Source: a virus (lineage: Duplodnaviria; Caudoviricetes). Taken from it: 62,627 nt of DNA. The notes beneath the pieces are model-generated. The model saw only the letters and a program-made list of their open reading frames with translations, searched no databases and was not told where the DNA came from. Positions 1 through 62,627 of the stretch are shown here, in pieces (within the stretch, counting starts at the first letter, position 1; every line of letters begins with the position of its first letter). The position numbers and the translations under genes were made by a program. The DNA is taken from the IMG/VR virus record IMGVR_UViG_3300025115_000633, positions 1 to 62,627 of that record; one strand, written 5' to 3'.

Positions 1-8
1 CTTGAAGG

Positions 9-431
9 TTGGGTAGAGTGTCGCCAATACCGTTAAACAAAGCCTTGGACATCCTGCTCAATGAGAGTGAAGCTCCGGAGGACATGAACTGGGGTGATGC
101 AGGTTTGACAAAATATAGTTTGGGGACTGTGCACGTCAACTTTACCAAGATAGGTTTTGATATTGAGATAGAGGCAGCGGTGGCAGTAGGCGATGGGAAC
201 AGTACTGAAGTTGTCACCTCGAGTGGACACACAATCAAGCCGGGCAAACATTATAACTTGTATTCTTCGCCTTCGGAAATTTTGCCCCACGCACGTAAAG
301 AGTTGAGAGACTTAAAAAGACGGCTTTTTGCAAAAGGCATACAGGAGAACGAAACTGATTGGAGGAACAAGTATATTGCGGCAGAGGAGCAGGCAGAAAG
401 GACGTTTGAACATATCTTATCTCATTTGTAG
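9..431 (+). CDS. hypothetical protein (5' end possibly outside window)
   Basis: Open frame at the window edge, ending just before the GT2 gene; no motif recognised. Confidence 0.55.
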   Translation: MGRVSPIPLNKALDILLNESEAPEDMNWGDAGLTKYSLGTVHVNFTKIGFDIEIEAAVAVGDGNSTEVVTSSGHTIKPGKHYNLYSSPSEILPHARKELRDLKRRLFAKGIQENETDWRNKYIAAEEQAERTFEHILSHL

Positions 432-448
432 AAAGTTTTGAGGGCAAT

Positions 449-1150
449 ATGCATGTGACAATCCTGATGCCCGCATATAACCGGGCAAACTTTATCTCCG
501 AAGCAATCAAATCGGTCTTTGACCAGACGTATAAGGATTGGGATATCCTTGTTGTTGATGACGGGTCGACAGACGGTACGGCGGATAAGGTGATAGAGTG
601 GATGTCGGATCAACCTATCACTCTTATTAAAACCAAGCACGGAGGTTGCGCACATGCAACCAAGATAGGGCTTGAGAAAGCGAAAGGCCCTATTATTACT
701 GTTCTCGATTCCGATGACCGGCTTTTGCCCCTTTCGTTAGCTGTAGTCGTCCCACATTTTAAGACCAACCCAAAACTAGGGTATCTGTGGACGCAGTTCG
801 TGAAATCAAACGGAGGGGCAGGATGGAGTAAGGGACTGCCAAAAGGGAAAAATTTGAGGCAAGCTTTGGAAAATGGTTGGTGGAGCGCCAGCCACCAGCG
901 GTTTTTACGGAAGGACGCTTATCTTAAAACCAAAGGGCTTGATGCCGCATACCCGTGCGCAGTTGACCTTCAGCTTGTTCTGCTTTTAGCAAACACCGAC
1001 TGTGAAACAAAACATGTTTCTGTGCCAACCTATTGGTATAGATTTCATCCTAAAATGATGACAAGGGTGGACAAAAGTTTGCAAAGGGACTGCGCTAAAC
1101 AACTTATTGAGATGTCAAAAAATAAAGTGTTTGAAGTCGGTCAAGTTTAA
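449..1150 (+). CDS. glycosyltransferase family 2
   Basis: VTILMPAYN...VVDDGSTD...LDSDD GT-A motifs. Confidence 0.92.
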   Translation: MHVTILMPAYNRANFISEAIKSVFDQTYKDWDILVVDDGSTDGTADKVIEWMSDQPITLIKTKHGGCAHATKIGLEKAKGPIITVLDSDDRLLPLSLAVVVPHFKTNPKLGYLWTQFVKSNGGAGWSKGLPKGKNLRQALENGWWSASHQRFLRKDAYLKTKGLDAAYPCAVDLQLVLLLANTDCETKHVSVPTYWYRFHPKMMTRVDKSLQRDCAKQLIEMSKNKVFEVGQV

Positions 1151-1168
1151 TGCCCTGCCCGGTATAAT
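1145..1168 (+). promoter_or_regulatory. phage promoter motif GTTTAA-N12-TATAAT, copy 1
   Basis: gtttaa-tgccctgcccgg-tataat, 21 nt upstream of ATG 1190; same motif recurs at 43941, 45710, 49079 and 61415. Confidence 0.8.
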
Positions 1169-1189
1169 GAAGCTTAGAAAGGGTTTAGT

Positions 1190-1810
1190 ATGAGAATACG
1201 GAGTTACGCCAGAGTGGGGGGGCCGGATAGAGAGTTTGCTGTAGAGACTGAACAAGGATGGTTAACATATATTAACGTCGGGCAATCGGCTTATGATGAG
1301 TTTGTTGAGGACCTTCGTAGGCGTCCTAACGATCACGATTATGCTCTGTGGAGATTGGTAGGAAAAAATAATGCGGAACTAAAGACTAAGCCGGAATTTT
1401 CATCCCCTCCACCTCCTCCTGCCAAAGATGAGTATTCGGTATCAGCTACAGGAGATGTGGTGGTTGGAGACATAATCAAATTTAATGAATCTGTGTTTGT
1501 TTGGAGTTTTAAGAAAGCTAAGTATAAGGGCGAAAGGACGGTCGAGGCGGAGGTTGTTAAGGATTCTTATGGGGCTAAAACTCAGCAGCATACGTTCACA
1601 TTAAAGATAATCTCAGCCCAAGGGATTGATGCATACACGCTTCCACCAGGCAAGCTGACGACCCGCAAGGGTCGAAATTTGTATAAGAAAGGCGTGAATC
1701 GCAAGCCCTGGCCAGACGAGTCGAAACGGGAAACGGTGGCTGATGAGAAACATCTTAGAGGTAAAGAGGCGAGAGATAAGCGACAGAGGCGGTTGTTTGG
1801 AGAAGAGTGA
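1190..1810 (+). CDS. hypothetical protein with domain resembling plant SAP/CCCH-62 protein domain (KDSYGAKxQQHTFT...KGRNLY)
   Basis: Motifs TGDVVVGD, VVKDSYGAKTQQHTFT, KGRNLYK, EKHLRG. Confidence 0.65.
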   Translation: MRIRSYARVGGPDREFAVETEQGWLTYINVGQSAYDEFVEDLRRRPNDHDYALWRLVGKNNAELKTKPEFSSPPPPPAKDEYSVSATGDVVVGDIIKFNESVFVWSFKKAKYKGERTVEAEVVKDSYGAKTQQHTFTLKIISAQGIDAYTLPPGKLTTRKGRNLYKKGVNRKPWPDESKRETVADEKHLRGKEARDKRQRRLFGEE

Positions 1811-1823
1811 GAGGGTAAGTTTA

Positions 1824-2381
1824 ATGCATGTGTTCGTGCTTAACACCGGTAGGTGCGGGTCAGTTACGTTTTATAAAGCCTGCAGCCACATTACCAATTT
1901 TACCTGTGGTCATGAAACTAAAACGTCTTTAACCGGGCGTGACCGTTTGAGGTACAGTGATAATCATATTGAGGTGGATAATCGCCTGTCTTGGCTATTG
2001 GGTAGGTTGGACGGGGAGTTTGGCGACACGGCGTTTTATGTGCATTTGTTCAGGGACGCAGATGCTGTCGCACGGAGTTATTCTAAACGAGCCGTTTCAG
2101 GTATAGCCTTTGCTCATGGGATTATGAGGGCACATGCGGAAGTGCTGTTGTATGTTAATCCCCTTATGCATCCAATGGAGCTGGCCCGTGACATGGTAAA
2201 TACTGTCAGGTCAAACATACAGATGTTCTTGAAAGACAAGACCCACAAAATGAATTTTAAACTGGAGAATTATAAAGAGGATTTCCCAAAATTTTGGGCG
2301 GCTATAAACGCCCAGGGGGATTATCAGGCGGCACTTGATGAGTTTTTGGTCCGTCATAATGCCAGCCCCGAGGTTCAATGA
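1824..2381 (+). CDS. sulfotransferase-like (P-loop) protein
   Basis: N-terminal VFVLNTGRCGSVTF...HE resembles the sulfotransferase 5'-PSB loop; HLFRD...RSY resembles the 3'-PB motif; ATG 1824 preferred over 1743. Confidence 0.65.
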   Translation: MHVFVLNTGRCGSVTFYKACSHITNFTCGHETKTSLTGRDRLRYSDNHIEVDNRLSWLLGRLDGEFGDTAFYVHLFRDADAVARSYSKRAVSGIAFAHGIMRAHAEVLLYVNPLMHPMELARDMVNTVRSNIQMFLKDKTHKMNFKLENYKEDFPKFWAAINAQGDYQAALDEFLVRHNASPEVQ

Positions 2382-2382
2382 C

Positions 2383-3054
2383 GTGCATGTAACTGTGCTA
2401 ATACCCGCATATAATCGAGCCAAGTACATTAAACATGCGGTTAAATCCGTATGTTATCAGACGTATAAAGACTGGGATTTGCTTGTGGTGGATGATGGGT
2501 CTACGGATGATACGGAACTCGAAGCCGTGAAAGCGGCAGAGGGTCATGCGATTACTGTAGTTAGCATTGAGCACGGTGGTTGTGCTAAGGCTACCCGTGT
2601 AGGTATCGAGCATGCCAGTGGCCCGCTTATCTCTATATTAGATTCGGATGACACACTGTTTGCCGAGGCTTTGGAGACGGTGGTGCCTCCGTTTGAGGCC
2701 GATGAGAACCTCGCATATTTGTGGACAAACCTTATTAAATCTACAGGGGAACTGGGTCCAGGTCAGTCTCTACCCGAGGGCAAAACTTTATACGAGGCTC
2801 TTAAAGGCGGCTGGTGGGCGTGTTCAGCCCAACGGGTGTTTAGGAAGTCTTTTTATTTAAAGACATCTGGAATAGACATAACGATACCCAAAGCCGTGGA
2901 TTTGCAGTTGGCTTTTCTGATGTCGATATCTGGAGGCAAGTCCCTGCATATTCCAAAAGTAACATACTGGTATCGTCAGCATGATGGCCAGATGAGCATT
3001 GATCTTAATAAAGAGCAATACGCTTGTGATAAAAAGTTGAGGAGAAAGTTTTGA
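2383..3054 (+). CDS. glycosyltransferase family 2 (paralog of 449..1150)
   Basis: VTVLIPAYN, VVDDGSTD, LDSDD; colinear with the 449 protein; GTG 2383 follows GAGG. Confidence 0.92.
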   Translation: MHVTVLIPAYNRAKYIKHAVKSVCYQTYKDWDLLVVDDGSTDDTELEAVKAAEGHAITVVSIEHGGCAKATRVGIEHASGPLISILDSDDTLFAEALETVVPPFEADENLAYLWTNLIKSTGELGPGQSLPEGKTLYEALKGGWWACSAQRVFRKSFYLKTSGIDITIPKAVDLQLAFLMSISGGKSLHIPKVTYWYRQHDGQMSIDLNKEQYACDKKLRRKF

Positions 3055-3911
3055 ACGTTCTTGTGGCTATGGACGATGGTATGGGTAATGGTCTTATGAC
3101 TACGCCCATGATTCAGATCGTTCATGCTAACGGGCATACTGTAGACGTTGTTTGTAGTTATGTCAGATGTCAGGAGATAGCCTTTAAGCATTGGGACTGC
3201 GTTAAAAATGTTTTTGATGTAAATCAGATGCGGTCGAAAATGGTTTATGATGCGGCTCTTTGGAGCTGGAATTTAAAAAACCTCAGGTCTGTTGTTAAAG
3301 CTAAACTCCACTACATGTTCTCAGTTCCAGGTAAAGATTCAGATGATTGGATAAAGAGGTTTAAAAAACATGAGGTTTTATACAACGTTGACCAGGCTTT
3401 GAAAATAGGCTGTAAATTTGATGAGGTGCCGAAACTCAGGGTGTACAGTAATCCCGTGGAAGTGAATCTGAAGAAGGTGGCTATTGGTATAGGGTATTTG
3501 AAAAGTAAGCCTCATTGGAAGGTTAAGTGGATAGCCAAACATTGGGGCAATGATAACTTCCGCAATTTGTGCGATAAACTTTTGGCCGCTGGATTAATCC
3601 CTGTGGTGGTGGGGGATGCAAAGGATTATGATGATGACGGTCACCATATAATGTTACCAGGGATGCAAACGGTTTGTGGCAGGCCTCTCCAGCAAGTGGT
3701 GGATGAAATAGCAAAATGTTCCCTATACGTGGGTAATGATACGGGTCTTATGCACGTGGCGGCTGCGTTGGGAAAGCCATGTGTTGCCAGCTTTCAGATG
3801 GGTTCGATGCTGAAGAATCATCCGTGGGAAGTTCCTTGGATAGGTTTTCAAACAAAGCCGAATGTTGACCAGATGTTCAAAGCCGTTATGCAGTTGAGAG
3901 GTGAAAAATGA
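3051..3911 (+). CDS. glycosyltransferase family 9 (heptosyltransferase-like)
   Basis: DGMGNGLMTTP start; VGNDTGLMHVAAALGKP GT9 signature. Confidence 0.9.
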   Translation: MNVLVAMDDGMGNGLMTTPMIQIVHANGHTVDVVCSYVRCQEIAFKHWDCVKNVFDVNQMRSKMVYDAALWSWNLKNLRSVVKAKLHYMFSVPGKDSDDWIKRFKKHEVLYNVDQALKIGCKFDEVPKLRVYSNPVEVNLKKVAIGIGYLKSKPHWKVKWIAKHWGNDNFRNLCDKLLAAGLIPVVVGDAKDYDDDGHHIMLPGMQTVCGRPLQQVVDEIAKCSLYVGNDTGLMHVAAALGKPCVASFQMGSMLKNHPWEVPWIGFQTKPNVDQMFKAVMQLRGEK

Positions 3912-4678
3912 AATACGCTGTCGGTATCCCGACCTGTGATCGACCGAAAGAACTGAAGCGAGTTGTCGAGGCTTTTCTGGGACAAACAGTGTCTCCCAGT
4001 ATGATAGTGATTGTGAATAACAATTCCAATAATTTTGGTGTTTGGCATGATGCCGATTTTTGCACGGCACTGGCCACTAAGAAGGGTATTTTGGTGGCTC
4101 GTAATAATTATCCTACACTAGGTCCCGAACAGGCACATCAGACGTGCCTTGATTATTGGATTAACAAAAACTTAGATATCGCCGTCAGATGGGACGACGA
4201 CTTGGTTCCGGCCACATCCTGTATGGAAAACCTGTTATCCCACTTTGGCGACCCCAACATTAACTGCGTCGGCGGTTGTTACCCAAGAGAAGGTAAGCCG
4301 GTGTGGGAGGGTGGACCTTTAGGCGGACTACCTTCACCGGATGGTAACCCTAATCATGTGCAGTTCTTTGAGTGGGGGCAGGCCACGCTACCTCTTCCAG
4401 TTAAGAGCCTCTATAGCGGATTTGCTTACAGGGTTAAGAAGATGGTTGAGGTGGGCGGCTTTTGCACTGAGTATTCTAGGATGGGTTTCCGTGGGGAGAC
4501 TGATGCCACACTCAGGTTGGGTGGTTGCCTGGTTGAACCCAAAGCCATAGCACTACACTTGCTGGCAAAAGGTGGAATCCGAGCTTTTGGCACAGACGAA
4601 CTTCAGAGGTTGGACACAAAGCTTTTTGAGCATAGAATGAAGGACTTGGGTATAGTTGTAGGAGAAAAGCACGTATGA
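3908..4678 (+). CDS. glycosyltransferase family 2
   Basis: VGIPTCDRP, IVIVNN, WDDD, VGGF...GETD. Confidence 0.85.
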   Translation: MKYAVGIPTCDRPKELKRVVEAFLGQTVSPSMIVIVNNNSNNFGVWHDADFCTALATKKGILVARNNYPTLGPEQAHQTCLDYWINKNLDIAVRWDDDLVPATSCMENLLSHFGDPNINCVGGCYPREGKPVWEGGPLGGLPSPDGNPNHVQFFEWGQATLPLPVKSLYSGFAYRVKKMVEVGGFCTEYSRMGFRGETDATLRLGGCLVEPKAIALHLLAKGGIRAFGTDELQRLDTKLFEHRMKDLGIVVGEKHV

Positions 4679-4812
4679 GTGACGGGGCTTTGTTTTTACG
4701 TAATTTGATAGATGCGGTTAAGTCTGGGCAGGCGGAGCCGGCGGCGACGGTAGAATATTTTGAGTTTGACGGCAGAAGGGGAGAATGGGTTCTGGCACGA
4801 AAGAGCAAATGA
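4675..4812 (+). CDS. small hypothetical protein (45 aa, MSDGALFLRN...ARKSK)
   Basis: Not in ORF track; ATGA overlaps at both ends (4675-4678 and 4809-4812) and an AGGAG SD upstream. Confidence 0.6.
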   Translation: MSDGALFLRNLIDAVKSGQAEPAATVEYFEFDGRRGEWVLARKSK

Positions 4813-5717
4813 GCAGAATCGTAATAGTCGTTGACACGTCGCTGGATGAAAGATGGGGAGGTGTCCCCATGCATGCCAGCCATTTGATGACGGCTTTCCC
4901 TGATGCCACCCTGGTCACCAGCAGACGTATGGGTTGTGAAGGCATTAAGAACCTTAAAGATCGGGCTGAGGCTTTAGGCTCAACTGCCGTAAAACGTGGA
5001 TTGGTGAATGCGGATGATATCATTATCGCCGATGGGTTTTGGGGCATGGGCTTTCCTAACCAGAGAAACGTGGTAATTGTGGTTCACGGCCTGTTGGAGA
5101 GCAGCTATCATGGTCATCCGCTATCAAAGCTTCAGATTGAATGCATCAAGTCCTGCAAACATTTAGTAGCTGTCGGCCCACTTCCGGCTTTTGAGGTGAC
5201 GGAACAGTGTGGGTGTTCTGTTGATGCTGTGATATTGAACTCTGTCGATGTTGATTTGTTTAAGCCGTCAGATGCCATTAACCCTAAAACCGTTGCGGTG
5301 TCTTGGAAAGGTGAGGACGATGACGGGATTAAGAATCAATTAGCAGATAGGCTACCGGGCTTTGAGTTCAATTTGGTTAAAGGGGCTTGGCCTGATGACA
5401 TAGCGGGTGCTCTTAAACGAAGTGGAGTACTTGTTCATCTGTCGAAATACGAAGGCAACAGTTATGCCGTGCTTGAGGCTATGGCATGTGGCTTACCTAT
5501 TGTCGGTACTCCTGTGGGTCTTCTATGGCGGTCAGGGGGCGAGTTTGGACCAAGTGTTCTTAAATCAGCATCAATGGACGATGTCGTAAATGCCGTGTTG
5601 GTGGCTTTGGAGCATCGTGATAAGTTTGGCAAATATAACCGAATGTGGGTCGAAGCTAACGCAACGCTGCCGATGTTTATTGCTAACTGGCAGAAATACC
5701 TAGGGAGCATAGTTTGA
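4809..5717 (+). CDS. glycosyltransferase family 4 (GT-B)
   Basis: WGGV, VHG, NSVDVDLF, SKYEGNSYAVLEAMACGLPIV. Confidence 0.9.
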   Translation: MSRIVIVVDTSLDERWGGVPMHASHLMTAFPDATLVTSRRMGCEGIKNLKDRAEALGSTAVKRGLVNADDIIIADGFWGMGFPNQRNVVIVVHGLLESSYHGHPLSKLQIECIKSCKHLVAVGPLPAFEVTEQCGCSVDAVILNSVDVDLFKPSDAINPKTVAVSWKGEDDDGIKNQLADRLPGFEFNLVKGAWPDDIAGALKRSGVLVHLSKYEGNSYAVLEAMACGLPIVGTPVGLLWRSGGEFGPSVLKSASMDDVVNAVLVALEHRDKFGKYNRMWVEANATLPMFIANWQKYLGSIV

Positions 5718-6697
5718 AGATTTTGCATTTGGCTTATGCCGCAGCTACAACGCCCCCTGTGGATTATGGGGGAACGGAACGCCTGCTTTATCCTACGCTT
5801 AAAGGGCAGGTTGAGCGTGGGCATCAGGTCTGGCTACACAGCCACCCGAATTCCAAGATTCCTGGAGTGGTGACAGTCGGCTGTGATGTTGATTCAGCCA
5901 CCCAAGTTCAGCAGGCGATAGACGTTGTGAAGTCTTTAAAACCGGACATTATCCATGACCATACCCAATGGAACGGGTTGGGTTTTGATAACACGGGTGT
6001 GCGGGTAGTGAGAACCTTTCATGGAGATCCTCATTTAAAATATAGAAGCAGGTATGGTGTAAGGAAGGATATCATCCCCACATTTCTTTCAGCCGGCTTT
6101 GCCAAGTTTTATGGTATGCCCGATGCCATAATAACCCGAATGCCTTTTACGTTAAACCCTATGGCGGGTTGCCCGTTTAACCCTGATGGCAGGGCAAGTC
6201 ATTTACTTTTCGTAGGCTCAATAGCGGATTTTAAGGGGGCGCATATAGCTATACGGTGGGCTGAGATGATGGACAGAAAGCTAACTATGATGGGGCCGTG
6301 CCCACATAATCAATCTCAATTCTTTAAAGACCAGATACAGCCGTCAATAGCATCCAAGCATGTGACTTATATGGGTTCGGTTAAAGATGATGTTAAATGG
6401 AAAGCCCTCTGCGAGGCTCATGCTTTGCTGGTTCCGTCGATTTGTGAGGAGGGGCTTTCGATAGTTGTGGCGGAAGCCATGCTTGCTGGCTGCCCCGTTC
6501 TCGGGCATCCGGTTGGTGGCATACCCGAAACTCTCGGGGACTGGGGCGGACGTGCCACCTATAACCTGACAGAGGTGGTAAAGTTCGATGAGTGGTTAAA
6601 GAGCAGATACAAGCCAGAGATGGCAAGGCAACGGGTTATGGATTTGTTTGATGTAAATACTTGTTTAAATAGAATAGAGGAGGTTTATCGTGGCTAA
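5714..6697 (+). CDS. glycosyltransferase family 4 (GT-B)
   Basis: PPVDYGGTER, KGAHIAI, EEGLSIVVAEAMLAGCPV. Confidence 0.92.
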   Translation: MKILHLAYAAATTPPVDYGGTERLLYPTLKGQVERGHQVWLHSHPNSKIPGVVTVGCDVDSATQVQQAIDVVKSLKPDIIHDHTQWNGLGFDNTGVRVVRTFHGDPHLKYRSRYGVRKDIIPTFLSAGFAKFYGMPDAIITRMPFTLNPMAGCPFNPDGRASHLLFVGSIADFKGAHIAIRWAEMMDRKLTMMGPCPHNQSQFFKDQIQPSIASKHVTYMGSVKDDVKWKALCEAHALLVPSICEEGLSIVVAEAMLAGCPVLGHPVGGIPETLGDWGGRATYNLTEVVKFDEWLKSRYKPEMARQRVMDLFDVNTCLNRIEEVYRG

Positions 6698-7016
6698 GCT
6701 TGCGGGTGTGGCGGGAGATGCCTATCCAGTTCGGAATTGGCGTGTTGGCGACCTGCCTGACGGCAGGACGATGCCCACTCTATGGGGTCAGCCGATAGAG
6801 CAGATACTTAGTGCTTTACCAGCATCGGTGGATTTAGCGATACTCCGTAAGGAACTGTCTGTACTCATGTATCACGGAGTCGCATCTAAGTCTCCAAAAG
6901 GATGGGATATATCGTGGGAGATGTTTGTGCGTCAAATGGCATATGTGTCTCGGAGAGTTGAGGACAAAAGCATAGCATGTTTGACGCCAGAGGAACTTTT
7001 AAGGAGAAACGAATGA
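6690..7016 (+). CDS. hypothetical protein with partial polysaccharide-deacetylase-like segment
   Basis: VLMYHGV...ISWEMFVRQMAYV resembles the PgaB/NodB-type element, but no TFDDG catalytic motif. Confidence 0.5.
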   Translation: MAKLAGVAGDAYPVRNWRVGDLPDGRTMPTLWGQPIEQILSALPASVDLAILRKELSVLMYHGVASKSPKGWDISWEMFVRQMAYVSRRVEDKSIACLTPEELLRRNE

Positions 7017-7294
7017 GCGAATTGGGAGAAAAATTGGTGCCTAAAGGTATTACGATGTTGGTTGACGGATGTTGGAATTGTATTCATCGCAATCAGTTTC
7101 ATTGCGGGTTTGCACCCGTCCAACCTCAACTAATAGGGGCTAACGGGGATACTTCCGAGATGATGAAGTGGACCCAGAAATGGGCAGCAGTGCCTTTTGG
7201 CAAGTGTGAACTGTGGGCTAAGACCCCCGTTGATATCCCTGTTAAAGCGGGGGTGTTCGCTGAAATTAAGGAGAAGACAGATGATCAACAGTAA
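7013..7294 (+). CDS. hypothetical Cys-containing protein
   Basis: AAGGAG SD; ATGA overlap; CWNC...C...C. Confidence 0.65.
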   Translation: MSELGEKLVPKGITMLVDGCWNCIHRNQFHCGFAPVQPQLIGANGDTSEMMKWTQKWAAVPFGKCELWAKTPVDIPVKAGVFAEIKEKTDDQQ

Positions 7295-7454
7295 TGATAT
7301 CCCGTATTGGGGGGATGAAGATCCTGAATTTGGTACATGTGAAGAGTGTGGAGAAGAACGCGACGTAATTCTCATCGAACATCCTATAACCAAAGAAGAT
7401 GTTTGGCTATGTGAGGATTGTTATACTGACTTGTTGGACGAGGTGGAATTTTGA
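7281..7454 (+). CDS. small zinc-ribbon protein
   Basis: AAGGAG SD before ATG 7281; CEEC...CEDC. Confidence 0.65.
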   Translation: MINSNDIPYWGDEDPEFGTCEECGEERDVILIEHPITKEDVWLCEDCYTDLLDEVEF

Positions 7455-8272
7455 CCAACCTGCTTGTATGCATACGATGCCACAAATATCCTACGCTCGT
7501 GGAGGACACCATCAGTAGCGTTAAATGGGCTACTGACAGTTCTTTCACGAAGATAATGCTTGCCGTCGACGGGCAATCTTCAATCTCGTCCAAGTTCGCC
7601 GGCAGGGGCGACCTGAAGGTTTATGCGTCGAACAAGCGGTGGGGGTGGGGTGCCGGACTGTACGGTTTAATGGCTGAAAGCATAAGCTGGGCGGAAAAGA
7701 ACTTCTCGTTTGACCATTTCCTGTCCATAGATTACGATGCCCTTTTCATTAAGCAAAAGGCGGATGTGGCGTTATTAACCCTGATAGATTCTGAAGATGT
7801 GGGGTTGATTGGAGCACATGAACCTGACAGTGTTAGGGGTAAGGCTTCGGTCAAATCTTCATGGAATGGGGTAATATCCGCTTTCGGGGAGCCGTCATCT
7901 AACTATATCTTTGGTGAGGGAGTGCAGGGCGGGTGCATGCTCCTTACTCGCAGGGCTATCAATGAGATGGCCGCCAGGGGGATGTTTGACGGCAACTTCA
8001 AGAAAGCCAAGGAATTTGTGAGGATAACTGATGACCGCCTGCTCCCAATGTTCGTAAGGATGTGTGGGCTGACGATTAAAGATTGTAAGTTAATCAGGTG
8101 CGAGTGGACGGCCTCAGGAGATCCGAGAGGTTTGGAGAGTAAAGGGATTTACCTTATCCACCCGACTAAGCTTCGACCCAAAGGGTCTACGGTGGCTACG
8201 GAAGTGACGATGCGGAATTACTTTAGGAAGATACGGGGCGAAAACCCGTTACCGCTTACATTAAAGGAGTAA
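7451..8272 (+). CDS. putative glycosyltransferase (GT-A-like)
   Basis: LVCIRCH...LAVDG...FLSIDYD (DxD)...GGCMLL...DD; located in GT cluster. Confidence 0.6.
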   Translation: MTNLLVCIRCHKYPTLVEDTISSVKWATDSSFTKIMLAVDGQSSISSKFAGRGDLKVYASNKRWGWGAGLYGLMAESISWAEKNFSFDHFLSIDYDALFIKQKADVALLTLIDSEDVGLIGAHEPDSVRGKASVKSSWNGVISAFGEPSSNYIFGEGVQGGCMLLTRRAINEMAARGMFDGNFKKAKEFVRITDDRLLPMFVRMCGLTIKDCKLIRCEWTASGDPRGLESKGIYLIHPTKLRPKGSTVATEVTMRNYFRKIRGENPLPLTLKE

Positions 8273-8275
8273 CCT

Positions 8276-8719
8276 ATGCCGAACAGTATTGTTGAGCTGA
8301 TGCGTCCTTGTGGGGATAAGCTGCACCTCGTTTTTCAGGAGGATGGCAGGATGTCATCTGCGGAGATGGAGTTGGTTGGTGGACGACGCAATAATGTTGC
8401 CGCATATCTTCCGGCGTTGAATGCAGATAATGCTGAGGTGTATCTGGAACGTTTTGGCTTCTGGCCGACTGACGATTGGAAAAAAGAGCAACTTGAACTG
8501 GCAAAAGAAGTTAATGCAAAGGTGGCACGTCACGGTTTATTTGTAGAGGCCATACATAAAGGTGCAATAACGCTGTCTTTGTTGACGGAAAGACATCTGC
8601 CAGTCCCCACAGCGGCGATGATTGTCCAAAAAGATGAAAACACTAGACGGTTTTGTTTGGTTCGGGAATTTGTTCCTGACGTATCCAAGAGTGTGCTTCA
8701 CGATCTTAACGAGAGTTAA
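8276..8719 (+). CDS. hypothetical protein
   Basis: AAGGAG SD; last gene before an AT-rich intergenic gap. Confidence 0.7.
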   Translation: MPNSIVELMRPCGDKLHLVFQEDGRMSSAEMELVGGRRNNVAAYLPALNADNAEVYLERFGFWPTDDWKKEQLELAKEVNAKVARHGLFVEAIHKGAITLSLLTERHLPVPTAAMIVQKDENTRRFCLVREFVPDVSKSVLHDLNES

Positions 8720-8803
8720 ACCCATCTAAAAGTCTTAAATTATTAAAATTTTTGATTTTTTTGCCCCTTATTTTGCAAACCCTTTCAAAATAAAAAGTTA
8801 CCT

Positions 8804-8811
8804 CGTATAAG
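8804..8811 (+). promoter_or_regulatory. candidate late-promoter element CGTATAAG before head module
   Basis: End of AT-rich gap 8720-8817; the same octamer is at 22823 before the tail module. Confidence 0.4.
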
Positions 8812-8817
8812 CATTGT

Positions 8818-9363
8818 ATGAGGAGATTGTATCCGCGTAGACGAGATATAACGGAGGAGTTTGGGCTTGAACCAGCTCAAAGTTTTGGGGTGGGAATACC
8901 CAATCCGAGTAAGGCTACGCAGGGGGCAGTTGAGCCGGTCACGCCAGATCATTCCACTCCAGTAGGCGAAGTCGTCGATAAGCTGATTGAATTTGTGAAC
9001 GGGCAGGGTCTTTTATCTAGTTATGTTGGCGTAGAATATGATTCCAACACAATGGACATATGGCTTTATTTCTCGAAAGAGGCCGAGCAAGAGGAGTTAG
9101 AAGCCCTCGCTGATACTATCCGTAATTCCAAATACGCCCAGCATGTCGATGTAATGCCACATCAGGGTAAAGAAAGCTCATGGATTATAGCTGTAGGCAA
9201 AACCCGTCCTGCTGGAAACCCTAAGTTGAATGGCGATGTGGGGTTCGCTATCAGCACATTCTCAGGCACAATGGATGTTACCAATGCTCAGGGGCAGAAC
9301 AATAATGCTCCTGCGATGAGTGGGCAACTCTCAACTCTACCTAATTCTCAGGAGCCGACGTGA
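8818..9363 (+). CDS. hypothetical protein (head module)
   Basis: ORF at start of the head cluster. Confidence 0.7.
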   Translation: MRRLYPRRRDITEEFGLEPAQSFGVGIPNPSKATQGAVEPVTPDHSTPVGEVVDKLIEFVNGQGLLSSYVGVEYDSNTMDIWLYFSKEAEQEELEALADTIRNSKYAQHVDVMPHQGKESSWIIAVGKTRPAGNPKLNGDVGFAISTFSGTMDVTNAQGQNNNAPAMSGQLSTLPNSQEPT

Positions 9364-10313
9364 TGAGTGCTTGGCGTGATAAACTTATGGTTTGTCCTTC
9401 ATGTAAGGCAGAGAGCAAACTGGAAGAAATATCTTTGAACGAAGAAGCTCAGTTTGCCTGCCCGGTATGTAAAACGGCTTATGTTATCTCCGCCCAAATG
9501 AAAAATCCAGTTCAGGGTGGTGAAGGTGGAGCGACCCCTCCTTCGCCTGAGCCGCCCAAGAACGTGCCCCCTCCTCCAGAACCAACGCCTGAGCCTGGAC
9601 CTCCCCCTGGTGAAGGCGGCGCTGTCTCCGGCACTGCTGGTGAAAGCATTGAGCTTTGTAGGCAGTGGGCACGTAATACGAAAAACCAGACCCCTGCCAA
9701 CCTGAATCGAGCCACCCTTTTTCACCCTGTGGTGGTTGAGGAATGGAAAAAGATTGGTTTGGCGGTCAACGAGGGGGCTGTGGTTCTTATATGCCCAGAA
9801 TGCAAAACTGATTGGCCGTCTGCGAAAATGGAATCCTGCCCCAAGTGTGGGTCGGCAAAATCGGAGGTGTCTGAAGAGACCGTCCGTGAACGTACTGGGC
9901 GGCTGATGGCCATGCTCGTTAATGATGGGCAATCGACTGAGGGTATGGTTGATATGCTTTTAGGAGAGAAGAAAGACAAGAAAGATAAGGAAGATAAAAA
10001 AAACAAGAAGGGGAAATTGTTCGCCAAGAAACAATGTAAAGGGCGTCGTTGTGAGAGTCTAAATGAATCTTTGCCCGACGACGAAGCTTTGGCGTTTATT
10101 GCTGATGGTCTGTTGGAATATATACGAGAGTGCAAAGAAAATTCTAGTTCTATCGCCAACTGGACAGATTTTGCCAGTCAGTCAGGTCTCCAGTCCTCTA
10201 TCGCCAAGACAGCCTTATCTTATGCTTTGACGAGGTTAGAGAATTACTTTCATAACCTGAGTGGATTTGGGGAGAGGAAAGGACGTGAAACACTTGGTTG
10301 GGGCGAGGATTGA
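9360..10313 (+). CDS. zinc-ribbon protein with Pro-rich and Lys-rich segments
   Basis: CPSC/CPVC and CPEC/CPKC pairs; PPSPEPP linker; KKDKKDK tract. Confidence 0.75.
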   Translation: MMSAWRDKLMVCPSCKAESKLEEISLNEEAQFACPVCKTAYVISAQMKNPVQGGEGGATPPSPEPPKNVPPPPEPTPEPGPPPGEGGAVSGTAGESIELCRQWARNTKNQTPANLNRATLFHPVVVEEWKKIGLAVNEGAVVLICPECKTDWPSAKMESCPKCGSAKSEVSEETVRERTGRLMAMLVNDGQSTEGMVDMLLGEKKDKKDKEDKKNKKGKLFAKKQCKGRRCESLNESLPDDEALAFIADGLLEYIRECKENSSSIANWTDFASQSGLQSSIAKTALSYALTRLENYFHNLSGFGERKGRETLGWGED

Positions 10314-10348
10314 TGATACATATTCAGGTTGACGATATTAGGAGTTAA

Positions 10349-10747
10349 GTGATGGCAAATAGACCTACGGTTCGTGCTCACGATCGTTTCAACGCCGTTT
10401 GTAATCTGTGGCTGGCGTGGGACATTTACCCGGTGCACCCCGCTGGAATGTGTCTGGCTTTCAAGAACGAGAGCGATGCTCTGGCGACCATATCGATTGA
10501 GGAGTCGGAAGACGGTGTGGCATGGAATCCAGTGCTTTTCAGCACCCCAGTGGTTGCTGGACTTCCTAGTCTTGACCTCGTTCCTCTGGCTAATGCAATG
10601 GTGCTATTCGTTACCAGAATGAGATATGTACGGATTGTTGCCACGCCTGACCCTAACGCTAATGTCGATAAGGTAGCCGAAGGTTTATGGATGTGGAGTT
10701 TTGAATACCCGCCGATCAATGCTCAGACGGCGGCTGAAGAGTATTAA
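10349..10747 (+). CDS. hypothetical protein, possible virion beta-sandwich protein
   Basis: AGGAG SD; IEESEDGVAW...RYVRIV pattern. Confidence 0.65.
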   Translation: MMANRPTVRAHDRFNAVCNLWLAWDIYPVHPAGMCLAFKNESDALATISIEESEDGVAWNPVLFSTPVVAGLPSLDLVPLANAMVLFVTRMRYVRIVATPDPNANVDKVAEGLWMWSFEYPPINAQTAAEEY

Positions 10748-10763
10748 TATAAGGAGGAAACCA

Positions 10764-11234
10764 ATGCCAGGTTCGTGCGGTCCAATTGCCTCAGCCGTTA
10801 AGAAGGGTCATCGTCATATGTCTCTAGGCAAGGCGAAAAAACTGTTTCATGATGTGCAGAAAAAGGAAACCCCGAAACTGGGCAAGGAACGTGCCGGAGG
10901 GGCGGCTATGTCGGCTGTTCAGAAAGCCACTGGAGCAAAGAAGGAAGACCTTGCTCTTATGGGTATTCCAGCCCGTTTCCTGCTGAATGAGTCGTATGCC
11001 AAGCCTATTATGGAGATGGACGACTTTTCAAAAGGGCTTTGTTCAATGATGCTCTATGAGCTTTACCAGAACCCGGAATGGGAACTGCCAACAGAAGAGG
11101 ACATCAGTTCCCTGTGCGAATCGGCCACATCGTCAGAATTTGTCGAGATGGCGAAGAAATTGTTCCCCAATGTTCCAGAGAGGTATCAGCAATATTTAGC
11201 AAGTATTTTAGCGGCAGGGTCGAAGCGAGGTTAA
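10764..11234 (+). CDS. hypothetical protein (basic N-terminus)
   Basis: AAGGAGG SD before ATG 10764. Confidence 0.7.
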   Translation: MPGSCGPIASAVKKGHRHMSLGKAKKLFHDVQKKETPKLGKERAGGAAMSAVQKATGAKKEDLALMGIPARFLLNESYAKPIMEMDDFSKGLCSMMLYELYQNPEWELPTEEDISSLCESATSSEFVEMAKKLFPNVPERYQQYLASILAAGSKRG

Positions 11235-11235
11235 T

Positions 11236-11538
11236 TTGACGACCAAGAAAAAATTCCCCCTTCCCGTTAATTACGGGGTGGTGTATATCGAAAGGATGAT
11301 AAAGTCACCCTTTTTCACCCTGTATTTGCCTGGCGGAGATAGTTATGACCTGTCGAGTGAGGACATGGAAAAATGGCTCTTGTCCTCTGGTGTTGAGGAC
11401 GTAGCACATGTTTTGTCATATATTTGGAATTTTCATACGGTGCTGCTGAATGTTGAAGAACAGATTCCAATGTGGGTCAGTTCAGAAGATCTCCATTCTG
11501 TGGTTGGTAATAGACCTTCATTTGTTGCGATCTTGTAG
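11236..11538 (+). CDS. hypothetical protein
   Basis: Tightly packed ORF between neighbours. Confidence 0.65.
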   Translation: MTTKKKFPLPVNYGVVYIERMIKSPFFTLYLPGGDSYDLSSEDMEKWLLSSGVEDVAHVLSYIWNFHTVLLNVEEQIPMWVSSEDLHSVVGNRPSFVAIL

Positions 11539-11541
11539 GAG

Positions 11542-13347
11542 TTGGAGATGTTACTCACAGAAAACAAAAAACCTCTGGTTTCGAGGCCTGTAATAACTGA
11601 AGCCAAAACAGATGGTCCGTATAAGCAGTATGCCGGGCGGATGATTGTTCGTCAGGTCTGCCAACGGGAAGATGTGAAAAACGAAAATCATCGAAGCTAT
11701 CCCAGTCGGGTATGGGATATAAACCTGGCTGAAGATTCGGCGTTTATGAGACGCCTTAAAGCCGGCAAGGTGGTGGGAGAGCTTGAGCACCCTGAAAGTG
11801 GCAACACCCATCTAGCTCGTGTAAGCCACAAAATATTGAACGTTGAACGTATGTATCTTCCTGAAGGCAACGAATTTGGTGTGCCAGCAGGCAAATACCT
11901 GGTTGATACTTATGTTATTCTTAAAACCCCGATGGGTCAAATTGCTGAAGAGCTTCATCATTGTGGCATTTCGCCAGGGCAAAGTTCTCGTGGTCGTGGA
12001 GATGTTCGTTCTGAAGGTGATGTTGAAATAGTCCAGGATAATTATGTTCTGGATACTTTTGACCTTGTTTACCAGCCGTCCGTGGTGGAGGCAGATAGGA
12101 GTCATCGAGTGAAAACAGAAGGCGCACCAGTGGTTCCGAGTGTGTTACCAGAACCGTCTGCTCCAGGAGTTACACCCTCTCCGCCATCAGGCGAAGCTCC
12201 TCCTCCCTCTCCCCTACCTACTGATGCCGATATGCCCCAAGACATGCCGGAAACCCAAGCGCCTCCTACGATGTCCAGGGAAGAGGTGGAAGCTCTTGTT
12301 CGGCGGCTCAGAGAGATGGTCATCTCGAAAACCGCGTCGGATGATATGGTCATAACTCATGAGACGGCAATGAGCTATATCGAGAAAACTTCCGATGATG
12401 CGGGACCTGAGACCATTAAATTCAGGTCTGAGCTTGCAATGCTTTGCAGCATGCTGGTGTCAGCTTTTGCCGAGGTTTTTGGACCTAACAAGATTAAACC
12501 AAGCAAGCATAAGAAGGGGGACGGCGAGGCGAAAGAGGAAGAAGAGGAAACGGAGGCATCTGAATCATCGGAGGACGAGAAAAAGACTGAGGCAAAGATG
12601 GTGGAGGCAGACATGAGTGCTGTCGCCAATCAGGTGAAGGAAGCTAACAAAGATAATGTGGCTAAGGCGTACTATGCGGGCGACCTGCGGGATTTGCTCC
12701 GTAAGACAGGGCACGACGAGACGCCAGAAAATATAGCGGCTCTTGAATCTGAGATGTCAAAGATTGGGTTGAACGTTCAGCGAAAAGAATCGCCTGGTTT
12801 CAAAAAGGAGGATAAATCCATGACTCAGGCAACAGCAGTGGACATTGTGAACAAGTTGACAGAGGAGAACGCCCAGATCCGCAAGGAGTTAGCGGCGTTT
12901 AAGCAGGGCAAGGTTGGTGACTCGAAGCTTAAAGTGCGGTACGAAGCACTCGTCAAGATTGCTGACGAGCTTCTTAATCGCTCTGAAAGCCTGACCAAAG
13001 AGAACGCCAATCTGAAGGTTCGTTACAACGCAGCCGTCCGGCTCGTTGAAGGTGTGGCTTCACGGTTCAAGAAATTGAGCGTTGTCACACATGTTGAAAG
13101 CAAATATGCGGACCTGCCCGCAGTGGCGAAAGCTGTTCTTACGGAATGTAAGAGCACAACTGAAGTTGACAAGAAGGCGAAGGTCTTTAAGTCGGTTTCT
13201 GAAACCAAGCACCAGGTCGACCCGACCGCCCCTCCCATCACAGAATCGTCTGCAAAGCGGGCAGTGACGGACGGCAAAGCGACACCCAAGAAGGGACTCG
13301 GCTCCCTGATGGAGCGTGTTGCTGAACGGACTGGTGAAGTTAAATAA
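11542..13347 (+). CDS. prohead protease (T4 gp21-like) fused to coiled-coil scaffold-like domain
   Basis: KNENHRSYP, GELEHP, VSH, ILKTPMG, SSRGRG, TFDLVYQPS gp21 motifs; then Pro-rich linker and charged helical C-terminus; directly upstream of the capsid gene. Confidence 0.88.
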   Translation: MEMLLTENKKPLVSRPVITEAKTDGPYKQYAGRMIVRQVCQREDVKNENHRSYPSRVWDINLAEDSAFMRRLKAGKVVGELEHPESGNTHLARVSHKILNVERMYLPEGNEFGVPAGKYLVDTYVILKTPMGQIAEELHHCGISPGQSSRGRGDVRSEGDVEIVQDNYVLDTFDLVYQPSVVEADRSHRVKTEGAPVVPSVLPEPSAPGVTPSPPSGEAPPPSPLPTDADMPQDMPETQAPPTMSREEVEALVRRLREMVISKTASDDMVITHETAMSYIEKTSDDAGPETIKFRSELAMLCSMLVSAFAEVFGPNKIKPSKHKKGDGEAKEEEEETEASESSEDEKKTEAKMVEADMSAVANQVKEANKDNVAKAYYAGDLRDLLRKTGHDETPENIAALESEMSKIGLNVQRKESPGFKKEDKSMTQATAVDIVNKLTEENAQIRKELAAFKQGKVGDSKLKVRYEALVKIADELLNRSESLTKENANLKVRYNAAVRLVEGVASRFKKLSVVTHVESKYADLPAVAKAVLTECKSTTEVDKKAKVFKSVSETKHQVDPTAPPITESSAKRAVTDGKATPKKGLGSLMERVAERTGEVK

Positions 13348-13383
13348 GGTTGTTGTCAGTAACTTTTTGCAAGGAGTTTAACA

Positions 13384-14829
13384 ATGGCAGATACTATGAT
13401 GCTGGAAGCTATGGCTTCCAAAGGCTCACTCCTCGCAGAGAAATGGTCGAAGCTTCCGGGCGCGAACATTCGTGGCTACGGCGATTATAAGCAAGTAGAC
13501 TTTCTGCGTGGAATCCAGAACGAGAGCAAACGTGCGATGATGGCACAGCTCTACGAGAACACCCTCAACTGGCTGAACGGACTTGATGAGTCCACCCGTA
13601 CCCTCCAGGTCGGCAGCTTTGAGAAGCTCGTTTTCCCCATCATCCGGGCGTTCCTGGCAAACCTGGTCGCCTCGGAACTCGTCACCGTCTACCCGATGGA
13701 TGCCCCGACCGGGCTGATTTTCTACTTTGAGGCTGTGTATGGCACCTCGAAGGGGAACGTCGCCCGTGGCTCAAAGGTGTATGACGCACGTTCCGGTCCT
13801 GCGGCGGACTACAATTATTCTTCGGAAATAATTCAGTCCGAGCAGATCAGTGTCGGTGATGGTAGTACCACGAACTTCCAGGGCAACCTGGCGTTCTTGC
13901 CTGCCCGTGCTGGCACAGTCCGTTTCCGTGATGGTGAAATTGGAGATGGTGGTACTCAGCTTGTGGCTGATGACTCGAACGGCAATCTCGTAGGTAACAT
14001 CGGTGCGGGCACGAACACGATTATCTACCCGACTGGTGGCTACAATTTCGATTTTGCTGCACCTCCGGATAACGGTGCACCTATTTACGTGGATTATGAG
14101 TATAACATGGAAGCAAACTCCAATCTTCCGGAGCTTGATATCCAGCTCACATCCGCACCGGTAACCGTCCGCCCGAACAAGCTTCGTGCACGTTACAGTG
14201 CTGAAGCTGCTCAGGACTTCAAGGCGTATCACGGCATCTCCGCAGAGGAAGAAATCGTGATGTTCATGGCGAACCTGATTGCGAAGGAACTGAACTATCG
14301 CATCATCCGCCATCTCGCCCAAGTCGCATCCGCTGGTAATCTGACGTGGGATCGTACCCCGGCGGCAGGTGTACCGTGGATTTGGCACAAAGAAAGTCTC
14401 TTTGACGCTCTCATCCAGGGATCGAACCTCGTGTTCTCGGCAACGCAACGTGTCCGTCCCAACTGGCTCGTCTGCGGTCTGGGTGCTGCGAATGTTATTG
14501 AGACCTTGTCCAAGTTTGAGCGTCGTGCGGAAACCCCGAAGGAAGGTGCAGGTCCTCAGATTATTGGCCGTATCGGTCAGTACGACCCCGTCATTGCAGA
14601 CCCGACATACCCGTCCAATCAGGGTATTATCGGCTATAAGGGCGGCTCGTTCCTTGATACTGGCTATGTCTGGGCTCCGTATCTCCCGCTTTATACGACT
14701 CCGACTATCACCCTTGACGATATGCTTTCTCGTAAAGGGATGATGCAGAGAAGTGCAACGAAGGTGGTGAACAGTCGTATGTACGCCACATTCGATATCA
14801 CCCAGAGCGGTGGTCCTTTCGAGCCTTAA
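13384..14829 (+). CDS. major capsid protein, T4 gp23-like
   Basis: PMDAPTGLIFY, NKLRARYSAEAAQDFKAYHG, IGYKG...GYVWAPYLPL. Confidence 0.96.
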   Translation: MADTMMLEAMASKGSLLAEKWSKLPGANIRGYGDYKQVDFLRGIQNESKRAMMAQLYENTLNWLNGLDESTRTLQVGSFEKLVFPIIRAFLANLVASELVTVYPMDAPTGLIFYFEAVYGTSKGNVARGSKVYDARSGPAADYNYSSEIIQSEQISVGDGSTTNFQGNLAFLPARAGTVRFRDGEIGDGGTQLVADDSNGNLVGNIGAGTNTIIYPTGGYNFDFAAPPDNGAPIYVDYEYNMEANSNLPELDIQLTSAPVTVRPNKLRARYSAEAAQDFKAYHGISAEEEIVMFMANLIAKELNYRIIRHLAQVASAGNLTWDRTPAAGVPWIWHKESLFDALIQGSNLVFSATQRVRPNWLVCGLGAANVIETLSKFERRAETPKEGAGPQIIGRIGQYDPVIADPTYPSNQGIIGYKGGSFLDTGYVWAPYLPLYTTPTITLDDMLSRKGMMQRSATKVVNSRMYATFDITQSGGPFEP

Positions 14830-14842
14830 TGTTACTTTACCC

Positions 14843-14878
14843 AACCAAGGTGGAGTAAAATCCACCTTGGTTCTTATA
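14843..14878 (+). terminator. intrinsic terminator-like hairpin after capsid gene
   Basis: Perfect 12-bp stem aaccaaggtgga/tccaccttggtt, loop gtaaaa, T/A-rich tail. Confidence 0.7.
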
Positions 14879-14922
14879 TATGTTCGGGTGTACCGAACCG
14901 TCTCTGTTAGAGGGGTAAAGCT

Positions 14923-15588
14923 ATGGCGAAAGCAATACGTTATACTAATCTGAATCCGTTTCCTGTCTGTGTTCCAGGTCCTCGTGGAGTAATGACGATG
15001 TTCGCATCGAATCAGGGGACGTTTGACCCTTGGTACGGGCGATTTATCGGTCCTCGACAGCTGTCGAAAGTAGAGGTGGATGAATCGCAAGCACCTAAAA
15101 CGCCGTCTAAGGCCATTACTCCTTTTCCTCAGCCTGCCGGCACGGTGAAGAATACAGGAAGCATCCCCAAAGTCAATTATGAAAAACCTCCATTTAAGAC
15201 AGCTAACGTACCTGTCGAAGAAACTAATGCTTACATCAAGAAGAACGGTATTTATTATTGCAAGTTCTGTGATGAATTTTGCACAGGCAGTGGTGCAGTA
15301 ATGAATGCCCATGTTGCCGACAATCACCAGGTAGAGGTTGCTACTCCTCCGACCAGACATGGCTCGATGGGCGAGGCGGTACCTGCTCCTCGACCTATTG
15401 TTGAACCCTCGGCTGAGAAAGAAACTCCACCTGTTGCTGAGAACAAACCGGAAATCCAGGAAGTCATAGAGGTGACGCAGGAACTTGTGACCGATAATGA
15501 TTTCCGTTGTGAGGTTTGCGGTAAATCCTTCAAGTCCTCTACGGGGCTTGGAGTGCACAAAGCAAAAAAACATCCAGCGAAGGCATAG
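14923..15588 (+). CDS. protein with two C2H2-type zinc fingers
   Basis: CKFC...H...H and FRCEVCGKSFKSSTGLGVHKAKKH. Confidence 0.75.
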   Translation: MAKAIRYTNLNPFPVCVPGPRGVMTMFASNQGTFDPWYGRFIGPRQLSKVEVDESQAPKTPSKAITPFPQPAGTVKNTGSIPKVNYEKPPFKTANVPVEETNAYIKKNGIYYCKFCDEFCTGSGAVMNAHVADNHQVEVATPPTRHGSMGEAVPAPRPIVEPSAEKETPPVAENKPEIQEVIEVTQELVTDNDFRCEVCGKSFKSSTGLGVHKAKKHPAKA

Positions 15589-15619
15589 GTTGACCTTCGC
15601 TTAGTGGAGGATCAATCAG

Positions 15620-16336
15620 TTGCCTGACCTTACCCGAGACAATCTCTGGCAATATGTAAGAATTAAGTTGGGGGGCAGCTATCACCCTATCGAGATAGGG
15701 CTGCCTGAACTTGATGTCGCCATCCAGGATTCTCTCGACTTGTTCAATCATTATGTTGGCGAGTTTGAATTCAGGGTGGAGAAGAATATCTCCACAGGCA
15801 CTTTTATCGACCTGTCTACAGTAGAGGGGTTAAAAGGGGTAGTGTCGGTAAGGATGGCCTTCCCTGAACAGGACTCAGTTTATACGCAGATGAACATTTT
15901 CGAGTTGATGTACCGTATGGTGTTTCCACGAATGCCAGTAGGCGAGTGGTATCAACTCAGGATGTTCTACGAGATGTATCAGAAGGTGCGTGGAACTGAC
16001 CCTGACTGGCGGTATGACCCAGCAGCCAAAAGGTTATGGGTTGATTGCCATAGTGGTCCGTATGACGTGGCTATGGTGTTGTCGAAGGAATTGACGCTTG
16101 AGGGATTGAACAAAAGTCGGCCAATGTATAAAGACCTTTTCAAATCAGCTGCACTCGCTTTCTGTAAGCAGATGCTTGCGAGGGTGAGGGGCAAGTGGGG
16201 GGATACAATCCCTGCTCCGCCTGGCACTATGTCGACTGACGCAGCGGCTTTGAGGGACGAGGCTGGCAAGGAGATAGAGGCTGTGCGGCTGGCTGTACAA
16301 GGCACATCAGATGCTCAGGTTGCTATATTTGGATAA
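15620..16336 (+). CDS. neck/head-completion protein, T4 gp13-like
   Basis: YVRIKLG...IEI...LDVAIQD start; ALAFCKQMLARVRGKW C-terminal motif; position after capsid gene. Confidence 0.8.
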   Translation: MPDLTRDNLWQYVRIKLGGSYHPIEIGLPELDVAIQDSLDLFNHYVGEFEFRVEKNISTGTFIDLSTVEGLKGVVSVRMAFPEQDSVYTQMNIFELMYRMVFPRMPVGEWYQLRMFYEMYQKVRGTDPDWRYDPAAKRLWVDCHSGPYDVAMVLSKELTLEGLNKSRPMYKDLFKSAALAFCKQMLARVRGKWGDTIPAPPGTMSTDAAALRDEAGKEIEAVRLAVQGTSDAQVAIFG

Positions 16337-16341
16337 AGACT

Positions 16342-17793
16342 ATGCTCCCAGATTTTGATAAATGGATGGATTCTAAATCGTGGGGCGAAGGCGAGAGGTT
16401 GGATTTTCTTAGCTTTTGCCACCATAAGAGTATTGATATACGCAACTACGTCCTTGAAAACAGGGAAAGGGTGTACAAGAAGTGGCAGAATAGCGGATAT
16501 AAGGGTCGTTGGTTTGATATTCGGCATTCTAAGCAGAGGCGGGAAGTAGGTCCAGGCAAATTTTACGGGCGAAAATTTCGTGGTGATTCTCCCTATCCTA
16601 TAGGCGGGCACAAGTGGAGGTGGGAAGAATCTTTGCTTGACGAAAGCTTGGAGTGGGATGAGGACGATGATGACGGGGATTTGGTTGCCTGGCAGGGTGA
16701 GACATATGCCGTGATAAGGGCTACATCTTTTCTGAACCGCCGTTTTGGTAAATCTCTCGAACAACTTAATGCTGAGCTTGAGAAAAGTGGAAAGACGTTT
16801 CGGTGGCAGAAAGATTCTCCGAAGTACATTTTGTATATTAGTGCACCTAGTAGAGACGAACATGACCCTATTGCCCTCCAAGAATTTGATACGTTGGAGC
16901 AGGCGAAGGTTTATGCTGAGAAGATAATGAACCCTTTTATTCGGAGAGCCAGGAGGGAAGATTTCCCTACACAACAACAGATAATGGAGTTTTTGTCAAA
17001 ATATTTCCCTAAAGAGACTCCTGAGCAAAGGCTGTTCAATGACAGGTATGGGCTTCAAAATGCTGATCCGTCTGCTGTTGTTAAACGCATTTTGATATGT
17101 ACTACCCCTTCTTCAGGTGTTGTAAGGGATTTTACGGCCGGGGGGTACGACCTTTTGATTTCGCATCACGACATGCCTGCCGGTGTGCCCCAGATAATTA
17201 TGCACAGCACTATGGATTTCGGGGATAAAGGGCATAACGCTTATTTTGCCCAACGTATCGGGTTGAGAGATTTTCATCGGGTGGGCGGATATTTTGCCGC
17301 CGGCACTTTGTATAAACCGATGCATATAATTGAATTCAAACATTTTTTACAGATGAGAGGATTTCCTATAGAGGGAATGATATGGCGAAATCCCGAATCC
17401 AAAGACCAGTGGATACAGAGTGTTTTATTCTGTTCAGGAATGGGCGGCTGTTTTTTCAAAGGTCAATATTGTGCAAATAAAGAAATGGATTTGCACAACA
17501 TAGATGCTGATGTGTTTGTGACAGGGCATTTGCTTGCACATCCTAAAGAGACGCCTAATAAGTTTAAGTTTATCATCGAATTGGGGCATACGCCGAGTGA
17601 AAAACCGGTGTTCACCAAAGTGAAAATATGGTTAAAGAACAGGTGGCAGAATCTGGAAATTGATTTTGCCAAAGCTGATGTGGACAGGTTTGAGTTTGGA
17701 GACAACCTTTATAATCTAAACCCGAATGTGTCTATTCGTGATTTAGATAAAACAAATGATGTTTCTTGGGTATACAAGCATGATAGCCGCTAA
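16342..17793 (+). CDS. multidomain protein with C-terminal NIF3/YbgI (GTP cyclohydrolase I type 2-like) domain
   Basis: DLLISHH, MHSTMD...GHN, FCSGMGG, DVFVTG, ELGHTPSE metal-ligand motifs. Confidence 0.75.
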   Translation: MLPDFDKWMDSKSWGEGERLDFLSFCHHKSIDIRNYVLENRERVYKKWQNSGYKGRWFDIRHSKQRREVGPGKFYGRKFRGDSPYPIGGHKWRWEESLLDESLEWDEDDDDGDLVAWQGETYAVIRATSFLNRRFGKSLEQLNAELEKSGKTFRWQKDSPKYILYISAPSRDEHDPIALQEFDTLEQAKVYAEKIMNPFIRRARREDFPTQQQIMEFLSKYFPKETPEQRLFNDRYGLQNADPSAVVKRILICTTPSSGVVRDFTAGGYDLLISHHDMPAGVPQIIMHSTMDFGDKGHNAYFAQRIGLRDFHRVGGYFAAGTLYKPMHIIEFKHFLQMRGFPIEGMIWRNPESKDQWIQSVLFCSGMGGCFFKGQYCANKEMDLHNIDADVFVTGHLLAHPKETPNKFKFIIELGHTPSEKPVFTKVKIWLKNRWQNLEIDFAKADVDRFEFGDNLYNLNPNVSIRDLDKTNDVSWVYKHDSR

Positions 17794-18097
17794 GATAGGC
17801 GCAATACTGATTTGCCTTGCCATACTGGTAGTATGGGCGGGCAAGTGCACAAAGCGGAATAGGAAATATTTCTGCTATGTGGCTTTTTGCATGGCGGCTT
17901 TTGTGGGATTTATTGATGTTCCTCTATATGAGAAAGGTGTTGAATATACGGTCACTGCCTTTGTGCAGATGGCTGTCCCTTACCCTCTGAGCCTTCTCGT
18001 TTTGGCGTTCTGCGTATTTACGACTGGAGTTATTTTTGGTTTTAAGGCGATGACTCAGTTCCTTATGGGTTCGATAGCCGGACACTTGTTTTGGTAA
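17756..18097 (+). CDS. small membrane protein (paralog of 18110..18421)
   Basis: Several hydrophobic helices; ends IAGHLFW. Confidence 0.7.
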   Translation: MMFLGYTSMIAAKIGAILICLAILVVWAGKCTKRNRKYFCYVAFCMAAFVGFIDVPLYEKGVEYTVTAFVQMAVPYPLSLLVLAFCVFTTGVIFGFKAMTQFLMGSIAGHLFW

Positions 18098-18109
18098 CGG
18101 AGAATAACG

Positions 18110-18421
18110 ATGAGCGAAATCGGCGCATACCTAATCTGCTTATCCGTGCTTCTTATGTGGGCAAGCAAGCTCACAAAGAAGTATAGAAAGGCGGTATTGT
18201 GGACGAGCTTCGGTGTCCTGATAGTGGTAGGTGTTCTTGATATATCTCTACTCAATACAGGACAGCAGACAATCACGCAGTTCATCCAGTCCATAGTTCC
18301 GCAGTGGGTTGGATTGATAATGGTGGTGTTTTTCGTATTCACGCTTGGCTTTGTATTTGGCATACGCCAGATGTTGCCAGCATTACTCGGTGTTATTGCA
18401 GGACACCTTTTTTGGAGTTAA
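18110..18421 (+). CDS. small membrane protein
   Basis: GGAG SD; hydrophobic helices; ends IAGHLFWS. Confidence 0.72.
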   Translation: MSEIGAYLICLSVLLMWASKLTKKYRKAVLWTSFGVLIVVGVLDISLLNTGQQTITQFIQSIVPQWVGLIMVVFFVFTLGFVFGIRQMLPALLGVIAGHLFWS

Positions 18422-18424
18422 TCA

Positions 18425-18757
18425 ATGTCTGATTTAGCCATACCGATTGAATCAACGCCGGTCACGCCGCTCGTGCCGAACAAAATTATTCCGGTGCATA
18501 TCCTAGTCACGAATACGCCAATGGGCAACAAGGTATATCGCACGACGTTTCACGTTGTAGTAAAGGAAGCATACGAAGATGCTGATGGCAACATAACATT
18601 TTGCGGACGGACAGGAACGTATTTTGACCCCGATATATCACAACTCGGCGGCGGCTTTGAGCAGTATCAGTCAGTGGTCGATGATGTATTCGCAGGCGAA
18701 TTTCAGATTGTGTCGTTGCTGGTGCAAATGGGCAAGATTACTTGGAATGAGCAATAA
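18425..18757 (+). CDS. hypothetical protein
   Basis: ORF coupled (TAATG) to the next gene. Confidence 0.65.
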   Translation: MSDLAIPIESTPVTPLVPNKIIPVHILVTNTPMGNKVYRTTFHVVVKEAYEDADGNITFCGRTGTYFDPDISQLGGGFEQYQSVVDDVFAGEFQIVSLLVQMGKITWNEQ

Positions 18758-21480
18758 TGGCTGACATCGTTTTGGTTGCTGCAGGCAACGGAACAGCGGC
18801 TAACGCTTGGTCAACTTGTAATAGCGGCTCGCCGCCAGCGGCAGGCGATCTTATTTATCTATCGAATAATGGTTGTATTCTTGCGTTAGATGGCGGTGAT
18901 GGGGCAACTTATACTTGTGCGTCGATTAGGGCAAGGACTACTGGTGGTGGATATACGTCAGGGTCAATCAATCATAACAATTATACAAATTACACTCTCG
19001 CGTGTGACCTTTATGGCGGGTCGGTAGGCACAACTCTATTGACTAATCCAGCCGGTAAAAACATTATTTCTATCGGAAAGATATACGGCGGTCATACAAC
19101 AACAGCCGGAGTAGTCGCAGGTGCGGGGACTATTGGCTCGATTGCAGGCTGCTATGGCGGAACTGCCAGTAGTTCTATGGCGTTGTTCGTCACAGGGACT
19201 GTAGGGTCGATAGGCGAGTGCATAGCATCGAATTATTTATGTGCTTCGGTAAGTGCAAATATTACCACAGGTGTCACTTTAGCGAGAGGCGGGTCAGGCA
19301 CTAACGCTCATGGCATACGAGTAGGAGGTGGCTTCAAGATAGCATCAATAACAACGGCTGAAGGCGGTAGTGGCACAGGTGCTTGTGGGGTTCGGGGCGA
19401 TTATGGAAACATCGGAGATGTTGGAACGGCAACCGGTGGGTCAGGAACGAATGCGTATGGCGTGACAATAAGCGGCTCGTCTGTGTATAGACTTGATACC
19501 GTAACCACCGCACAAGGTGGTATCGGACCTGGCGCACATGGCGTTTATGTCGATGTCGCATATACATGCAAGGGCATAGGGACTGCGATAGGCGGCGGTA
19601 ATGCAACGGCATACGGTGTTCTATGTAGAGGAACTTTGACTAACGGGGTGACGACAGCGAAAGGTGGAACCGTTGCTGGCGCACATGGTGTAGTTGTTTA
19701 TGGCCATACATCAACGGTAGATATTTCAAACTTGGACTTTAGCGGTTTTGCGACGCCAGTGGGACTTGATAAAGTCAGACTGCCAGCCAATGCTCAATTT
19801 GCTGTTAGGACGAGTGCAGGGGCAGAGATGCCGTGCATCGAAGAGGCCTCGATTGTAGCCGCCGAGAATGTTGTGTCGGGCGTCGCTCGGTATCCGTTAG
19901 GAGGCAATGGCACATACCCAACTAGTGAAAGCGTGATTGCCGATGTTATGTCATATACGAACAGCGTGCTTGAAGCAAACAAAGCGAGTATATTAAATAG
20001 CTACACCTTCACCTATGGTCCCCCATATGAACAATACGACGTTCAGGGCACTTATGACGCTTCTCTATATGTGGAGAAAACGGCTGTTGCTCCTGTTGAT
20101 GTTATTGTCAGCGGATTCTTGCGGTGGGTGGGAGGCACAGAATATGGTATTTACCCTACGACTGAAACGAGTAAGGCAGAACAATTGATTGCGGATACTG
20201 CTGAAGTTGAAGCGAATAAATCAAGTATAAAAGACGACACCACAATTCTGACCATTGCGGGAACTTATGACTTTCAAGGAGCTATCGACTCAGCGGTTGA
20301 CGCTCAACGTTCTTCTGATGAGGCAGAAGTTGTCCCCTATGCCCCTGTCATAATCGTAGGTAATACCATTCTAGGAACTGATGGCACCCACCCTACTGCC
20401 GCCACATCTAAAGCAGAGCAATTGGCAGAGGACGAGGCCGTAGTTGAAAGCAACAAAAACGGAATCCTTACCACTACGACTATTCTTGGTGTAGCAGGAA
20501 CTTTTGATGTTGATGAATATGAAGCGGCGAGAAATACAAATCCTGGGGAGGAGAACGTCAGGTTGGGCGTAACGTGGCTATACTTGGGGGATCAACAGAT
20601 AGGGGAGCTTGATGTATCCCAATGGATACCTATTTCAGATATTGTGGCTGCCGAGCATGTTGAGCAGGGGTACTATAATTACGTGGGAGGGGAAGCTGGG
20701 ACTTTTACTCATAAGCCAGAATACACGCTAATAAGTGGGGTGGTGGCTCCTGAATATGTGCTTGTTGGGCACCACAATTACCAGGGTGGCGAGGAAGGGG
20801 AGTTCGATGAGCAGGCACGGAACACTAATCCTGGACAACAGAATGTGTTGGCAAATATATCTTATAAGGTTTGGGGTGTAAGTTATTCGGGAGGTTTGGT
20901 TTACACTATACCTTCACCTGTGCCACCTACGCCGTTACCTCCAGGCGGGTGGGAAACTTTCTCTCCGGCTACACCTGTTGCCCCATCAATGAACTTCCCG
21001 AGGCTTGCCGATATCGACAATGCCTACAGGATGTTAAAGAACATGGGGGACTGGTATTACCCTGAGATTACGTACAAAGAGCTTATTATCCCTGATAGGG
21101 CTGAAATTGATGATATTCATCTCGAAGCCTCAGAGACGAGAAAGCGGTTTAAGCTGCCGATTAAGGTCAGGGCGTATATCCATCCCGATCCAGTTACCCA
21201 GTCTCTTACCAATTTTGGGTTGGAAGAGAGACGTAATGTGACGATGTCGATGACTGTGCCACATATGATTGATGCAGGTTTGGCTACAAGGGATGTTAAA
21301 ACAGGGGAGATATCCGTATTGGCTAAGATAGGGGATAGGTTCTGGCACTCAGAGAGTGTTCAGTATGATGTGCTGGAGGTAAAGAGAAGCAAGATGTTCG
21401 GGCTAACGGATATCCCGTTGACGTTTGATTTCGTTGCGGAACGTTTCCGCTTGGAATCTACGCCATATGAGGGGGTGTAA
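18757..21480 (+). CDS. fibre-like repeat protein with C-terminal gp14-like neck/head-closure domain
   Basis: Gly-rich AxGGxGxxAxGV repeats; internal repeats; C-terminal DDIHLE...LTNFGL...KIGDRF...YDVLEV pattern. Confidence 0.65.
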   Translation: MADIVLVAAGNGTAANAWSTCNSGSPPAAGDLIYLSNNGCILALDGGDGATYTCASIRARTTGGGYTSGSINHNNYTNYTLACDLYGGSVGTTLLTNPAGKNIISIGKIYGGHTTTAGVVAGAGTIGSIAGCYGGTASSSMALFVTGTVGSIGECIASNYLCASVSANITTGVTLARGGSGTNAHGIRVGGGFKIASITTAEGGSGTGACGVRGDYGNIGDVGTATGGSGTNAYGVTISGSSVYRLDTVTTAQGGIGPGAHGVYVDVAYTCKGIGTAIGGGNATAYGVLCRGTLTNGVTTAKGGTVAGAHGVVVYGHTSTVDISNLDFSGFATPVGLDKVRLPANAQFAVRTSAGAEMPCIEEASIVAAENVVSGVARYPLGGNGTYPTSESVIADVMSYTNSVLEANKASILNSYTFTYGPPYEQYDVQGTYDASLYVEKTAVAPVDVIVSGFLRWVGGTEYGIYPTTETSKAEQLIADTAEVEANKSSIKDDTTILTIAGTYDFQGAIDSAVDAQRSSDEAEVVPYAPVIIVGNTILGTDGTHPTAATSKAEQLAEDEAVVESNKNGILTTTTILGVAGTFDVDEYEAARNTNPGEENVRLGVTWLYLGDQQIGELDVSQWIPISDIVAAEHVEQGYYNYVGGEAGTFTHKPEYTLISGVVAPEYVLVGHHNYQGGEEGEFDEQARNTNPGQQNVLANISYKVWGVSYSGGLVYTIPSPVPPTPLPPGGWETFSPATPVAPSMNFPRLADIDNAYRMLKNMGDWYYPEITYKELIIPDRAEIDDIHLEASETRKRFKLPIKVRAYIHPDPVTQSLTNFGLEERRNVTMSMTVPHMIDAGLATRDVKTGEISVLAKIGDRFWHSESVQYDVLEVKRSKMFGLTDIPLTFDFVAERFRLESTPYEGV

Positions 21481-22778
21481 TGGCTGAAACAGTTGTTCAA
21501 CGACCTCCCACATGGACAGGGGCACAAACTGTTCTTTTGAACACCGCTGGTTTGACGTGGATGGTTGACCAGTATATCTCAAGTACAAAATCGGCTTTAT
21601 CTCAGTGGTGGGCATATTGGTGGAATGAATTTAGTAAAGTAGCGAAGAATCCTGCACAAGTTCAAAAGGTGAGAGAAAAGTATCTTTCTCAGTTCTCTGA
21701 AACCTCGAAACGGGGTTTTTCTTGTAAGATCATAAATTTTTCTGCCCCGCCTTCAGTAGTTGACTGGCTTAAAAAATACAAGATAAAAAAAGCTCCACCC
21801 CCTGGTTTTTTAGAGGTTTTTCCAGAGAGAGAACAGACGAGGGCTTTTCCTGCGACATCTTTGAGTACGGTGGATGGGTCTTTTGCCTATTCCGTAAAAG
21901 CAAATAAGGTAAGGTTTGGCGTTGCTTTGGGGTCCAAGTGTGCAAATTTTAATGATGTAAACCAAATGTGGAGTGAGCAATTTGCCGAAAATTTAGAGGT
22001 TAAAGTTCGGCATGAAATGGAACATTGGAATACGTTAGATAAAGAGTTTTGGAAACAAAGACATGCTGCATATATGGCAAACCCGTCAGGTTTTCAGGAG
22101 TACCAAAAAAGTGAAGAGGATTGGGGAGAGTGGGTTACAGTTTTGGATTATGCGTCCAAATTAAAAGCTAAGGGGTGGAAACGGGAAGACGCAATTAAGC
22201 AAATTGTAAAAGCATATAAAGGTTCAGGTGTTGCTCCAGATACAGAGATGGCCGCCGCAGCCTATGATGAATGCGAACAGTATCAATTTGAAACCAAGTA
22301 TGCTCGAATAGAGAGGTTGGTGGATGCGGTTTTATTGGAGCTTAAAACTCCAGACGATGAAGGATCTCCAAACTTAATTCTCCCCGCAGGAACAAAGTTG
22401 TATAAGAGTGTGGCTGATGATTCTTGGAGTAATACTCATTTTCCCGCCTATTTTTGGTTAGAAAAGGTTTCCGCACTTTTAAGCCATTGTTCTTTTTCGG
22501 CAAACAAACCTTTTGTGGTTATAGCGGAGACGACTAAAGACCTCCGGCTTTTTGATGTTGCTTACGATTGGGCGTTTAATTTGACAGGAATAGATGAATT
22601 TGACTCTGAAATTATAAAGCAACTCCGGCTTAAAGGGTATAGCGGAACTTTAAGGCGAGATACGGATAGATATAGACGTGACGCAAATGGCGTTTGTGCA
22701 ACAGACACGGCGATTGCTCTTTTAGACGGAGATAGCGTAAACGTTGTAAACGTAGAAAAAAAGCCTGTTAGACATTAA
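21480..22778 (+). CDS. polyvalent-type protein: HExxH motif plus C-terminal ADP-ribosyltransferase/RES-like domain
   Basis: VRHEMEHW; LPAGTKLYKS...YFW...LRLFD...LRLKGYSG. Confidence 0.5.
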   Translation: MAETVVQRPPTWTGAQTVLLNTAGLTWMVDQYISSTKSALSQWWAYWWNEFSKVAKNPAQVQKVREKYLSQFSETSKRGFSCKIINFSAPPSVVDWLKKYKIKKAPPPGFLEVFPEREQTRAFPATSLSTVDGSFAYSVKANKVRFGVALGSKCANFNDVNQMWSEQFAENLEVKVRHEMEHWNTLDKEFWKQRHAAYMANPSGFQEYQKSEEDWGEWVTVLDYASKLKAKGWKREDAIKQIVKAYKGSGVAPDTEMAAAAYDECEQYQFETKYARIERLVDAVLLELKTPDDEGSPNLILPAGTKLYKSVADDSWSNTHFPAYFWLEKVSALLSHCSFSANKPFVVIAETTKDLRLFDVAYDWAFNLTGIDEFDSEIIKQLRLKGYSGTLRRDTDRYRRDANGVCATDTAIALLDGDSVNVVNVEKKPVRH

Positions 22779-22822
22779 ACAAGAGAATTTTTTGTATTCA
22801 CACGCAAAATTTAATTTTCGCA

Positions 22823-22830
22823 CGTATAAG
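22823..22830 (+). promoter_or_regulatory. candidate late-promoter element CGTATAAG before tail module
   Basis: In intergenic gap 22779-22882; matches 8804-8811. Confidence 0.4.
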
Positions 22831-22882
22831 TAATTAGTACGAGATTCTTGCTTTAGTATGACCGCTTAGTACGAGTGCTGAT

Positions 22883-23356
22883 TTGAATTTAGATCTCAAG
22901 ATAGCCGCCAATCCCAGTATTGCTGACGCAGCGATGGCTGAATTCCACGAGAAGTTCCTCAAAGACGTTCTGCCGTTACTTATGGAAGCTGTGGCGAATA
23001 TTGTGGTGAGCAATATCGAGAGCAAGATGCACTCGTATCAGCCTAGTGCTGAGGCGATTGAAGCGTGGCCTGTTCTGGAAGATATAAGTGCTTTCATAAG
23101 TGTTTTATCCTCAACAGTTAAAGTGAAAAGTGATAAAGCTGGGGTATATGTGGTCGCTGACCCCAAGGAGATGCTTAACCAAGGAATGGATCCCTTATGG
23201 ATTGCCAGGGCTGAGGAAGGGTCGAGTTTAACCCCTGCTTTTTATATGTGGGATTCTGCGGCTAAACTGTTTGCCTCAAACCCAGCGTTAGCAAACGCTA
23301 TTCTTCAAGAATCACTTGAAAAAATCGTGATGTCGAAATATGTCAATGAGGTTTGA
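22883..23356 (+). CDS. hypothetical protein (tail module)
   Basis: ORF at start of tail operon. Confidence 0.6.
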   Translation: MNLDLKIAANPSIADAAMAEFHEKFLKDVLPLLMEAVANIVVSNIESKMHSYQPSAEAIEAWPVLEDISAFISVLSSTVKVKSDKAGVYVVADPKEMLNQGMDPLWIARAEEGSSLTPAFYMWDSAAKLFASNPALANAILQESLEKIVMSKYVNEV

Positions 23357-23660
23357 TGACATTGTTGAGGCTTATAGGTGTTGGGTCAGGGATTTGGCGT
23401 ATAAGGCCGAGAGGTGGGGCGCCGACGACCTGTTGGAGATGATTGATAGCCTGCCTGAGCAAAGAACCGCTGCGGGTTGTTCAGGACATCTGAAAGCTGT
23501 TTTGAGGACTATACCGTCAAATGTGCGGTTTGAGAAGGATATGAAGAAAGCCAAGGCGTTTGAGGCAACATTGAAAGGTTTGGTTAATAGGGAAGAGTTG
23601 ATGTCTGTCGACGATGCCGTAATCGAGCTTTTAGTGGACAGGATGTTCGATGATAAATAA
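23340..23660 (+). CDS. hypothetical protein
   Basis: Overlap-coupled ORF. Confidence 0.6.
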   Translation: MSMRFDDIVEAYRCWVRDLAYKAERWGADDLLEMIDSLPEQRTAAGCSGHLKAVLRTIPSNVRFEKDMKKAKAFEATLKGLVNREELMSVDDAVIELLVDRMFDDK

Positions 23661-24402
23661 TACCGAACTTCTGACACAGATTCAAACCGAGCAAGGCGCT
23701 GACGTTACGGATATTTATGGACCTTGCGATAAAGCCCTTGTCCGCTGGCTTCATACTATAAAATATGAGAATAAGCCCATTCTTATGTGTTTTGCAAGCC
23801 CAGAACGAGCCTTCGCTCAGATTGGTCAACAGATTAAAGAGCGTAACAGGCTTGATGCTCCCCCTAAAGTGATACCCCTGCCCTTCGGTTCTGTGGATAG
23901 GACGGATCATCAATATGACCATACCCGGTATGTAGCACATGGCGAGTTACACCGAATGTGGGTCAGGAAGGACGGGCAAAAGTTTATAGGTCAATCGGCT
24001 ATGCCGCAGCCCATAAAGTTGACATATCAGGTGAATTTTTGGGCACGTTTGCTAAAGGATTTGGACATTATAATGTCTCAGATAGTTAAACAGTTGAGGG
24101 CAAATGAAATATATTTGATGACGCAATATGCTATGCCTGAAGGTGTTCTAAAGATGCACGTAACTCTTGAGGGGATTAAGAGCTTATCCAATCTGGAACC
24201 TGAAGCCGGCCAGCGGGTCCTGCGCCGTGGCTTTACGTTTAACGTGGACGGGTGGATACCTATGCCGCCTGTCGAATATGGCATCGTCGAAACGGTCACT
24301 GTTGACATCGACGATATTACAACGAGCAGGAGCTTGGACAGTGGTACTGTCACTACTGCCGAAGTGGAAACGCCCGACTGGGCACAGGAGGTTGGTTTAT
24401 GA
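23650..24402 (+). CDS. tail terminator/sheath stabiliser, T4 gp15-like
   Basis: FASPER...IPLP...PQPIKLTYQVNFWAR...DGWI; immediately before sheath. Confidence 0.75.
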   Translation: MINNTELLTQIQTEQGADVTDIYGPCDKALVRWLHTIKYENKPILMCFASPERAFAQIGQQIKERNRLDAPPKVIPLPFGSVDRTDHQYDHTRYVAHGELHRMWVRKDGQKFIGQSAMPQPIKLTYQVNFWARLLKDLDIIMSQIVKQLRANEIYLMTQYAMPEGVLKMHVTLEGIKSLSNLEPEAGQRVLRRGFTFNVDGWIPMPPVEYGIVETVTVDIDDITTSRSLDSGTVTTAEVETPDWAQEVGL

Positions 24403-25919
24403 TTATCGTATCGCCTGGCATTTATGGCGTGGAGCGTTCCTATGCAGCGTATGCGCCGGCAATCTCCACAAGCGTCTTAGCCATCGTGTCGTCGGCAAGC
24501 AAAGGTCCGGTGAATACTCCGACGATGATTACGGACATCAACTCGTTAATCAGCACTTTCGGCACACCTTCCATTAACCATTATGGAGTGTTAGCCGCAG
24601 TGGAGTATCTGAAACGAGGGAGGCAGTGTTTGTTTATCCGTGTTGCCACGTATGATGTTACCGCAGATAACGTCATACGAAATGAGGCAGACAGTGCAGA
24701 TGCATGTGCTGTTGAAGCTACATCCAGTGGCAGCTGGGGCAACAGCATCTCTGTCGTGGTCGGAGCTGGCCGTGATGCCAACACCTACAAGATTACGGTC
24801 AAGTATGGTGGCTACACTGTGGAGACGTTTGACCTTCTGCGAGTAGGGACTGCAAACGTCGAACACCAGAATTACTGGGCTACCCGCATCAATGGGGTGA
24901 GCAATTATATCATCTTGACCGACATAGATGATACTCAGACTACTCTCAAGACCAGCACTACAGCTATTCAGCTTGAAGATGGGGAGGATGGTGCCCCGAC
25001 AGACGTATCAGACGTTGTTGGTGTAGCTGGATCCCCGCCGGCTGTTCCTACGACAGGAATGCAGCATCTGCGTAATACTGAGAGATGGCAGATTAATATG
25101 ATGGCGGTTCCTGGACGCACGGATGCGGCTATTGTAGCTGAGTTGCTTTCTATAGCCGAAGAACGTGCTGATTGCCTTGCCATTATTGACCCTCCGTATG
25201 GCTATTCCGTGCAACAGGTCGTGGACTGGCATAACGGCAGTTTTGAGGGCATGACGTTGGATTCGTCCTATGCGGCTCTCTACTGGCCGTGGTTGCAGGT
25301 GTATGATGCATATAGTCAAAGCAATATATGGGTGCCTCCGAGTGGGCATGTGGCGGCAGCTATGGCATATACCGATTATGTAGCTGATCCGTGGTATGCC
25401 CCTGCTGGTCAGAGTCGTGGTCAGCTGTTTAATATTATCGAGCTTGAGCATTCTCCGACTCAAGGTGAACGTGATTACATGTACGCCAACGGCAACGCTG
25501 TTAATCCGATAGTTGCCTTCTTACGCCAGAGTCCGATGATCTGGGGGCAGAGAACCCTGCACCGTCAGGCAGACCCTACTGACAGGATACATGTACGCAG
25601 GATGCTCAACTATCTCAAGACCCGTGTTCTTGCAGGTGCGAAGGTTTGTATCTTTGAGCCCAACGACGAGACCACGTGGGCTGTGTTCCGTCAGGTAGCG
25701 GAGTCGGTGTGTGCCGAAATCGCCGGTCGTCGTGGCCTAGACGCCTATCAGGTCATCTGTGACGAGACCACTAACCCCGAAACTTTGCGTGAACGCAATG
25801 AGATGCATGCGAACATTCTGATTGCCCCAACGCATTGTGCGGAAATGATTTCGGTTGAGTTCTCGATTGTTGCCAGTGCCGCAAGCTTTAACGAGTTTGT
25901 GGTTGGAAGTACTGTCTGA
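24399..25919 (+). CDS. contractile tail sheath protein
   Basis: VSPGIY, KGPVNTP, YAALYWPW, VPPSGH, WYAPAG, WGQRTL, IHVRR, FEPNDETTW. Confidence 0.96.
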   Translation: MIIVSPGIYGVERSYAAYAPAISTSVLAIVSSASKGPVNTPTMITDINSLISTFGTPSINHYGVLAAVEYLKRGRQCLFIRVATYDVTADNVIRNEADSADACAVEATSSGSWGNSISVVVGAGRDANTYKITVKYGGYTVETFDLLRVGTANVEHQNYWATRINGVSNYIILTDIDDTQTTLKTSTTAIQLEDGEDGAPTDVSDVVGVAGSPPAVPTTGMQHLRNTERWQINMMAVPGRTDAAIVAELLSIAEERADCLAIIDPPYGYSVQQVVDWHNGSFEGMTLDSSYAALYWPWLQVYDAYSQSNIWVPPSGHVAAAMAYTDYVADPWYAPAGQSRGQLFNIIELEHSPTQGERDYMYANGNAVNPIVAFLRQSPMIWGQRTLHRQADPTDRIHVRRMLNYLKTRVLAGAKVCIFEPNDETTWAVFRQVAESVCAEIAGRRGLDAYQVICDETTNPETLRERNEMHANILIAPTHCAEMISVEFSIVASAASFNEFVVGSTV

Positions 25920-25934
25920 TAACTGGAGAGCTTT

Positions 25935-26204
25935 GTGTACATGCTTCCTGATTTACACAAAAGACGATCCCTGCTAAAAGCTGTTAATTGTGACCTATCT
26001 GTAGAACAGTGGGAAGCAATTAAGAGAGGGCAGAACGGCAGGTGTGCGATGTGCGGAAAGGCGGTTCAACTGACTAAAGATTGTGTCATTCCAGTTAGCC
26101 GTGGCGGGGCTTATACCGCCAGCAATGTGCAAGGATTATGTAGATCCTGCAATTCGAGGAAAAAGGATAGGTTGCTCTCTGAAATGATGGCAGCCACGTT
26201 TTAA
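25935..26204 (+). CDS. HNH endonuclease-fold protein, catalytic His apparently replaced by Cys
   Basis: CAMC...KDCVIPVSRGG...NVQGLCRSCNSRK versus canonical DHxxPxxxGG...N...CxxCN. Confidence 0.8.
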   Translation: MYMLPDLHKRRSLLKAVNCDLSVEQWEAIKRGQNGRCAMCGKAVQLTKDCVIPVSRGGAYTASNVQGLCRSCNSRKKDRLLSEMMAATF

Positions 26205-26215
26205 GGAGTACTACC

Positions 26216-26779
26216 ATCGACTATATTAGCGCCGATCATATTGCGAAAGCTGGAGGTAGGTACGAGCCGCAACGTACCAACAATTTCACTGTGGTTATTT
26301 CGCCTCCTCAGGGTATGGGAGCGGCAAACGGTGACGCTAATGCTAATAAGCTTATCAAGTTCAGTCTTGACTCTTTCCCGATGCCCACAGAGGAAAATGC
26401 CGAGATTAAGCTCCCGTACGGCAACGAGTTCCGTTATGTTGCCGGGATGACAACTTTCTCGGATGAAACTCTGGTCATCAAGGACTTTTGTGATATAGCA
26501 ACGTCCTCGATGGTGGACAAATGGCGTCGTGCTGTGTATGATCCCGACACCGGTGAAATCGGTTTGGCGAAGAACTACAAGTGCGACGGCGAGGTCTGGA
26601 TGTTCGGACCTGGTGGCATTCAGCAGTTTTGCCGTAAGTGGAAGCTTTGGGGCGTATGGCCTAAGTCCGTAAAGTTCGGCGAAGGCAAGATGGGCGATGC
26701 TACGGACAACAAAATCACCATCGTCCTCAAAGTTGACAAGATCACGTTCCTTGGACAGCAGGGCGCAACAAACGCCTAA
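26216..26779 (+). CDS. tail tube protein, T4 gp19-like (proposed ATC start)
   Basis: YEPQRTNNFTV lies upstream of the tracked GTG 26291; W...YDPDTG...YK, WKLWGVWP; AAGGAG 7 nt before in-frame ATC 26216. Confidence 0.85.
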   Translation: MDYISADHIAKAGGRYEPQRTNNFTVVISPPQGMGAANGDANANKLIKFSLDSFPMPTEENAEIKLPYGNEFRYVAGMTTFSDETLVIKDFCDIATSSMVDKWRRAVYDPDTGEIGLAKNYKCDGEVWMFGPGGIQQFCRKWKLWGVWPKSVKFGEGKMGDATDNKITIVLKVDKITFLGQQGATNA

Positions 26780-26807
26780 GCTTAACACTTTTAATGAGGG
26801 GTAAATT

Positions 26808-27599
26808 ATGAGTACGTTTGGTATGAATGGTTCGTCCGGTTCGCCGATTGATGCCTTTGTAGAGGAAGTAGCACTGCCGAGTAAGGGTGTGCTTTATGAA
26901 GGCAAAATGCCAGACGGCAAGGTTAAGATTCGGCCCCTGACCACGGCCGAGGAGAAAATTCTTCTCGGCCAAGGTCAGGATCGGCTGACCTTGTTCGATA
27001 AGGCTCTCGAGCAGTGTTTGATTAATCTGCCGATTCCTTACAATGAGCTTCTTATTGGCGACAAGCTGTTCTTGTTCTTCTTCCTTCGGGGCATAACCTG
27101 GGGTTTTGAGTATTCCCCCACGTTCCGTTGCTCGGAGTGTCGGAAGGATTTCAGGCACACTTTGAAAGTGCCTGATGACCTTCGTATCCGTCAACTGAAT
27201 GAGGCGGACGATAAGGAGCCTTTCACGGTGGTTCTGCCGAAGTGTAAGAAGACTGTCCAGCTTCGCCTTCTTCGTATCTATGACGAGAAGGAGATAGAGG
27301 CTCGTGTCAAGGAAGACATTAAACGAGGACTATCAGGTATCGGAGACCCGTCGTATATCCACACCCTTTCGATGTATATTGTTTCAATCGACGGGCAAGA
27401 GGCTTCCGCTATCGAAGCTTTTAACTTCTGTTCACATATGCATAGTATGGACAGTGCTGCTGTTAGGACAGAAATTGAGAAGCACGACTGTGGCGGCGAC
27501 TTCATGCTCCGACTTACTTGCCCTCATTGTGGAGCCAGGATTGAGCAGATGCTCCCGTTCGAGACCGACTTTTTTCGTCCAAGCCCTTCCAGAGTATGA
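26808..27599 (+). CDS. baseplate hub assembly / tail chaperone, T4 gp26-like
   Basis: VALPSKG...IRPLTTAEEKILL, CSEC and CPHC; between tube and tape-measure genes. Confidence 0.8.
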   Translation: MSTFGMNGSSGSPIDAFVEEVALPSKGVLYEGKMPDGKVKIRPLTTAEEKILLGQGQDRLTLFDKALEQCLINLPIPYNELLIGDKLFLFFFLRGITWGFEYSPTFRCSECRKDFRHTLKVPDDLRIRQLNEADDKEPFTVVLPKCKKTVQLRLLRIYDEKEIEARVKEDIKRGLSGIGDPSYIHTLSMYIVSIDGQEASAIEAFNFCSHMHSMDSAAVRTEIEKHDCGGDFMLRLTCPHCGARIEQMLPFETDFFRPSPSRV

Positions 27600-27813
27600 G
27601 GGTAAATACGTAAAAGCCGGGGACTCGGCTGGAGCTATTCTTGAAGCCCAAGTCCTGCTTTCCAAGATGGTATATATCAGCATAGATGTTTCTGACAGAC
27701 TTAGCGTACCTGCTCGTCGTAAAGCGGTTCACGTTGTTGAAGGCGTGTTGAAGGATGAGCAGGAGGTGATGGATAAATCCATGCGGGCAGACAACTCTGG
27801 ATCACCGTTTTAA
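27571..27813 (+). CDS. gp51/GT-like chaperone extension in +1 frame, probably made by frameshift
   Basis: Open +1 frame from the T-run at 27570-27575 to TAA 27813; ILEAQVLLSKMVYIS...DRLSVPARR resembles gp51-like helical motif; no convincing SD plus start. Confidence 0.55.
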   Translation, partial: FFVQALPEYEGKYVKAGDSAGAILEAQVLLSKMVYISIDVSDRLSVPARRKAVHVVEGVLKDEQEVMDKSMRADNSGSPF

Positions 27814-30524
27814 TGGCAATAACCCTGTCTGAATATTATTTTGACTTTGTCACTCGTTTCAGAGATGAGACGAGTGGCAAAGCCATGTCCGTACTGGATA
27901 TGCTGAAGCGGGCTTTCCATAAGACGTATGATGAAATCGAAGCCAAGTCTATAAGTAAGCAGTTTCAGAAGGTGGCTGATGCGGCAGGCAAGCCTGAGAT
28001 GCTGACGGAACTGGGGAAGTTCAGCTATGCTCTTAAGAATATGGGGAAGTCCAATGCTGAAATCAGCATGATAACCGAGAACCTGCTGAAGAAAAACAAT
28101 CTGACCGAGTTCTCTACTGTTGTGGGTAAGCTTGATGCCTCTAAGGTTAAGGAGGTGGAATCGGCATTAAAAAATGTAGCCACAGCCTTAGATGTGGGCA
28201 AACTGAATGCAGACTTTGAATCTTTGAAGGTGGGGTTAAACAGCCTGGATTTGGGAACGCAAGAAACCCGATCACTTTTTAATTCGCTATATCACGTAAT
28301 GAGTGAAGGCGGCATTAATATGGAGGCATTACAATCATCTATTGATATGCTGTCTGGCGATTTATCTGCAATGAATCCAGAACAACTTAAACGCCTCAGT
28401 GTATCGGCGACACAGTCCGCTGCTTCAATAAACGAAATGGTTGGCAAATTAAAGGAGGCAAAATATGCGGCAGGCACTCCTGAATCCGCCGCAAAAATAG
28501 AAGTTGAAATTCAAAAATTATTGGGGCTTAGGGACAAAATCGGCGGGGCTGGCAAGCAGATTTCTGAATCGTTGGGGAAGGTTAATATCTTTCAAGGAAT
28601 TCTGACAGCCTCGGATCCTAAAGTTTTCTTGTCAGAGATGACCAAATTGGGGCAGAAGAGTACCCTCGCCATCAGCGGCGTGGAAAATGAGATAATGCAG
28701 AAGTTGACGGATTCGCCTGAGATGTTTGCAGGAATGGGTGAAGAGGGTCAGCGGGCTTTAGCTGCGATGATCCAAGGCTACGGGATGAAGTTCTCAGCCG
28801 AGCAAAAAGCCGTAATGGATAAGCTTATTGCCGATTTTGATAAAGGTTTGTTGACTGGCGAGGAGAAAGCAAAAGCAGAGGCTTATAAAGCAATGCAGGC
28901 AATGACTGCGGAGGGCGCTGCGGGGAAAGCTAAAGCCGCTGGAGAGTCTGCCGCACCCGCCGTGCCTGCTGGAAGATCGCCGATTGATAAGCTGGGAAGC
29001 TCCCTCAAATATTTGGGTACTACGCTTGCCCCGTTCAGGATGATAACTGAGGTTCTGGCACCTTTGGGAGATCTGATTAGATCAAGTATTATGCCAGCGT
29101 TAGTTCCTCTGTCTTTTGCCCTGATGAACATCGGGCATGATTTAATGCCTGCAGTGATAACTATAATCAGAGCATTAACTTCAGTGCTTTTATCTTTAGC
29201 TCCGGTATTAACAGTCATAGCTAAAGTTATTGCTTGGGTTGTCACGGCTCTCGACGAGTTGGGCATTCTTAAGCCACTAATAGCCACCATATTAACTATA
29301 GGTGTGGCGTTACATCTTATGTCTATAAAAACGATATTTTTGTCGCAAGCAATGATTGGGCTTAGGGCGGCACTTACACTTATTGCTCAGCACCCGGTTA
29401 TTCTTGTAATTGCTTTGTTGGTTGCAGGGCTTGTTCTTCTTCATAAATGGTGTCCAAAATTAGCTACAGGTATTGCGATAGTTGGCGTGGCTTTATGGGC
29501 TATATCCAAGCATCCAGTAATAACGGCAATCAGTTTGGTGGTTTTGGGTTTTGTTGCTTTGTATAAGGCATGTCCACCTCTTGCTATAGCGATAGCCGTG
29601 ATTGGTGCGGCGTTATGGGGCTTGGCGGCTAACCCTGTAGTAACCGCTATTGCTTTGATTGTTGTGGCTGTGGCTGGTTTGATATATGGCATCATTAAAT
29701 TGGTAGGATGGCTTAACAGGTTGGGGGTTTTCAGTGCGATATTTTCTGTCCTTTTTGCACCAATAAAAATAGTAATAGGATTAATTAAATCTGTGTGGGG
29801 ATGGTTAGGCAAAGTAACTGGGTTAGGTTCAGGGTTAAAGTTGGCTTTGGTTGCGATATTTGCTCCAGTTATAATTCCCATTATAGCTATTGTGAAAGGT
29901 GTCAAAGCGTTATGGGAGTGGTTCGGCAAATTGGGCAAGATGGGTGAAGTATTAAAAACAGCCTTCTTGATATTGCTCGGACCAATAGGGGCAATAATTG
30001 CTGGTGTACGTCTTGCAATTAAACTTGTCGGGTGGCTTTTCGGCAGGAAAAAGAAAGCAGAGGCTCCCGTTGAGAAATCCCCTAAAGCAGAGGCTCCCGT
30101 TGAGAAGTCCCCTAAAGCAGAGGCTCCCGTTGAGAAGTCCCCTAAAGCAAAAGCCTCACACGAAGCTATTCAAGAAAAACGAAGACTTGAGCTGATACAA
30201 CGGGGTGAATTGGAAAAAGAAACACCTACAACGCCGGAAACAGCCGCACCGTCAACTACCTCCTCAGCAGCACCGGCTGTGCCTCCTTCTCAGACAACCA
30301 AAGGGTTGCTATCAGGAATATTAGGTTCTGCCTTCTCTGCAACACCTTTTGGTTTAATGAAAAATATGTTGACGAAACAGACTGCCTTAGCTCAAGCTGG
30401 CCAGACCAACCAGCAGATAACGAATAAATTCTTGAAGGATGTCAGGGATACTGTGCAGGAATGGAGAGCGTCTTCTGAAGACCCGTCGATTGATCGCCTG
30501 GCTTCGTTTAATAGGAGGGCATAG
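27813..30524 (+). CDS. tape measure protein
   Basis: 903 aa helical Ala/Gly/Leu-rich protein with hydrophobic periodic region; canonical position. Confidence 0.85.
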   Translation: MAITLSEYYFDFVTRFRDETSGKAMSVLDMLKRAFHKTYDEIEAKSISKQFQKVADAAGKPEMLTELGKFSYALKNMGKSNAEISMITENLLKKNNLTEFSTVVGKLDASKVKEVESALKNVATALDVGKLNADFESLKVGLNSLDLGTQETRSLFNSLYHVMSEGGINMEALQSSIDMLSGDLSAMNPEQLKRLSVSATQSAASINEMVGKLKEAKYAAGTPESAAKIEVEIQKLLGLRDKIGGAGKQISESLGKVNIFQGILTASDPKVFLSEMTKLGQKSTLAISGVENEIMQKLTDSPEMFAGMGEEGQRALAAMIQGYGMKFSAEQKAVMDKLIADFDKGLLTGEEKAKAEAYKAMQAMTAEGAAGKAKAAGESAAPAVPAGRSPIDKLGSSLKYLGTTLAPFRMITEVLAPLGDLIRSSIMPALVPLSFALMNIGHDLMPAVITIIRALTSVLLSLAPVLTVIAKVIAWVVTALDELGILKPLIATILTIGVALHLMSIKTIFLSQAMIGLRAALTLIAQHPVILVIALLVAGLVLLHKWCPKLATGIAIVGVALWAISKHPVITAISLVVLGFVALYKACPPLAIAIAVIGAALWGLAANPVVTAIALIVVAVAGLIYGIIKLVGWLNRLGVFSAIFSVLFAPIKIVIGLIKSVWGWLGKVTGLGSGLKLALVAIFAPVIIPIIAIVKGVKALWEWFGKLGKMGEVLKTAFLILLGPIGAIIAGVRLAIKLVGWLFGRKKKAEAPVEKSPKAEAPVEKSPKAEAPVEKSPKAKASHEAIQEKRRLELIQRGELEKETPTTPETAAPSTTSSAAPAVPPSQTTKGLLSGILGSAFSATPFGLMKNMLTKQTALAQAGQTNQQITNKFLKDVRDTVQEWRASSEDPSIDRLASFNRRA
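30054..30149 (+). repeat. 30-bp tandem repeat x3.2 (KAEAPVEKSP) in tape-measure gene
   Basis: aaagcagaggctcccgttgagaa(a/g)tcccct three times, one mismatch. Confidence 0.95.
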
Positions 30525-30526
30525 AA

Positions 30527-31099
30527 ATGCAGTGGAATGCCCCGTTAGTGACCCTCACCAACCGAGGGAATAAATTTCAAATGCTGATGGGCGAGAGTGT
30601 AAAAATCTCGTACGACAATGGCATTAGCCAGGCTTCGTCAACTAGGGGAATGTCGCACCCTCCATATATTCAGTGGAAAGAAGCTGGCGAAATGCAACCA
30701 ATAGATATATCTGTATATCTCGCAGCTGGGGGTAGTGAACGTGCGTCTTTTACTCAACCATCATGTGAAACGGCAGATGAGTTGCTTGCTTTAATAGAGA
30801 AAATTCACGATCTTGCAATGCCAGATGTTAAAAATGATATGGCGACTTTGACGACATCAAAACTTGAAATCGGTAGCGCAAGCGGGACTTCCTGGCTGGT
30901 CAGGAATGTGGTGCTTAAAACCATAAGCGTGGAATTGGAGGGTCCTTGGGAAATTAACACCGGTAAACCTTTGGTGGCAAAGCTTTCAATGACTTTTCTT
31001 CAGACATGCACCGGCGTGTTAGGGGATGCTAATGCGGGCAAAATTGATATCAAGAAACTACCGAGAAAAAATTGGTCTTTCTCAAATCCTTGGGGTTAG
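30527..31099 (+). CDS. tail tube initiator / baseplate protein (gp48/gp54-like)
   Basis: Position after tape measure; tube-like pattern ending ISVELEGPW...PLVAKLSMTF. Confidence 0.55.
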   Translation: MQWNAPLVTLTNRGNKFQMLMGESVKISYDNGISQASSTRGMSHPPYIQWKEAGEMQPIDISVYLAAGGSERASFTQPSCETADELLALIEKIHDLAMPDVKNDMATLTTSKLEIGSASGTSWLVRNVVLKTISVELEGPWEINTGKPLVAKLSMTFLQTCTGVLGDANAGKIDIKKLPRKNWSFSNPWG

Positions 31100-31109
31100 G
31101 AGTTAGTAG

Positions 31110-31493
31110 ATGAGTGATACAGGAGAATATGGTAGTCCTGCGGGAAATGACAAAAGACCTGACCCGAATGACAGGTTTGCCCTTACCCGTATTTATGTCG
31201 ATGACAGTGTGTCTCCTGGCACAAGGAGATTCGGCAGATGGGTCGAGCCAGCTATTGATATGACGGACTACGATCAGTATATTGTAACTGAGGTTGACAT
31301 AATGCGTCCAGACCTTATCGCATATAAAACTCTTGGGGATGAGAGATTGTGGTGGGCGATAATGCTTGTAAACAGCATCCGTGCACCTCTGCGTATAGTG
31401 GCTGTCGGGTCAGAGACTGTACTCACGCCTGGTTTGATTTTGAAAATCCCCAAGCTCCATAATATCGTGGCTGCGATTAAGGGGACGGCGTAA
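31110..31493 (+). CDS. baseplate wedge protein gp53-like (LysM-like)
   Basis: RPDLIAYKTLGDERLWWAIMLVN...LKIP. Confidence 0.85.
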   Translation: MSDTGEYGSPAGNDKRPDPNDRFALTRIYVDDSVSPGTRRFGRWVEPAIDMTDYDQYIVTEVDIMRPDLIAYKTLGDERLWWAIMLVNSIRAPLRIVAVGSETVLTPGLILKIPKLHNIVAAIKGTA

Positions 31494-32590
31494 TGTTTAT
31501 AGTCCCAATGGTGGAATTCAGATGGAAGGGTAAGGTTCTAACCAAAGAATCCTCTTTAATGTCTTTGACCTACACTGAAGGGGTGACGGGCAGCGCTACG
31601 TATTCGTTAAAAGTTCAATCTCATTGGGCTTTGTGGAATAATTTGATAAGGGATAAGGGTAAGACTCCCGGAGATTTGCGATGGGGGCAAATGATAGATG
31701 GCGTACCTTTTTGGAGTGTTTGGCACTCGGTGGTAGCCAACTCTCCGGATTTTGAATATTGGCCGACTTTGGTGTATGCAAATATTTCAGGCACATGCGC
31801 TGGCATCACCCTTAACGAACAGTGCTCTGAAAAAGCTTACAGTAAGATGACGATTTCTGATATCGTTTCAGAGATAGCACAACGGCATAAACTTGAACCC
31901 GACGTAACCCCCACCAAAGGAAAATATTCTTTTTATCAAGGGGCTTTTTCTGATACAGACTTCATATCTAATACTCTGATGAAATACGCTGTGTCTCAAG
32001 ACGGGCGTACCGATTTTCAATTCTACGTGAAAGATGGCAAAAAGTTGGTGTTCAAAGTACCAAGCTTGAAAGTAGAAAAGAAGATTGTGTTTATGACGCC
32101 TGATAGTGATGCCATAACTGCAACAGGGGTTAAGCTTTTTAGTAAGCGGATAAATGTCCCGTCGATGAGGAGCTGGTATACCAAATTACGATGTATCGAC
32201 TTGTGGGAAAAAGAGGTCATAAAATCGGAAGCTAAAGACGGGAAAAATAAAATACCTAAACTTGGCAAAACACCGCCTGAACCCCCGGCTAACCCTTCAG
32301 ATATCTATATTGTTACATCGCCACCCACAGAAATGTTCAGAAGATCAGATATAGATAATGCGGCAGAATCTTTGTGGGGAAGAAATTGTCGTTCTTTTTT
32401 TGTTGTCAAAGTGGAGACACTTTTTATCCCCAATATCGAACCTGGCGTGGTGGCGCATTTGAAAATGGCTGCCGTGAATGGTGTGGAACACCCGTTGACC
32501 GGCAAATACCTTATAACACAAGTCACCCACAAAATTAGGACGGAGAGGTTTTATTCGGTTCTGTGGCTTGAGAGGAGGGAGACGAATTGA
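31493..32590 (+). CDS. baseplate hub protein (gp27/GpD-like)
   Basis: ISDIVSEIA...YQ...SDTDFI...GKYLITQVTHKI; position before spike. Confidence 0.8.
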   Translation: MFIVPMVEFRWKGKVLTKESSLMSLTYTEGVTGSATYSLKVQSHWALWNNLIRDKGKTPGDLRWGQMIDGVPFWSVWHSVVANSPDFEYWPTLVYANISGTCAGITLNEQCSEKAYSKMTISDIVSEIAQRHKLEPDVTPTKGKYSFYQGAFSDTDFISNTLMKYAVSQDGRTDFQFYVKDGKKLVFKVPSLKVEKKIVFMTPDSDAITATGVKLFSKRINVPSMRSWYTKLRCIDLWEKEVIKSEAKDGKNKIPKLGKTPPEPPANPSDIYIVTSPPTEMFRRSDIDNAAESLWGRNCRSFFVVKVETLFIPNIEPGVVAHLKMAAVNGVEHPLTGKYLITQVTHKIRTERFYSVLWLERRETN

Positions 32591-33333
32591 ACCTGGGCGG
32601 AATATATAGGGCTACAGTGGTAGACAATGACGACACTCATTATAACGATGACCGTAACGTTGGGAGGATCAAGATTAAAGCTCCCCAGATTTATGGTGAT
32701 TTGAATGAGGATGAAATGCCTTGGGCTTGGCCGTGTTTCCTTCTTGCCGGCATCGAGAAGGTCGGAGAGATACGTTTGCCGAGAAAAGAATCACAGGTGT
32801 GGATAATGTTTGATTCCTGCGACATCCATCATCCTGTATGGATAGGTGGTTGTCACGGAAAAGAAGAGGTTCCGGATGAAGCTAAAGAGGATGATAATGA
32901 CCATAAGTACCCAGACATATTTCTGGTTAAGCCGTTTGCTGGGGATTCGTATATTCGCATATCCACATCTGAATCTGAAGAAGATAGTAGGATAGAAATA
33001 AAATGTGGGGATTCCCTGTTGTATATGGATACGATAAATAAAGAAATCGGGATAACCACAACCGATTGGAACGTGAAAATCGTCAGCGACTCAGGTAATC
33101 TGACATTGACCGGCAATGATGTTAAGCTGTCAGGTTCGACTTTGAATATGGAGTTTACGGGCGATAGTTCAATCACTTGTGGTCAGGAAACGGAAGTCAC
33201 TGACGAGAACGGAATTGTTAATTCTGAATGGTCTGGAACATTTACACTTACCGGGCAAGGTGAGATGAAATTGATTTCAGAGGGCGCTGTTCAATGCTCA
33301 GCCCCGTCCACCAGCGGGTTTGAGAAACATTGA
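32587..33333 (+). CDS. baseplate spike, gp5/GpV N-terminal OB-fold
   Basis: GIYRATVVDNDD...GRIKIKAP...WAWP...VWIMF...PVWIG followed by beta-strand repeats. Confidence 0.88.
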   Translation: MNLGGIYRATVVDNDDTHYNDDRNVGRIKIKAPQIYGDLNEDEMPWAWPCFLLAGIEKVGEIRLPRKESQVWIMFDSCDIHHPVWIGGCHGKEEVPDEAKEDDNDHKYPDIFLVKPFAGDSYIRISTSESEEDSRIEIKCGDSLLYMDTINKEIGITTTDWNVKIVSDSGNLTLTGNDVKLSGSTLNMEFTGDSSITCGQETEVTDENGIVNSEWSGTFTLTGQGEMKLISEGAVQCSAPSTSGFEKH

Positions 33334-33360
33334 GTGTTGTCCTCTAGGAGGAATTGATTA

Positions 33361-33756
33361 ATGACAACCAGATGGAAAACCCCGTCCCTTCCATGGGCGG
33401 GTACACTGGACGACTTTTTCAGCGTTAAGGATGACATTGAGGTTTTGAGAACCAGCATCACATTTATTTTGCTTACCAGCTATGGCGAGAGGGTGATGCT
33501 TCCGACTTTTGGCTCCACTTTGTCGAGAGTGTTATTTGAGCCAAACAATACCTATACGGTGGACAGCTTAAAAGCATCTATTGTTGAGGCTATCAGAGCG
33601 TGGGACGATCGTATAGAAGTGATTGAAGTTAGTGCGACGAGCTTTAATGAGCAGTTGGACGTAGCTGTAACTTTCCGTAGCACGAAAGACCCGACGGCAA
33701 CAACTCAGACGGTAATGTTGCCGGTTAAACTTTCGTCGATTACCCATAACGATTAA
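33361..33756 (+). CDS. baseplate wedge gp25/GpW-like
   Basis: ILLTSYGERVMLPTFGS...LFEP...WDDRI. Confidence 0.92.
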   Translation: MTTRWKTPSLPWAGTLDDFFSVKDDIEVLRTSITFILLTSYGERVMLPTFGSTLSRVLFEPNNTYTVDSLKASIVEAIRAWDDRIEVIEVSATSFNEQLDVAVTFRSTKDPTATTQTVMLPVKLSSITHND

Positions 33757-33767
33757 GGAGTGTTCTG

Positions 33768-35762
33768 ATGGTTCAGAAGCCGGCAATTAATTACACGAAT
33801 GTGACTTATGAATCTATTCAAGCCGCAATAAAAGCTTGGATACAGGCTAAGTTTCCTGATACATGGTCGGATATGTACGAGAGTTCGATGGGCCAGGTTT
33901 GGGTTGAGGCAGTGGCTTATGCTTTTGACCAGTTGAACTTTGGGCTTAATTATGCGGCTAACGAGGTGTATCTTCCTTCGGCACGTGACCGCCAAAGCGT
34001 TATGGATATCGGGAAAGCTGTGGGTTATCAGATGCGGACAGCCACCGCCGCTTCTGTTAAATGCGCGGTATCTATAGCTTCGGTTCAGGCCAAGGATGTT
34101 GTTATTCCTCCTGGCGTTACGTTGACCGCAACATCTGGTGTCACTTTCAGGACGCTTGAACAGTGGTATATTCCAGCAGGCTCCCTCTCTGCCGAGATTT
34201 ACATGTCGGAAGGTGTTGCCCATTCAGACAGCTTTACTTCTGATGGTTCGTCCTTCCAGAAATTCAAATTGACCACCAACGAGGTTGTTCACGGCTCGAT
34301 AACCGCAAGCGTATCTGGTACGGAGTGGACGAAGGTTGATGGTTTGATAATGGCTGATTCCGCTACTCAGGCATATGAAATCGAGTATGACGTTGACGAT
34401 TATGGGTACGTCAAGTTCGGTGACGGAACAAACGGCATCGTGCCAGCTATGGGTGAACCTATAACTGTAAATTACAGAGTTGGCGGCGGGCTGGCAGGCA
34501 ATGTGGCGGTAGGAGAGATTAACCAGGTCGACAATAATAACTGTTATTTACGTGATATTCTACCTACAACGTATGTGGCGGTTACGTTTTATAATTCCGA
34601 AAGAGGTACAGGTGGTCTTGAGGCCGAGACGGTAGAACATGCGAAGATGGGAATACCTCACTGGACAAAGGCTGCTGGCAGGGCGGTGACGATTAATGAC
34701 TTCAACATTCTGGCAGTTCAGTTCAATGACCCTACGTATGGCAGCCCGGCGTTCGCCAGTGCAAAACTCAAATACATCATCCCTGAGTATAACATCGTTC
34801 AGATGTTTTTGTGGGCAAGAGATAACGGAGGGAACATTGTTGTTCCCAGCTCCGGTCTCAAAGATGCCATATTTGCGTATTTTATGAACGATGGAACAAA
34901 TTCAGTAAGGGTTGCGTGTACGGAGATGGAGGTGGAGGACGGTGGCATATTGAAAATCGACGTTAATGCCGAACTGACTGTCGATAGTGATTACTCCATA
35001 GCCACCGTCGAGGGCGACGTATCGACGGCCTTGAACAGCTTTTTCGACAGTACCGACGTTATACCTGGCTATGATATACGCCTCAGCCACGTCTACAGAA
35101 TCATTCAGGATGTATCGGGAGTTCTGCATACTCTCATCGTCAACGTTACGGCACACAGGGAGACCTCTGAGGTGCTGGCTGGAACATCGGGCACATTCGA
35201 CCTGCCGCCAGGACAACCCATAGCCCCCGGCTCTGTTGTGATTGCCGACGATTCAAACACTCTGACGGACGATAAAGATGGAAACCTGGTTGGTGATGGC
35301 TCTGGCACTATTGACTATGATACAGGAGCATACAGCTTTACTCTCACAGCTCCATCTGGAGACATCGTTGCTACGTATGGCATTATTGAAATGTACCAGA
35401 GAGGGAAGGCTGAACAGACGCTGGACGGGACAACCGAAACCATAAAAGGCGTTCTTCAGTATCCGCCGGTCATCCCGATAGACCCAGTATCTGGGGCTAA
35501 TGGTATAGCTTTTGCTGTTGCTGACCGTGTTGTGGTAGATGATGGCAATGGCAATCTGGTCGGCGACGTTAATCCGTTGGGTGTGAACCGCATAGATTAC
35601 GATACAGGGGCGTATGAGTTCACCCTGTCCACATTGCCGGCCAACGGTTCTATTTTGTACTCGACGTATAAACAGCTTCTCAGGGTAAATGCCGAAGATA
35701 TTCCCATTGATGCCTCCGATATGCCGGTAAAGGGTACGTGGACGTTCTCCTCTTCTAGCTGA
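33768..35762 (+). CDS. baseplate wedge gp6/GpJ-like
   Basis: INYTNVTYESI...ANEVYLPSARDR, FGDGTNGIVP, RAVTINDF. Confidence 0.9.
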   Translation: MVQKPAINYTNVTYESIQAAIKAWIQAKFPDTWSDMYESSMGQVWVEAVAYAFDQLNFGLNYAANEVYLPSARDRQSVMDIGKAVGYQMRTATAASVKCAVSIASVQAKDVVIPPGVTLTATSGVTFRTLEQWYIPAGSLSAEIYMSEGVAHSDSFTSDGSSFQKFKLTTNEVVHGSITASVSGTEWTKVDGLIMADSATQAYEIEYDVDDYGYVKFGDGTNGIVPAMGEPITVNYRVGGGLAGNVAVGEINQVDNNNCYLRDILPTTYVAVTFYNSERGTGGLEAETVEHAKMGIPHWTKAAGRAVTINDFNILAVQFNDPTYGSPAFASAKLKYIIPEYNIVQMFLWARDNGGNIVVPSSGLKDAIFAYFMNDGTNSVRVACTEMEVEDGGILKIDVNAELTVDSDYSIATVEGDVSTALNSFFDSTDVIPGYDIRLSHVYRIIQDVSGVLHTLIVNVTAHRETSEVLAGTSGTFDLPPGQPIAPGSVVIADDSNTLTDDKDGNLVGDGSGTIDYDTGAYSFTLTAPSGDIVATYGIIEMYQRGKAEQTLDGTTETIKGVLQYPPVIPIDPVSGANGIAFAVADRVVVDDGNGNLVGDVNPLGVNRIDYDTGAYEFTLSTLPANGSILYSTYKQLLRVNAEDIPIDASDMPVKGTWTFSSSS

Positions 35763-35769
35763 GATCGTT

Positions 35770-36705
35770 ATGAGCTATTCGTTCTACGAATTGCTGCCTG
35801 CAATAATTAAGCTCAGAGACGCTATATCCTCTGGGCAGGAAAGTGACACCCTGCTCCAGAAGATTTTTTACATGCTTGACCAGGAGGCTGATTGGGCTGA
35901 CGGCAAGATCAACACCATCTATGACCTTATTGACCCCAACGACTGTCCGGAAGAGTATCTTCCTATGCTTGCCACGTTGGTCGATTTCCCTTTGCAGGGC
36001 GGTTGGACTGAAGATAAGAAGCGGATGGCAATACTGGGTGCGGTCAAGCTTTATTGCAGAAAGGGTGTTGTTGCGAGTTGGCGGGCTGTCCTCGCTATGT
36101 TCGGGCACCCCGAGATGGATATTCAGGAACTTTATAAAAATGAAATCCATCCCGTCGACGGCTACTCGACCGAGAAAGACTATTTCGATTTCCCTGCCGC
36201 CAGAATTGATTTGACGGAATACGGCTCTACGATACTGCCGCCGGATACCGATCCCGTTTGGCAGGGTATTGAATTAATGCGCCCGATACATGTTCTTGTC
36301 CGTAGAGATTTGGTTAAAGATGAAACCCAAGATGCCATATCCGCTTCGGACTCCACCGAGGCTGGCTCTTTCTCCAAAATAACAGATTGTGCCGGCATGT
36401 TATCCGATGGGGATGTCACCCTTCCTGGCGAAGAGTGTCAGGTGGGCTTGCAGATTTCCTCATACGCCTGCACTAACTTCTCTTGTGAAGCTACCAGTTG
36501 TGAAACCTTTTGTGAAGGGTCGTGTGAGAGCATTTGCGAAACTGAATGCGAAACCTCATGCCAGATCGGTTGCGAGAACGTGTGCCAGACGTTTTGTGAA
36601 GGAGAATGTGAAAGTTTTTGTGAGGGTACATGTACGGTTTCATGCCAGGTGTGGTGCCAGCTATATTGCCAACAAAATTGTCAATATAAGGTGCAGTCTA
36701 CATGA
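35770..36705 (+). CDS. baseplate wedge protein (P2 gpI/gp7-like) with C-terminal Cys-X-X-X repeat tail
   Basis: FYELLPAI...DPNDCPEEYLPMLA...YCRKG...MRPIH gpI-like domain; CXXX tract at C-terminus. Confidence 0.85.
   Translation: MSYSFYELLPAIIKLRDAISSGQESDTLLQKIFYMLDQEADWADGKINTIYDLIDPNDCPEEYLPMLATLVDFPLQGGWTEDKKRMAILGAVKLYCRKGVVASWRAVLAMFGHPEMDIQELYKNEIHPVDGYSTEKDYFDFPAARIDLTEYGSTILPPDTDPVWQGIELMRPIHVLVRRDLVKDETQDAISASDSTEAGSFSKITDCAGMLSDGDVTLPGEECQVGLQISSYACTNFSCEATSCETFCEGSCESICETECETSCQIGCENVCQTFCEGECESFCEGTCTVSCQVWCQLYCQQNCQYKVQST
36499..36690 (+). repeat. 16 consecutive CXXX peptide units (C-[E/Q]-x-x in 15 of 16)
   Basis: CETF CEGS CESI CETE CETS CQIG CENV CQTF CEGE CESF CEGT CTVS CQVW CQLY CQQN CQYK. 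Confidence 0.95.
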
Positions 36706-37400
36706 GCAAGGTTTTAGGTTTCTTTGATGTAGCGTATGTGATTAATCTCGATCACCGACCAGACAGAATGGAAAATGTGACTAGAGAGATGCAGAAAGTG
36801 GGCATAGATTTTGTGAGGGTGCCGGGTGTGGAATATGTCGGCGACGGCAAAGATTTGCCTGATGCCCCCGGCTATGAAACGCCGGACAAGAAATGCAGGG
36901 CTTTGGGTTGCAGTCTTGGGCACAGGCGGGCGGTGCAGATGGCTAAGGCTTCAGGAGCATCAAACTGCCTGATTTTTGAGGATGATGTAACTTTCATCCA
37001 GGGATTTGCGAAAGAGGCTTCTGCCGCCTTGAGGGAGTTAAGATGGGTGGATTGGGAATTGTTCTATTTTTACAGCGACCCTCACCTTGTCCCTCCATTA
37101 TCTGTCGGGATAACTGAACATTTGCGGATTCTTCCTGGAACTTGTTGCTGCCATGCGTATGCACTTAACAAGAGGGCGATTGATTATTTTTTGGGGGAGT
37201 TCAATCCTCCTTATAATGGGATGATTGTCGATTATTTCACCAAGAGTGCTCCACTTGTTAAAGTGGCCACGAAAGTAAATCTTGCTTTTCAGGCGAGTGG
37301 ATTCTCTGATATCAAACATGAGTATGTGGTCAATAGTCCTGGCAAACCTCATGTGTGCGTTAAAACGAAAGAAGAATACGAGGCGTTGATTAAAGCATGA
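36702..37400 (+). CDS. glycosyltransferase family 25
   Basis: YVINLDHRPDR, LGCSLGH, LIFEDD, HAY. Confidence 0.9.
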   Translation: MSKVLGFFDVAYVINLDHRPDRMENVTREMQKVGIDFVRVPGVEYVGDGKDLPDAPGYETPDKKCRALGCSLGHRRAVQMAKASGASNCLIFEDDVTFIQGFAKEASAALRELRWVDWELFYFYSDPHLVPPLSVGITEHLRILPGTCCCHAYALNKRAIDYFLGEFNPPYNGMIVDYFTKSAPLVKVATKVNLAFQASGFSDIKHEYVVNSPGKPHVCVKTKEEYEALIKA

Positions 37401-39127
37401 GTGATACTGGGTTTTATTTTTATAATCTGCTGCCTTGGATTGTCAGACTGAACGACCAGATTGCCGCAGGGTCTGATACTAATACTACGTTACAGGGCAT
37501 ATTTTCGATATTAGACCTTCAGGCGGATTGGGCTGATGAAGAGGTTCTCGGTATATACAACTTGATGAACGCTGAGGTGTGTGACGCCGAGTTCCTTCTT
37601 TATCTGTCAGCCACTCTGGGCACCGCTGTCACCACAGATATCTCGCCAATTTTCCGCCGTTGGTTTGTACGCAATCTTGTGAAATTTCATAAGATAAAAG
37701 GCACCCACATGTCGTGGGATAAGCAGTGGTTATGGCTAACTGAGAACGCTTACGGGGCAACTGAGCTATGGAAGGGGCAAATTCATGAGGTGGGCGACTA
37801 TGAGCAGTCAGAAGATCCTAACCATCAGTTAAATTCGGCGAGGTTTGACGTTTATAGTTCTGATGGTTCAACGTATCTTGTTCCCTCTGAAGCTCAGCTA
37901 TATGTCAATAAAATAGATGACCTTAGACCTGTACATGTTCTCCTTCGTTATTGGTATTTGGCTGGCGGAATTGATGATTATTTTGCCCCTGTGCTTGAAG
38001 AGCCAATATTTAATGCTCAGGCTAATTTTGAAGACTCGGCTCAGAACTTGTCCGATTATGTGACCACAAGAGTGGTATGTATTGGCTCTTCGGTGGTTTG
38101 TCAGAGTGGTTGTGAAAGTTTATGTGAAGATTGGTGTCAAACGGGTTGTGAAACCATATGCGAACACTTCTGCGAGATAGATAGTTGCCAGATAAGATGC
38201 ATGTTTTCTAGCGAGGGCAACCAGCAGTGCCAGACAACGTGTATGATTTTAACCGAACCGGCATGCCAAACAAGTTGTGTATTCTCAGCTGTAATGAATC
38301 AAATATGTTATGCCAGTTGCCAATTGGCAATTCAACCTTGGTGTCATACGAGTTGCGTAGGTGCACTTGAGCCCTTCTGCCAGACATCCTGTACGGTTTG
38401 TAATTGTGAAAGTTATGCTTTTTGCCAGACATCATGTATTGGTTTAACTCAAGCTGCATGCCAAACAATGAATATGATGTCAGTTGGTCCTTACCCAAGA
38501 CCTCCTTGGTGGCCACCGGCGAATGAAAGTATCCCCGATTGGCTTTGGAATCGTCCTGGTGGTGATCCCTGTCTTACTTCTCAAACATTGACAATACGAC
38601 CGCCGTGGTTTCCACCACCGGGTGACCCTTGTTTCACTTCTCAAACATTTCCTCCTCTACCCCCAACGTCCCCATGTCCTACACATTGTGAATTCGTCTT
38701 TGAAGGCGGTGGTGTAATTTGGTCTCCCACAGGTCGATTTTATTGTTATAATGATCCGTTTGGTGACAGTCCCACACCTGTACCGCATATTTTTGGTGGA
38801 GACGGCTATATAGAAATGCGGTATAATGGAATTCTTAAAGGACTATCCGTAACAACCAATTTTACAAATCATTTTAGCCCTAAGTTAATTAGCGTCTCGT
38901 TTTCGGCTAATAAAGAAGGAACAACTTTAACTGGAGCCCCAACAACTGGGGATATTAGTGTACCTCTTAGTGGTATTTACCACGCTATAAATAATTCAGA
39001 TGGCACCGCCGTTGTATCAAAAGGCGATCTCATTGGCTTATCAGCAAGTTGCAGATATGAAGGTGGTGGAGCAGGCAGTGTTTGGGGCAATGTTGATGTG
39101 ACTTTTGATATTGAGGTTACGAGTTAA
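37397..39127 (+). CDS. second gpI/gp7-like baseplate protein with Cys-rich repeats, Pro-rich linker and C-terminal beta domain
   Basis: FYNLLPWI...CDAEFLLYLS...HKIKGT...RPVH, paralogous to 35770; CxxxC tract with three CQTSC. Confidence 0.85.
   Translation: MSDTGFYFYNLLPWIVRLNDQIAAGSDTNTTLQGIFSILDLQADWADEEVLGIYNLMNAEVCDAEFLLYLSATLGTAVTTDISPIFRRWFVRNLVKFHKIKGTHMSWDKQWLWLTENAYGATELWKGQIHEVGDYEQSEDPNHQLNSARFDVYSSDGSTYLVPSEAQLYVNKIDDLRPVHVLLRYWYLAGGIDDYFAPVLEEPIFNAQANFEDSAQNLSDYVTTRVVCIGSSVVCQSGCESLCEDWCQTGCETICEHFCEIDSCQIRCMFSSEGNQQCQTTCMILTEPACQTSCVFSAVMNQICYASCQLAIQPWCHTSCVGALEPFCQTSCTVCNCESYAFCQTSCIGLTQAACQTMNMMSVGPYPRPPWWPPANESIPDWLWNRPGGDPCLTSQTLTIRPPWFPPPGDPCFTSQTFPPLPPTSPCPTHCEFVFEGGGVIWSPTGRFYCYNDPFGDSPTPVPHIFGGDGYIEMRYNGILKGLSVTTNFTNHFSPKLISVSFSANKEGTTLTGAPTTGDISVPLSGIYHAINNSDGTAVVSKGDLIGLSASCRYEGGGAGSVWGNVDVTFDIEVTS
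38078..38470 (+). repeat. Cys-rich tract: CXXX run then spaced CxxxC pairs (CQTTC, CQTSC x3, CYASC, CHTSC)
   Basis: Read from the translation. Confidence 0.9.
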
Positions 39128-39148
39128 ATGCTCTATAACATTGGTTAA

Positions 39149-39172
39149 GTTTAAGTGTCCGTTTGGTATAAA
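39149..39172 (+). promoter_or_regulatory. variant phage promoter GTTTAA-N12-TATAAA upstream of radical SAM gene
   Basis: gtttaa-gtgtccgtttgg-tataaa; same spacing as the five core copies; AGGAGG SD follows. Confidence 0.6.
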
Positions 39173-39192
39173 AAGGTCTAAGGAGGTTTAGA

Positions 39193-40602
39193 ATGAAGCA
39201 GTTGACAGAGGGGTGCTCACTGAGGAACTCAGCCGTCTGTGAGCCGAAAACTTTGGATTTTGAAATCGAGGGGCGTAAGTTTTCCTATGATTGCAATTCA
39301 ATGAAATTGTTCCAACTCGAAGAGGGAGAGAGCATTACTGGGGCAGATCGTGTACCCCAGTTCCCTTTCACGTCATGGTTTGGCGTTTCTGCAATGGTGC
39401 TGGAAGCCACCCACGCCTGCCATAATGCTTGCCGCTATTGCTTTGTTGACCTGAAATACGATGACCATGTCCACACGATGAAGCTGGACACGGCTTTACG
39501 GGCTATAACCTACTTTTTCCCCAGACCGGAAAAGGGGTTTAATCCTCGGGTTAAAGCCCCCCATATCGGGTTCTTCGGCGGAGAGCCGTTACTCAACTGG
39601 CCACTAATTGATGGGGTGACGGGGTTCTTAAGGGGGTATTGCCACCCTATACGCCCGTCGTTGGGTATGACCACGTCTGCCGTTCTAATGACAGAAGAAC
39701 GAGCTAAATACCTCACCGATCACGGATATTCCTTTATCGTCTCGTTGGACGGACCCAAAGATATTCATGATGCCTTTCGCCCGCATAAAGATGGAGACGG
39801 AACGTATGACAGGGCTATTCAGGGCATTAAATACCTGAACGACGCCGGCACCAGGAACATTACCCTGAGAGGCACGTTCACCGCAGACTGCGTGAGATTG
39901 CTGGACAGGGTCGTTCACCTCAACGAACTTTGTGACGTGGGGATGGGCAACTGGGCGTCCGTGGAGCCAGCAGACCTCTCTGAACACGCCTGCGTCAAGG
40001 CTGGACCGGGGATGGTGTTCACCCCCGAAACCGTGAGGGCTTTGGAATCTGAATATATGGCGTGTGCCAAATGGTTTGTTGAGAGGGTTAAAAATGGAAA
40101 GAAAGTCAGATTTCATCAGCTGTATAAAACGGTGGAGCGATTGCTCTACGGGTTTGCTTCCCCCAATGAGTGTGGGGCTGGCAGGGCATATATTGGTATC
40201 GGACCAACAGGTTCTATTCATGCATGCCACAGAGAGAACAACTCCTACATTGGTCACATGGACAAGGGGTGGATTGACGAAGCCCTCCGTGCTAAATGGG
40301 TGGATAACAGAGGCATTTACACTAGACCTAAGTGCGTAGCCTGCCCTATACGCTTTGTTTGTGGGAGTGGGTGCAGGGAGTCGTCTCTTGGGGATTCTGG
40401 GGATATAACTATACCTAACGTCATTTCTTGCGAGTTTTGGAAGCTGTTTTTCAAGGCTGCGGTATGGGTGGTGTCTGAGGTGGATAAGGCAACATTGATG
40501 ACTGCCATACCTATGCCTCAAGGGTTGTGCCGACCCAAGATTGGGCAATGTAAAGGCTGTGTAGATAAAGGAGAGCCTGTTGAAGGTAGCCCTGCTCCGT
40601 GA
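39193..40602 (+). CDS. radical SAM/SPASM-domain peptide maturase (CteB/PapB/QhpD-like thioether-forming class)
   Basis: CHNACRYC, FFGGEPLL, VSLDGP...HD..R, RGTFT, CGAG...GSIHACH, CVAC...CGSGC...C SPASM cysteines; N-terminal FSYDCNSM RRE-like strands. Confidence 0.93.
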   Translation: MKQLTEGCSLRNSAVCEPKTLDFEIEGRKFSYDCNSMKLFQLEEGESITGADRVPQFPFTSWFGVSAMVLEATHACHNACRYCFVDLKYDDHVHTMKLDTALRAITYFFPRPEKGFNPRVKAPHIGFFGGEPLLNWPLIDGVTGFLRGYCHPIRPSLGMTTSAVLMTEERAKYLTDHGYSFIVSLDGPKDIHDAFRPHKDGDGTYDRAIQGIKYLNDAGTRNITLRGTFTADCVRLLDRVVHLNELCDVGMGNWASVEPADLSEHACVKAGPGMVFTPETVRALESEYMACAKWFVERVKNGKKVRFHQLYKTVERLLYGFASPNECGAGRAYIGIGPTGSIHACHRENNSYIGHMDKGWIDEALRAKWVDNRGIYTRPKCVACPIRFVCGSGCRESSLGDSGDITIPNVISCEFWKLFFKAAVWVVSEVDKATLMTAIPMPQGLCRPKIGQCKGCVDKGEPVEGSPAP

Positions 40603-41530
40603 GTCCGGAGGCTATGGTGATATAATAACCATGTCCGCTGCCGGGCAGTCAGTAAAAGCCAGGATGGGTGCAGATGTCCATGTTGAGGCGTTTGTACCTA
40701 AAGATTTCGAGCAGGCGGCAGATCATCTTGTGGGCATTGATTCTGTGGTGGCATTGAACCCTCCGCCAATACATAGTAGGAGAAGACGCGATACTTATTT
40801 GGATGTTCATCAGCACCCATATCTCAGAACGGTATTTGAGGCTAAGCCCGATAAGATAGTTGATTTGTTTTGCCCTGGTTTTCTTTATGAAGAGACGACA
40901 CGTGATGAAATTCTGTACAGCAGGGCACAACTTTTCGCTATGGCTGCCGGCGGTCTTGATGTGTCGAAGGTTGCACCTATTTGGCAAATTGAGCCGTGGG
41001 AAGCAGATAATGCAGAGTATATGATGAAAACTCTGAAGCTGGAGGATGGGTTTATAGGTGTTGCTTTGCGAGGGACATGCAGTTGCAGAACTTTTCCTGC
41101 GGATAAGTGCCAGGAGCTTTTGATGGGGATAAAGAAAATGGGGTTTCAGATAGGGCTTTTGGATTGCGTACATCCTAAATATTCTTTACCCTCTGGCTCT
41201 GTAAGGATAGTCGGGTTTGATATTCCGACCGTGGCGGCCATACTAACTAAAGCGAGGTTGCTGATCACCGTAGATACAGGAATGTTGCATTTAAGTCAGG
41301 CAGTGGGCACGAAATTTATAACAATTTTCGGTCCCACGACAACTGCTATAGTAAATACTTATGATAACTGTGTGGGTAAAGTTGTAAATCCGGGAACCAA
41401 ATGCTCTGTACCATGCAATTACAGAAGGATGCTTGGGTGGAACAGTGAAGTTTGTAGGAAGACGGGGTGCGATAGAATGTTATCGGTTGAGGTGCAGCAG
41501 GTGCTTTCAACCTTTAAGGAGGCATTATGA
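40580..41530 (+). CDS. glycosyltransferase family 9
   Basis: GGYGDII start; ITVDTGMLHLSQAVG...IFGPT; C-terminal Cys cluster. Confidence 0.88.
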   Translation: MKVALLRESGGYGDIITMSAAGQSVKARMGADVHVEAFVPKDFEQAADHLVGIDSVVALNPPPIHSRRRRDTYLDVHQHPYLRTVFEAKPDKIVDLFCPGFLYEETTRDEILYSRAQLFAMAAGGLDVSKVAPIWQIEPWEADNAEYMMKTLKLEDGFIGVALRGTCSCRTFPADKCQELLMGIKKMGFQIGLLDCVHPKYSLPSGSVRIVGFDIPTVAAILTKARLLITVDTGMLHLSQAVGTKFITIFGPTTTAIVNTYDNCVGKVVNPGTKCSVPCNYRRMLGWNSEVCRKTGCDRMLSVEVQQVLSTFKEAL

Positions 41531-42396
41531 GTTGCATGATATGCGTTTTCTCATATGAACGTTATGGACATTTGAAATTGTGCCTTCATTATCTTTCTAA
41601 GGCTATAGAGGGTATGGATTTCAAAGTAGTGGTTATGGATGATGGGAGCAAAGACGAGCGTATTCCTGGAATGTTGCACCAAAAGGTGGTGTCCAATGAA
41701 ATAGCCAGATTTATGACCAGTACTAATCCACGAACAGAGGATACCCAATCAAATAAAGCCGCCCGTATTGGGCTTCAGCGTCAGGCTGCGGTTGAGTATT
41801 TTCTTACTATCGGGACAGAACCGTATCTTTTTCTCATGGATGATGATATCATTCTAGGCAAAGGTGTTATACAGGAGGCCGTAGCTGATTTCGAGATGAT
41901 GAGGAATATAACGGACGCTAATCCTGGAGGGTTGTCGCTTCACGCAATGTTTGCCCATGATGGTTATAGATATTTTGGTCAGAATATTTTTTGCGAATGT
42001 AGATTCTCTGGCGAAGCCAATATGCTTCTGAGCAGGGACGGGCTACAGAAAACAGGGAACAAATTTAACGACCAGAAAAGTGGATTTGGGGATACGCAAA
42101 TTAAAGCTATACGGGATGCTGGCTTGAGATATTACACCCGCGTTCGTCCTCCTTATGCTGTTCAACATATAGGGATAGGGCTTGGCGGTTCAGTTATTCA
42201 TGCGGGGGTTGTTCGTCAGCCGAAATGGACATGCCACCCATATAGACATCTCTTCAAAGAAGACCAGGGCAAGCTTGTGTGTGTGCCGGGCTTTAACATA
42301 ATCAGATACACGGAGCTTCTGGGGCAGGTGGATCCTTCTCAGGCTCCTTTGGTTTATCTTGATAGGATTAAGGAGTTATCCAATGGAAGCGAGTAA
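41527..42396 (+). CDS. glycosyltransferase family 2-like
   Basis: VFSYER, VVMDDGSKD, LMDDD, VQHIG. Confidence 0.82.
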   Translation: MSCMICVFSYERYGHLKLCLHYLSKAIEGMDFKVVVMDDGSKDERIPGMLHQKVVSNEIARFMTSTNPRTEDTQSNKAARIGLQRQAAVEYFLTIGTEPYLFLMDDDIILGKGVIQEAVADFEMMRNITDANPGGLSLHAMFAHDGYRYFGQNIFCECRFSGEANMLLSRDGLQKTGNKFNDQKSGFGDTQIKAIRDAGLRYYTRVRPPYAVQHIGIGLGGSVIHAGVVRQPKWTCHPYRHLFKEDQGKLVCVPGFNIIRYTELLGQVDPSQAPLVYLDRIKELSNGSE

Positions 42397-42889
42397 ATTC
42401 TTTGAGCATGTCTCTGAGCCGAAAGGTGCTTTCCGTTTAGAGGCAGTAGGCAAGGGCGGTGAACGGAAAGTGTTGGTTGACATCAATAATTTGATAGTCA
42501 AAAATTTTGCCACCCAGTGCTCATATCTCCTGGCAGGCGATGGGCTGAACGACAGATATATTAACCGTATAGGTTATGGTGTGGGCACGTCTGAGCCTTC
42601 GGTAGACGATTATGAGCTTACACGGTATGTACCTTATGGCGAGGAAGAGGGGGATCCGTATATCGCTGTGGCTACTGTGGACGATGTTCAGTTCCCCACG
42701 ACGTACAGCGTGAGGTTCCGGGCGACGGTGGAGGCTCCCGATTTTAACGGCGTGGAGTGGAGTGAAGCTGGGCTTATGACAGCTAACACTAGTCCTTATT
42801 TAATGTCTAGAGTAACTTTCCCGCCGCAGATGAAGTCCGAGTATTGGTCTTGGACGGCTGCGTGGACGATATATTGGATCCCAGCATAA
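42383..42889 (+). CDS. tail-collar/fibre-attachment domain protein
   Basis: NNLIV...IGYGVGT...WSEAGL...SRVTF...WTI pattern; AAGGAG SD before ATG 42383. Confidence 0.7.
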   Translation: MEASKFFEHVSEPKGAFRLEAVGKGGERKVLVDINNLIVKNFATQCSYLLAGDGLNDRYINRIGYGVGTSEPSVDDYELTRYVPYGEEEGDPYIAVATVDDVQFPTTYSVRFRATVEAPDFNGVEWSEAGLMTANTSPYLMSRVTFPPQMKSEYWSWTAAWTIYWIPA

Positions 42890-42899
42890 GGAGTGAAAA

Positions 42900-43346
42900 A
42901 TGAAGGGTTTAGTTGAAATTCAGAAAATGAACAGGGACGGTGAGGTTGTTGATGAACGGAAGATAACTAATCTGGTGGTTTCAGGAGCATACGTCAATCT
43001 AGCCCGCCTGCTGGCAGGTCCGGAGCATAATCTTAACCGTGAAATCACCCAGATGCAGTTTGGGACGGGAAGCATGTCGCCGGCAATCACCGACACTCGT
43101 CTTCAGCTACCAATTACCCCCGTTAAGACGATTCAGTCGGTGGACATATTTTATGCAGAGTTTTCAGTAAGCTTCAGGGCATTCTTGCTTGCAGAAGAAG
43201 GCAATGGGTTCTCTATATCGGAAGCTGGGCTGATAACCGATTCAAGAGTCCTGATTGCTAGATGCGGGTTCTCCGGTTTAGAGAAGACTTCAGACTATAT
43301 TCTAGGGTTTACCTGGACTATTGTAACTGGCGAGTTCGATTACTAA
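42900..43346 (+). CDS. tail-collar/fibre-attachment domain protein (paralog)
   Basis: TNLVV...MQFGTG...ISEAGL...IARCGF...WTI. Confidence 0.7.
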   Translation: MKGLVEIQKMNRDGEVVDERKITNLVVSGAYVNLARLLAGPEHNLNREITQMQFGTGSMSPAITDTRLQLPITPVKTIQSVDIFYAEFSVSFRAFLLAEEGNGFSISEAGLITDSRVLIARCGFSGLEKTSDYILGFTWTIVTGEFDY

Positions 43347-43356
43347 AAAATATTTC

Positions 43357-43385
43357 TTGACAGTGGCCTTTTAAGACTGTATACT
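43357..43385 (+). promoter_or_regulatory. sigma70-type promoter TTGACA-N17-TATACT
   Basis: ttgaca gtggccttttaagactg tatact. Confidence 0.88.
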
Positions 43386-43391
43386 AGAGAT

Positions 43392-43486
43392 GTGGTTGAT
43401 GCTCACTGTCAAATGAAAAATTTCCGAGTGGCGCAAAAGACCTTTCTTAGCAGAGTGTCAACCACCTTTGTGCCACTCGGTTTTTT
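43392..43486 (+). ncRNA. structured leader RNA with interleaved helices (pseudoknot or switch) and U-tract
   Basis: 43392-43404 pairs with 43453-43465 (13 bp); 43424-43437 pairs with 43467-43480 (14 bp); only G-U deviations; T6 follows. Confidence 0.65.
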
Positions 43487-43500
43487 AAGGAGAGTCGGAT

Positions 43501-43929
43501 ATGAATATGAAGAGAGAAATACCAGCACATGTTGGTACACCTGAGATCTGGTTTAATCACCATGATCACACAACTGAAGAAATGAAAAAGCTATTAAGCA
43601 AAAGAAAAATAGATCCATTTCGATCGTGCAGAGTAACTCGTGACATGCCGATAGATAGGATATTTTATCGCAGGACTCTTCTGATTGTCCCGCACCTCGC
43701 CGGTATATGGAGAACCTCGTGGCGGGATCCAGAGGTTCGAGAAGCGATGGAGCGGAGCCTTGCTCTGGTCGGCGACCAAATAGGTGTTACGGACATCCAC
43801 ATCTATAGCAAGGGTCCGAAGTTCGCTTTCACTTGGAAGGTGAATGGCACTACATACAGGACTAGGGTTATGCCCAATACAGTCCAGTATGACAGGAAGA
43901 TAGAAACCAAGAAGCCGATAAAAGCTTAA
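43501..43929 (+). CDS. hypothetical basic protein
   Basis: AAGGAG SD after the structured leader. Confidence 0.7.
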   Translation: MNMKREIPAHVGTPEIWFNHHDHTTEEMKKLLSKRKIDPFRSCRVTRDMPIDRIFYRRTLLIVPHLAGIWRTSWRDPEVREAMERSLALVGDQIGVTDIHIYSKGPKFAFTWKVNGTTYRTRVMPNTVQYDRKIETKKPIKA

Positions 43930-43940
43930 AATTTGGCGAG

Positions 43941-43964
43941 GTTTAACGCCCCGTCCGGTATAAT
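43941..43964 (+). promoter_or_regulatory. phage promoter motif GTTTAA-N12-TATAAT
   Basis: gtttaa-cgccccgtccgg-tataat. Confidence 0.85.
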
Positions 43965-44004
43965 GCTTTTACGGAGAACAATAATTTCAGTAAGGAGAAT
44001 TGAA

Positions 44005-45027
44005 ATGGGTGCACCTGAATTGAAGGCTTTCGATGATGCGAGAACGGAAATCGAAACTTTGGCTATCCGTTCATTTGAGTGTGAACCATCAAAACTTGAA
44101 CTGGCGACAGAGGTGTCGTCAACTGCGACGACTTTGACCATCGCTGGTGTAAGGGGCAGGGATGTTCAGCCTGCCAAAATGAGTAACCATCTAGTTCTTC
44201 GGCGAGTCGAAAAATTTATGGGCATCAGCCCATCACTAATCAAAGAGTTTTACGACGACAAAGACCTTTTGAGAGCGATTTTCAAACACACACTGTCTCA
44301 CAGAGATAATGACCAAGTGCGGTTCATTTGCCGTGGAAACGAGGTTATCGACATAACCGACACTCAAAAGCCGTTTGTGTCTCCATTAACGTCGTTTGAC
44401 ATGGTGGCCGACATTTTGGGAAAGAACATCTTCGGCATCTCACGTTGCGGTGTCGGGTACGGGACTGACGGCTTCGAGGCTGAGTTTGTGACTCAGGTGA
44501 ACAACGCCCCGAAGAAAGACAAGGGCGACCTGTCTTATGCCGGCATCTATTTCCATAGCGATGGAGAGATGTTGGTTGAACCTTTCGTGTACCGTCTTGT
44601 CTGTAGCAACGGGGCTATTCGCAGGTCATCTGTGATGCGGCTGTATGATAGCACCGAGAGCTACATGAAGTCTCTTGGTTCGGCTGTGTCGGTTGAGGTC
44701 GTGGAGAGCCAGAAGATGCTCGAGAGGTTTATCAAGAGTGCAGAGATTCCCGTAACCGACCCTGTTCGGCTTATTACGGCTGAGGGCAGACGTAGCGGGC
44801 TGCCTGACCACGCAGTTCGAGGGTTCATTGAGTCAGTTCCTGCTATGGGCAGGGATGTAACTATGTATGATGTCGTCAATATGTTCACTTCAGCGGCCAA
44901 TGAGCAGAATTCGAGGACTGCCAGAATGAAGCTGCAAAAGGCAGGTGGCGGACTGACAAATGATTCTGACCATTATAATCATTGTGTGGAATGCGGTCAG
45001 TTGCTTTATGTAAAACATCACAATTAA
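44005..45027 (+). CDS. DUF932-like protein
   Basis: VEPFVYRLVCSNG motif; TMYDVVNMFT; AAGGAG SD before ATG 44005. Confidence 0.72.
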   Translation: MGAPELKAFDDARTEIETLAIRSFECEPSKLELATEVSSTATTLTIAGVRGRDVQPAKMSNHLVLRRVEKFMGISPSLIKEFYDDKDLLRAIFKHTLSHRDNDQVRFICRGNEVIDITDTQKPFVSPLTSFDMVADILGKNIFGISRCGVGYGTDGFEAEFVTQVNNAPKKDKGDLSYAGIYFHSDGEMLVEPFVYRLVCSNGAIRRSSVMRLYDSTESYMKSLGSAVSVEVVESQKMLERFIKSAEIPVTDPVRLITAEGRRSGLPDHAVRGFIESVPAMGRDVTMYDVVNMFTSAANEQNSRTARMKLQKAGGGLTNDSDHYNHCVECGQLLYVKHHN

Positions 45028-45092
45028 GGCGTTTAGACGTACGGCGGGAATTCCCGTCCCTTTTGAAAACTTTACCAGAAGAGGGGTAAACG

Positions 45093-45698
45093 ATGAAAAC
45101 TAATTTGTCTCCTGAAACCATTACCGAAATGTATACGCAATTCGAGGCTATGATGTGGTCATATACGGAGAAAGCGTGGACGGCTGTCCGTAAACCTTGC
45201 TATTATAGTAAGGAAGACCTCTTTCAGGAAGCGAACATCATATTCATGGAAGCGGTGAAGAAGTACATGCCCTCAAAGGGCTCGTTCTCCACCCTTCTTT
45301 CTCGCAAGCTGCATAATCGGTTTGCGTGGATTGTGGTGAAAAGTTACGGATATAATGATCTCAATCCCGCCGAATTGACTGGACAGGAGGTAGAAATTAG
45401 GGGGCGCACGTCCCCTGAATACTCAAAGGAAATAACCATAGAGGATATTAACCTTGTGGGCAGTATTTCTGCTGAGGCTAGGGAGTTAATTAATCTCGTG
45501 CTCTCTCCTCCGACTGACCTGCTCGAAATGATGCTCCAGCATGAGGCGAAGGCGGATGCTGAGGTTACAAAAACAGGCAACCGTGCAAAGGCAACGCAAA
45601 AACATCGGCTGAGTCCAGTGTTGAGAGAATATATGGGGCTTACGCCTCGTCAGTATACGCATTTACGTAAAGAGATTCTCGCAAAAGTGGCTGTGTGA
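45093..45698 (+). CDS. RNA polymerase sigma-factor-like protein
   Basis: EDLFQEANIIFMEAVKKY.PSKGSFSTLL, region 2 pattern. Confidence 0.75.
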   Translation: MKTNLSPETITEMYTQFEAMMWSYTEKAWTAVRKPCYYSKEDLFQEANIIFMEAVKKYMPSKGSFSTLLSRKLHNRFAWIVVKSYGYNDLNPAELTGQEVEIRGRTSPEYSKEITIEDINLVGSISAEARELINLVLSPPTDLLEMMLQHEAKADAEVTKTGNRAKATQKHRLSPVLREYMGLTPRQYTHLRKEILAKVAV

Positions 45699-45709
45699 AA
45701 CTTGGCGAG

Positions 45710-45733
45710 GTTTAATATCTCGTCCGGTATAAT
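45710..45733 (+). promoter_or_regulatory. phage promoter motif GTTTAA-N12-TATAAT
   Basis: gtttaa-tatctcgtccgg-tataat. Confidence 0.85.
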
Positions 45734-45748
45734 GCTCTTGGAGGAAAT

Positions 45749-46198
45749 ATGAAAGCCGAAGAGAGACAGGGCATTTATTCCACTTTGAGAGATAGGGTCA
45801 AAATTGACCAAATCCACCTCACAAAAGAATGTTCCGAGCATCCGGAATTGTTTGCCTTGGTATGCGATCTCATTGTTAATACTGAGGTTGAGCTTAGTTT
45901 AGCCGAGCGTGAATTGAGCCGTGTAAAGGGTACGGCTCTGCTACGGGCACTCAAATCGGTGCAAAGCACTGGGTGCAAATCAGCAGAACGTTCCAAAGTG
46001 CTTCAAGCGATTACAGATGAAGATCCAGATGTGCTTGTGGCAGAGGATATTGTTTTGACTATAAAAACCGAACTCAGCAAATATCATCGTCTTTATGAGG
46101 TGTTCAGGGCGCGTAAGGACATGTTAACAGAGGTTAGCCGTCGTGATATGGATACCGTATTTCAAGATCGTTGGCAGAAAAGGAGGGTAGAACAATGA
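45749..46198 (+). CDS. UvsY-like recombination mediator (coiled coil)
   Basis: VKIDQIHLTKEC...P...; FRARKDML; helical 149 aa. Confidence 0.6.
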   Translation: MKAEERQGIYSTLRDRVKIDQIHLTKECSEHPELFALVCDLIVNTEVELSLAERELSRVKGTALLRALKSVQSTGCKSAERSKVLQAITDEDPDVLVAEDIVLTIKTELSKYHRLYEVFRARKDMLTEVSRRDMDTVFQDRWQKRRVEQ

Positions 46199-46473
46199 CC
46201 GAACCAGAAAGAATAGGTTACAACATCGGAATTTTGGTTGCCGAGAAATTGCCAGATAAATACATGGTGAGCAAAGACAGGTTTATCCTGGCGGCAAAAG
46301 AACTAGAATGCAAAATGGCAGGGGATGGACAGCTACCGAGTGAGTATAACTGCAATCGTTTATTAGGTACAAATGTAAAGGCTACCCAATATTTCAAAGG
46401 TATGGAAGACGGTATCGCTGAGGTGTGGAAAAGGAAATCCGATGCTGCCAAGCAAAAAAAACCTACTGTTTGA
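46195..46473 (+). CDS. hypothetical protein
   Basis: GGAGG SD; ATGA overlap. Confidence 0.6.
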   Translation: MTEPERIGYNIGILVAEKLPDKYMVSKDRFILAAKELECKMAGDGQLPSEYNCNRLLGTNVKATQYFKGMEDGIAEVWKRKSDAAKQKKPTV

Positions 46474-49075
46474 GTTGGAAGAACCTAAAGACGGAGCGAC
46501 CGAAGAGCCAAAGAAGGAAGTTAAGAAGCGGAAGCCGAAAGTGGCAGAGCTGCCGCCTAACACTCCTGAAGGCATAACGGAAGAGTGTGTCAAGTGTTTA
46601 GCTTATCCTTGCTGCAATTCCCCTTTCATGAATCCTTATGGTAAAAATGAGCTGGGGGTAGTTTTGGTAGGGGATTGTCCTAGTGCCGAGGATGACAGAC
46701 GTGGCAGGCCATTTATGGGGAATGACGGGGAAGAGTTGTCGCTTATTTTACGGTCAATGGGTCTCGATGTGGGCAGGGACTTCCTGCGGCTTAATGTAAT
46801 GCAGTGTTTTCCTGCTAACGGGGAATTCAAGAAAGTTTCGGCGAATAAATGTAAGCATCGTTGGCATAAACAAATATTAGACTCGAAACCTCAACTCATA
46901 ATAATGCTGGGTGGCGATGCCTGGAAGTTGGTGGGCGACCCGCCATTACCTCTTAGCGGACATCCTCCAAACATCACAAGTGTCAGAGGACGGGTATTTC
47001 CTTTACGGCAATATGGGTGTTGGGGTTTAGCTACGTTGCATCCGCGAGAAATATTCAAATCTTTAGATAATAAACGTGATCCTAATTTGCATAAAGAGAT
47101 TACGGATTTGGTGACAAAAGACTTATGGCGAGGTTTTGAACATCTTGGAAAACCCTTGCCGGAACTTCCTAACCCAAAAGACTATATGGTTATGCGGACA
47201 GTAGAAGAAGTTCTGAACTTAGAAAAAGCGTTGTTTGACGACGATAGGCCTGTTAGTGTCGATTATGAAACTAATCAGGCTGACCCTTATGGACCTAATC
47301 CTCCTCAGATTCTATTTCTTTCTGTGGCGATAATGGGGGCAGAACATTTTTCTTTTATTATACCTCTTGACCACAAAGAGCATACGTGGTTGCCTGAAGA
47401 ACGTCTTGAGGTTGTTCGAATTATTACACGGATAATGAGCAAAGAGAAAAAAAAGATTGTCCAGAACGTTAGTTTTGAGATGATGTGGACGGAGATCTAT
47501 TTTGGTGTCCCGTTTGAAAATTACATATATGATACAATGTTGGGTGCCCATGTTATCGATAGCCGTAAAGGAACGACAAGCCTGGCTTTTCAGGTATTTG
47601 AACTTAATGGAGACAAATATAAGGAAAAAGTTGACAGGCTGAACCTTGCTGATACGTCACTTGAAGTTGCGGCAGAATACGGGGGGTTGGATGCCCGATA
47701 TCCTTTAATGCTGACTCAGGCACATGAACAAAAAATGGAGGCCGAGCCTTTTATTAAGGAGGGGTATAAACTTTGTCATGATTCAATCCGAACACTTACT
47801 GAAATGGAAATGACCGGCATTCGTGCTGATCGGGAGGCTTTGCAGGAGCTTAAAGAGGATTGTGCCAAAGAAATTCAGGCTATCGAAGAATGGGTTTATG
47901 GCTCTGAGCCCTTTCAAAAATATATATCTTTAACAGGAAAAACCCCCAATTTCGCGCATGTGTGTGTCAATAAGGTTTTGTTCGACATAATGAACCTCCC
48001 AAAATCGAAACGTACAACCAGAGCTGGAAATCCTGAAGTCGGGCAGGACGCTCTAGCTGAAATGGCAAATGAGATGAAGCCAGACACATTTGAGTGGGAG
48101 CTGGTTAAAAAGATTGCCAGAGGTTCACGCCTTACCAAACTGATGTCTAATTTTATTCAACGGTTTGAAGCATCTATCCACCCAGATGGCCGGTTTCATC
48201 CTGGTTTTCTAATGCATGTTGTGGAAACATACCGTAGTAGTTCGACGAATCCGAGTTTTCATAACCTGCCAAAACATGACCCCTATACGTTGAAGTTCAG
48301 GAAAGTGATAGCCGCTGATCCAGGGTATTTGCTCGTTTCTGGCGACTTTTCAGCGGCAGAAGTGCGGTGTCTTGCGATGAGAAGCAAAGACCCCACGCTG
48401 GTGAAATACATGAAAACCGGCTATGACATGCATAAAGAATGGGCTGCAAAAGGGTTAAAGTTGCCTCTTGACCAGATTAAAAAGGAACTGAGGCAGATAT
48501 TCAAGAATAAGCTCGTTTTTCCTTGGTATTACGGGGCGACGGTAGGCACAGTGTTGCGGGGCTTAAGGGATGGGGCGGTCGAGTTATCAGATATTTCAGG
48601 AATGGCTACTGAGATTCAACGCCTTCGCACCATAACCTACGAGGAAGTTTTGCAGATGGAGAAGTTGTTTTGGCGGGAGTTTGCGGGTGTGCACAAGTGG
48701 CAAAAAAAGGTGTGGACAGAATACAAAGCTACCGGATATGCTGAGCTGGCTTCGGGGTTTAGACGACGAGGTCCACTTGAGTATAACGAATTGATTTCTA
48801 CGGTTATTCAGGGTCCTACTTTCCATATAGTTCTAAAAGGGTTATGCGAGACCCGTAATCGATTGGTGGACGAAAAGCTTAAAGCTAAGCCCGTTATAGA
48901 GGTTCATGACGATGGTTTGTTTCTCGTTCCCGAGGATGAAGTATCTAAATTTTTAAGTATTGCTGATGAAGAATTTACGAAAAAGCGGTACGATTGGCAG
49001 GGGGATGTGCCTATGAACGTGAAATGGGGAAAGGGTAAAAATTGGTATGAAATGGAAGATATTGAACTTTCTTGA
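46442..49075 (+). CDS. polA: family A DNA polymerase with N-terminal family-4 uracil-DNA glycosylase-like domain and 3'-5' exonuclease
   Basis: VGDCPSAEDDRRGRPFMG and TLHP (UDG4); VDYET, YDTML, YGGLDA (exo); GDFSAAEVR, RQIFKNKLVFPWYYG, VHDD (pol motifs A/B/C). Confidence 0.93.
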   Translation: MLPSKKNLLFELEEPKDGATEEPKKEVKKRKPKVAELPPNTPEGITEECVKCLAYPCCNSPFMNPYGKNELGVVLVGDCPSAEDDRRGRPFMGNDGEELSLILRSMGLDVGRDFLRLNVMQCFPANGEFKKVSANKCKHRWHKQILDSKPQLIIMLGGDAWKLVGDPPLPLSGHPPNITSVRGRVFPLRQYGCWGLATLHPREIFKSLDNKRDPNLHKEITDLVTKDLWRGFEHLGKPLPELPNPKDYMVMRTVEEVLNLEKALFDDDRPVSVDYETNQADPYGPNPPQILFLSVAIMGAEHFSFIIPLDHKEHTWLPEERLEVVRIITRIMSKEKKKIVQNVSFEMMWTEIYFGVPFENYIYDTMLGAHVIDSRKGTTSLAFQVFELNGDKYKEKVDRLNLADTSLEVAAEYGGLDARYPLMLTQAHEQKMEAEPFIKEGYKLCHDSIRTLTEMEMTGIRADREALQELKEDCAKEIQAIEEWVYGSEPFQKYISLTGKTPNFAHVCVNKVLFDIMNLPKSKRTTRAGNPEVGQDALAEMANEMKPDTFEWELVKKIARGSRLTKLMSNFIQRFEASIHPDGRFHPGFLMHVVETYRSSSTNPSFHNLPKHDPYTLKFRKVIAADPGYLLVSGDFSAAEVRCLAMRSKDPTLVKYMKTGYDMHKEWAAKGLKLPLDQIKKELRQIFKNKLVFPWYYGATVGTVLRGLRDGAVELSDISGMATEIQRLRTITYEEVLQMEKLFWREFAGVHKWQKKVWTEYKATGYAELASGFRRRGPLEYNELISTVIQGPTFHIVLKGLCETRNRLVDEKLKAKPVIEVHDDGLFLVPEDEVSKFLSIADEEFTKKRYDWQGDVPMNVKWGKGKNWYEMEDIELS

Positions 49076-49078
49076 GAA

Positions 49079-49102
49079 GTTTAACCTGTCGCCCGGTATA
49101 AT
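49079..49102 (+). promoter_or_regulatory. phage promoter motif GTTTAA-N12-TATAAT
   Basis: gtttaa-cctgtcgcccgg-tataat. Confidence 0.82.
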
Positions 49103-49123
49103 ACCTATGAAAGGAAAATTTGT

Positions 49124-49291
49124 ATGCACAGCTTTTTACTTGGGCTACTTTTAGTTATTGGGCTGGTCGTCGCAGTCCTGATAGTTGCAGTGGTTGTCTA
49201 TATTTTGGCAAAGGCTGTAACTGCGGGCATACTGTCGGCGACCAGATATTACAAACAAAAGGACGAGAGTAAACGTCCGTCTCATTTTTGA
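49124..49291 (+). CDS. small membrane protein (55 aa, MHSFLLGLLLVIGLVVAV...)
   Basis: Not in ORF track; AAGGA SD; long hydrophobic helix plus basic tail; fills the gap after the promoter. Confidence 0.7.
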   Translation: MHSFLLGLLLVIGLVVAVLIVAVVVYILAKAVTAGILSATRYYKQKDESKRPSHF

Positions 49292-49304
49292 AAAGGAGAG
49301 AAGT

Positions 49305-50297
49305 ATGGCAATTCCGTCAAATCAGAACAGGCGTCCAGGTTTCGACCCGGCAAGAAGGGCAGAAGCTTTCAAGGCAGCAACAGAGAGGAGCAAACATCCA
49401 GGCGGCAACAGGAAAACGTATGTTGATGCCGCAGCCCTCGAGCGTGCCGGCATCCGAAAGTTTCAGGCGAAGGTTGGCCCAAACTTCCTTCGTGTGATTC
49501 CGTGGTCGAAAGACCCCAACGAGGTGTGGTTCATGGAAATTGGTGTTCACTACGATGAAGGGCTTAATAACGACAATTTCCTTTGTCCGAGGGTCACTAA
49601 CCATATGCCATGCCCTGTTTGCGAAGAGTTTCAACGCATCCATGCTGAGGGCGGCGACAAAGATGCCACACGGTCATATCGTGTAACCACACGATATCTG
49701 GCGTATGTTGTAAACGCTAAGAATGAGGAAACCCTTAGCGAAGGTGTGCACCTCTACGACTTCCCGCCAACCGTTTTTCAGGGAATTATGGACGCATCTA
49801 CAAACCAGAGAACTGGTGACATTGTGTTCATAGATACCCCTAATGATGGAAAAGTCGTCAGCTTCGTCCGCACTGGCACAAGCATGAAAGACACCAGATA
49901 TTCTGCGTTCAAGCTCGAAGATGAGACGACTAGGCTTGGCGCTGAGTTCTTCGATGTGCCGGAGATCTCAGATTTCCTTATCCTCGCCCAGTACGACGAG
50001 ATAAAGGCAGCGATGGACGGCACTGCCCCGCCAGCAGAAAATTCTTTCGACGATGACCCTGAAGAGTCAATTGATGATGCTGAAACCGCTATGGTGGATG
50101 AGGGCTTTGGCGAAACCGTAGAGGAGTCGCAGGAGCTGGCAGAACCCGAAACTGAGACGGAAACTGCCTCTAAACCAAAAGTTGCCATAAAGCCACTCTT
50201 GCGTCCAGGCGTTAAGCCTACATCGGCAGCATCTCAGATGGTTGAGAGGGCACATAAGAACATCGAGACCGCCCGCAAACATCGCATGCAGAAATAG
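49305..50297 (+). CDS. single-stranded DNA-binding protein, T4 gp32-like
   Basis: NFLRVIP, VHY...FLCP...CPVCE Zn site, RTGT...TRY, acidic C-terminal region; adjacent to RecA. Confidence 0.8.
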   Translation: MAIPSNQNRRPGFDPARRAEAFKAATERSKHPGGNRKTYVDAAALERAGIRKFQAKVGPNFLRVIPWSKDPNEVWFMEIGVHYDEGLNNDNFLCPRVTNHMPCPVCEEFQRIHAEGGDKDATRSYRVTTRYLAYVVNAKNEETLSEGVHLYDFPPTVFQGIMDASTNQRTGDIVFIDTPNDGKVVSFVRTGTSMKDTRYSAFKLEDETTRLGAEFFDVPEISDFLILAQYDEIKAAMDGTAPPAENSFDDDPEESIDDAETAMVDEGFGETVEESQELAEPETETETASKPKVAIKPLLRPGVKPTSAASQMVERAHKNIETARKHRMQK

Positions 50298-50306
50298 GAG
50301 TGCTTT

Positions 50307-51491
50307 GTGAGAAGAAAAGCTGTTTCGCTTGATCTGGCGGAAGAGACCGAAGATGACGTTGTTCTTCAGCTTTTGAAGCTTCCGAATGTAGTGTCATGGT
50401 TAAGCACGGGATGCACTGTCCTAGATTTGTCTCTTTCGGGTAAACTGCCCGGCGGGTTCCCTGCCGGGCGAGTTTCCCAAATCTACGGGCAGACCTCGAC
50501 GGGCAAAAGTGTAATGGTGCAAGAACCTTTGGGATCAGCTCAACGGCAGGGCGGCAAGGCTTTCTTTGCCGATTCTGAGTTTTCGTTGGATATCGACCGA
50601 GCTATGGCTATTCACGGCATTTCCGTTGACCCTAACCGGTGGAACTATTTTTGCCCCAAATCCGCCGAGCAACTTTTTGACGTGTATATCGAGTCTATTT
50701 TGAATGGTCGTGATTCCTTCCCGGAGAGCGAAATCAAGGTACTCAAGAAAAATGGTATTTACGACCTACTGCCTGATGGTCCACTGCCGCAACATGGCCC
50801 ACCGTGTGCCGTAGCAGTGGACTCGCTCTCCGCTCTTTCTGATGAGGCAGAGATAGATCATAAGCTGGCAGACCCAATGGCTCGAGCGACAAAAGCCAAA
50901 GTGTTGAGTCGTGCGTTCAGGAAATACACCTACCCGGTCAGCCGCAAGAACTTGGCTTTGATTATGGTTGACCAGGTACGGTTTAAGCCTGATGCTCTTG
51001 GTAATCCAGAGACCACATCTGGCGGGCAGGCTCCTGGGTTTTACTCCAGCGTCCGTTTACGGCTTTCTGAAGCTGGTGGCCGTGAGGATAAAGCTGAACG
51101 GTGGATAAAAGATACACGTGGCAGAATCATAGGTGAGAGGTTCGGGTTTTTTGTAAAGAAAAACAAGGTTGCAATGCCCTTTGAAAAAGGGTATTACAGA
51201 TATCTGTTCGGCTATGGGGTTGATGATATTGGCACAAGCCTCGAGTGGCTACGCCCTATGGGGGAAAGTGATCCCGCTAATGAGCTTAAGAAGAAGTTCT
51301 GGACAGGTTCTCATTTCTCTCTCGGCGGCAAGAAAGTAAACGGTATAGATAACGCTATTAAGATGGTAGAAGGTGAGGGGTTTGAGGTTGAACTCACGAA
51401 AGCTGTGCAGGAAGTATGGGATTTCACGCACCCAAAATTGGACCGCAAAGCAAGAATTAGATTGGAAAAAGAAGAGCCGTGCACCGAATAA
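50307..51491 (+). CDS. recA: RecA/UvsX recombinase
   Basis: STG...LD..LSG...GFPAGR, GQTSTGKS, VDSLSAL, DQVR, TTSGGQA..FYSSVRL, KNKVA.PF. Confidence 0.95.
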   Translation: MRRKAVSLDLAEETEDDVVLQLLKLPNVVSWLSTGCTVLDLSLSGKLPGGFPAGRVSQIYGQTSTGKSVMVQEPLGSAQRQGGKAFFADSEFSLDIDRAMAIHGISVDPNRWNYFCPKSAEQLFDVYIESILNGRDSFPESEIKVLKKNGIYDLLPDGPLPQHGPPCAVAVDSLSALSDEAEIDHKLADPMARATKAKVLSRAFRKYTYPVSRKNLALIMVDQVRFKPDALGNPETTSGGQAPGFYSSVRLRLSEAGGREDKAERWIKDTRGRIIGERFGFFVKKNKVAMPFEKGYYRYLFGYGVDDIGTSLEWLRPMGESDPANELKKKFWTGSHFSLGGKKVNGIDNAIKMVEGEGFEVELTKAVQEVWDFTHPKLDRKARIRLEKEEPCTE

Positions 51492-52927
51492 TCCTCGGAA
51501 ATGTGCTTGACGAGCTTCAAAAGCTACCGAGTGAGAGCGTTCATTGTATTCTCACATCTCCGCCTTATTATGGGCTTAGATCGTATGGTACACCGTCTCA
51601 AATTTGGGGTGGCAATCCCGTATGTGAGCACGATTTCAGCATCGAGACTCCCCCGCCAAGGGAGAGGAACGAGGACGATGTCGTGAACCCCGACACGTTG
51701 CAAAACGCCAATCGTGGTGCTTGTTATGATGCGGAAGAGAACAGTGGACGATTTTGCTCTAAGTGTGGTGCTTGGTTCGGTCATTTGGGGCTTGAGCCAA
51801 ACCCTATCATGTATATCGAGCACATGACAGAAATTCTTGTTGAGGCGAAACGGGTGCTCCGTAACGACGGCACTTTCTGGCTTAACATCGGCGACTCCTA
51901 CGTAGGCGGCAAAGGCCAGAGTGGGACGAGAGGTGCTGAATATCAGGAAGCCAGAAACGATTCTGGCGAAAGCATAAACCAAGGGTATCAAACGCTTGGG
52001 GGTCCCGTACTTACTCGCCCAACTGATAATATGGTTATGCTTCGAGAAATGCGGATGAAGCCAAAAGATTTGATGGGTATTCCGTGGATGCTGGCTTTTG
52101 CTTTACGGGATACCGGATGGTGGCTTAGGCAGGACATTATTTGGGCTAAAAAGAACTGCATGCCTGAGAGTGTTAAAGATCGTTGTACTCGTAGTCATGA
52201 ATATGTTTTCTTGCTTACCAAGTCGGAACAATATTATTACGACTGGTATGCCATTAGAGAGCCAGCAGCATATGATGGCAGGAAAGATGAAATGTTCAAA
52301 GGTGCGGTAAAGAGCTATGATGGCGTTATGCCTGGTGGTAAGCCTCACACTTTTGCCCAAGCAGGCCATCCGAGATGGAACAAAGATGAGAATGGTGAGA
52401 GGTATCGGAATAAGCGAGATGTGTGGTTTTTATCTTTACAGCCGTTTAAGGAAGCCCATTTTGCTACATTCCCTCCAGATTTAATCCGTCCAATGATTCT
52501 CGCTGGCACTTCTCAATACGGGGCTTGCTCAACTTGCGGTGCACCGTGGGAAAGATGTTTCGAGGACAATATTGTGGGGGATAGACTAGCTGATGGCTCG
52601 TTGCGGAAAAGTAAAGCTTCTCGTCGGGCACAAACTCCTGGCAGTGAGATAAATGGCGAAACATCCGCATTTAATTCAGGTACATGGAATGAGCCGAAAT
52701 CAACGGGTTGGCGGCCAACGTGTTCGTGTGAGAAGAATGATCCTGTGCCGTGTAAAGTAATGGATATTTTTAACGGTTCTGGCACTTCTGGAATAGTGTG
52801 TTTGCAAGAAAGCCGTGAATATATCGGAATCGAATTGAAGCCTGAATATGTGGAGATGAGTGAACGACGATTAGACGCGGAGGCAAAACGCCTCAAATTT
52901 CTCCCCAAACAGGCAACTCTGTTTTAA
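51479..52927 (+). CDS. DNA N4/N6 methyltransferase (beta class)
   Basis: TSPPY, DIIWAK..CMPESVKDR, HFATFP, DIFNGSGT. Confidence 0.93.
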   Translation: MHRIILGNVLDELQKLPSESVHCILTSPPYYGLRSYGTPSQIWGGNPVCEHDFSIETPPPRERNEDDVVNPDTLQNANRGACYDAEENSGRFCSKCGAWFGHLGLEPNPIMYIEHMTEILVEAKRVLRNDGTFWLNIGDSYVGGKGQSGTRGAEYQEARNDSGESINQGYQTLGGPVLTRPTDNMVMLREMRMKPKDLMGIPWMLAFALRDTGWWLRQDIIWAKKNCMPESVKDRCTRSHEYVFLLTKSEQYYYDWYAIREPAAYDGRKDEMFKGAVKSYDGVMPGGKPHTFAQAGHPRWNKDENGERYRNKRDVWFLSLQPFKEAHFATFPPDLIRPMILAGTSQYGACSTCGAPWERCFEDNIVGDRLADGSLRKSKASRRAQTPGSEINGETSAFNSGTWNEPKSTGWRPTCSCEKNDPVPCKVMDIFNGSGTSGIVCLQESREYIGIELKPEYVEMSERRLDAEAKRLKFLPKQATLF

Positions 52928-52956
52928 GTTAAATGTCGAAAAATTAGGAGTGGCAC

Positions 52957-54237
52957 GTGTATACCTTGACCCAAGGTAACGCTTTGGTCGAGCTTCAAAA
53001 GCTCCCATCTAACAGCGTTCACTGTGTCATAACTTCTCCGCCATATTATGGTCTTAGAAATTATAATACTCCTCCTCAGACATGGGGGGAATGGAGTGGG
53101 CATCTTGGAATGGAGCCGACACCAGATCTTTTTGTTGAGCATCTCGTAGAGGTGTTCCGTGAGGTCAAGCGTGTCTTGACAGCCGATGGCACTTTATGGG
53201 TGGTGATTGGCGACACGTATCACGGGTCGTGGGGCAATTACGGCAACCGTCCTGAGTTGGACGGCAAAACCCTGAACCAAAGAGAAAAGAACTGTGAAGC
53301 ATATTCCCGTCGTGGTACGGCAGACCATAGGGAACGTCCACCGTCATCTTTCAAAATCGACGGGTTGAAACCAAAAGATTTGATGGGCGTCCCCTGGAAA
53401 TTGGCTTTTGCTCTTAGAGATGATGGTTGGTGGTTGCGTCAGGATATTATATGGGCAAAGACTTCCTGCATGCCCGAGAGTGTACGGGATAGGTGCACCC
53501 GCAGCCACGAATATGTGTTCCTTTTCAGCAAGTCCTCACAGTATTACTACGATTGGTTTGCTATCCGTGAACCTGTGGCTGATGTCAGCATGGAACGTGT
53601 GAAATACGGTTGGGATTGCGATAGGCCGTCGACCAAGAACAACGCATTCCAGACGGGTGACGGTTTACACTTTGAGGTGATGGGTGATAGATGGACTAAT
53701 TCTGCGGGCAGGAACAAGCGTGACGTGTGGTTCGTGGGTCCGAAACCTTTCAAGGGTGCACACTTTGCCACTTTCCCCGTTGAGTTGATTCGTCCGATGA
53801 TTAAGGCTGGCTGCCCTGAAAAGGTGTGCAGCACGTGTGGAAAATCATGGGAGAGGCGGGTGGAAATGAGGCGCCCGCCGGCGGACGTGTATACGAAGAG
53901 CAAACGCCCGCTTGAAATATGTGCCTTTAGCATTAAAGGTGCTCCTGATAGAGCTTGCGGGCAGAAGTATCAGGACTGGATAAATGCCAACCCTCCTGAT
54001 GACCGGTTGGAGCCAACCTGTGATTGCAATGCCGAAACCAAGTGCGGCACGGTGCTTGACCCCTTTAATGGGTCTGCTACTACAGGCGTTGTCGCTATGC
54101 AGGAGAAACGTGATTATATCGGCATCGAGCTGAACCCAGAATATGTGGTGATGAGTAAAAATCGTTTAGAGAAAGAAGAGCAAAGGTTGTCTCATTTACC
54201 TAAACAAAATCTGCTATTCGGAGAAACTGATGGGTGA
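52957..54237 (+). CDS. DNA N4/N6 methyltransferase (beta class), tandem paralog
   Basis: TSPPY, MPESVRDR, HFATFP, DPFNGSATT. Confidence 0.93.
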   Translation: MYTLTQGNALVELQKLPSNSVHCVITSPPYYGLRNYNTPPQTWGEWSGHLGMEPTPDLFVEHLVEVFREVKRVLTADGTLWVVIGDTYHGSWGNYGNRPELDGKTLNQREKNCEAYSRRGTADHRERPPSSFKIDGLKPKDLMGVPWKLAFALRDDGWWLRQDIIWAKTSCMPESVRDRCTRSHEYVFLFSKSSQYYYDWFAIREPVADVSMERVKYGWDCDRPSTKNNAFQTGDGLHFEVMGDRWTNSAGRNKRDVWFVGPKPFKGAHFATFPVELIRPMIKAGCPEKVCSTCGKSWERRVEMRRPPADVYTKSKRPLEICAFSIKGAPDRACGQKYQDWINANPPDDRLEPTCDCNAETKCGTVLDPFNGSATTGVVAMQEKRDYIGIELNPEYVVMSKNRLEKEEQRLSHLPKQNLLFGETDG

Positions 54238-55132
54238 TAATTCTGTAAAAGATTTGTTTGGGGATAAAGAACAGATAGCCATAGGGAGAATGAAAGCATT
54301 CGAGCCCTCTGAGGGTTACCATCTGGCTTTCAGCGGGGGCAAGGATAGCATTGTCCTTCTCCATCTGGCTAAACGAGCAGGTATAAAATATGACGCACAT
54401 TTTAATGTTACCAGTGTCGACCCTCCGGAGTTGATGCGGTTCATCAAGAAAGAATACCCAGAGGTTAAATGGGATAAGCCTGCGATGACGATGTTTCAGA
54501 TTATCCGCCAACGGGCTTTCCCTACGAGCAAATGCCGTGTGTGTTGTGAGATACTTAAAGAGCGTGGAGGTGAAGGTAGACGGATATTGACGGGCATTCG
54601 CTGGGCTGAATCTCGTAAACGTAGCCTACGTAAGCCGGAGAAGTTTCCAAAAGCGGGGGACGGGGCGGCATGGGTAGAGCATTGCCGGACAGGTAAAGGT
54701 ACAACCTATGTGCATCCGATTATCGACTGGTCAGATGAAGAAGTATGGCAATATATTCGCAACTATAAAGTGCCATATTGCTGCCTATACGATGAGGGTT
54801 GGAAACGAATGGGGTGCATAATGTGTCCTCAGGGTCGTCCTGCTAAGATGCGAAAAGAGGCTGCCAGGTGGCCACATGCTGCGGCAGCATACCAACGGGC
54901 TTTTCGATATCTGTGGGAATCAAAACATGAAGAACGTCCTTTTTATCAAAAATTTAAGGACGGTGATGATATGTTCGATTGGTGGTTAGAGAGAGGTAGA
55001 TGGGCTAAGAAAGAAATGGAGGATTATGATGGAGAAGAATTGTTCGACGACGAACCAGACGGAACAGGAGATTATTCTTCGGCAGACGGGCGAGATGGCG
55101 GCGATGAAATATCTGAACAGGTTGACGGATGA
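54230..55132 (+). CDS. PAPS reductase family (PP-loop, Fe-S) protein
   Basis: AFSGGKDS, CCEILKE, GIRWAES..R, PIIDW, RMGCIMCP. Confidence 0.9.
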   Translation: MGDNSVKDLFGDKEQIAIGRMKAFEPSEGYHLAFSGGKDSIVLLHLAKRAGIKYDAHFNVTSVDPPELMRFIKKEYPEVKWDKPAMTMFQIIRQRAFPTSKCRVCCEILKERGGEGRRILTGIRWAESRKRSLRKPEKFPKAGDGAAWVEHCRTGKGTTYVHPIIDWSDEEVWQYIRNYKVPYCCLYDEGWKRMGCIMCPQGRPAKMRKEAARWPHAAAAYQRAFRYLWESKHEERPFYQKFKDGDDMFDWWLERGRWAKKEMEDYDGEELFDDEPDGTGDYSSADGRDGGDEISEQVDG

Positions 55133-55256
55133 GGAGCTAAAAGAAGGCCTCAACGTATGGAAAGAATACTGTATACGTAAAAAGCTTTTATGGGCTTTCA
55201 TTTGCGGGTTTGTTTTAGGCATCATTTTCGCGTCTATGCCGTATGTTATACGTTAA
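55026..55256 (+). CDS. small protein with C-terminal transmembrane helix
   Basis: LLWAFICGFVLGIIFASM; start uncertain. Confidence 0.5.
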   Translation: MMEKNCSTTNQTEQEIILRQTGEMAAMKYLNRLTDEELKEGLNVWKEYCIRKKLLWAFICGFVLGIIFASMPYVIR

Positions 55257-55270
55257 ATGAGGGGTGCAGG

Positions 55271-56254
55271 GTGCACAATCTTGAGAACTTTAATATTGAC
55301 CTCGAAGCCGTATTCAAGAAATACGGAATAGATTACCAGCTTACGGGAGCTAACATAAGCCAGAAATGCGTCGGGGTTTGCTGCCCCTTCTGCGGGGACA
55401 GGAACTACCACATGGGGGTATTTAAGACCACCAAACGGTTTACCTGCTGGAAATGCAACGAGACCGGTAGCCTCTATGAGCTTCTCAAGGAGACGAACAA
55501 TATAACGTGGAAAGAGTTTCTGACCATAGTAGCGAAACGCCCATCTCAACGCCCGACTGAGGCTATAGCCAATATTCTTCACAAGAAAGATAAAATTGAG
55601 CACGACGTTTTTACTATCTATAATAAAATGCCCAATGGATGTATTCCTATAACTGAAAACGTGGTTAGGCGTCATACGCTGCTTAGCGAGTTCATGAACA
55701 AACGAAATCTGAGCTTAGAGCAGGCTAAGATGTTCGGTGCACACTACGCTACGGCGGGTGAGATGGCTTGCAGGTTCTGCTTTCCCATTTTCGGCAAAAC
55801 CATATTTCCAAACAAACCTCTGCCTTGGCAAAAGATGGTTTCATACCAGGGTAGGGACATTTCGGGGCAGGCGATTGCCAGATATAAGGGACCTCACAAC
55901 TCTTGCGTGTCCTCGATTTTGTATGTGGTGGGAGATTACTCGAAGCGTTTGGTGCTTGTTGAAGGCGTTCTTGACGCATGGCGGATGGGCGAAGGAGTTG
56001 CGGCTACTTTTTCTGCACAACTTTCTGACGATCAGATAAATCTACTTATCGCAATGAAACCAGAGCAGGTTGTTCTGGCATGGGATGCGGATGCCTATAC
56101 GAAAGCACTTAAAATGGCAAATAATATTGCACCGTTTTTGCCCTCAGTCCGGGTCGCTAAACTTCCTGTCTGGGTCAACGGGAAGAAAGCTGACCCGGAC
56201 TTTTTGGGCAAAGAAGCTATGGAAGCTATCATTTCAGAAGCCAAATTAATTTAA
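55271..56254 (+). CDS. DNA primase (Zn finger + TOPRIM)
   Basis: CPFC...CWKC, YQGR, LVEGVLDA, WDADA, DP. Confidence 0.88.
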   Translation: MHNLENFNIDLEAVFKKYGIDYQLTGANISQKCVGVCCPFCGDRNYHMGVFKTTKRFTCWKCNETGSLYELLKETNNITWKEFLTIVAKRPSQRPTEAIANILHKKDKIEHDVFTIYNKMPNGCIPITENVVRRHTLLSEFMNKRNLSLEQAKMFGAHYATAGEMACRFCFPIFGKTIFPNKPLPWQKMVSYQGRDISGQAIARYKGPHNSCVSSILYVVGDYSKRLVLVEGVLDAWRMGEGVAATFSAQLSDDQINLLIAMKPEQVVLAWDADAYTKALKMANNIAPFLPSVRVAKLPVWVNGKKADPDFLGKEAMEAIISEAKLI

Positions 56255-56262
56255 GGAGAACA

Positions 56263-56487
56263 ATGATGGGTGATATTACGGTGGACGCTGTTTTTTTCAA
56301 GCTCAATTCAAAAACACGGCTATGGGAAAAAGGTATTGCCGGGACCAAAATGTTCGGGTGGAACAACCGTGATGAAAAATGGTTCGTCACTACCTATAGT
56401 AAAATAGGTCCTAACTCTGAACGGCGGGAAATACGGTTTGACGTTTTTCAAGACGCTGTTAATGCTTTTATGGAGGTCGTGGTATGA
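56263..56487 (+). CDS. hypothetical protein
   Basis: AAGGAG SD. Confidence 0.65.
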   Translation: MMGDITVDAVFFKLNSKTRLWEKGIAGTKMFGWNNRDEKWFVTTYSKIGPNSERREIRFDVFQDAVNAFMEVVV

Positions 56488-56738
56488 GTTTGGAGTACGG
56501 CCAGATTTTCAAGGACAAAGAGCCTAGATGGTTGAGATGCCCAGCGTGTGGCGGTAGTGGCAAGAAGCCGGCATCTGACCCGATGTTGTGGACACTGCTT
56601 CTTTCTCATATTGATATCTCAAAACAGGACAGGGCTTTGATAGCCCAGGGCATCTGCCTCGCCTGTAAAGGGAAAGGGCAGATATTGATTGGCAACAATT
56701 CCGGATGGATTAAACGGGTTTTACGAAAGATATTTTGA
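56484..56738 (+). CDS. DnaJ-type zinc-finger protein
   Basis: CPACGGSG and CLACKGKG. Confidence 0.7.
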   Translation: MSLEYGQIFKDKEPRWLRCPACGGSGKKPASDPMLWTLLLSHIDISKQDRALIAQGICLACKGKGQILIGNNSGWIKRVLRKIF

Positions 56739-57577
56739 TGCGGTTCTTTACTGAACAACAGATTAACGAGGCTGCATGTTGGGCTGCGGGCATTGTGCAT
56801 TCGCATTTCCCCAAAATGGATTACAAAGACCTTATTCAGCAGGCATGGATGGAAGCTATAATCTGCGACGAGAAGTTTGTCGATAACCATTCTGCTGCAC
56901 CTTCAACGTGGCTGCATCGGACGTTGTGGGGCAAACTGATGAACTATGCTGTAAAATGCCGAAAACAAAACCATCAAGATTTTTCTTATGCTGAAAATAT
57001 GCCCAGCAGCAAATTAGAGAAAATGAACGACGAAACTCCAGATGTTATGCAGTTAGCAAATCAGATACTTTCACCTGTGGCAATAGATGCTTTATCAGCT
57101 ATTGCTATAGAGAAAATTAAATGGTCTGAATGGCGAAAGCTGCGGCATATTGATGCTAGAAGTGCTTATCAAGTTAAGAAAGAAATAAAAAGGGCTATGG
57201 AGTGGGTTATTGAGGAGATCAATTCCAAACCGAAAGCTAATTCGAGAGCGTCAATGCATCGCCCTCCTTGTTTTGGCAAGCTGTGGTCGTCTATTGCTAA
57301 TGAGTGTAAAGTGTGCCCCGTACGGATTGGGTGCCTTGCGGCGGACAACAAAACCTTTGAACTTACCAAATTTCAGGTTGACGTTTTGCAAGGTATAGGT
57401 TCGCTTTCCATAACTGTGAAGGAGTTGTCAAAAAAACTAAAAACTAAAAACCGAAGAGTTTATTACACGTTATGCCGTTTAAGAGAATTGGGTTTTGTGG
57501 TGAGCGATGGGCATGCAAGAGGGGTTTATAAATTAAATGAAAACACCAAAAGAAGTGAAAGTAACATTGTCAGCTGA
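56735..57577 (+). CDS. sigma-like protein fused to Cys motif and C-terminal winged-HTH
   Basis: DYKDLIQQAW...STWL region-2-like; CFGK...ECKVC...C; ITVKELSKKL...VYYTLCRLRELGFV. Confidence 0.6.
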   Translation: MMRFFTEQQINEAACWAAGIVHSHFPKMDYKDLIQQAWMEAIICDEKFVDNHSAAPSTWLHRTLWGKLMNYAVKCRKQNHQDFSYAENMPSSKLEKMNDETPDVMQLANQILSPVAIDALSAIAIEKIKWSEWRKLRHIDARSAYQVKKEIKRAMEWVIEEINSKPKANSRASMHRPPCFGKLWSSIANECKVCPVRIGCLAADNKTFELTKFQVDVLQGIGSLSITVKELSKKLKTKNRRVYYTLCRLRELGFVVSDGHARGVYKLNENTKRSESNIVS

Positions 57578-58487
57578 TGTGGCTAAAGCCCTGGCAGAAG
57601 GTCGTCCTGTGATTTTGCGGCTTTGTGCTCTGGCGGAATTTTCAGTAGATCCTGCTGTAAAGGCCGGTAAACTGAAGGTTGCGGCGGCGGAATCGACGTA
57701 TAAGACGGTGAAACAAAAGGTGAAGGCCGCCCCTCGTCAAATCAATTTTGGGCATCTCCGTATCATTGACGCATGGAATGGTCATCCGTATATGGAGAAA
57801 TTAGAGAATATGGATCAAAACAGAAAGAGAAACAAACTAGCTCCTACGACAGGTTGCCCCAATGATTTGCTCATCCTTATTGACACGGCTATCGGAATAT
57901 CCACGCCTCAGAAAGTGATTGACAGCATAGATTGTTATTTTGCGAAATGCTCGATAGGGGCGAATATCGGTAAAAAAAACAACATCCCTACGGATTTTAG
58001 CTTTGCGAGTTTGAACACGTTTTTATCGGCGTTTATCGCCCGCAGAAAGTCATACATGTTCGGATGGTGGGAAAAGGATGAAAATACCCGTGTTCAGGCA
58101 CCTCCCGTTGAAGATAAGCACCCCGAACAGACGAAAGCGGTGGCTGACGCTTTTGCTGAAGAATTTCTTGACCGCCCAGCCTACGATTTGAAAAATCCGT
58201 CCAAGGAGTATTGGACATTCCTGTCTGTTGCTGGGCGAATCCGTTCATCCCTCAAAGGTGCACATCAAATGTGGTCGTTTGAGAAACTTCTTAAGTTGGT
58301 TCTTAAGTGTGTTGCAGAGGAGCACAGAGATGGTTCTCTCGTTTATCCTGGCACGTTAATCAACGATAGGCTATGGAAAATATCTTTGCCTCAGTATTTG
58401 AGCAGCACCAATGTGAGATTGTCTTTACCGTCGTTGGGAGCAATCGAAAAAAAGATACCAGAAGAGGAGACGCCCATTGGTGGATAA
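57537..58487 (+). CDS. hypothetical protein upstream of helicase (possible initiator/loader)
   Basis: Long ORF coupled to DnaB; function inferred from position only. Confidence 0.6.
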   Translation: MKTPKEVKVTLSADVAKALAEGRPVILRLCALAEFSVDPAVKAGKLKVAAAESTYKTVKQKVKAAPRQINFGHLRIIDAWNGHPYMEKLENMDQNRKRNKLAPTTGCPNDLLILIDTAIGISTPQKVIDSIDCYFAKCSIGANIGKKNNIPTDFSFASLNTFLSAFIARRKSYMFGWWEKDENTRVQAPPVEDKHPEQTKAVADAFAEEFLDRPAYDLKNPSKEYWTFLSVAGRIRSSLKGAHQMWSFEKLLKLVLKCVAEEHRDGSLVYPGTLINDRLWKISLPQYLSSTNVRLSLPSLGAIEKKIPEEETPIGG

Positions 58488-59889
58488 TGTATTTTCAACC
58501 CATGTTCAAGACTGTGCCATTCGTTTAATGATAACGGACACCGAATTCCTCAAGCTAATTTATGGCAATCTGTTTCCTGAGATGATGACCTCTGAGGTTG
58601 CGGAGACCGCTGTCCGTGTATGCTGTGACTATTTCGCTAATTTTAAGTGTTCTCCAAATCAGCATTTTCAGGAAGAGTTTGACCGCCTGACATCTTCTTT
58701 GCCGGAAGAAAAACGTGAGCGTTATCGAGAGTATGGAGCACGGGTGATGGAGATGCCCAAGCCCGACAGCAGATATATCTCGAAACGTATCAACGAATAT
58801 ATTAAGGCTAGAGAGTTCAGTTCGGCTCTTGAGGAAGCGGCCAGTTTTGTGGAAAAAGGTGAGTTTGACAGGGCTTCCCATAGAATGCATTTGGCGATGA
58901 AAGCAGGGATCGATAGAGAGAACGTCGGACTCGATTATACGAGGGACGAGAGCACACTCAGGAGCCGCAGGTCGCCGGACGAAACGTTGATGCCTTTCGG
59001 CATTGAGTGGTTCGACTCCAAGCTGTCTGGAATGCACAGAGGTCAGTTGGTGACGCTTATCGGGTCGTACAAGGGGTCCAAGTCGTGGATGCTCTGCCAT
59101 TTTGCAAGAATAGGGTTGACGCATGGCAAGAACGTGGTATACCTCTCGCACGAAAACAGTGAAGAGGAATTCGCACGGCGGTTCGACATGATGTTCAACG
59201 CCTTCGTCTCAACCCCTGAACCAAAGGAAATATTTTATTCCTATCCTGACGGTGATGAGCGTTCGTATGAGATCAAACGTGAAGCTGTGCCTGAGTTGCG
59301 TGACACCATCTACAATGATGAAAAGGTGCTCCGCAAGCGAAGGTATGTGGAACGTATGGGAGGCAGAAGCCGGCTTTTTGTGAAGAAATATCCTATGGCT
59401 ACCTGTTCTGTGTTTGAGGCAGAAAGGTATATGGATTATCTTGAAAGATACCACAACGTCACAACAGACATTCTGATAACTGACTATGCTGACATTATGA
59501 AACCTACAGACAACCGAATGGACACCCGAGACCGTTTGAACGATACCTATATTCACCTGAAGAGGATAGCTGATGAGCGTAATATTCTTGTAATAACAGC
59601 ATCTCAATGCAAGCGTGAGGCGATTAATGCAAAAACATTGAGCATTAAAGACTTTGCTGAAGACATCCGAAAAGCCGCAAATGTCGATATTGCACTCGGC
59701 ATAACGTCCACCCCGCAGCTTAAAGAAGCTGAAGCTGCGACCGTGCAAGTGCTTGCCCACCGCTCGGAAGAGCAGGGTTTGGCGGCTATTGTGGGTCAGA
59801 AACTGGATACGGGTGGCGTGGTTTTGTGGTCGATGCCAGCTGCCGGCAACAGGACGCCCGGCGCTTCCTCTAATGTGGATGATGACTAA
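58477..59889 (+). CDS. dnaB: replicative DnaB-like helicase
   Basis: GQLVTLIGSYKGSKS (variant Walker A), YLSHE, ITDYADIM, VITASQ, AEDIRK. Confidence 0.9.
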   Translation: MVDNVFSTHVQDCAIRLMITDTEFLKLIYGNLFPEMMTSEVAETAVRVCCDYFANFKCSPNQHFQEEFDRLTSSLPEEKRERYREYGARVMEMPKPDSRYISKRINEYIKAREFSSALEEAASFVEKGEFDRASHRMHLAMKAGIDRENVGLDYTRDESTLRSRRSPDETLMPFGIEWFDSKLSGMHRGQLVTLIGSYKGSKSWMLCHFARIGLTHGKNVVYLSHENSEEEFARRFDMMFNAFVSTPEPKEIFYSYPDGDERSYEIKREAVPELRDTIYNDEKVLRKRRYVERMGGRSRLFVKKYPMATCSVFEAERYMDYLERYHNVTTDILITDYADIMKPTDNRMDTRDRLNDTYIHLKRIADERNILVITASQCKREAINAKTLSIKDFAEDIRKAANVDIALGITSTPQLKEAEAATVQVLAHRSEEQGLAAIVGQKLDTGGVVLWSMPAAGNRTPGASSNVDDD

Positions 59890-61376
59890 TGGATTCTGAG
59901 GATTATAAAGGGCTTACCGACGCCGAGATGAACCAGGTGTTCGACTGGTCGGGGCTTAAAAGCAACCCCCTGCACCACCAAAAGGTGGTGGCTACGTGGG
60001 CTATGGCTGAAGGTTTGGATCGCCTGATGCTTTGGATGGGTGTTGGGGTGGGTAAAACCTACACCTCACTCATTCTATCAGAATTATGGGTATGTAATAG
60101 GATACTTGTCCTCTGCCCGCCATCGGTTGTACCGGCGTGGATAGAGCAGGTAAAAATGCATACCGACAGATCCATTTACGTGATAGATGGACCAGCTTAT
60201 CTACGATGGGAGGAATTTTACACCTCCGATGAGAATGTTATAATCTTGCCCTACGACGGCCTCAAGTATGTATTTGGGGACATCAAAGATGTTAAACGCT
60301 GGTCAAAAGGTGAGCTGAGGGACGCCCAGGGCTTTGTCCTGGATGATAAACGCCTGCTTGCCGTCAAAGAGTTGGGATTCGACTGTGTGATAATGGACGA
60401 AATCCACCACATCAGGAATCCGCAGTCGGTGCAATCGAGGGCGGCAATTAAAGCATCTGGGGAGATAAAACATGCAATAGGGATGACCGGCACACCGATA
60501 GCCAATGACGCCGCCGACCTGTGGGCGGCATATTTTGCTGTTGATAGGGGCAAGAGTCTGGGTCCATCGAGGAACGCCTTCATTCACAAATATGGGTATA
60601 TGGATCCCTGGAAACGCCCACATGTGAGAAAATCCAGTTTGCCGGCGATCAGAAAGCAGGTATCTCCTGTTACGATGCAATACGCAAGGCATGAATGTAT
60701 CGACCTGCCGCCTGAGACAAGGGAAGTGGTTTCGGTCGAGATGTCGGACAAGCAAACTAAACTCACAAACCAGCTCAGGACAACATTTGCCGCAAACGTG
60801 GACAATAAAAAGATAACTGTCGCTAATGCCCTTGTAGCCACAATCAAGCTGGCTCAGGTGGCTAACGGATTTATCCAGGACGAGGACGGGAACGTCGAAG
60901 TGTTTAACGAGAATCCTAAGATTGAGATTCTTAAAGAAGTGGTGTCGGAGTTGGAGGAGAAGTGCATCATCTTCCACGCCTTTGAAACAGACGGGCAGCT
61001 TATCGAAAAGGCGATGAAAAAGATGGGGATACATAGCAGGTCATTACGTGGAGAGATAACCCATAAACAGAGGGAGAAAGCTCTAAACGATTTCAAAAAT
61101 GACCCCTCTGTCCGTGTGCTCATCGCCCATCCCCAATGCGGTGGCGAGGGGCTTAATCTTCAGTTTGCAAGCGTGGCAATTTTCTATAGCTGTTGGTATG
61201 AAGGAATGCATGTCAGGGAGCAGGCCGAAGGCAGGATAAGCCGCACAGGGCAAACGAAGCCTGTCCTTTTCATCGATATTGTGGCTGAAAGATCTGTTGA
61301 TGAGGCTATATCTCATAACAGGCAAAGGAAACAGAATACTGCAAAAGCTGTGGTGGATTGGATTAAGAAAAAATGA
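59889..61376 (+). CDS. SNF2-family helicase
   Basis: GVGVGKT, DEIH, MTGTP, GGEGLNLQ, QAEGRISRTGQ. Confidence 0.92.
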   Translation: MDSEDYKGLTDAEMNQVFDWSGLKSNPLHHQKVVATWAMAEGLDRLMLWMGVGVGKTYTSLILSELWVCNRILVLCPPSVVPAWIEQVKMHTDRSIYVIDGPAYLRWEEFYTSDENVIILPYDGLKYVFGDIKDVKRWSKGELRDAQGFVLDDKRLLAVKELGFDCVIMDEIHHIRNPQSVQSRAAIKASGEIKHAIGMTGTPIANDAADLWAAYFAVDRGKSLGPSRNAFIHKYGYMDPWKRPHVRKSSLPAIRKQVSPVTMQYARHECIDLPPETREVVSVEMSDKQTKLTNQLRTTFAANVDNKKITVANALVATIKLAQVANGFIQDEDGNVEVFNENPKIEILKEVVSELEEKCIIFHAFETDGQLIEKAMKKMGIHSRSLRGEITHKQREKALNDFKNDPSVRVLIAHPQCGGEGLNLQFASVAIFYSCWYEGMHVREQAEGRISRTGQTKPVLFIDIVAERSVDEAISHNRQRKQNTAKAVVDWIKKK

Positions 61377-61414
61377 ATAAAGAAAACCTTAAAAAAATCA
61401 AACCGCCTGACGAG

Positions 61415-61438
61415 GTTTAACGCCCCGTCCGGTATAAT
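61415..61438 (+). promoter_or_regulatory. phage promoter motif GTTTAA-N12-TATAAT
   Basis: gtttaa-cgccccgtccgg-tataat, identical core to 43941. Confidence 0.85.
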
Positions 61439-61458
61439 GCTACTAAAGGAGATTAAAT

Positions 61459-62010
61459 ATGGATAATTCGTTTCTATCGACAATGTTGGATCAGGCAGTA
61501 GAAATGAAAGAGTCGCGAGGGAAAGGCCGAACAACCTTCAAAATCTCGAGTAAAAAGAATACGCCTATACCGGAGGGAGTCTTTCCGGCATGTGAAATTG
61601 TGGTGTTTTATACGCCAGAGGGTAAGCCGAAATCTTGCAGAGCCAAATTTGTCGTGTCTGAGAATTTCAAGCTTTCTCAAACCCACACTTTCCCGTTTTT
61701 TTTTGAGGATGACCAAGATGACCAAGATGACCAAGATATTTCACAAAAACTTGAGAGAATTATCAAGAATCAGATTTACCCTATCTTTGCTCTACAGATA
61801 CTCTCTGCGAATAGCATGATCTCTCTGATGAGCAGAGGGTATTCGTTGCTCGTGGCATCGACACTAGTGGAGAACGTTAGGAAAATGACGGAGCAGATGA
61901 ATTCACCGTCTCAAATTCTCGATATCCAGGTTATGACGCAGCAAATGTTGATAAAGCATTCTCACCCCGAAATTGAGAAAGATTTCAATGATTTTATGTG
62001 TGGAAAGTAA
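61459..62010 (+). CDS. hypothetical protein
   Basis: AAGGAG SD after promoter motif. Confidence 0.7.
   Translation: MDNSFLSTMLDQAVEMKESRGKGRTTFKISSKKNTPIPEGVFPACEIVVFYTPEGKPKSCRAKFVVSENFKLSQTHTFPFFFEDDQDDQDDQDISQKLERIIKNQIYPIFALQILSANSMISLMSRGYSLLVASTLVENVRKMTEQMNSPSQILDIQVMTQQMLIKHSHPEIEKDFNDFMCGK
61708..61737 (+). repeat. 9-bp tandem repeat (gatgaccaa x3, DDQ) next to a T9 run
   Basis: Read directly; T9 at 61696-61704. Confidence 0.9.
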
Positions 62011-62011
62011 G

Positions 62012-62278
62012 ATGGCTAGTAAGCTTTGCGGGTGGAAGAATTGTTCACAATCCGTACGTGGACAGAACATATTCTGTTCCAAAGAATGCGAAGACGCGGC
62101 GCGTATGGACAACCTTAAAAATCCGGTTAAGAAGTCTGAGAAACTGCGGGTATGTTTAAGCTGCGATAAATCTTTTATGTCTACCGGTATAGGGAATCGC
62201 CTGTGCCCGTCTTGCTCGTCAAAGAACGAAAATGTTCTTGTATATAGAGTTGCTCCTCTCCGTGAGGATGAAAATTAA
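62012..62278 (+). CDS. small zinc-finger protein
   Basis: C....C, FCSKEC, CLSC...CPSC. Confidence 0.7.
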   Translation: MASKLCGWKNCSQSVRGQNIFCSKECEDAARMDNLKNPVKKSEKLRVCLSCDKSFMSTGIGNRLCPSCSSKNENVLVYRVAPLREDEN

Positions 62279-62627
62279 TCAGATACAGAAGGTGTTTATG
62301 CTTTCGCTTTTGACCTTCACCGAGCTGTGTAAGCCAAATCTCAAAAGACCGGCGGATGGCTACCCCCATGCCGTCAAGCCCCATCCATTCTCCCACGCTA
62401 ATGCCGTGATCTCCAGGATTCATTTCCATTGGAGCCTCAGCAACGGTCAGTGGTTCTGGATGAATGGGCACCCGTTGAACCCTGTGGAAAGGCATGGCAT
62501 AGGGTTTTTAGGTAGTGACCTCAGATGTTACCGTCTTAATCCCTCCCCCTCCGCATCTCTTCTTGGAAGATCTACTACTCCATCTTCCCCGAAATCTTTT
62601 GGAAAGGCGGGTTTTGCTACCCCCCCT

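Follow-up and report, generated by a model that had tools for sequence, protein, structure and literature searches.

The 62,627-nt stretch of DNA analysed here (the window, to which all coordinates refer) comes from the viral record IMGVR_UViG_3300025115_000633 (Caudoviricetes). It makes up about 27% of the genome by the CheckV estimate, so any partners encoded outside it are unseen. On its plus strand lies a block of genes for baseplate proteins, two proteins with regularly spaced cysteines (ladder proteins 1 and 2), glycosyltransferases and a radical SAM/SPASM enzyme:

32587..33333, plus strand: spike/hub OB-fold protein of the P2 gpV type, which opens the baseplate gene block (Pfam Phage_base_V, 46.7 bits, cut-off 23.8)
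33361..33756, plus strand: gpW/gp25-type baseplate wedge protein (Pfam GPW_gp25, 52.7 bits; PHROG baseplate wedge subunit)
33768..35762, plus strand: gpJ-type baseplate wedge protein, 664 aa (Pfam Baseplate_J, 24.5 bits versus 21.1; phrog_219, E 4.7e-41)
35770..36705, plus strand: ladder protein 1, 311 aa, with a gpI-type wedge domain (residues 1-180; Tail_P2_I, TIGR01634), an acidic Ser/Thr-rich linker and a C-terminal Cys ladder
36436..36696, plus strand: entire Cys-rich segment of ladder protein 1, from C223 to Q309, with 19 Cys (register count)
36499..36690, plus strand: the reported tract of 16 uninterrupted CXXX units, residues 244-307 of ladder protein 1
36702..37400, plus strand: family 25 glycosyltransferase, between the two ladder genes (Pfam Glyco_transf_25, 37.3 versus 24; phrog_2835 glucosyltransferase)
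37397..39127, plus strand: ladder protein 2, 576 aa, a paralogue that aligns with ladder protein 1 and its relatives
38078..38461, plus strand: Cys-rich region of ladder protein 2, C228-C355, containing a 7-unit run at 38099-38182
39193..40602, plus strand: radical SAM/SPASM enzyme, 469 aa, the proposed maturase (Pfam Radical_SAM)
40580..41530, plus strand: family 9 (heptosyltransferase-like) glycosyltransferase (Pfam Glyco_transf_9, 43.9 versus 22; homologue in the viral locus L074, 202 bits)
41527..42396, plus strand: family 2-like glycosyltransferase (Pfam Glycos_transf_2, 21.7 versus 23.3, sub-threshold; L074 homologue, 152 bits)
42359..43346, plus strand: two paralogous phrog_5417 ORFs, the end of the block conserved with L074

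The gene for ladder protein 1 starts 8 nt past the gpJ stop, and its own stop overlaps the start of the next gene. It directly follows the gpV, gpW and gpJ homologues, in the gene order gpV-gpW-gpJ-gpI, and its product, the carrier of the tract, is a P2 gpI-type baseplate wedge protein. Indeed, the N-terminal 180 residues match the P2 gpI/Mu gp48 wedge proteins above the cut-offs of both Pfam (Tail_P2_I, PF09684; 43.4 bits versus 20.6) and TIGRFAM (TIGR01634; 34.4 versus 30.05). AlphaFold2 modelled this domain with pLDDT above 86, and a Foldseek search with the model of ladder protein 1 returned four matches at E≤0.001, all of which were baseplate chains (9gtp_A, 9euk_D, 9gb2_M and 8kea_c); the next matches were chains of pyocin R2 (6u5b_0) and Mu (9ki1_b). 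The modelled fold matches chains from the baseplates of pyocin R2, Mu, phi812, P1 and a Streptomyces contractile injection system. Most of these solved chains have 150-190 residues, whereas ladder protein 1 has about 130 extra residues, formed by the linker and the ladder. A further difference from the P2 gpI/Mu gp48 type is that the gpI-type gene is duplicated here. In ladder protein 2, a gpI-like N-terminal domain (17.9 bits for Tail_P2_I, below the cut-off) is followed by the 7-unit ladder, irregular CQxxC pairs, a Pro-rich stretch and a C-terminal domain; no Pfam family matched the C-terminal 209 aa. The source virus is a large contractile-tailed phage, with the ladder carried at the C-terminus of a baseplate wedge protein.

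An earlier note on this DNA had described the tract as 16 unbroken CXXX units with varied codons, not a DNA tandem repeat, and had proposed that selection acts on the peptide pattern; all of this held up. Translation places the units at residues 244-307, with 8 TGT and 8 TGC codons for Cys and with E (9 units), Q (6) or T (1) at the +1 position. Compared pairwise, the 12-nt units have a mean identity of 0.49, and Tandem Repeats Finder reported no array over the tract, its sole row in 36300-38700 being a 22-nt 7-mer at 38311-38332. Six-frame translation of the entire window gave only two runs of at least five CXXX units, the tract and the 7-unit run of the paralogue. The C-terminal 90 residues were shuffled 100,000 times with their composition preserved; no shuffle reached 16 units, the longest run being 9. 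Among 49 aligned relatives (25-38% identity), every ladder Cys column is either invariant or at least 90% conserved, in contrast to the variable X positions. The pattern is thus maintained at the peptide level and is neither a DNA repeat nor a product of chance.

Two other features of that description fared less well. A shift from E to Q towards the C-terminus is present in ladder protein 1, where units 1-11 have 9 E and 2 Q and units 12-16 have T, Q, Q, Q and Q, but it is not a trait of the family: in 111 ladder proteins the E/Q counts by successive thirds of the ladder are 575/472, 551/518 and 496/464, with no family-wide gradient. The placement of the thioethers along one helical face was not borne out, as AlphaFold2 predicted helices in the ladder at low confidence only (pLDDT 41-66), and on an α-helix a period of 4.0 residues drifts by about 40 degrees per unit, with residues i and i+5 about 140 degrees apart.

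We determined the register of the ladder in the same 111 proteins (50%-identity representatives, 308 runs). These were retrieved with the ladder protein as query, which biases their overall composition but should not bias comparisons of the first with the last Cys or of gaps. The residue following an interior Cys is E or Q in 2630 of 2911 cases. For the Cys that ends a run the count is 275 of 308, but for the one that opens it only 171/308 (56%). When no Cys lies at +2 to +5 of the last Cys, E/Q is found at +5 in 119 of 143 runs, and at +2 to +4 and +6 to +9 in only 3-15%. Where two cysteines are separated by a gap of 8 residues, E/Q is present at +5 of the donor in 112 of 129 cases but at +1 of the next Cys in only 33 of 129, and gaps of 7 and 9 residues behave in the same way. 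The test was repeated on a set found by pattern, with the same outcome at gaps of 8 (13 versus 4 of 17) and 9 (22 versus 2 of 27) and at run ends (21/28). The pairing of each Cys with its own +1 residue, as assumed in the earlier note, is disfavoured by these statistics: the first Cys is relaxed, the last Cys has an additional E/Q at +5, and the E/Q at +1 is lost after an 8-residue gap. Statistically, the conserved Glu/Gln appears to belong to the Cys five residues upstream, i.e. C-X4-E/Q. A non-covalent fold that brings i and i+5 into contact would be expected to leave the same statistical trace. The position tolerates E, Q and some T; D and N together account for 7 of 2911 residues, an exclusion that metal binding does not predict.

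In ladder protein 1, 18 of the 19 cysteines have E/Q at +5, or at +6 where +5 is itself Cys, the exception being C284, with T at +5. The last one, C304, is followed by QYKVQ, which places Q309 at +5. In ladder protein 2 only 16 of 27 cysteines have E/Q at +5/+6. Its CQxxC pairs contain Cys and Gln residues without a partner, which counts against C-X4-E/Q bridging.

We also considered an acceptor-first arrangement, (E/Q)-x-x-C, which ladder protein 2 suggests, and rejected it: where no Cys lies at -4, E/Q occurs at -3 in 28 of 246 cases, near the 7% background. For the Cys that opens a run, the frequency of E/Q at -3 is 54/176, which likewise counts against this reading. An autocatalytic Cys-Gln thioester, of the type found in Gram-positive adhesin domains, was rejected on the grounds that E and Q are equally common and that the ladder is linked to an enzyme.

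The radical SAM/SPASM enzyme is encoded 0.7-2.5 kb downstream of the ladders, at 2.5 kb from the 16-unit tract. It is a relative of the thioether-forming clade that includes CteB, QhpD, ScfB and PapB, and a member of no single family. Its best NCBIfam matches were QhpD (156.1 bits), not_ScfB (156), ScfB (153.6) and PapB (146.3), against curated equivalog cut-offs of 453 for QhpD, 425 for ScfB and 340 for PapB. The scores fall far below every NCBIfam cut-off; the enzyme is therefore outside all characterised equivalogs and might catalyse a different reaction. The closest solved relative is CteB (5wgg), both by sequence (E 1.9e-40) and by fold (E 9.4e-25, TM 0.72). The CX3CX2C motif (C76/C80/C83) is invariant in nine aligned ladder-linked enzymes. 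The SPASM region has the seven cysteines of a domain with two auxiliary clusters (C327, C345, C381, C384, C390, C394 and C413); each aligns with a Cys of CteB, and five of them (C327, C381, C384, C390 and C394) are invariant in the nine-enzyme alignment. All eight other ladder-linked enzymes scanned had PapB as their best NCBIfam score, at 56-259 bits.

At the N-terminus, where a peptide-recognition element (RRE) would be expected, the enzyme model contains only a three-strand sheet (residues 20-42, pLDDT about 90), and residues 1-70 matched no Pfam family at E≤10. An N-terminal extension is absent in 6 of the 9 aligned ladder-linked enzymes, so that most of them have none where a leader-binding domain would sit. 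Prediction of a complex between the enzyme and residues 200-311 of the ladder protein scored 0.00 against a mark of 0.32, which we counted neither for nor against an interaction.

To find ladders elsewhere, viral records were searched with a degenerate DNA pattern for (C[EQ]xx)5C, which yielded at least 124 loci. Among the loci listed, 19 (in 17 records) resemble the window (0.49) in having a repeat-unit DNA identity of 0.64 or less, and the remaining 105 have a unit identity of at least 0.77 and are plain DNA tandem repeats, a clean split. These 105 repeat loci, which amount to 967 kb and of which 70 are at least 4 kb long, served as the control. A maturase profile matched ORFs in 10 of the 19 non-repetitive loci and in none of the 105 repeat loci among those listed, and a search of whole records gained a further 6 of 9. 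Overall, among the matches listed, 15 of the 17 other records with a non-repetitive ladder have a PapB-like enzyme at a distance of up to about 2.2 kb from it. The contigs of the two records without the enzyme (L019 and L084/85) end at the ladder, and another viral ladder locus, L002, ends before any enzyme could be seen. The ladder and the PapB-like enzyme are thus genomically linked, and 15/17 against 0/105 is hard to explain other than by a functional tie.

A tblastn search of 50,697 phage records found no match to the ladder protein and, for the enzyme, 24 records at less than 33% identity, mostly unannotated gut contigs. Scans of viral contigs with the ladder protein alone or the enzyme alone found no relatives, and a protein atlas gave only structure matches of TM below 0.45 and no usable match in the feature search. 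The ladder-protein family comprises 291 cluster representatives at E≤0.001. In other phages the ladder lies inside proteins of 600-2000 aa that also have domains of the Ig-like, laminin-G or phage-tail type.

Comparison with characterised radical SAM systems places the locus close to those that form thioethers. PapA contains Cys-X3-Asp/Glu six times (PMC9413430), QhpC has Cys-Glu and Cys-Asp bridges within a protein subunit, and a Cys32-Thr37 bridge was reported in vitro for Tte1186a and CteA (PMC8172795). As in PapB/PapA (freyrasin), CteB/CteA (SCIFF, thermocellin) and QhpD/QhpC, the enzyme here has a radical SAM core and a seven-Cys SPASM region, and as in ranthipeptide substrates the ladder has repeated cysteines, each with a side-chain acceptor at a fixed position a few residues downstream. 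In the characterised systems the donor Cys as a rule precedes its acceptor by a fixed short distance, and the C-X4-E/Q register fits this. The differences are, however, considerable. The enzyme reaches less than half of each family cut-off of the ranthipeptide maturases, and the putative substrate is a 311-aa virion structural protein and not a short, leader-bearing peptide. The spacing is X4, with E/Q as acceptors and D almost excluded, whereas PapA has X3 and uses Asp; and the predicted rings form an overlapping series of 16 to over 100 units, whereas those of PapA are six separate rings.

Another parallel is the SPASM radical SAM enzyme CrpC of Methanococcus voltae, which, according to a 2026 report, forms ranthionine-type thioethers on the Cys-rich protein CrpA, with Cys before the acceptors in C-X-X-Q/D motifs (PMC13692751). 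In both cases a SPASM enzyme accompanies a Cys-rich protein with repeated motifs in which Cys precedes the acceptor, and Gln is considered as an acceptor in that report. CrpC, however, is TIGR04463, which the window enzyme matches at only 50 bits, and the CrpA repeat, as described there, is of 17 residues versus 4 here, in a cellular, archaeal protein unrelated to virions.

Databases already list CXXX repeats as targets of radical SAM enzymes (PF27846, TIGR04114-04119), in a system that comprises a target repeat (TIGR04114/PF27846), a target protein (TIGR04117), two maturases (TIGR04115 and TIGR04119) and an associated protein (TIGR04116). To our knowledge this system is a database prediction without a characterised product. 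The present locus shares with it a Cys at every fourth residue beside a radical SAM/SPASM enzyme, and PF27846 (modification-target Cys-rich repeat) is among the precomputed matches of ladder protein 1. TIGR04114 had no match in the window at E≤1, and NCBIfam gave none for the ladder alone. The enzyme is not TIGR04115, which it matches at 59.8 bits (cut-off 350) and over the N-terminal half only; TIGR04116 and TIGR04119 had no match at E≤1 in the window, i.e. in about 27% of the genome. The locus thus differs from the catalogued system in that its maturase is of another clade (PapB/QhpD/ScfB-like) and its substrate is fused to a baseplate protein.

We propose, with a probability of about 0.6, that the neighbouring enzyme joins Cys to Glu/Gln in a virion protein through thioether rings that overlap, the tract being its substrate. 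The earlier note had already suggested that Cys sulfur is joined to Glu/Gln side chains, through the action of a neighbouring radical SAM enzyme; the idea finds indirect support in the kinship with CteB, QhpD, ScfB and PapB, in the genomic linkage and in the scarcity of D and N at the acceptor position, although the partner would not be the +1 residue. The enzyme would cleave SAM reductively, and the resulting radical would take a side-chain hydrogen from Glu or Gln. The carbon radical would then be trapped by the sulfur of the Cys five residues upstream, presumably held on an auxiliary cluster. In ladder protein 1 this would produce about 18 thioether (ranthionine-type) bridges in overlapping six-residue rings, with ring k spanning i to i+5 and ring k+1 spanning i+4 to i+9, and ladder protein 2 may be a second substrate. 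The outcome would be a covalently stapled rod at the baseplate periphery, with no need for disulfides or metal. Action on the ladder, the thioether product and its carbon, the topology of the rings and the role in the virion are all predicted, from sequence. More tentatively, and with somewhat less than even odds in our estimate, the proposal could extend to several phage lineages, in which a dedicated radical SAM enzyme would convert a tail or baseplate Cys ladder into continuous overlapping six-residue thioether macrocycles, with from 16 to over 100 bridges per protein, each connecting Cys i with Glu/Gln i+5.

The enzyme might instead act on the ladder by another chemistry, such as a sactionine linkage (sulfur to alpha-carbon), the formation of formylglycine from Cys that anaerobic sulfatase maturases carry out, or bridging to some residue besides the E/Q at +5. 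We regard this as unlikely. In its favour, the enzyme lies below every curated cut-off and an anaerobic sulfatase maturase is the second-best fold match (E 3.9e-16). Some sactisynthases are nearer in sequence to ranthisynthases than to other sactisynthases (PMC10288494), and reports on the CteA acceptor conflict, with Thr37 found in vitro and Thr34 in cells (PMC8172795). Against such a chemistry, the enzyme matches the thioether families at 146-156 bits and the sulfatase maturase at only 71 bits, and a tight, directional E/Q at +5 with D and N excluded would have no role. Sulfatases are modified at a C/S-x-P/A-x-R motif, and this is absent from the ladder.

A ladder that is purely structural or metal-binding (disulfide or thiolate-metal), located at an oligomer junction, with a different task for the radical SAM enzyme in the tail block, seems quite improbable to us. 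Metal binding is common in Cys-rich proteins (PMC13692751); the glycosyltransferases show that neighbours in the block need not all act on the ladder; and in L002 a short ladder is flanked by a gpI-like domain and long collagen-like repeats, a plausible site for Cys knots that stabilise a trimer. Relative to the thioether reading, however, a metal or disulfide ladder is disfavoured: it hardly accounts for the linkage of enzyme and ladder in 15/17 records against 0/105 repeat loci (among the matches listed), the interchangeability of E and Q and the rarity of D, N and H at the conserved position are the wrong preference for metal ligands, and disulfides do not need an offset of one acceptor per Cys. 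It is very unlikely that the ladder serves as the core peptide of a natural product that is modified, then cleaved off its gpI-like carrier and set free, instead of staying in the virion. The layout does resemble the leader/core order of modified peptides (PMC13692751), with an N-terminal domain in the place of the leader and the Cys-rich C-terminus in that of the core, and the N-terminal three-strand element in the enzymes of the window, L074 and L021 could bind a leader. The carrier, however, is a confidently folded baseplate wedge domain encoded in gpV-gpW-gpJ-gpI order, scans with Pfam, NCBIfam and PHROG detected no protease or exporter in the gene block, and in other phages the ladder is embedded in the proteins of 600-2000 aa described above.

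If overlapping thioether rings are indeed formed, enzymatic radical chemistry would be part of the assembly of a virus particle, with a structural tail protein stapled before or during assembly. This would be an enzyme-cross-linked virus tail part, and a covalent 'poly-ranthionine' rod would be an architecture not described for any virion or natural product. Such a rod could explain how some phages come to have thin, rigid appendages that withstand reduction and proteases without disulfides. The enzyme family would consist of processive maturases that act on an entire protein, most of the aligned members having no N-terminal extension, and C-X4-E/Q would be a simple motif for installing many thioether staples in series. 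Experimental demonstration of thioether cross-links at the scale of a protein is only recent, with CrpA as the example (PMC13692751), and the present family would add a large and naturally diverse set of substrates, given its number of cluster representatives. Our literature search found no paper that connects the cross-linking of phage tail proteins with radical SAM enzymes; radical-SAM-associated Cys-rich proteins from all domains of life are listed in Supplemental Data set 1 of PMC13692751, which may include phage or prophage examples.

The family 9 glycosyltransferase adjoins the maturase in the viral locus L074 as well, and the family 2-like one is also kept there.

The tract at the C-terminus of ladder protein 1 consists of 16 consecutive CXXX units (36499-36690, plus strand): CETF CEGS CESI CETE CETS CQIG CENV CQTF CEGE CESF CEGT CTVS CQVW CQLY CQQN CQYK. 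Its cysteines are encoded by eight TGT and eight TGC codons, the mean pairwise identity of the 12-nt units is 49%, and Tandem Repeats Finder reported no array over the tract. In a six-frame translation of the whole window, the only other run of at least five CXXX units has 7 units (38099-38182). Shuffling the C-terminal 90 residues 100,000 times never approached 16 units (maximum, 9). An alignment of 49 relatives (25-38% identity) has variable X positions, whereas its Cys columns are invariant or at least 90% conserved. The varied DNA units, the lack of an array, the shuffles and the retained Cys columns show that selection acts on the peptide pattern, as the earlier note had proposed in describing an uninterrupted run that is not a DNA tandem repeat. 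The tract is a real, non-random, selected feature.

The ladder proteins lie in a block of overlapping or closely spaced genes:

35770-36705, plus strand: ladder protein 1, 311 aa, with the tract as its C-terminus
36702-37400, plus strand: family 25 glycosyltransferase, between the two ladder genes
37397-39127, plus strand: ladder protein 2, a paralogue of 576 aa
39193-40602, plus strand: radical SAM/SPASM enzyme, after ladder protein 2
40580-41530, plus strand: family 9 glycosyltransferase, downstream of the enzyme
41527-42396, plus strand: family 2-like glycosyltransferase, downstream of the family 9 gene

Two phrog_5417 ORFs close the block. Residues 1-180 of ladder protein 1 score above cut-off for the gpI-type models Tail_P2_I and TIGR01634, and have a confident predicted fold (pLDDT >86) resembling wedge subunits of a Streptomyces contractile injection system, phi812, phiCD508, cyanophage A-1(L), pyocin R2, P1 and Mu. 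Homologues of the baseplate proteins gpV, gpW and gpJ are encoded immediately before it, and genes for tail sheath, major head protein and head protease lie upstream of these. The phage is large, since the IMG/VR record is estimated to be 27% complete. Ladder protein 2 has the same N-domain, followed by a shorter regular ladder and then by irregular CQxxC pairs and a Pro-rich stretch; its C-terminal domain matched no family.

A HMMER search with ladder protein 1 against 1.84 billion cluster representatives returned 291 proteins at E ≤0.001; 111 of the 153 relatives analysed contain at least five CxxxC units, with up to 166 Cys. We scanned 36 ladder relatives (32 of at least 590 aa and four short) with Pfam, and 30 had no match. 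The others carried Phage-tail_3, laminin-G, FG-GAP and Ig-like/carboxypeptidase-regulatory domains, one having only a sub-threshold DUF445.

A degenerate DNA pattern for (C[EQ]xx)5C was run against IMG/VR and gave at least 124 loci. Among the matches listed, 12-nt unit identity separated these without overlap into 105 loci at ≥0.77 and 19 loci (17 distinct records) at ≤0.64, the latter resembling the window. The 105 are simple tandem repeats at the DNA level, many of them in very small frames or frames full of stops, so that peptide-pattern searches for Cys ladders need a DNA-repeat filter. These repeat loci (within L003-L126 of the matches listed) have units of 12 nt or shorter, include giant-virus bins, and read, for example, as CQRQ, CESS, CEPT or CECE. 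A profile built from nine ladder-linked enzymes matched ORFs at 10 of 19 genuine loci and at 0 of the 105 repeat loci (967 kb; 70 loci of at least 4 kb), again among the matches listed. For genuine loci whose flanks covered only 300 bases, as well as for L066, L019 and L002, whole records were searched, and the enzyme was present in 3/4 and 3/5. Altogether, a radical SAM/SPASM gene lies ~0.1-2.2 kb from the genuine ladder in 15 of 17 records among the matches listed. The two records without it (L019 and L084/85) end at the ladder, and the L002 contig, found by homology, ends inside the ladder protein. PapB was the best match for 8/8 other ladder-linked enzymes scanned (56-259 bits).

The carriers of these ladders differ. 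A gpI-like domain is present in those of the window, L074, L066, L085 and L002; the L015 carrier has Ig-like domains and adjoins Baseplate_J, Mu gp48 and a collagen/Mtd fibre; that of L036 is a 1260-aa protein, and that of L019 is encoded beside a tape-measure gene. The pairing of ladder and enzyme is thus conserved across unrelated tail gene blocks, and this is our chief reason for regarding the ladder as a substrate of the enzyme, a view to which we assign a probability of about 0.8.

The enzyme has a CX3CX2C motif (C76/C80/C83) and a SPASM region with seven Cys, every one aligned to a Cys of CteB. CteB, the SCIFF thioether maturase, is also its closest solved structure, both by sequence (E 1.9e-40) and by fold (E 9.4e-25, TM 0.72, 460 columns). 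The best NCBIfam scores were for QhpD (156.1 bits), an ScfB-related orphan model (156), ScfB (153.6) and PapB (146.3), in alignments that are nearly full length but far below cut-offs; the anaerobic sulfatase maturase model gave 71 bits, and TIGR04115, the 'CXXX-repeat target' maturase, 59.8 bits against a cut-off of 350. The structure model shows a small three-strand sheet near the N-terminus (residues 20-42), and neither the model nor a family search revealed a complete peptide-recognition domain there.

We then analysed the residues accompanying each Cys. In relatives found by homology rather than by pattern, E/Q occupies +1 in 55/65 CxxxC units, as the earlier note had stated for the tract; however, this residue tracks the Cys five positions upstream. 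In 308 runs from 111 ladder proteins, E/Q follows 2630 of 2911 interior Cys and 275 of 308 last Cys, but only 171 of 308 first Cys; D and N together take the interior +1 position in 7/2911. Where the last Cys of a run has no Cys at +2 to +5, E/Q is found at +5 in 119/143 cases and at the positions on either side (+2 to +4, +6 to +9) in only 3-15%, and E/Q precedes the first Cys at -3 in only 54/176 runs. Irregular gaps gave the same offset. With Cys 8 apart, E/Q lies five after the first in 112/129 and directly after the second in only 33/129; the corresponding counts are 51 versus 13 of 77 for Cys 7 apart and 45 versus 9 of 68 for Cys 9 apart. Cys 5 apart have E/Q at +6 in 282/328. The pattern-found proteins repeated this (gap 8, 13 versus 4 of 17; gap 9, 22 versus 2 of 27; run ends, 21/28). 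The run ends and irregular gaps point to C-X4-(E/Q), in which the Cys is N-terminal to its acceptor, as the conserved unit. In a regular ladder, E/Q after the next Cys would then be a coincidence of spacing, the acceptor belonging to the upstream Cys. In ladder protein 1, 18 of the 19 Cys from C223 to C304 fit this unit, the exception having Thr at +5, and the tract ends as C304-QYKV-Q309. In ladder protein 2 only 16/27 Cys fit. Its residues 278-355 (38230-38461) contain repeated CQxxC pairs 7-9 residues apart, in each of which the first Cys is followed by Q with no E/Q at +5, and the second has E/Q at +5; such pairs leave an orphan Cys and Gln outside the C-X4-E/Q model.

For the ladder product, all of which we infer, we propose that the enzyme would link the sulfur of every ladder Cys to the E/Q five residues downstream, at a carbon of its side chain, with neighbouring rings overlapping by two residues. 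Bridges from i to i+5 would not suit a regular α-helix; AlphaFold2 places helices in the unmodified chain only at pLDDT 41-66. Acceptance of E, Q and T and exclusion of D and N suggest, on general chemical grounds, attachment at the gamma carbon. The proposed arrangement, a donor Cys followed at a fixed short spacing by a side-chain acceptor, is that of radical SAM thioether substrates already characterised. In CrpA the acceptor always follows its Cys, and C-X-X-Q/D motifs are noted (PMC13692751); QhpC contains Cys-Glu and Cys-Asp bridges inside a protein, and for Tte1186a and CteA Cys32-Thr37 was reported in vitro yet Cys32-Thr34 in cells (PMC8172795). A Cys to side-chain thioether is the somewhat favoured product, and for the i to i+5 topology, read from residue positions, we consider the odds even.

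It is possible that the enzyme acts on the ladder by other chemistry, as it meets no curated family cut-off. A ladder of metal sites or disulfides, with no enzymatic bridging, is disfavoured by the linkage of ladder and enzyme, the interchangeability of E and Q, and the offset of one acceptor per Cys. Release of the ladder as a cleaved peptide is unlikely, because the carrier is a baseplate protein and neither a protease nor an exporter was detected among the gene neighbours.

The databases hold a CXXX-repeat system with predicted radical SAM targets (TIGR04114/PF27846, TIGR04117), a maturase (TIGR04115) and partners (TIGR04116, TIGR04119). A precomputed PF27846 match lies on ladder protein 1; however, the window fails the other defining parts, namely the maturase and both partners. 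In 2026, ranthionine bridges on the scale of a whole protein were demonstrated in the archaeal CrpA (PMC13692751). Literature searches turned up no report of radical SAM modification of phage tail proteins, although phage cases may be among those in Supplemental Data set 1 of PMC13692751; PMC12801897 and PMC2853527 concern other topics. The known part is the pairing of a thioether-type radical SAM enzyme with a substrate, for which enzyme and ladder are the candidates here. Distinct here are the fusion of the substrate to a baseplate wedge protein, a putative maturase of a PapB/QhpD/ScfB-like clade, and the C-X4-E/Q register, which predicts overlapping rings.

Viral contig L074 repeats the gene order of the window: two ladder proteins, enzyme, GT9, GT2 and two phrog_5417 ORFs. 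Glycosyltransferases lie beside the ladder and enzyme in 3 of 11 loci with neighbours scanned: the window (GT25, GT9, GT2-like), L074 (2081-3949, GT9 and GT2) and L021 (7185-8216, GT1-type). The X positions of the ladders are Ser/Thr-rich, so the same proteins could conceivably be glycosylated; host surface sugars are an equally possible target. In L074 (5405-5863) and L021 (9559-10014), proteins of 152-153 aa with 10-11 Cys in CxxC-type pairs are encoded between ladder gene and maturase; neither matched a family, and the window has no equivalent of them.

Other loci vary the arrangement. The L002 protein (10714-13203) has a gpI-like domain and a short Cys ladder, beyond which collagen-like GPT/GPQ triplets extend for hundreds of residues, broken by small Cys-containing globular inserts, an order that places the ladder at the junction of a baseplate-binding domain and a presumably trimeric fibre. 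In L079 (1135-6101), a 50-Cys ladder protein is followed by two radical SAM genes, one PapB-like and one nearest to ACGX/tungsten-cofactor maturase models, and preceded by a reverse transcriptase gene, which may belong to a diversity-generating retroelement acting on tail genes. An Mtd_N/collagen fibre is encoded nearby in L015. In the 172-kb record of L066 (70327-72453, minus strand), the ladder-linked radical SAM gene is a single 851-aa frame in which three stretches, lying apart from one another, match the enzyme profile (its positions 3-255, 243-319 and 313-358); this suggests inserted segments, possibly inteins or extra domains. In the window, an ORF matching sigma-70 region 2 (45093-45698) lies just downstream of the tail block and may encode a phage sigma factor, and an 877-aa ORF (46442-49075) encodes a family A DNA polymerase with an N-terminal uracil-DNA-glycosylase-superfamily domain.
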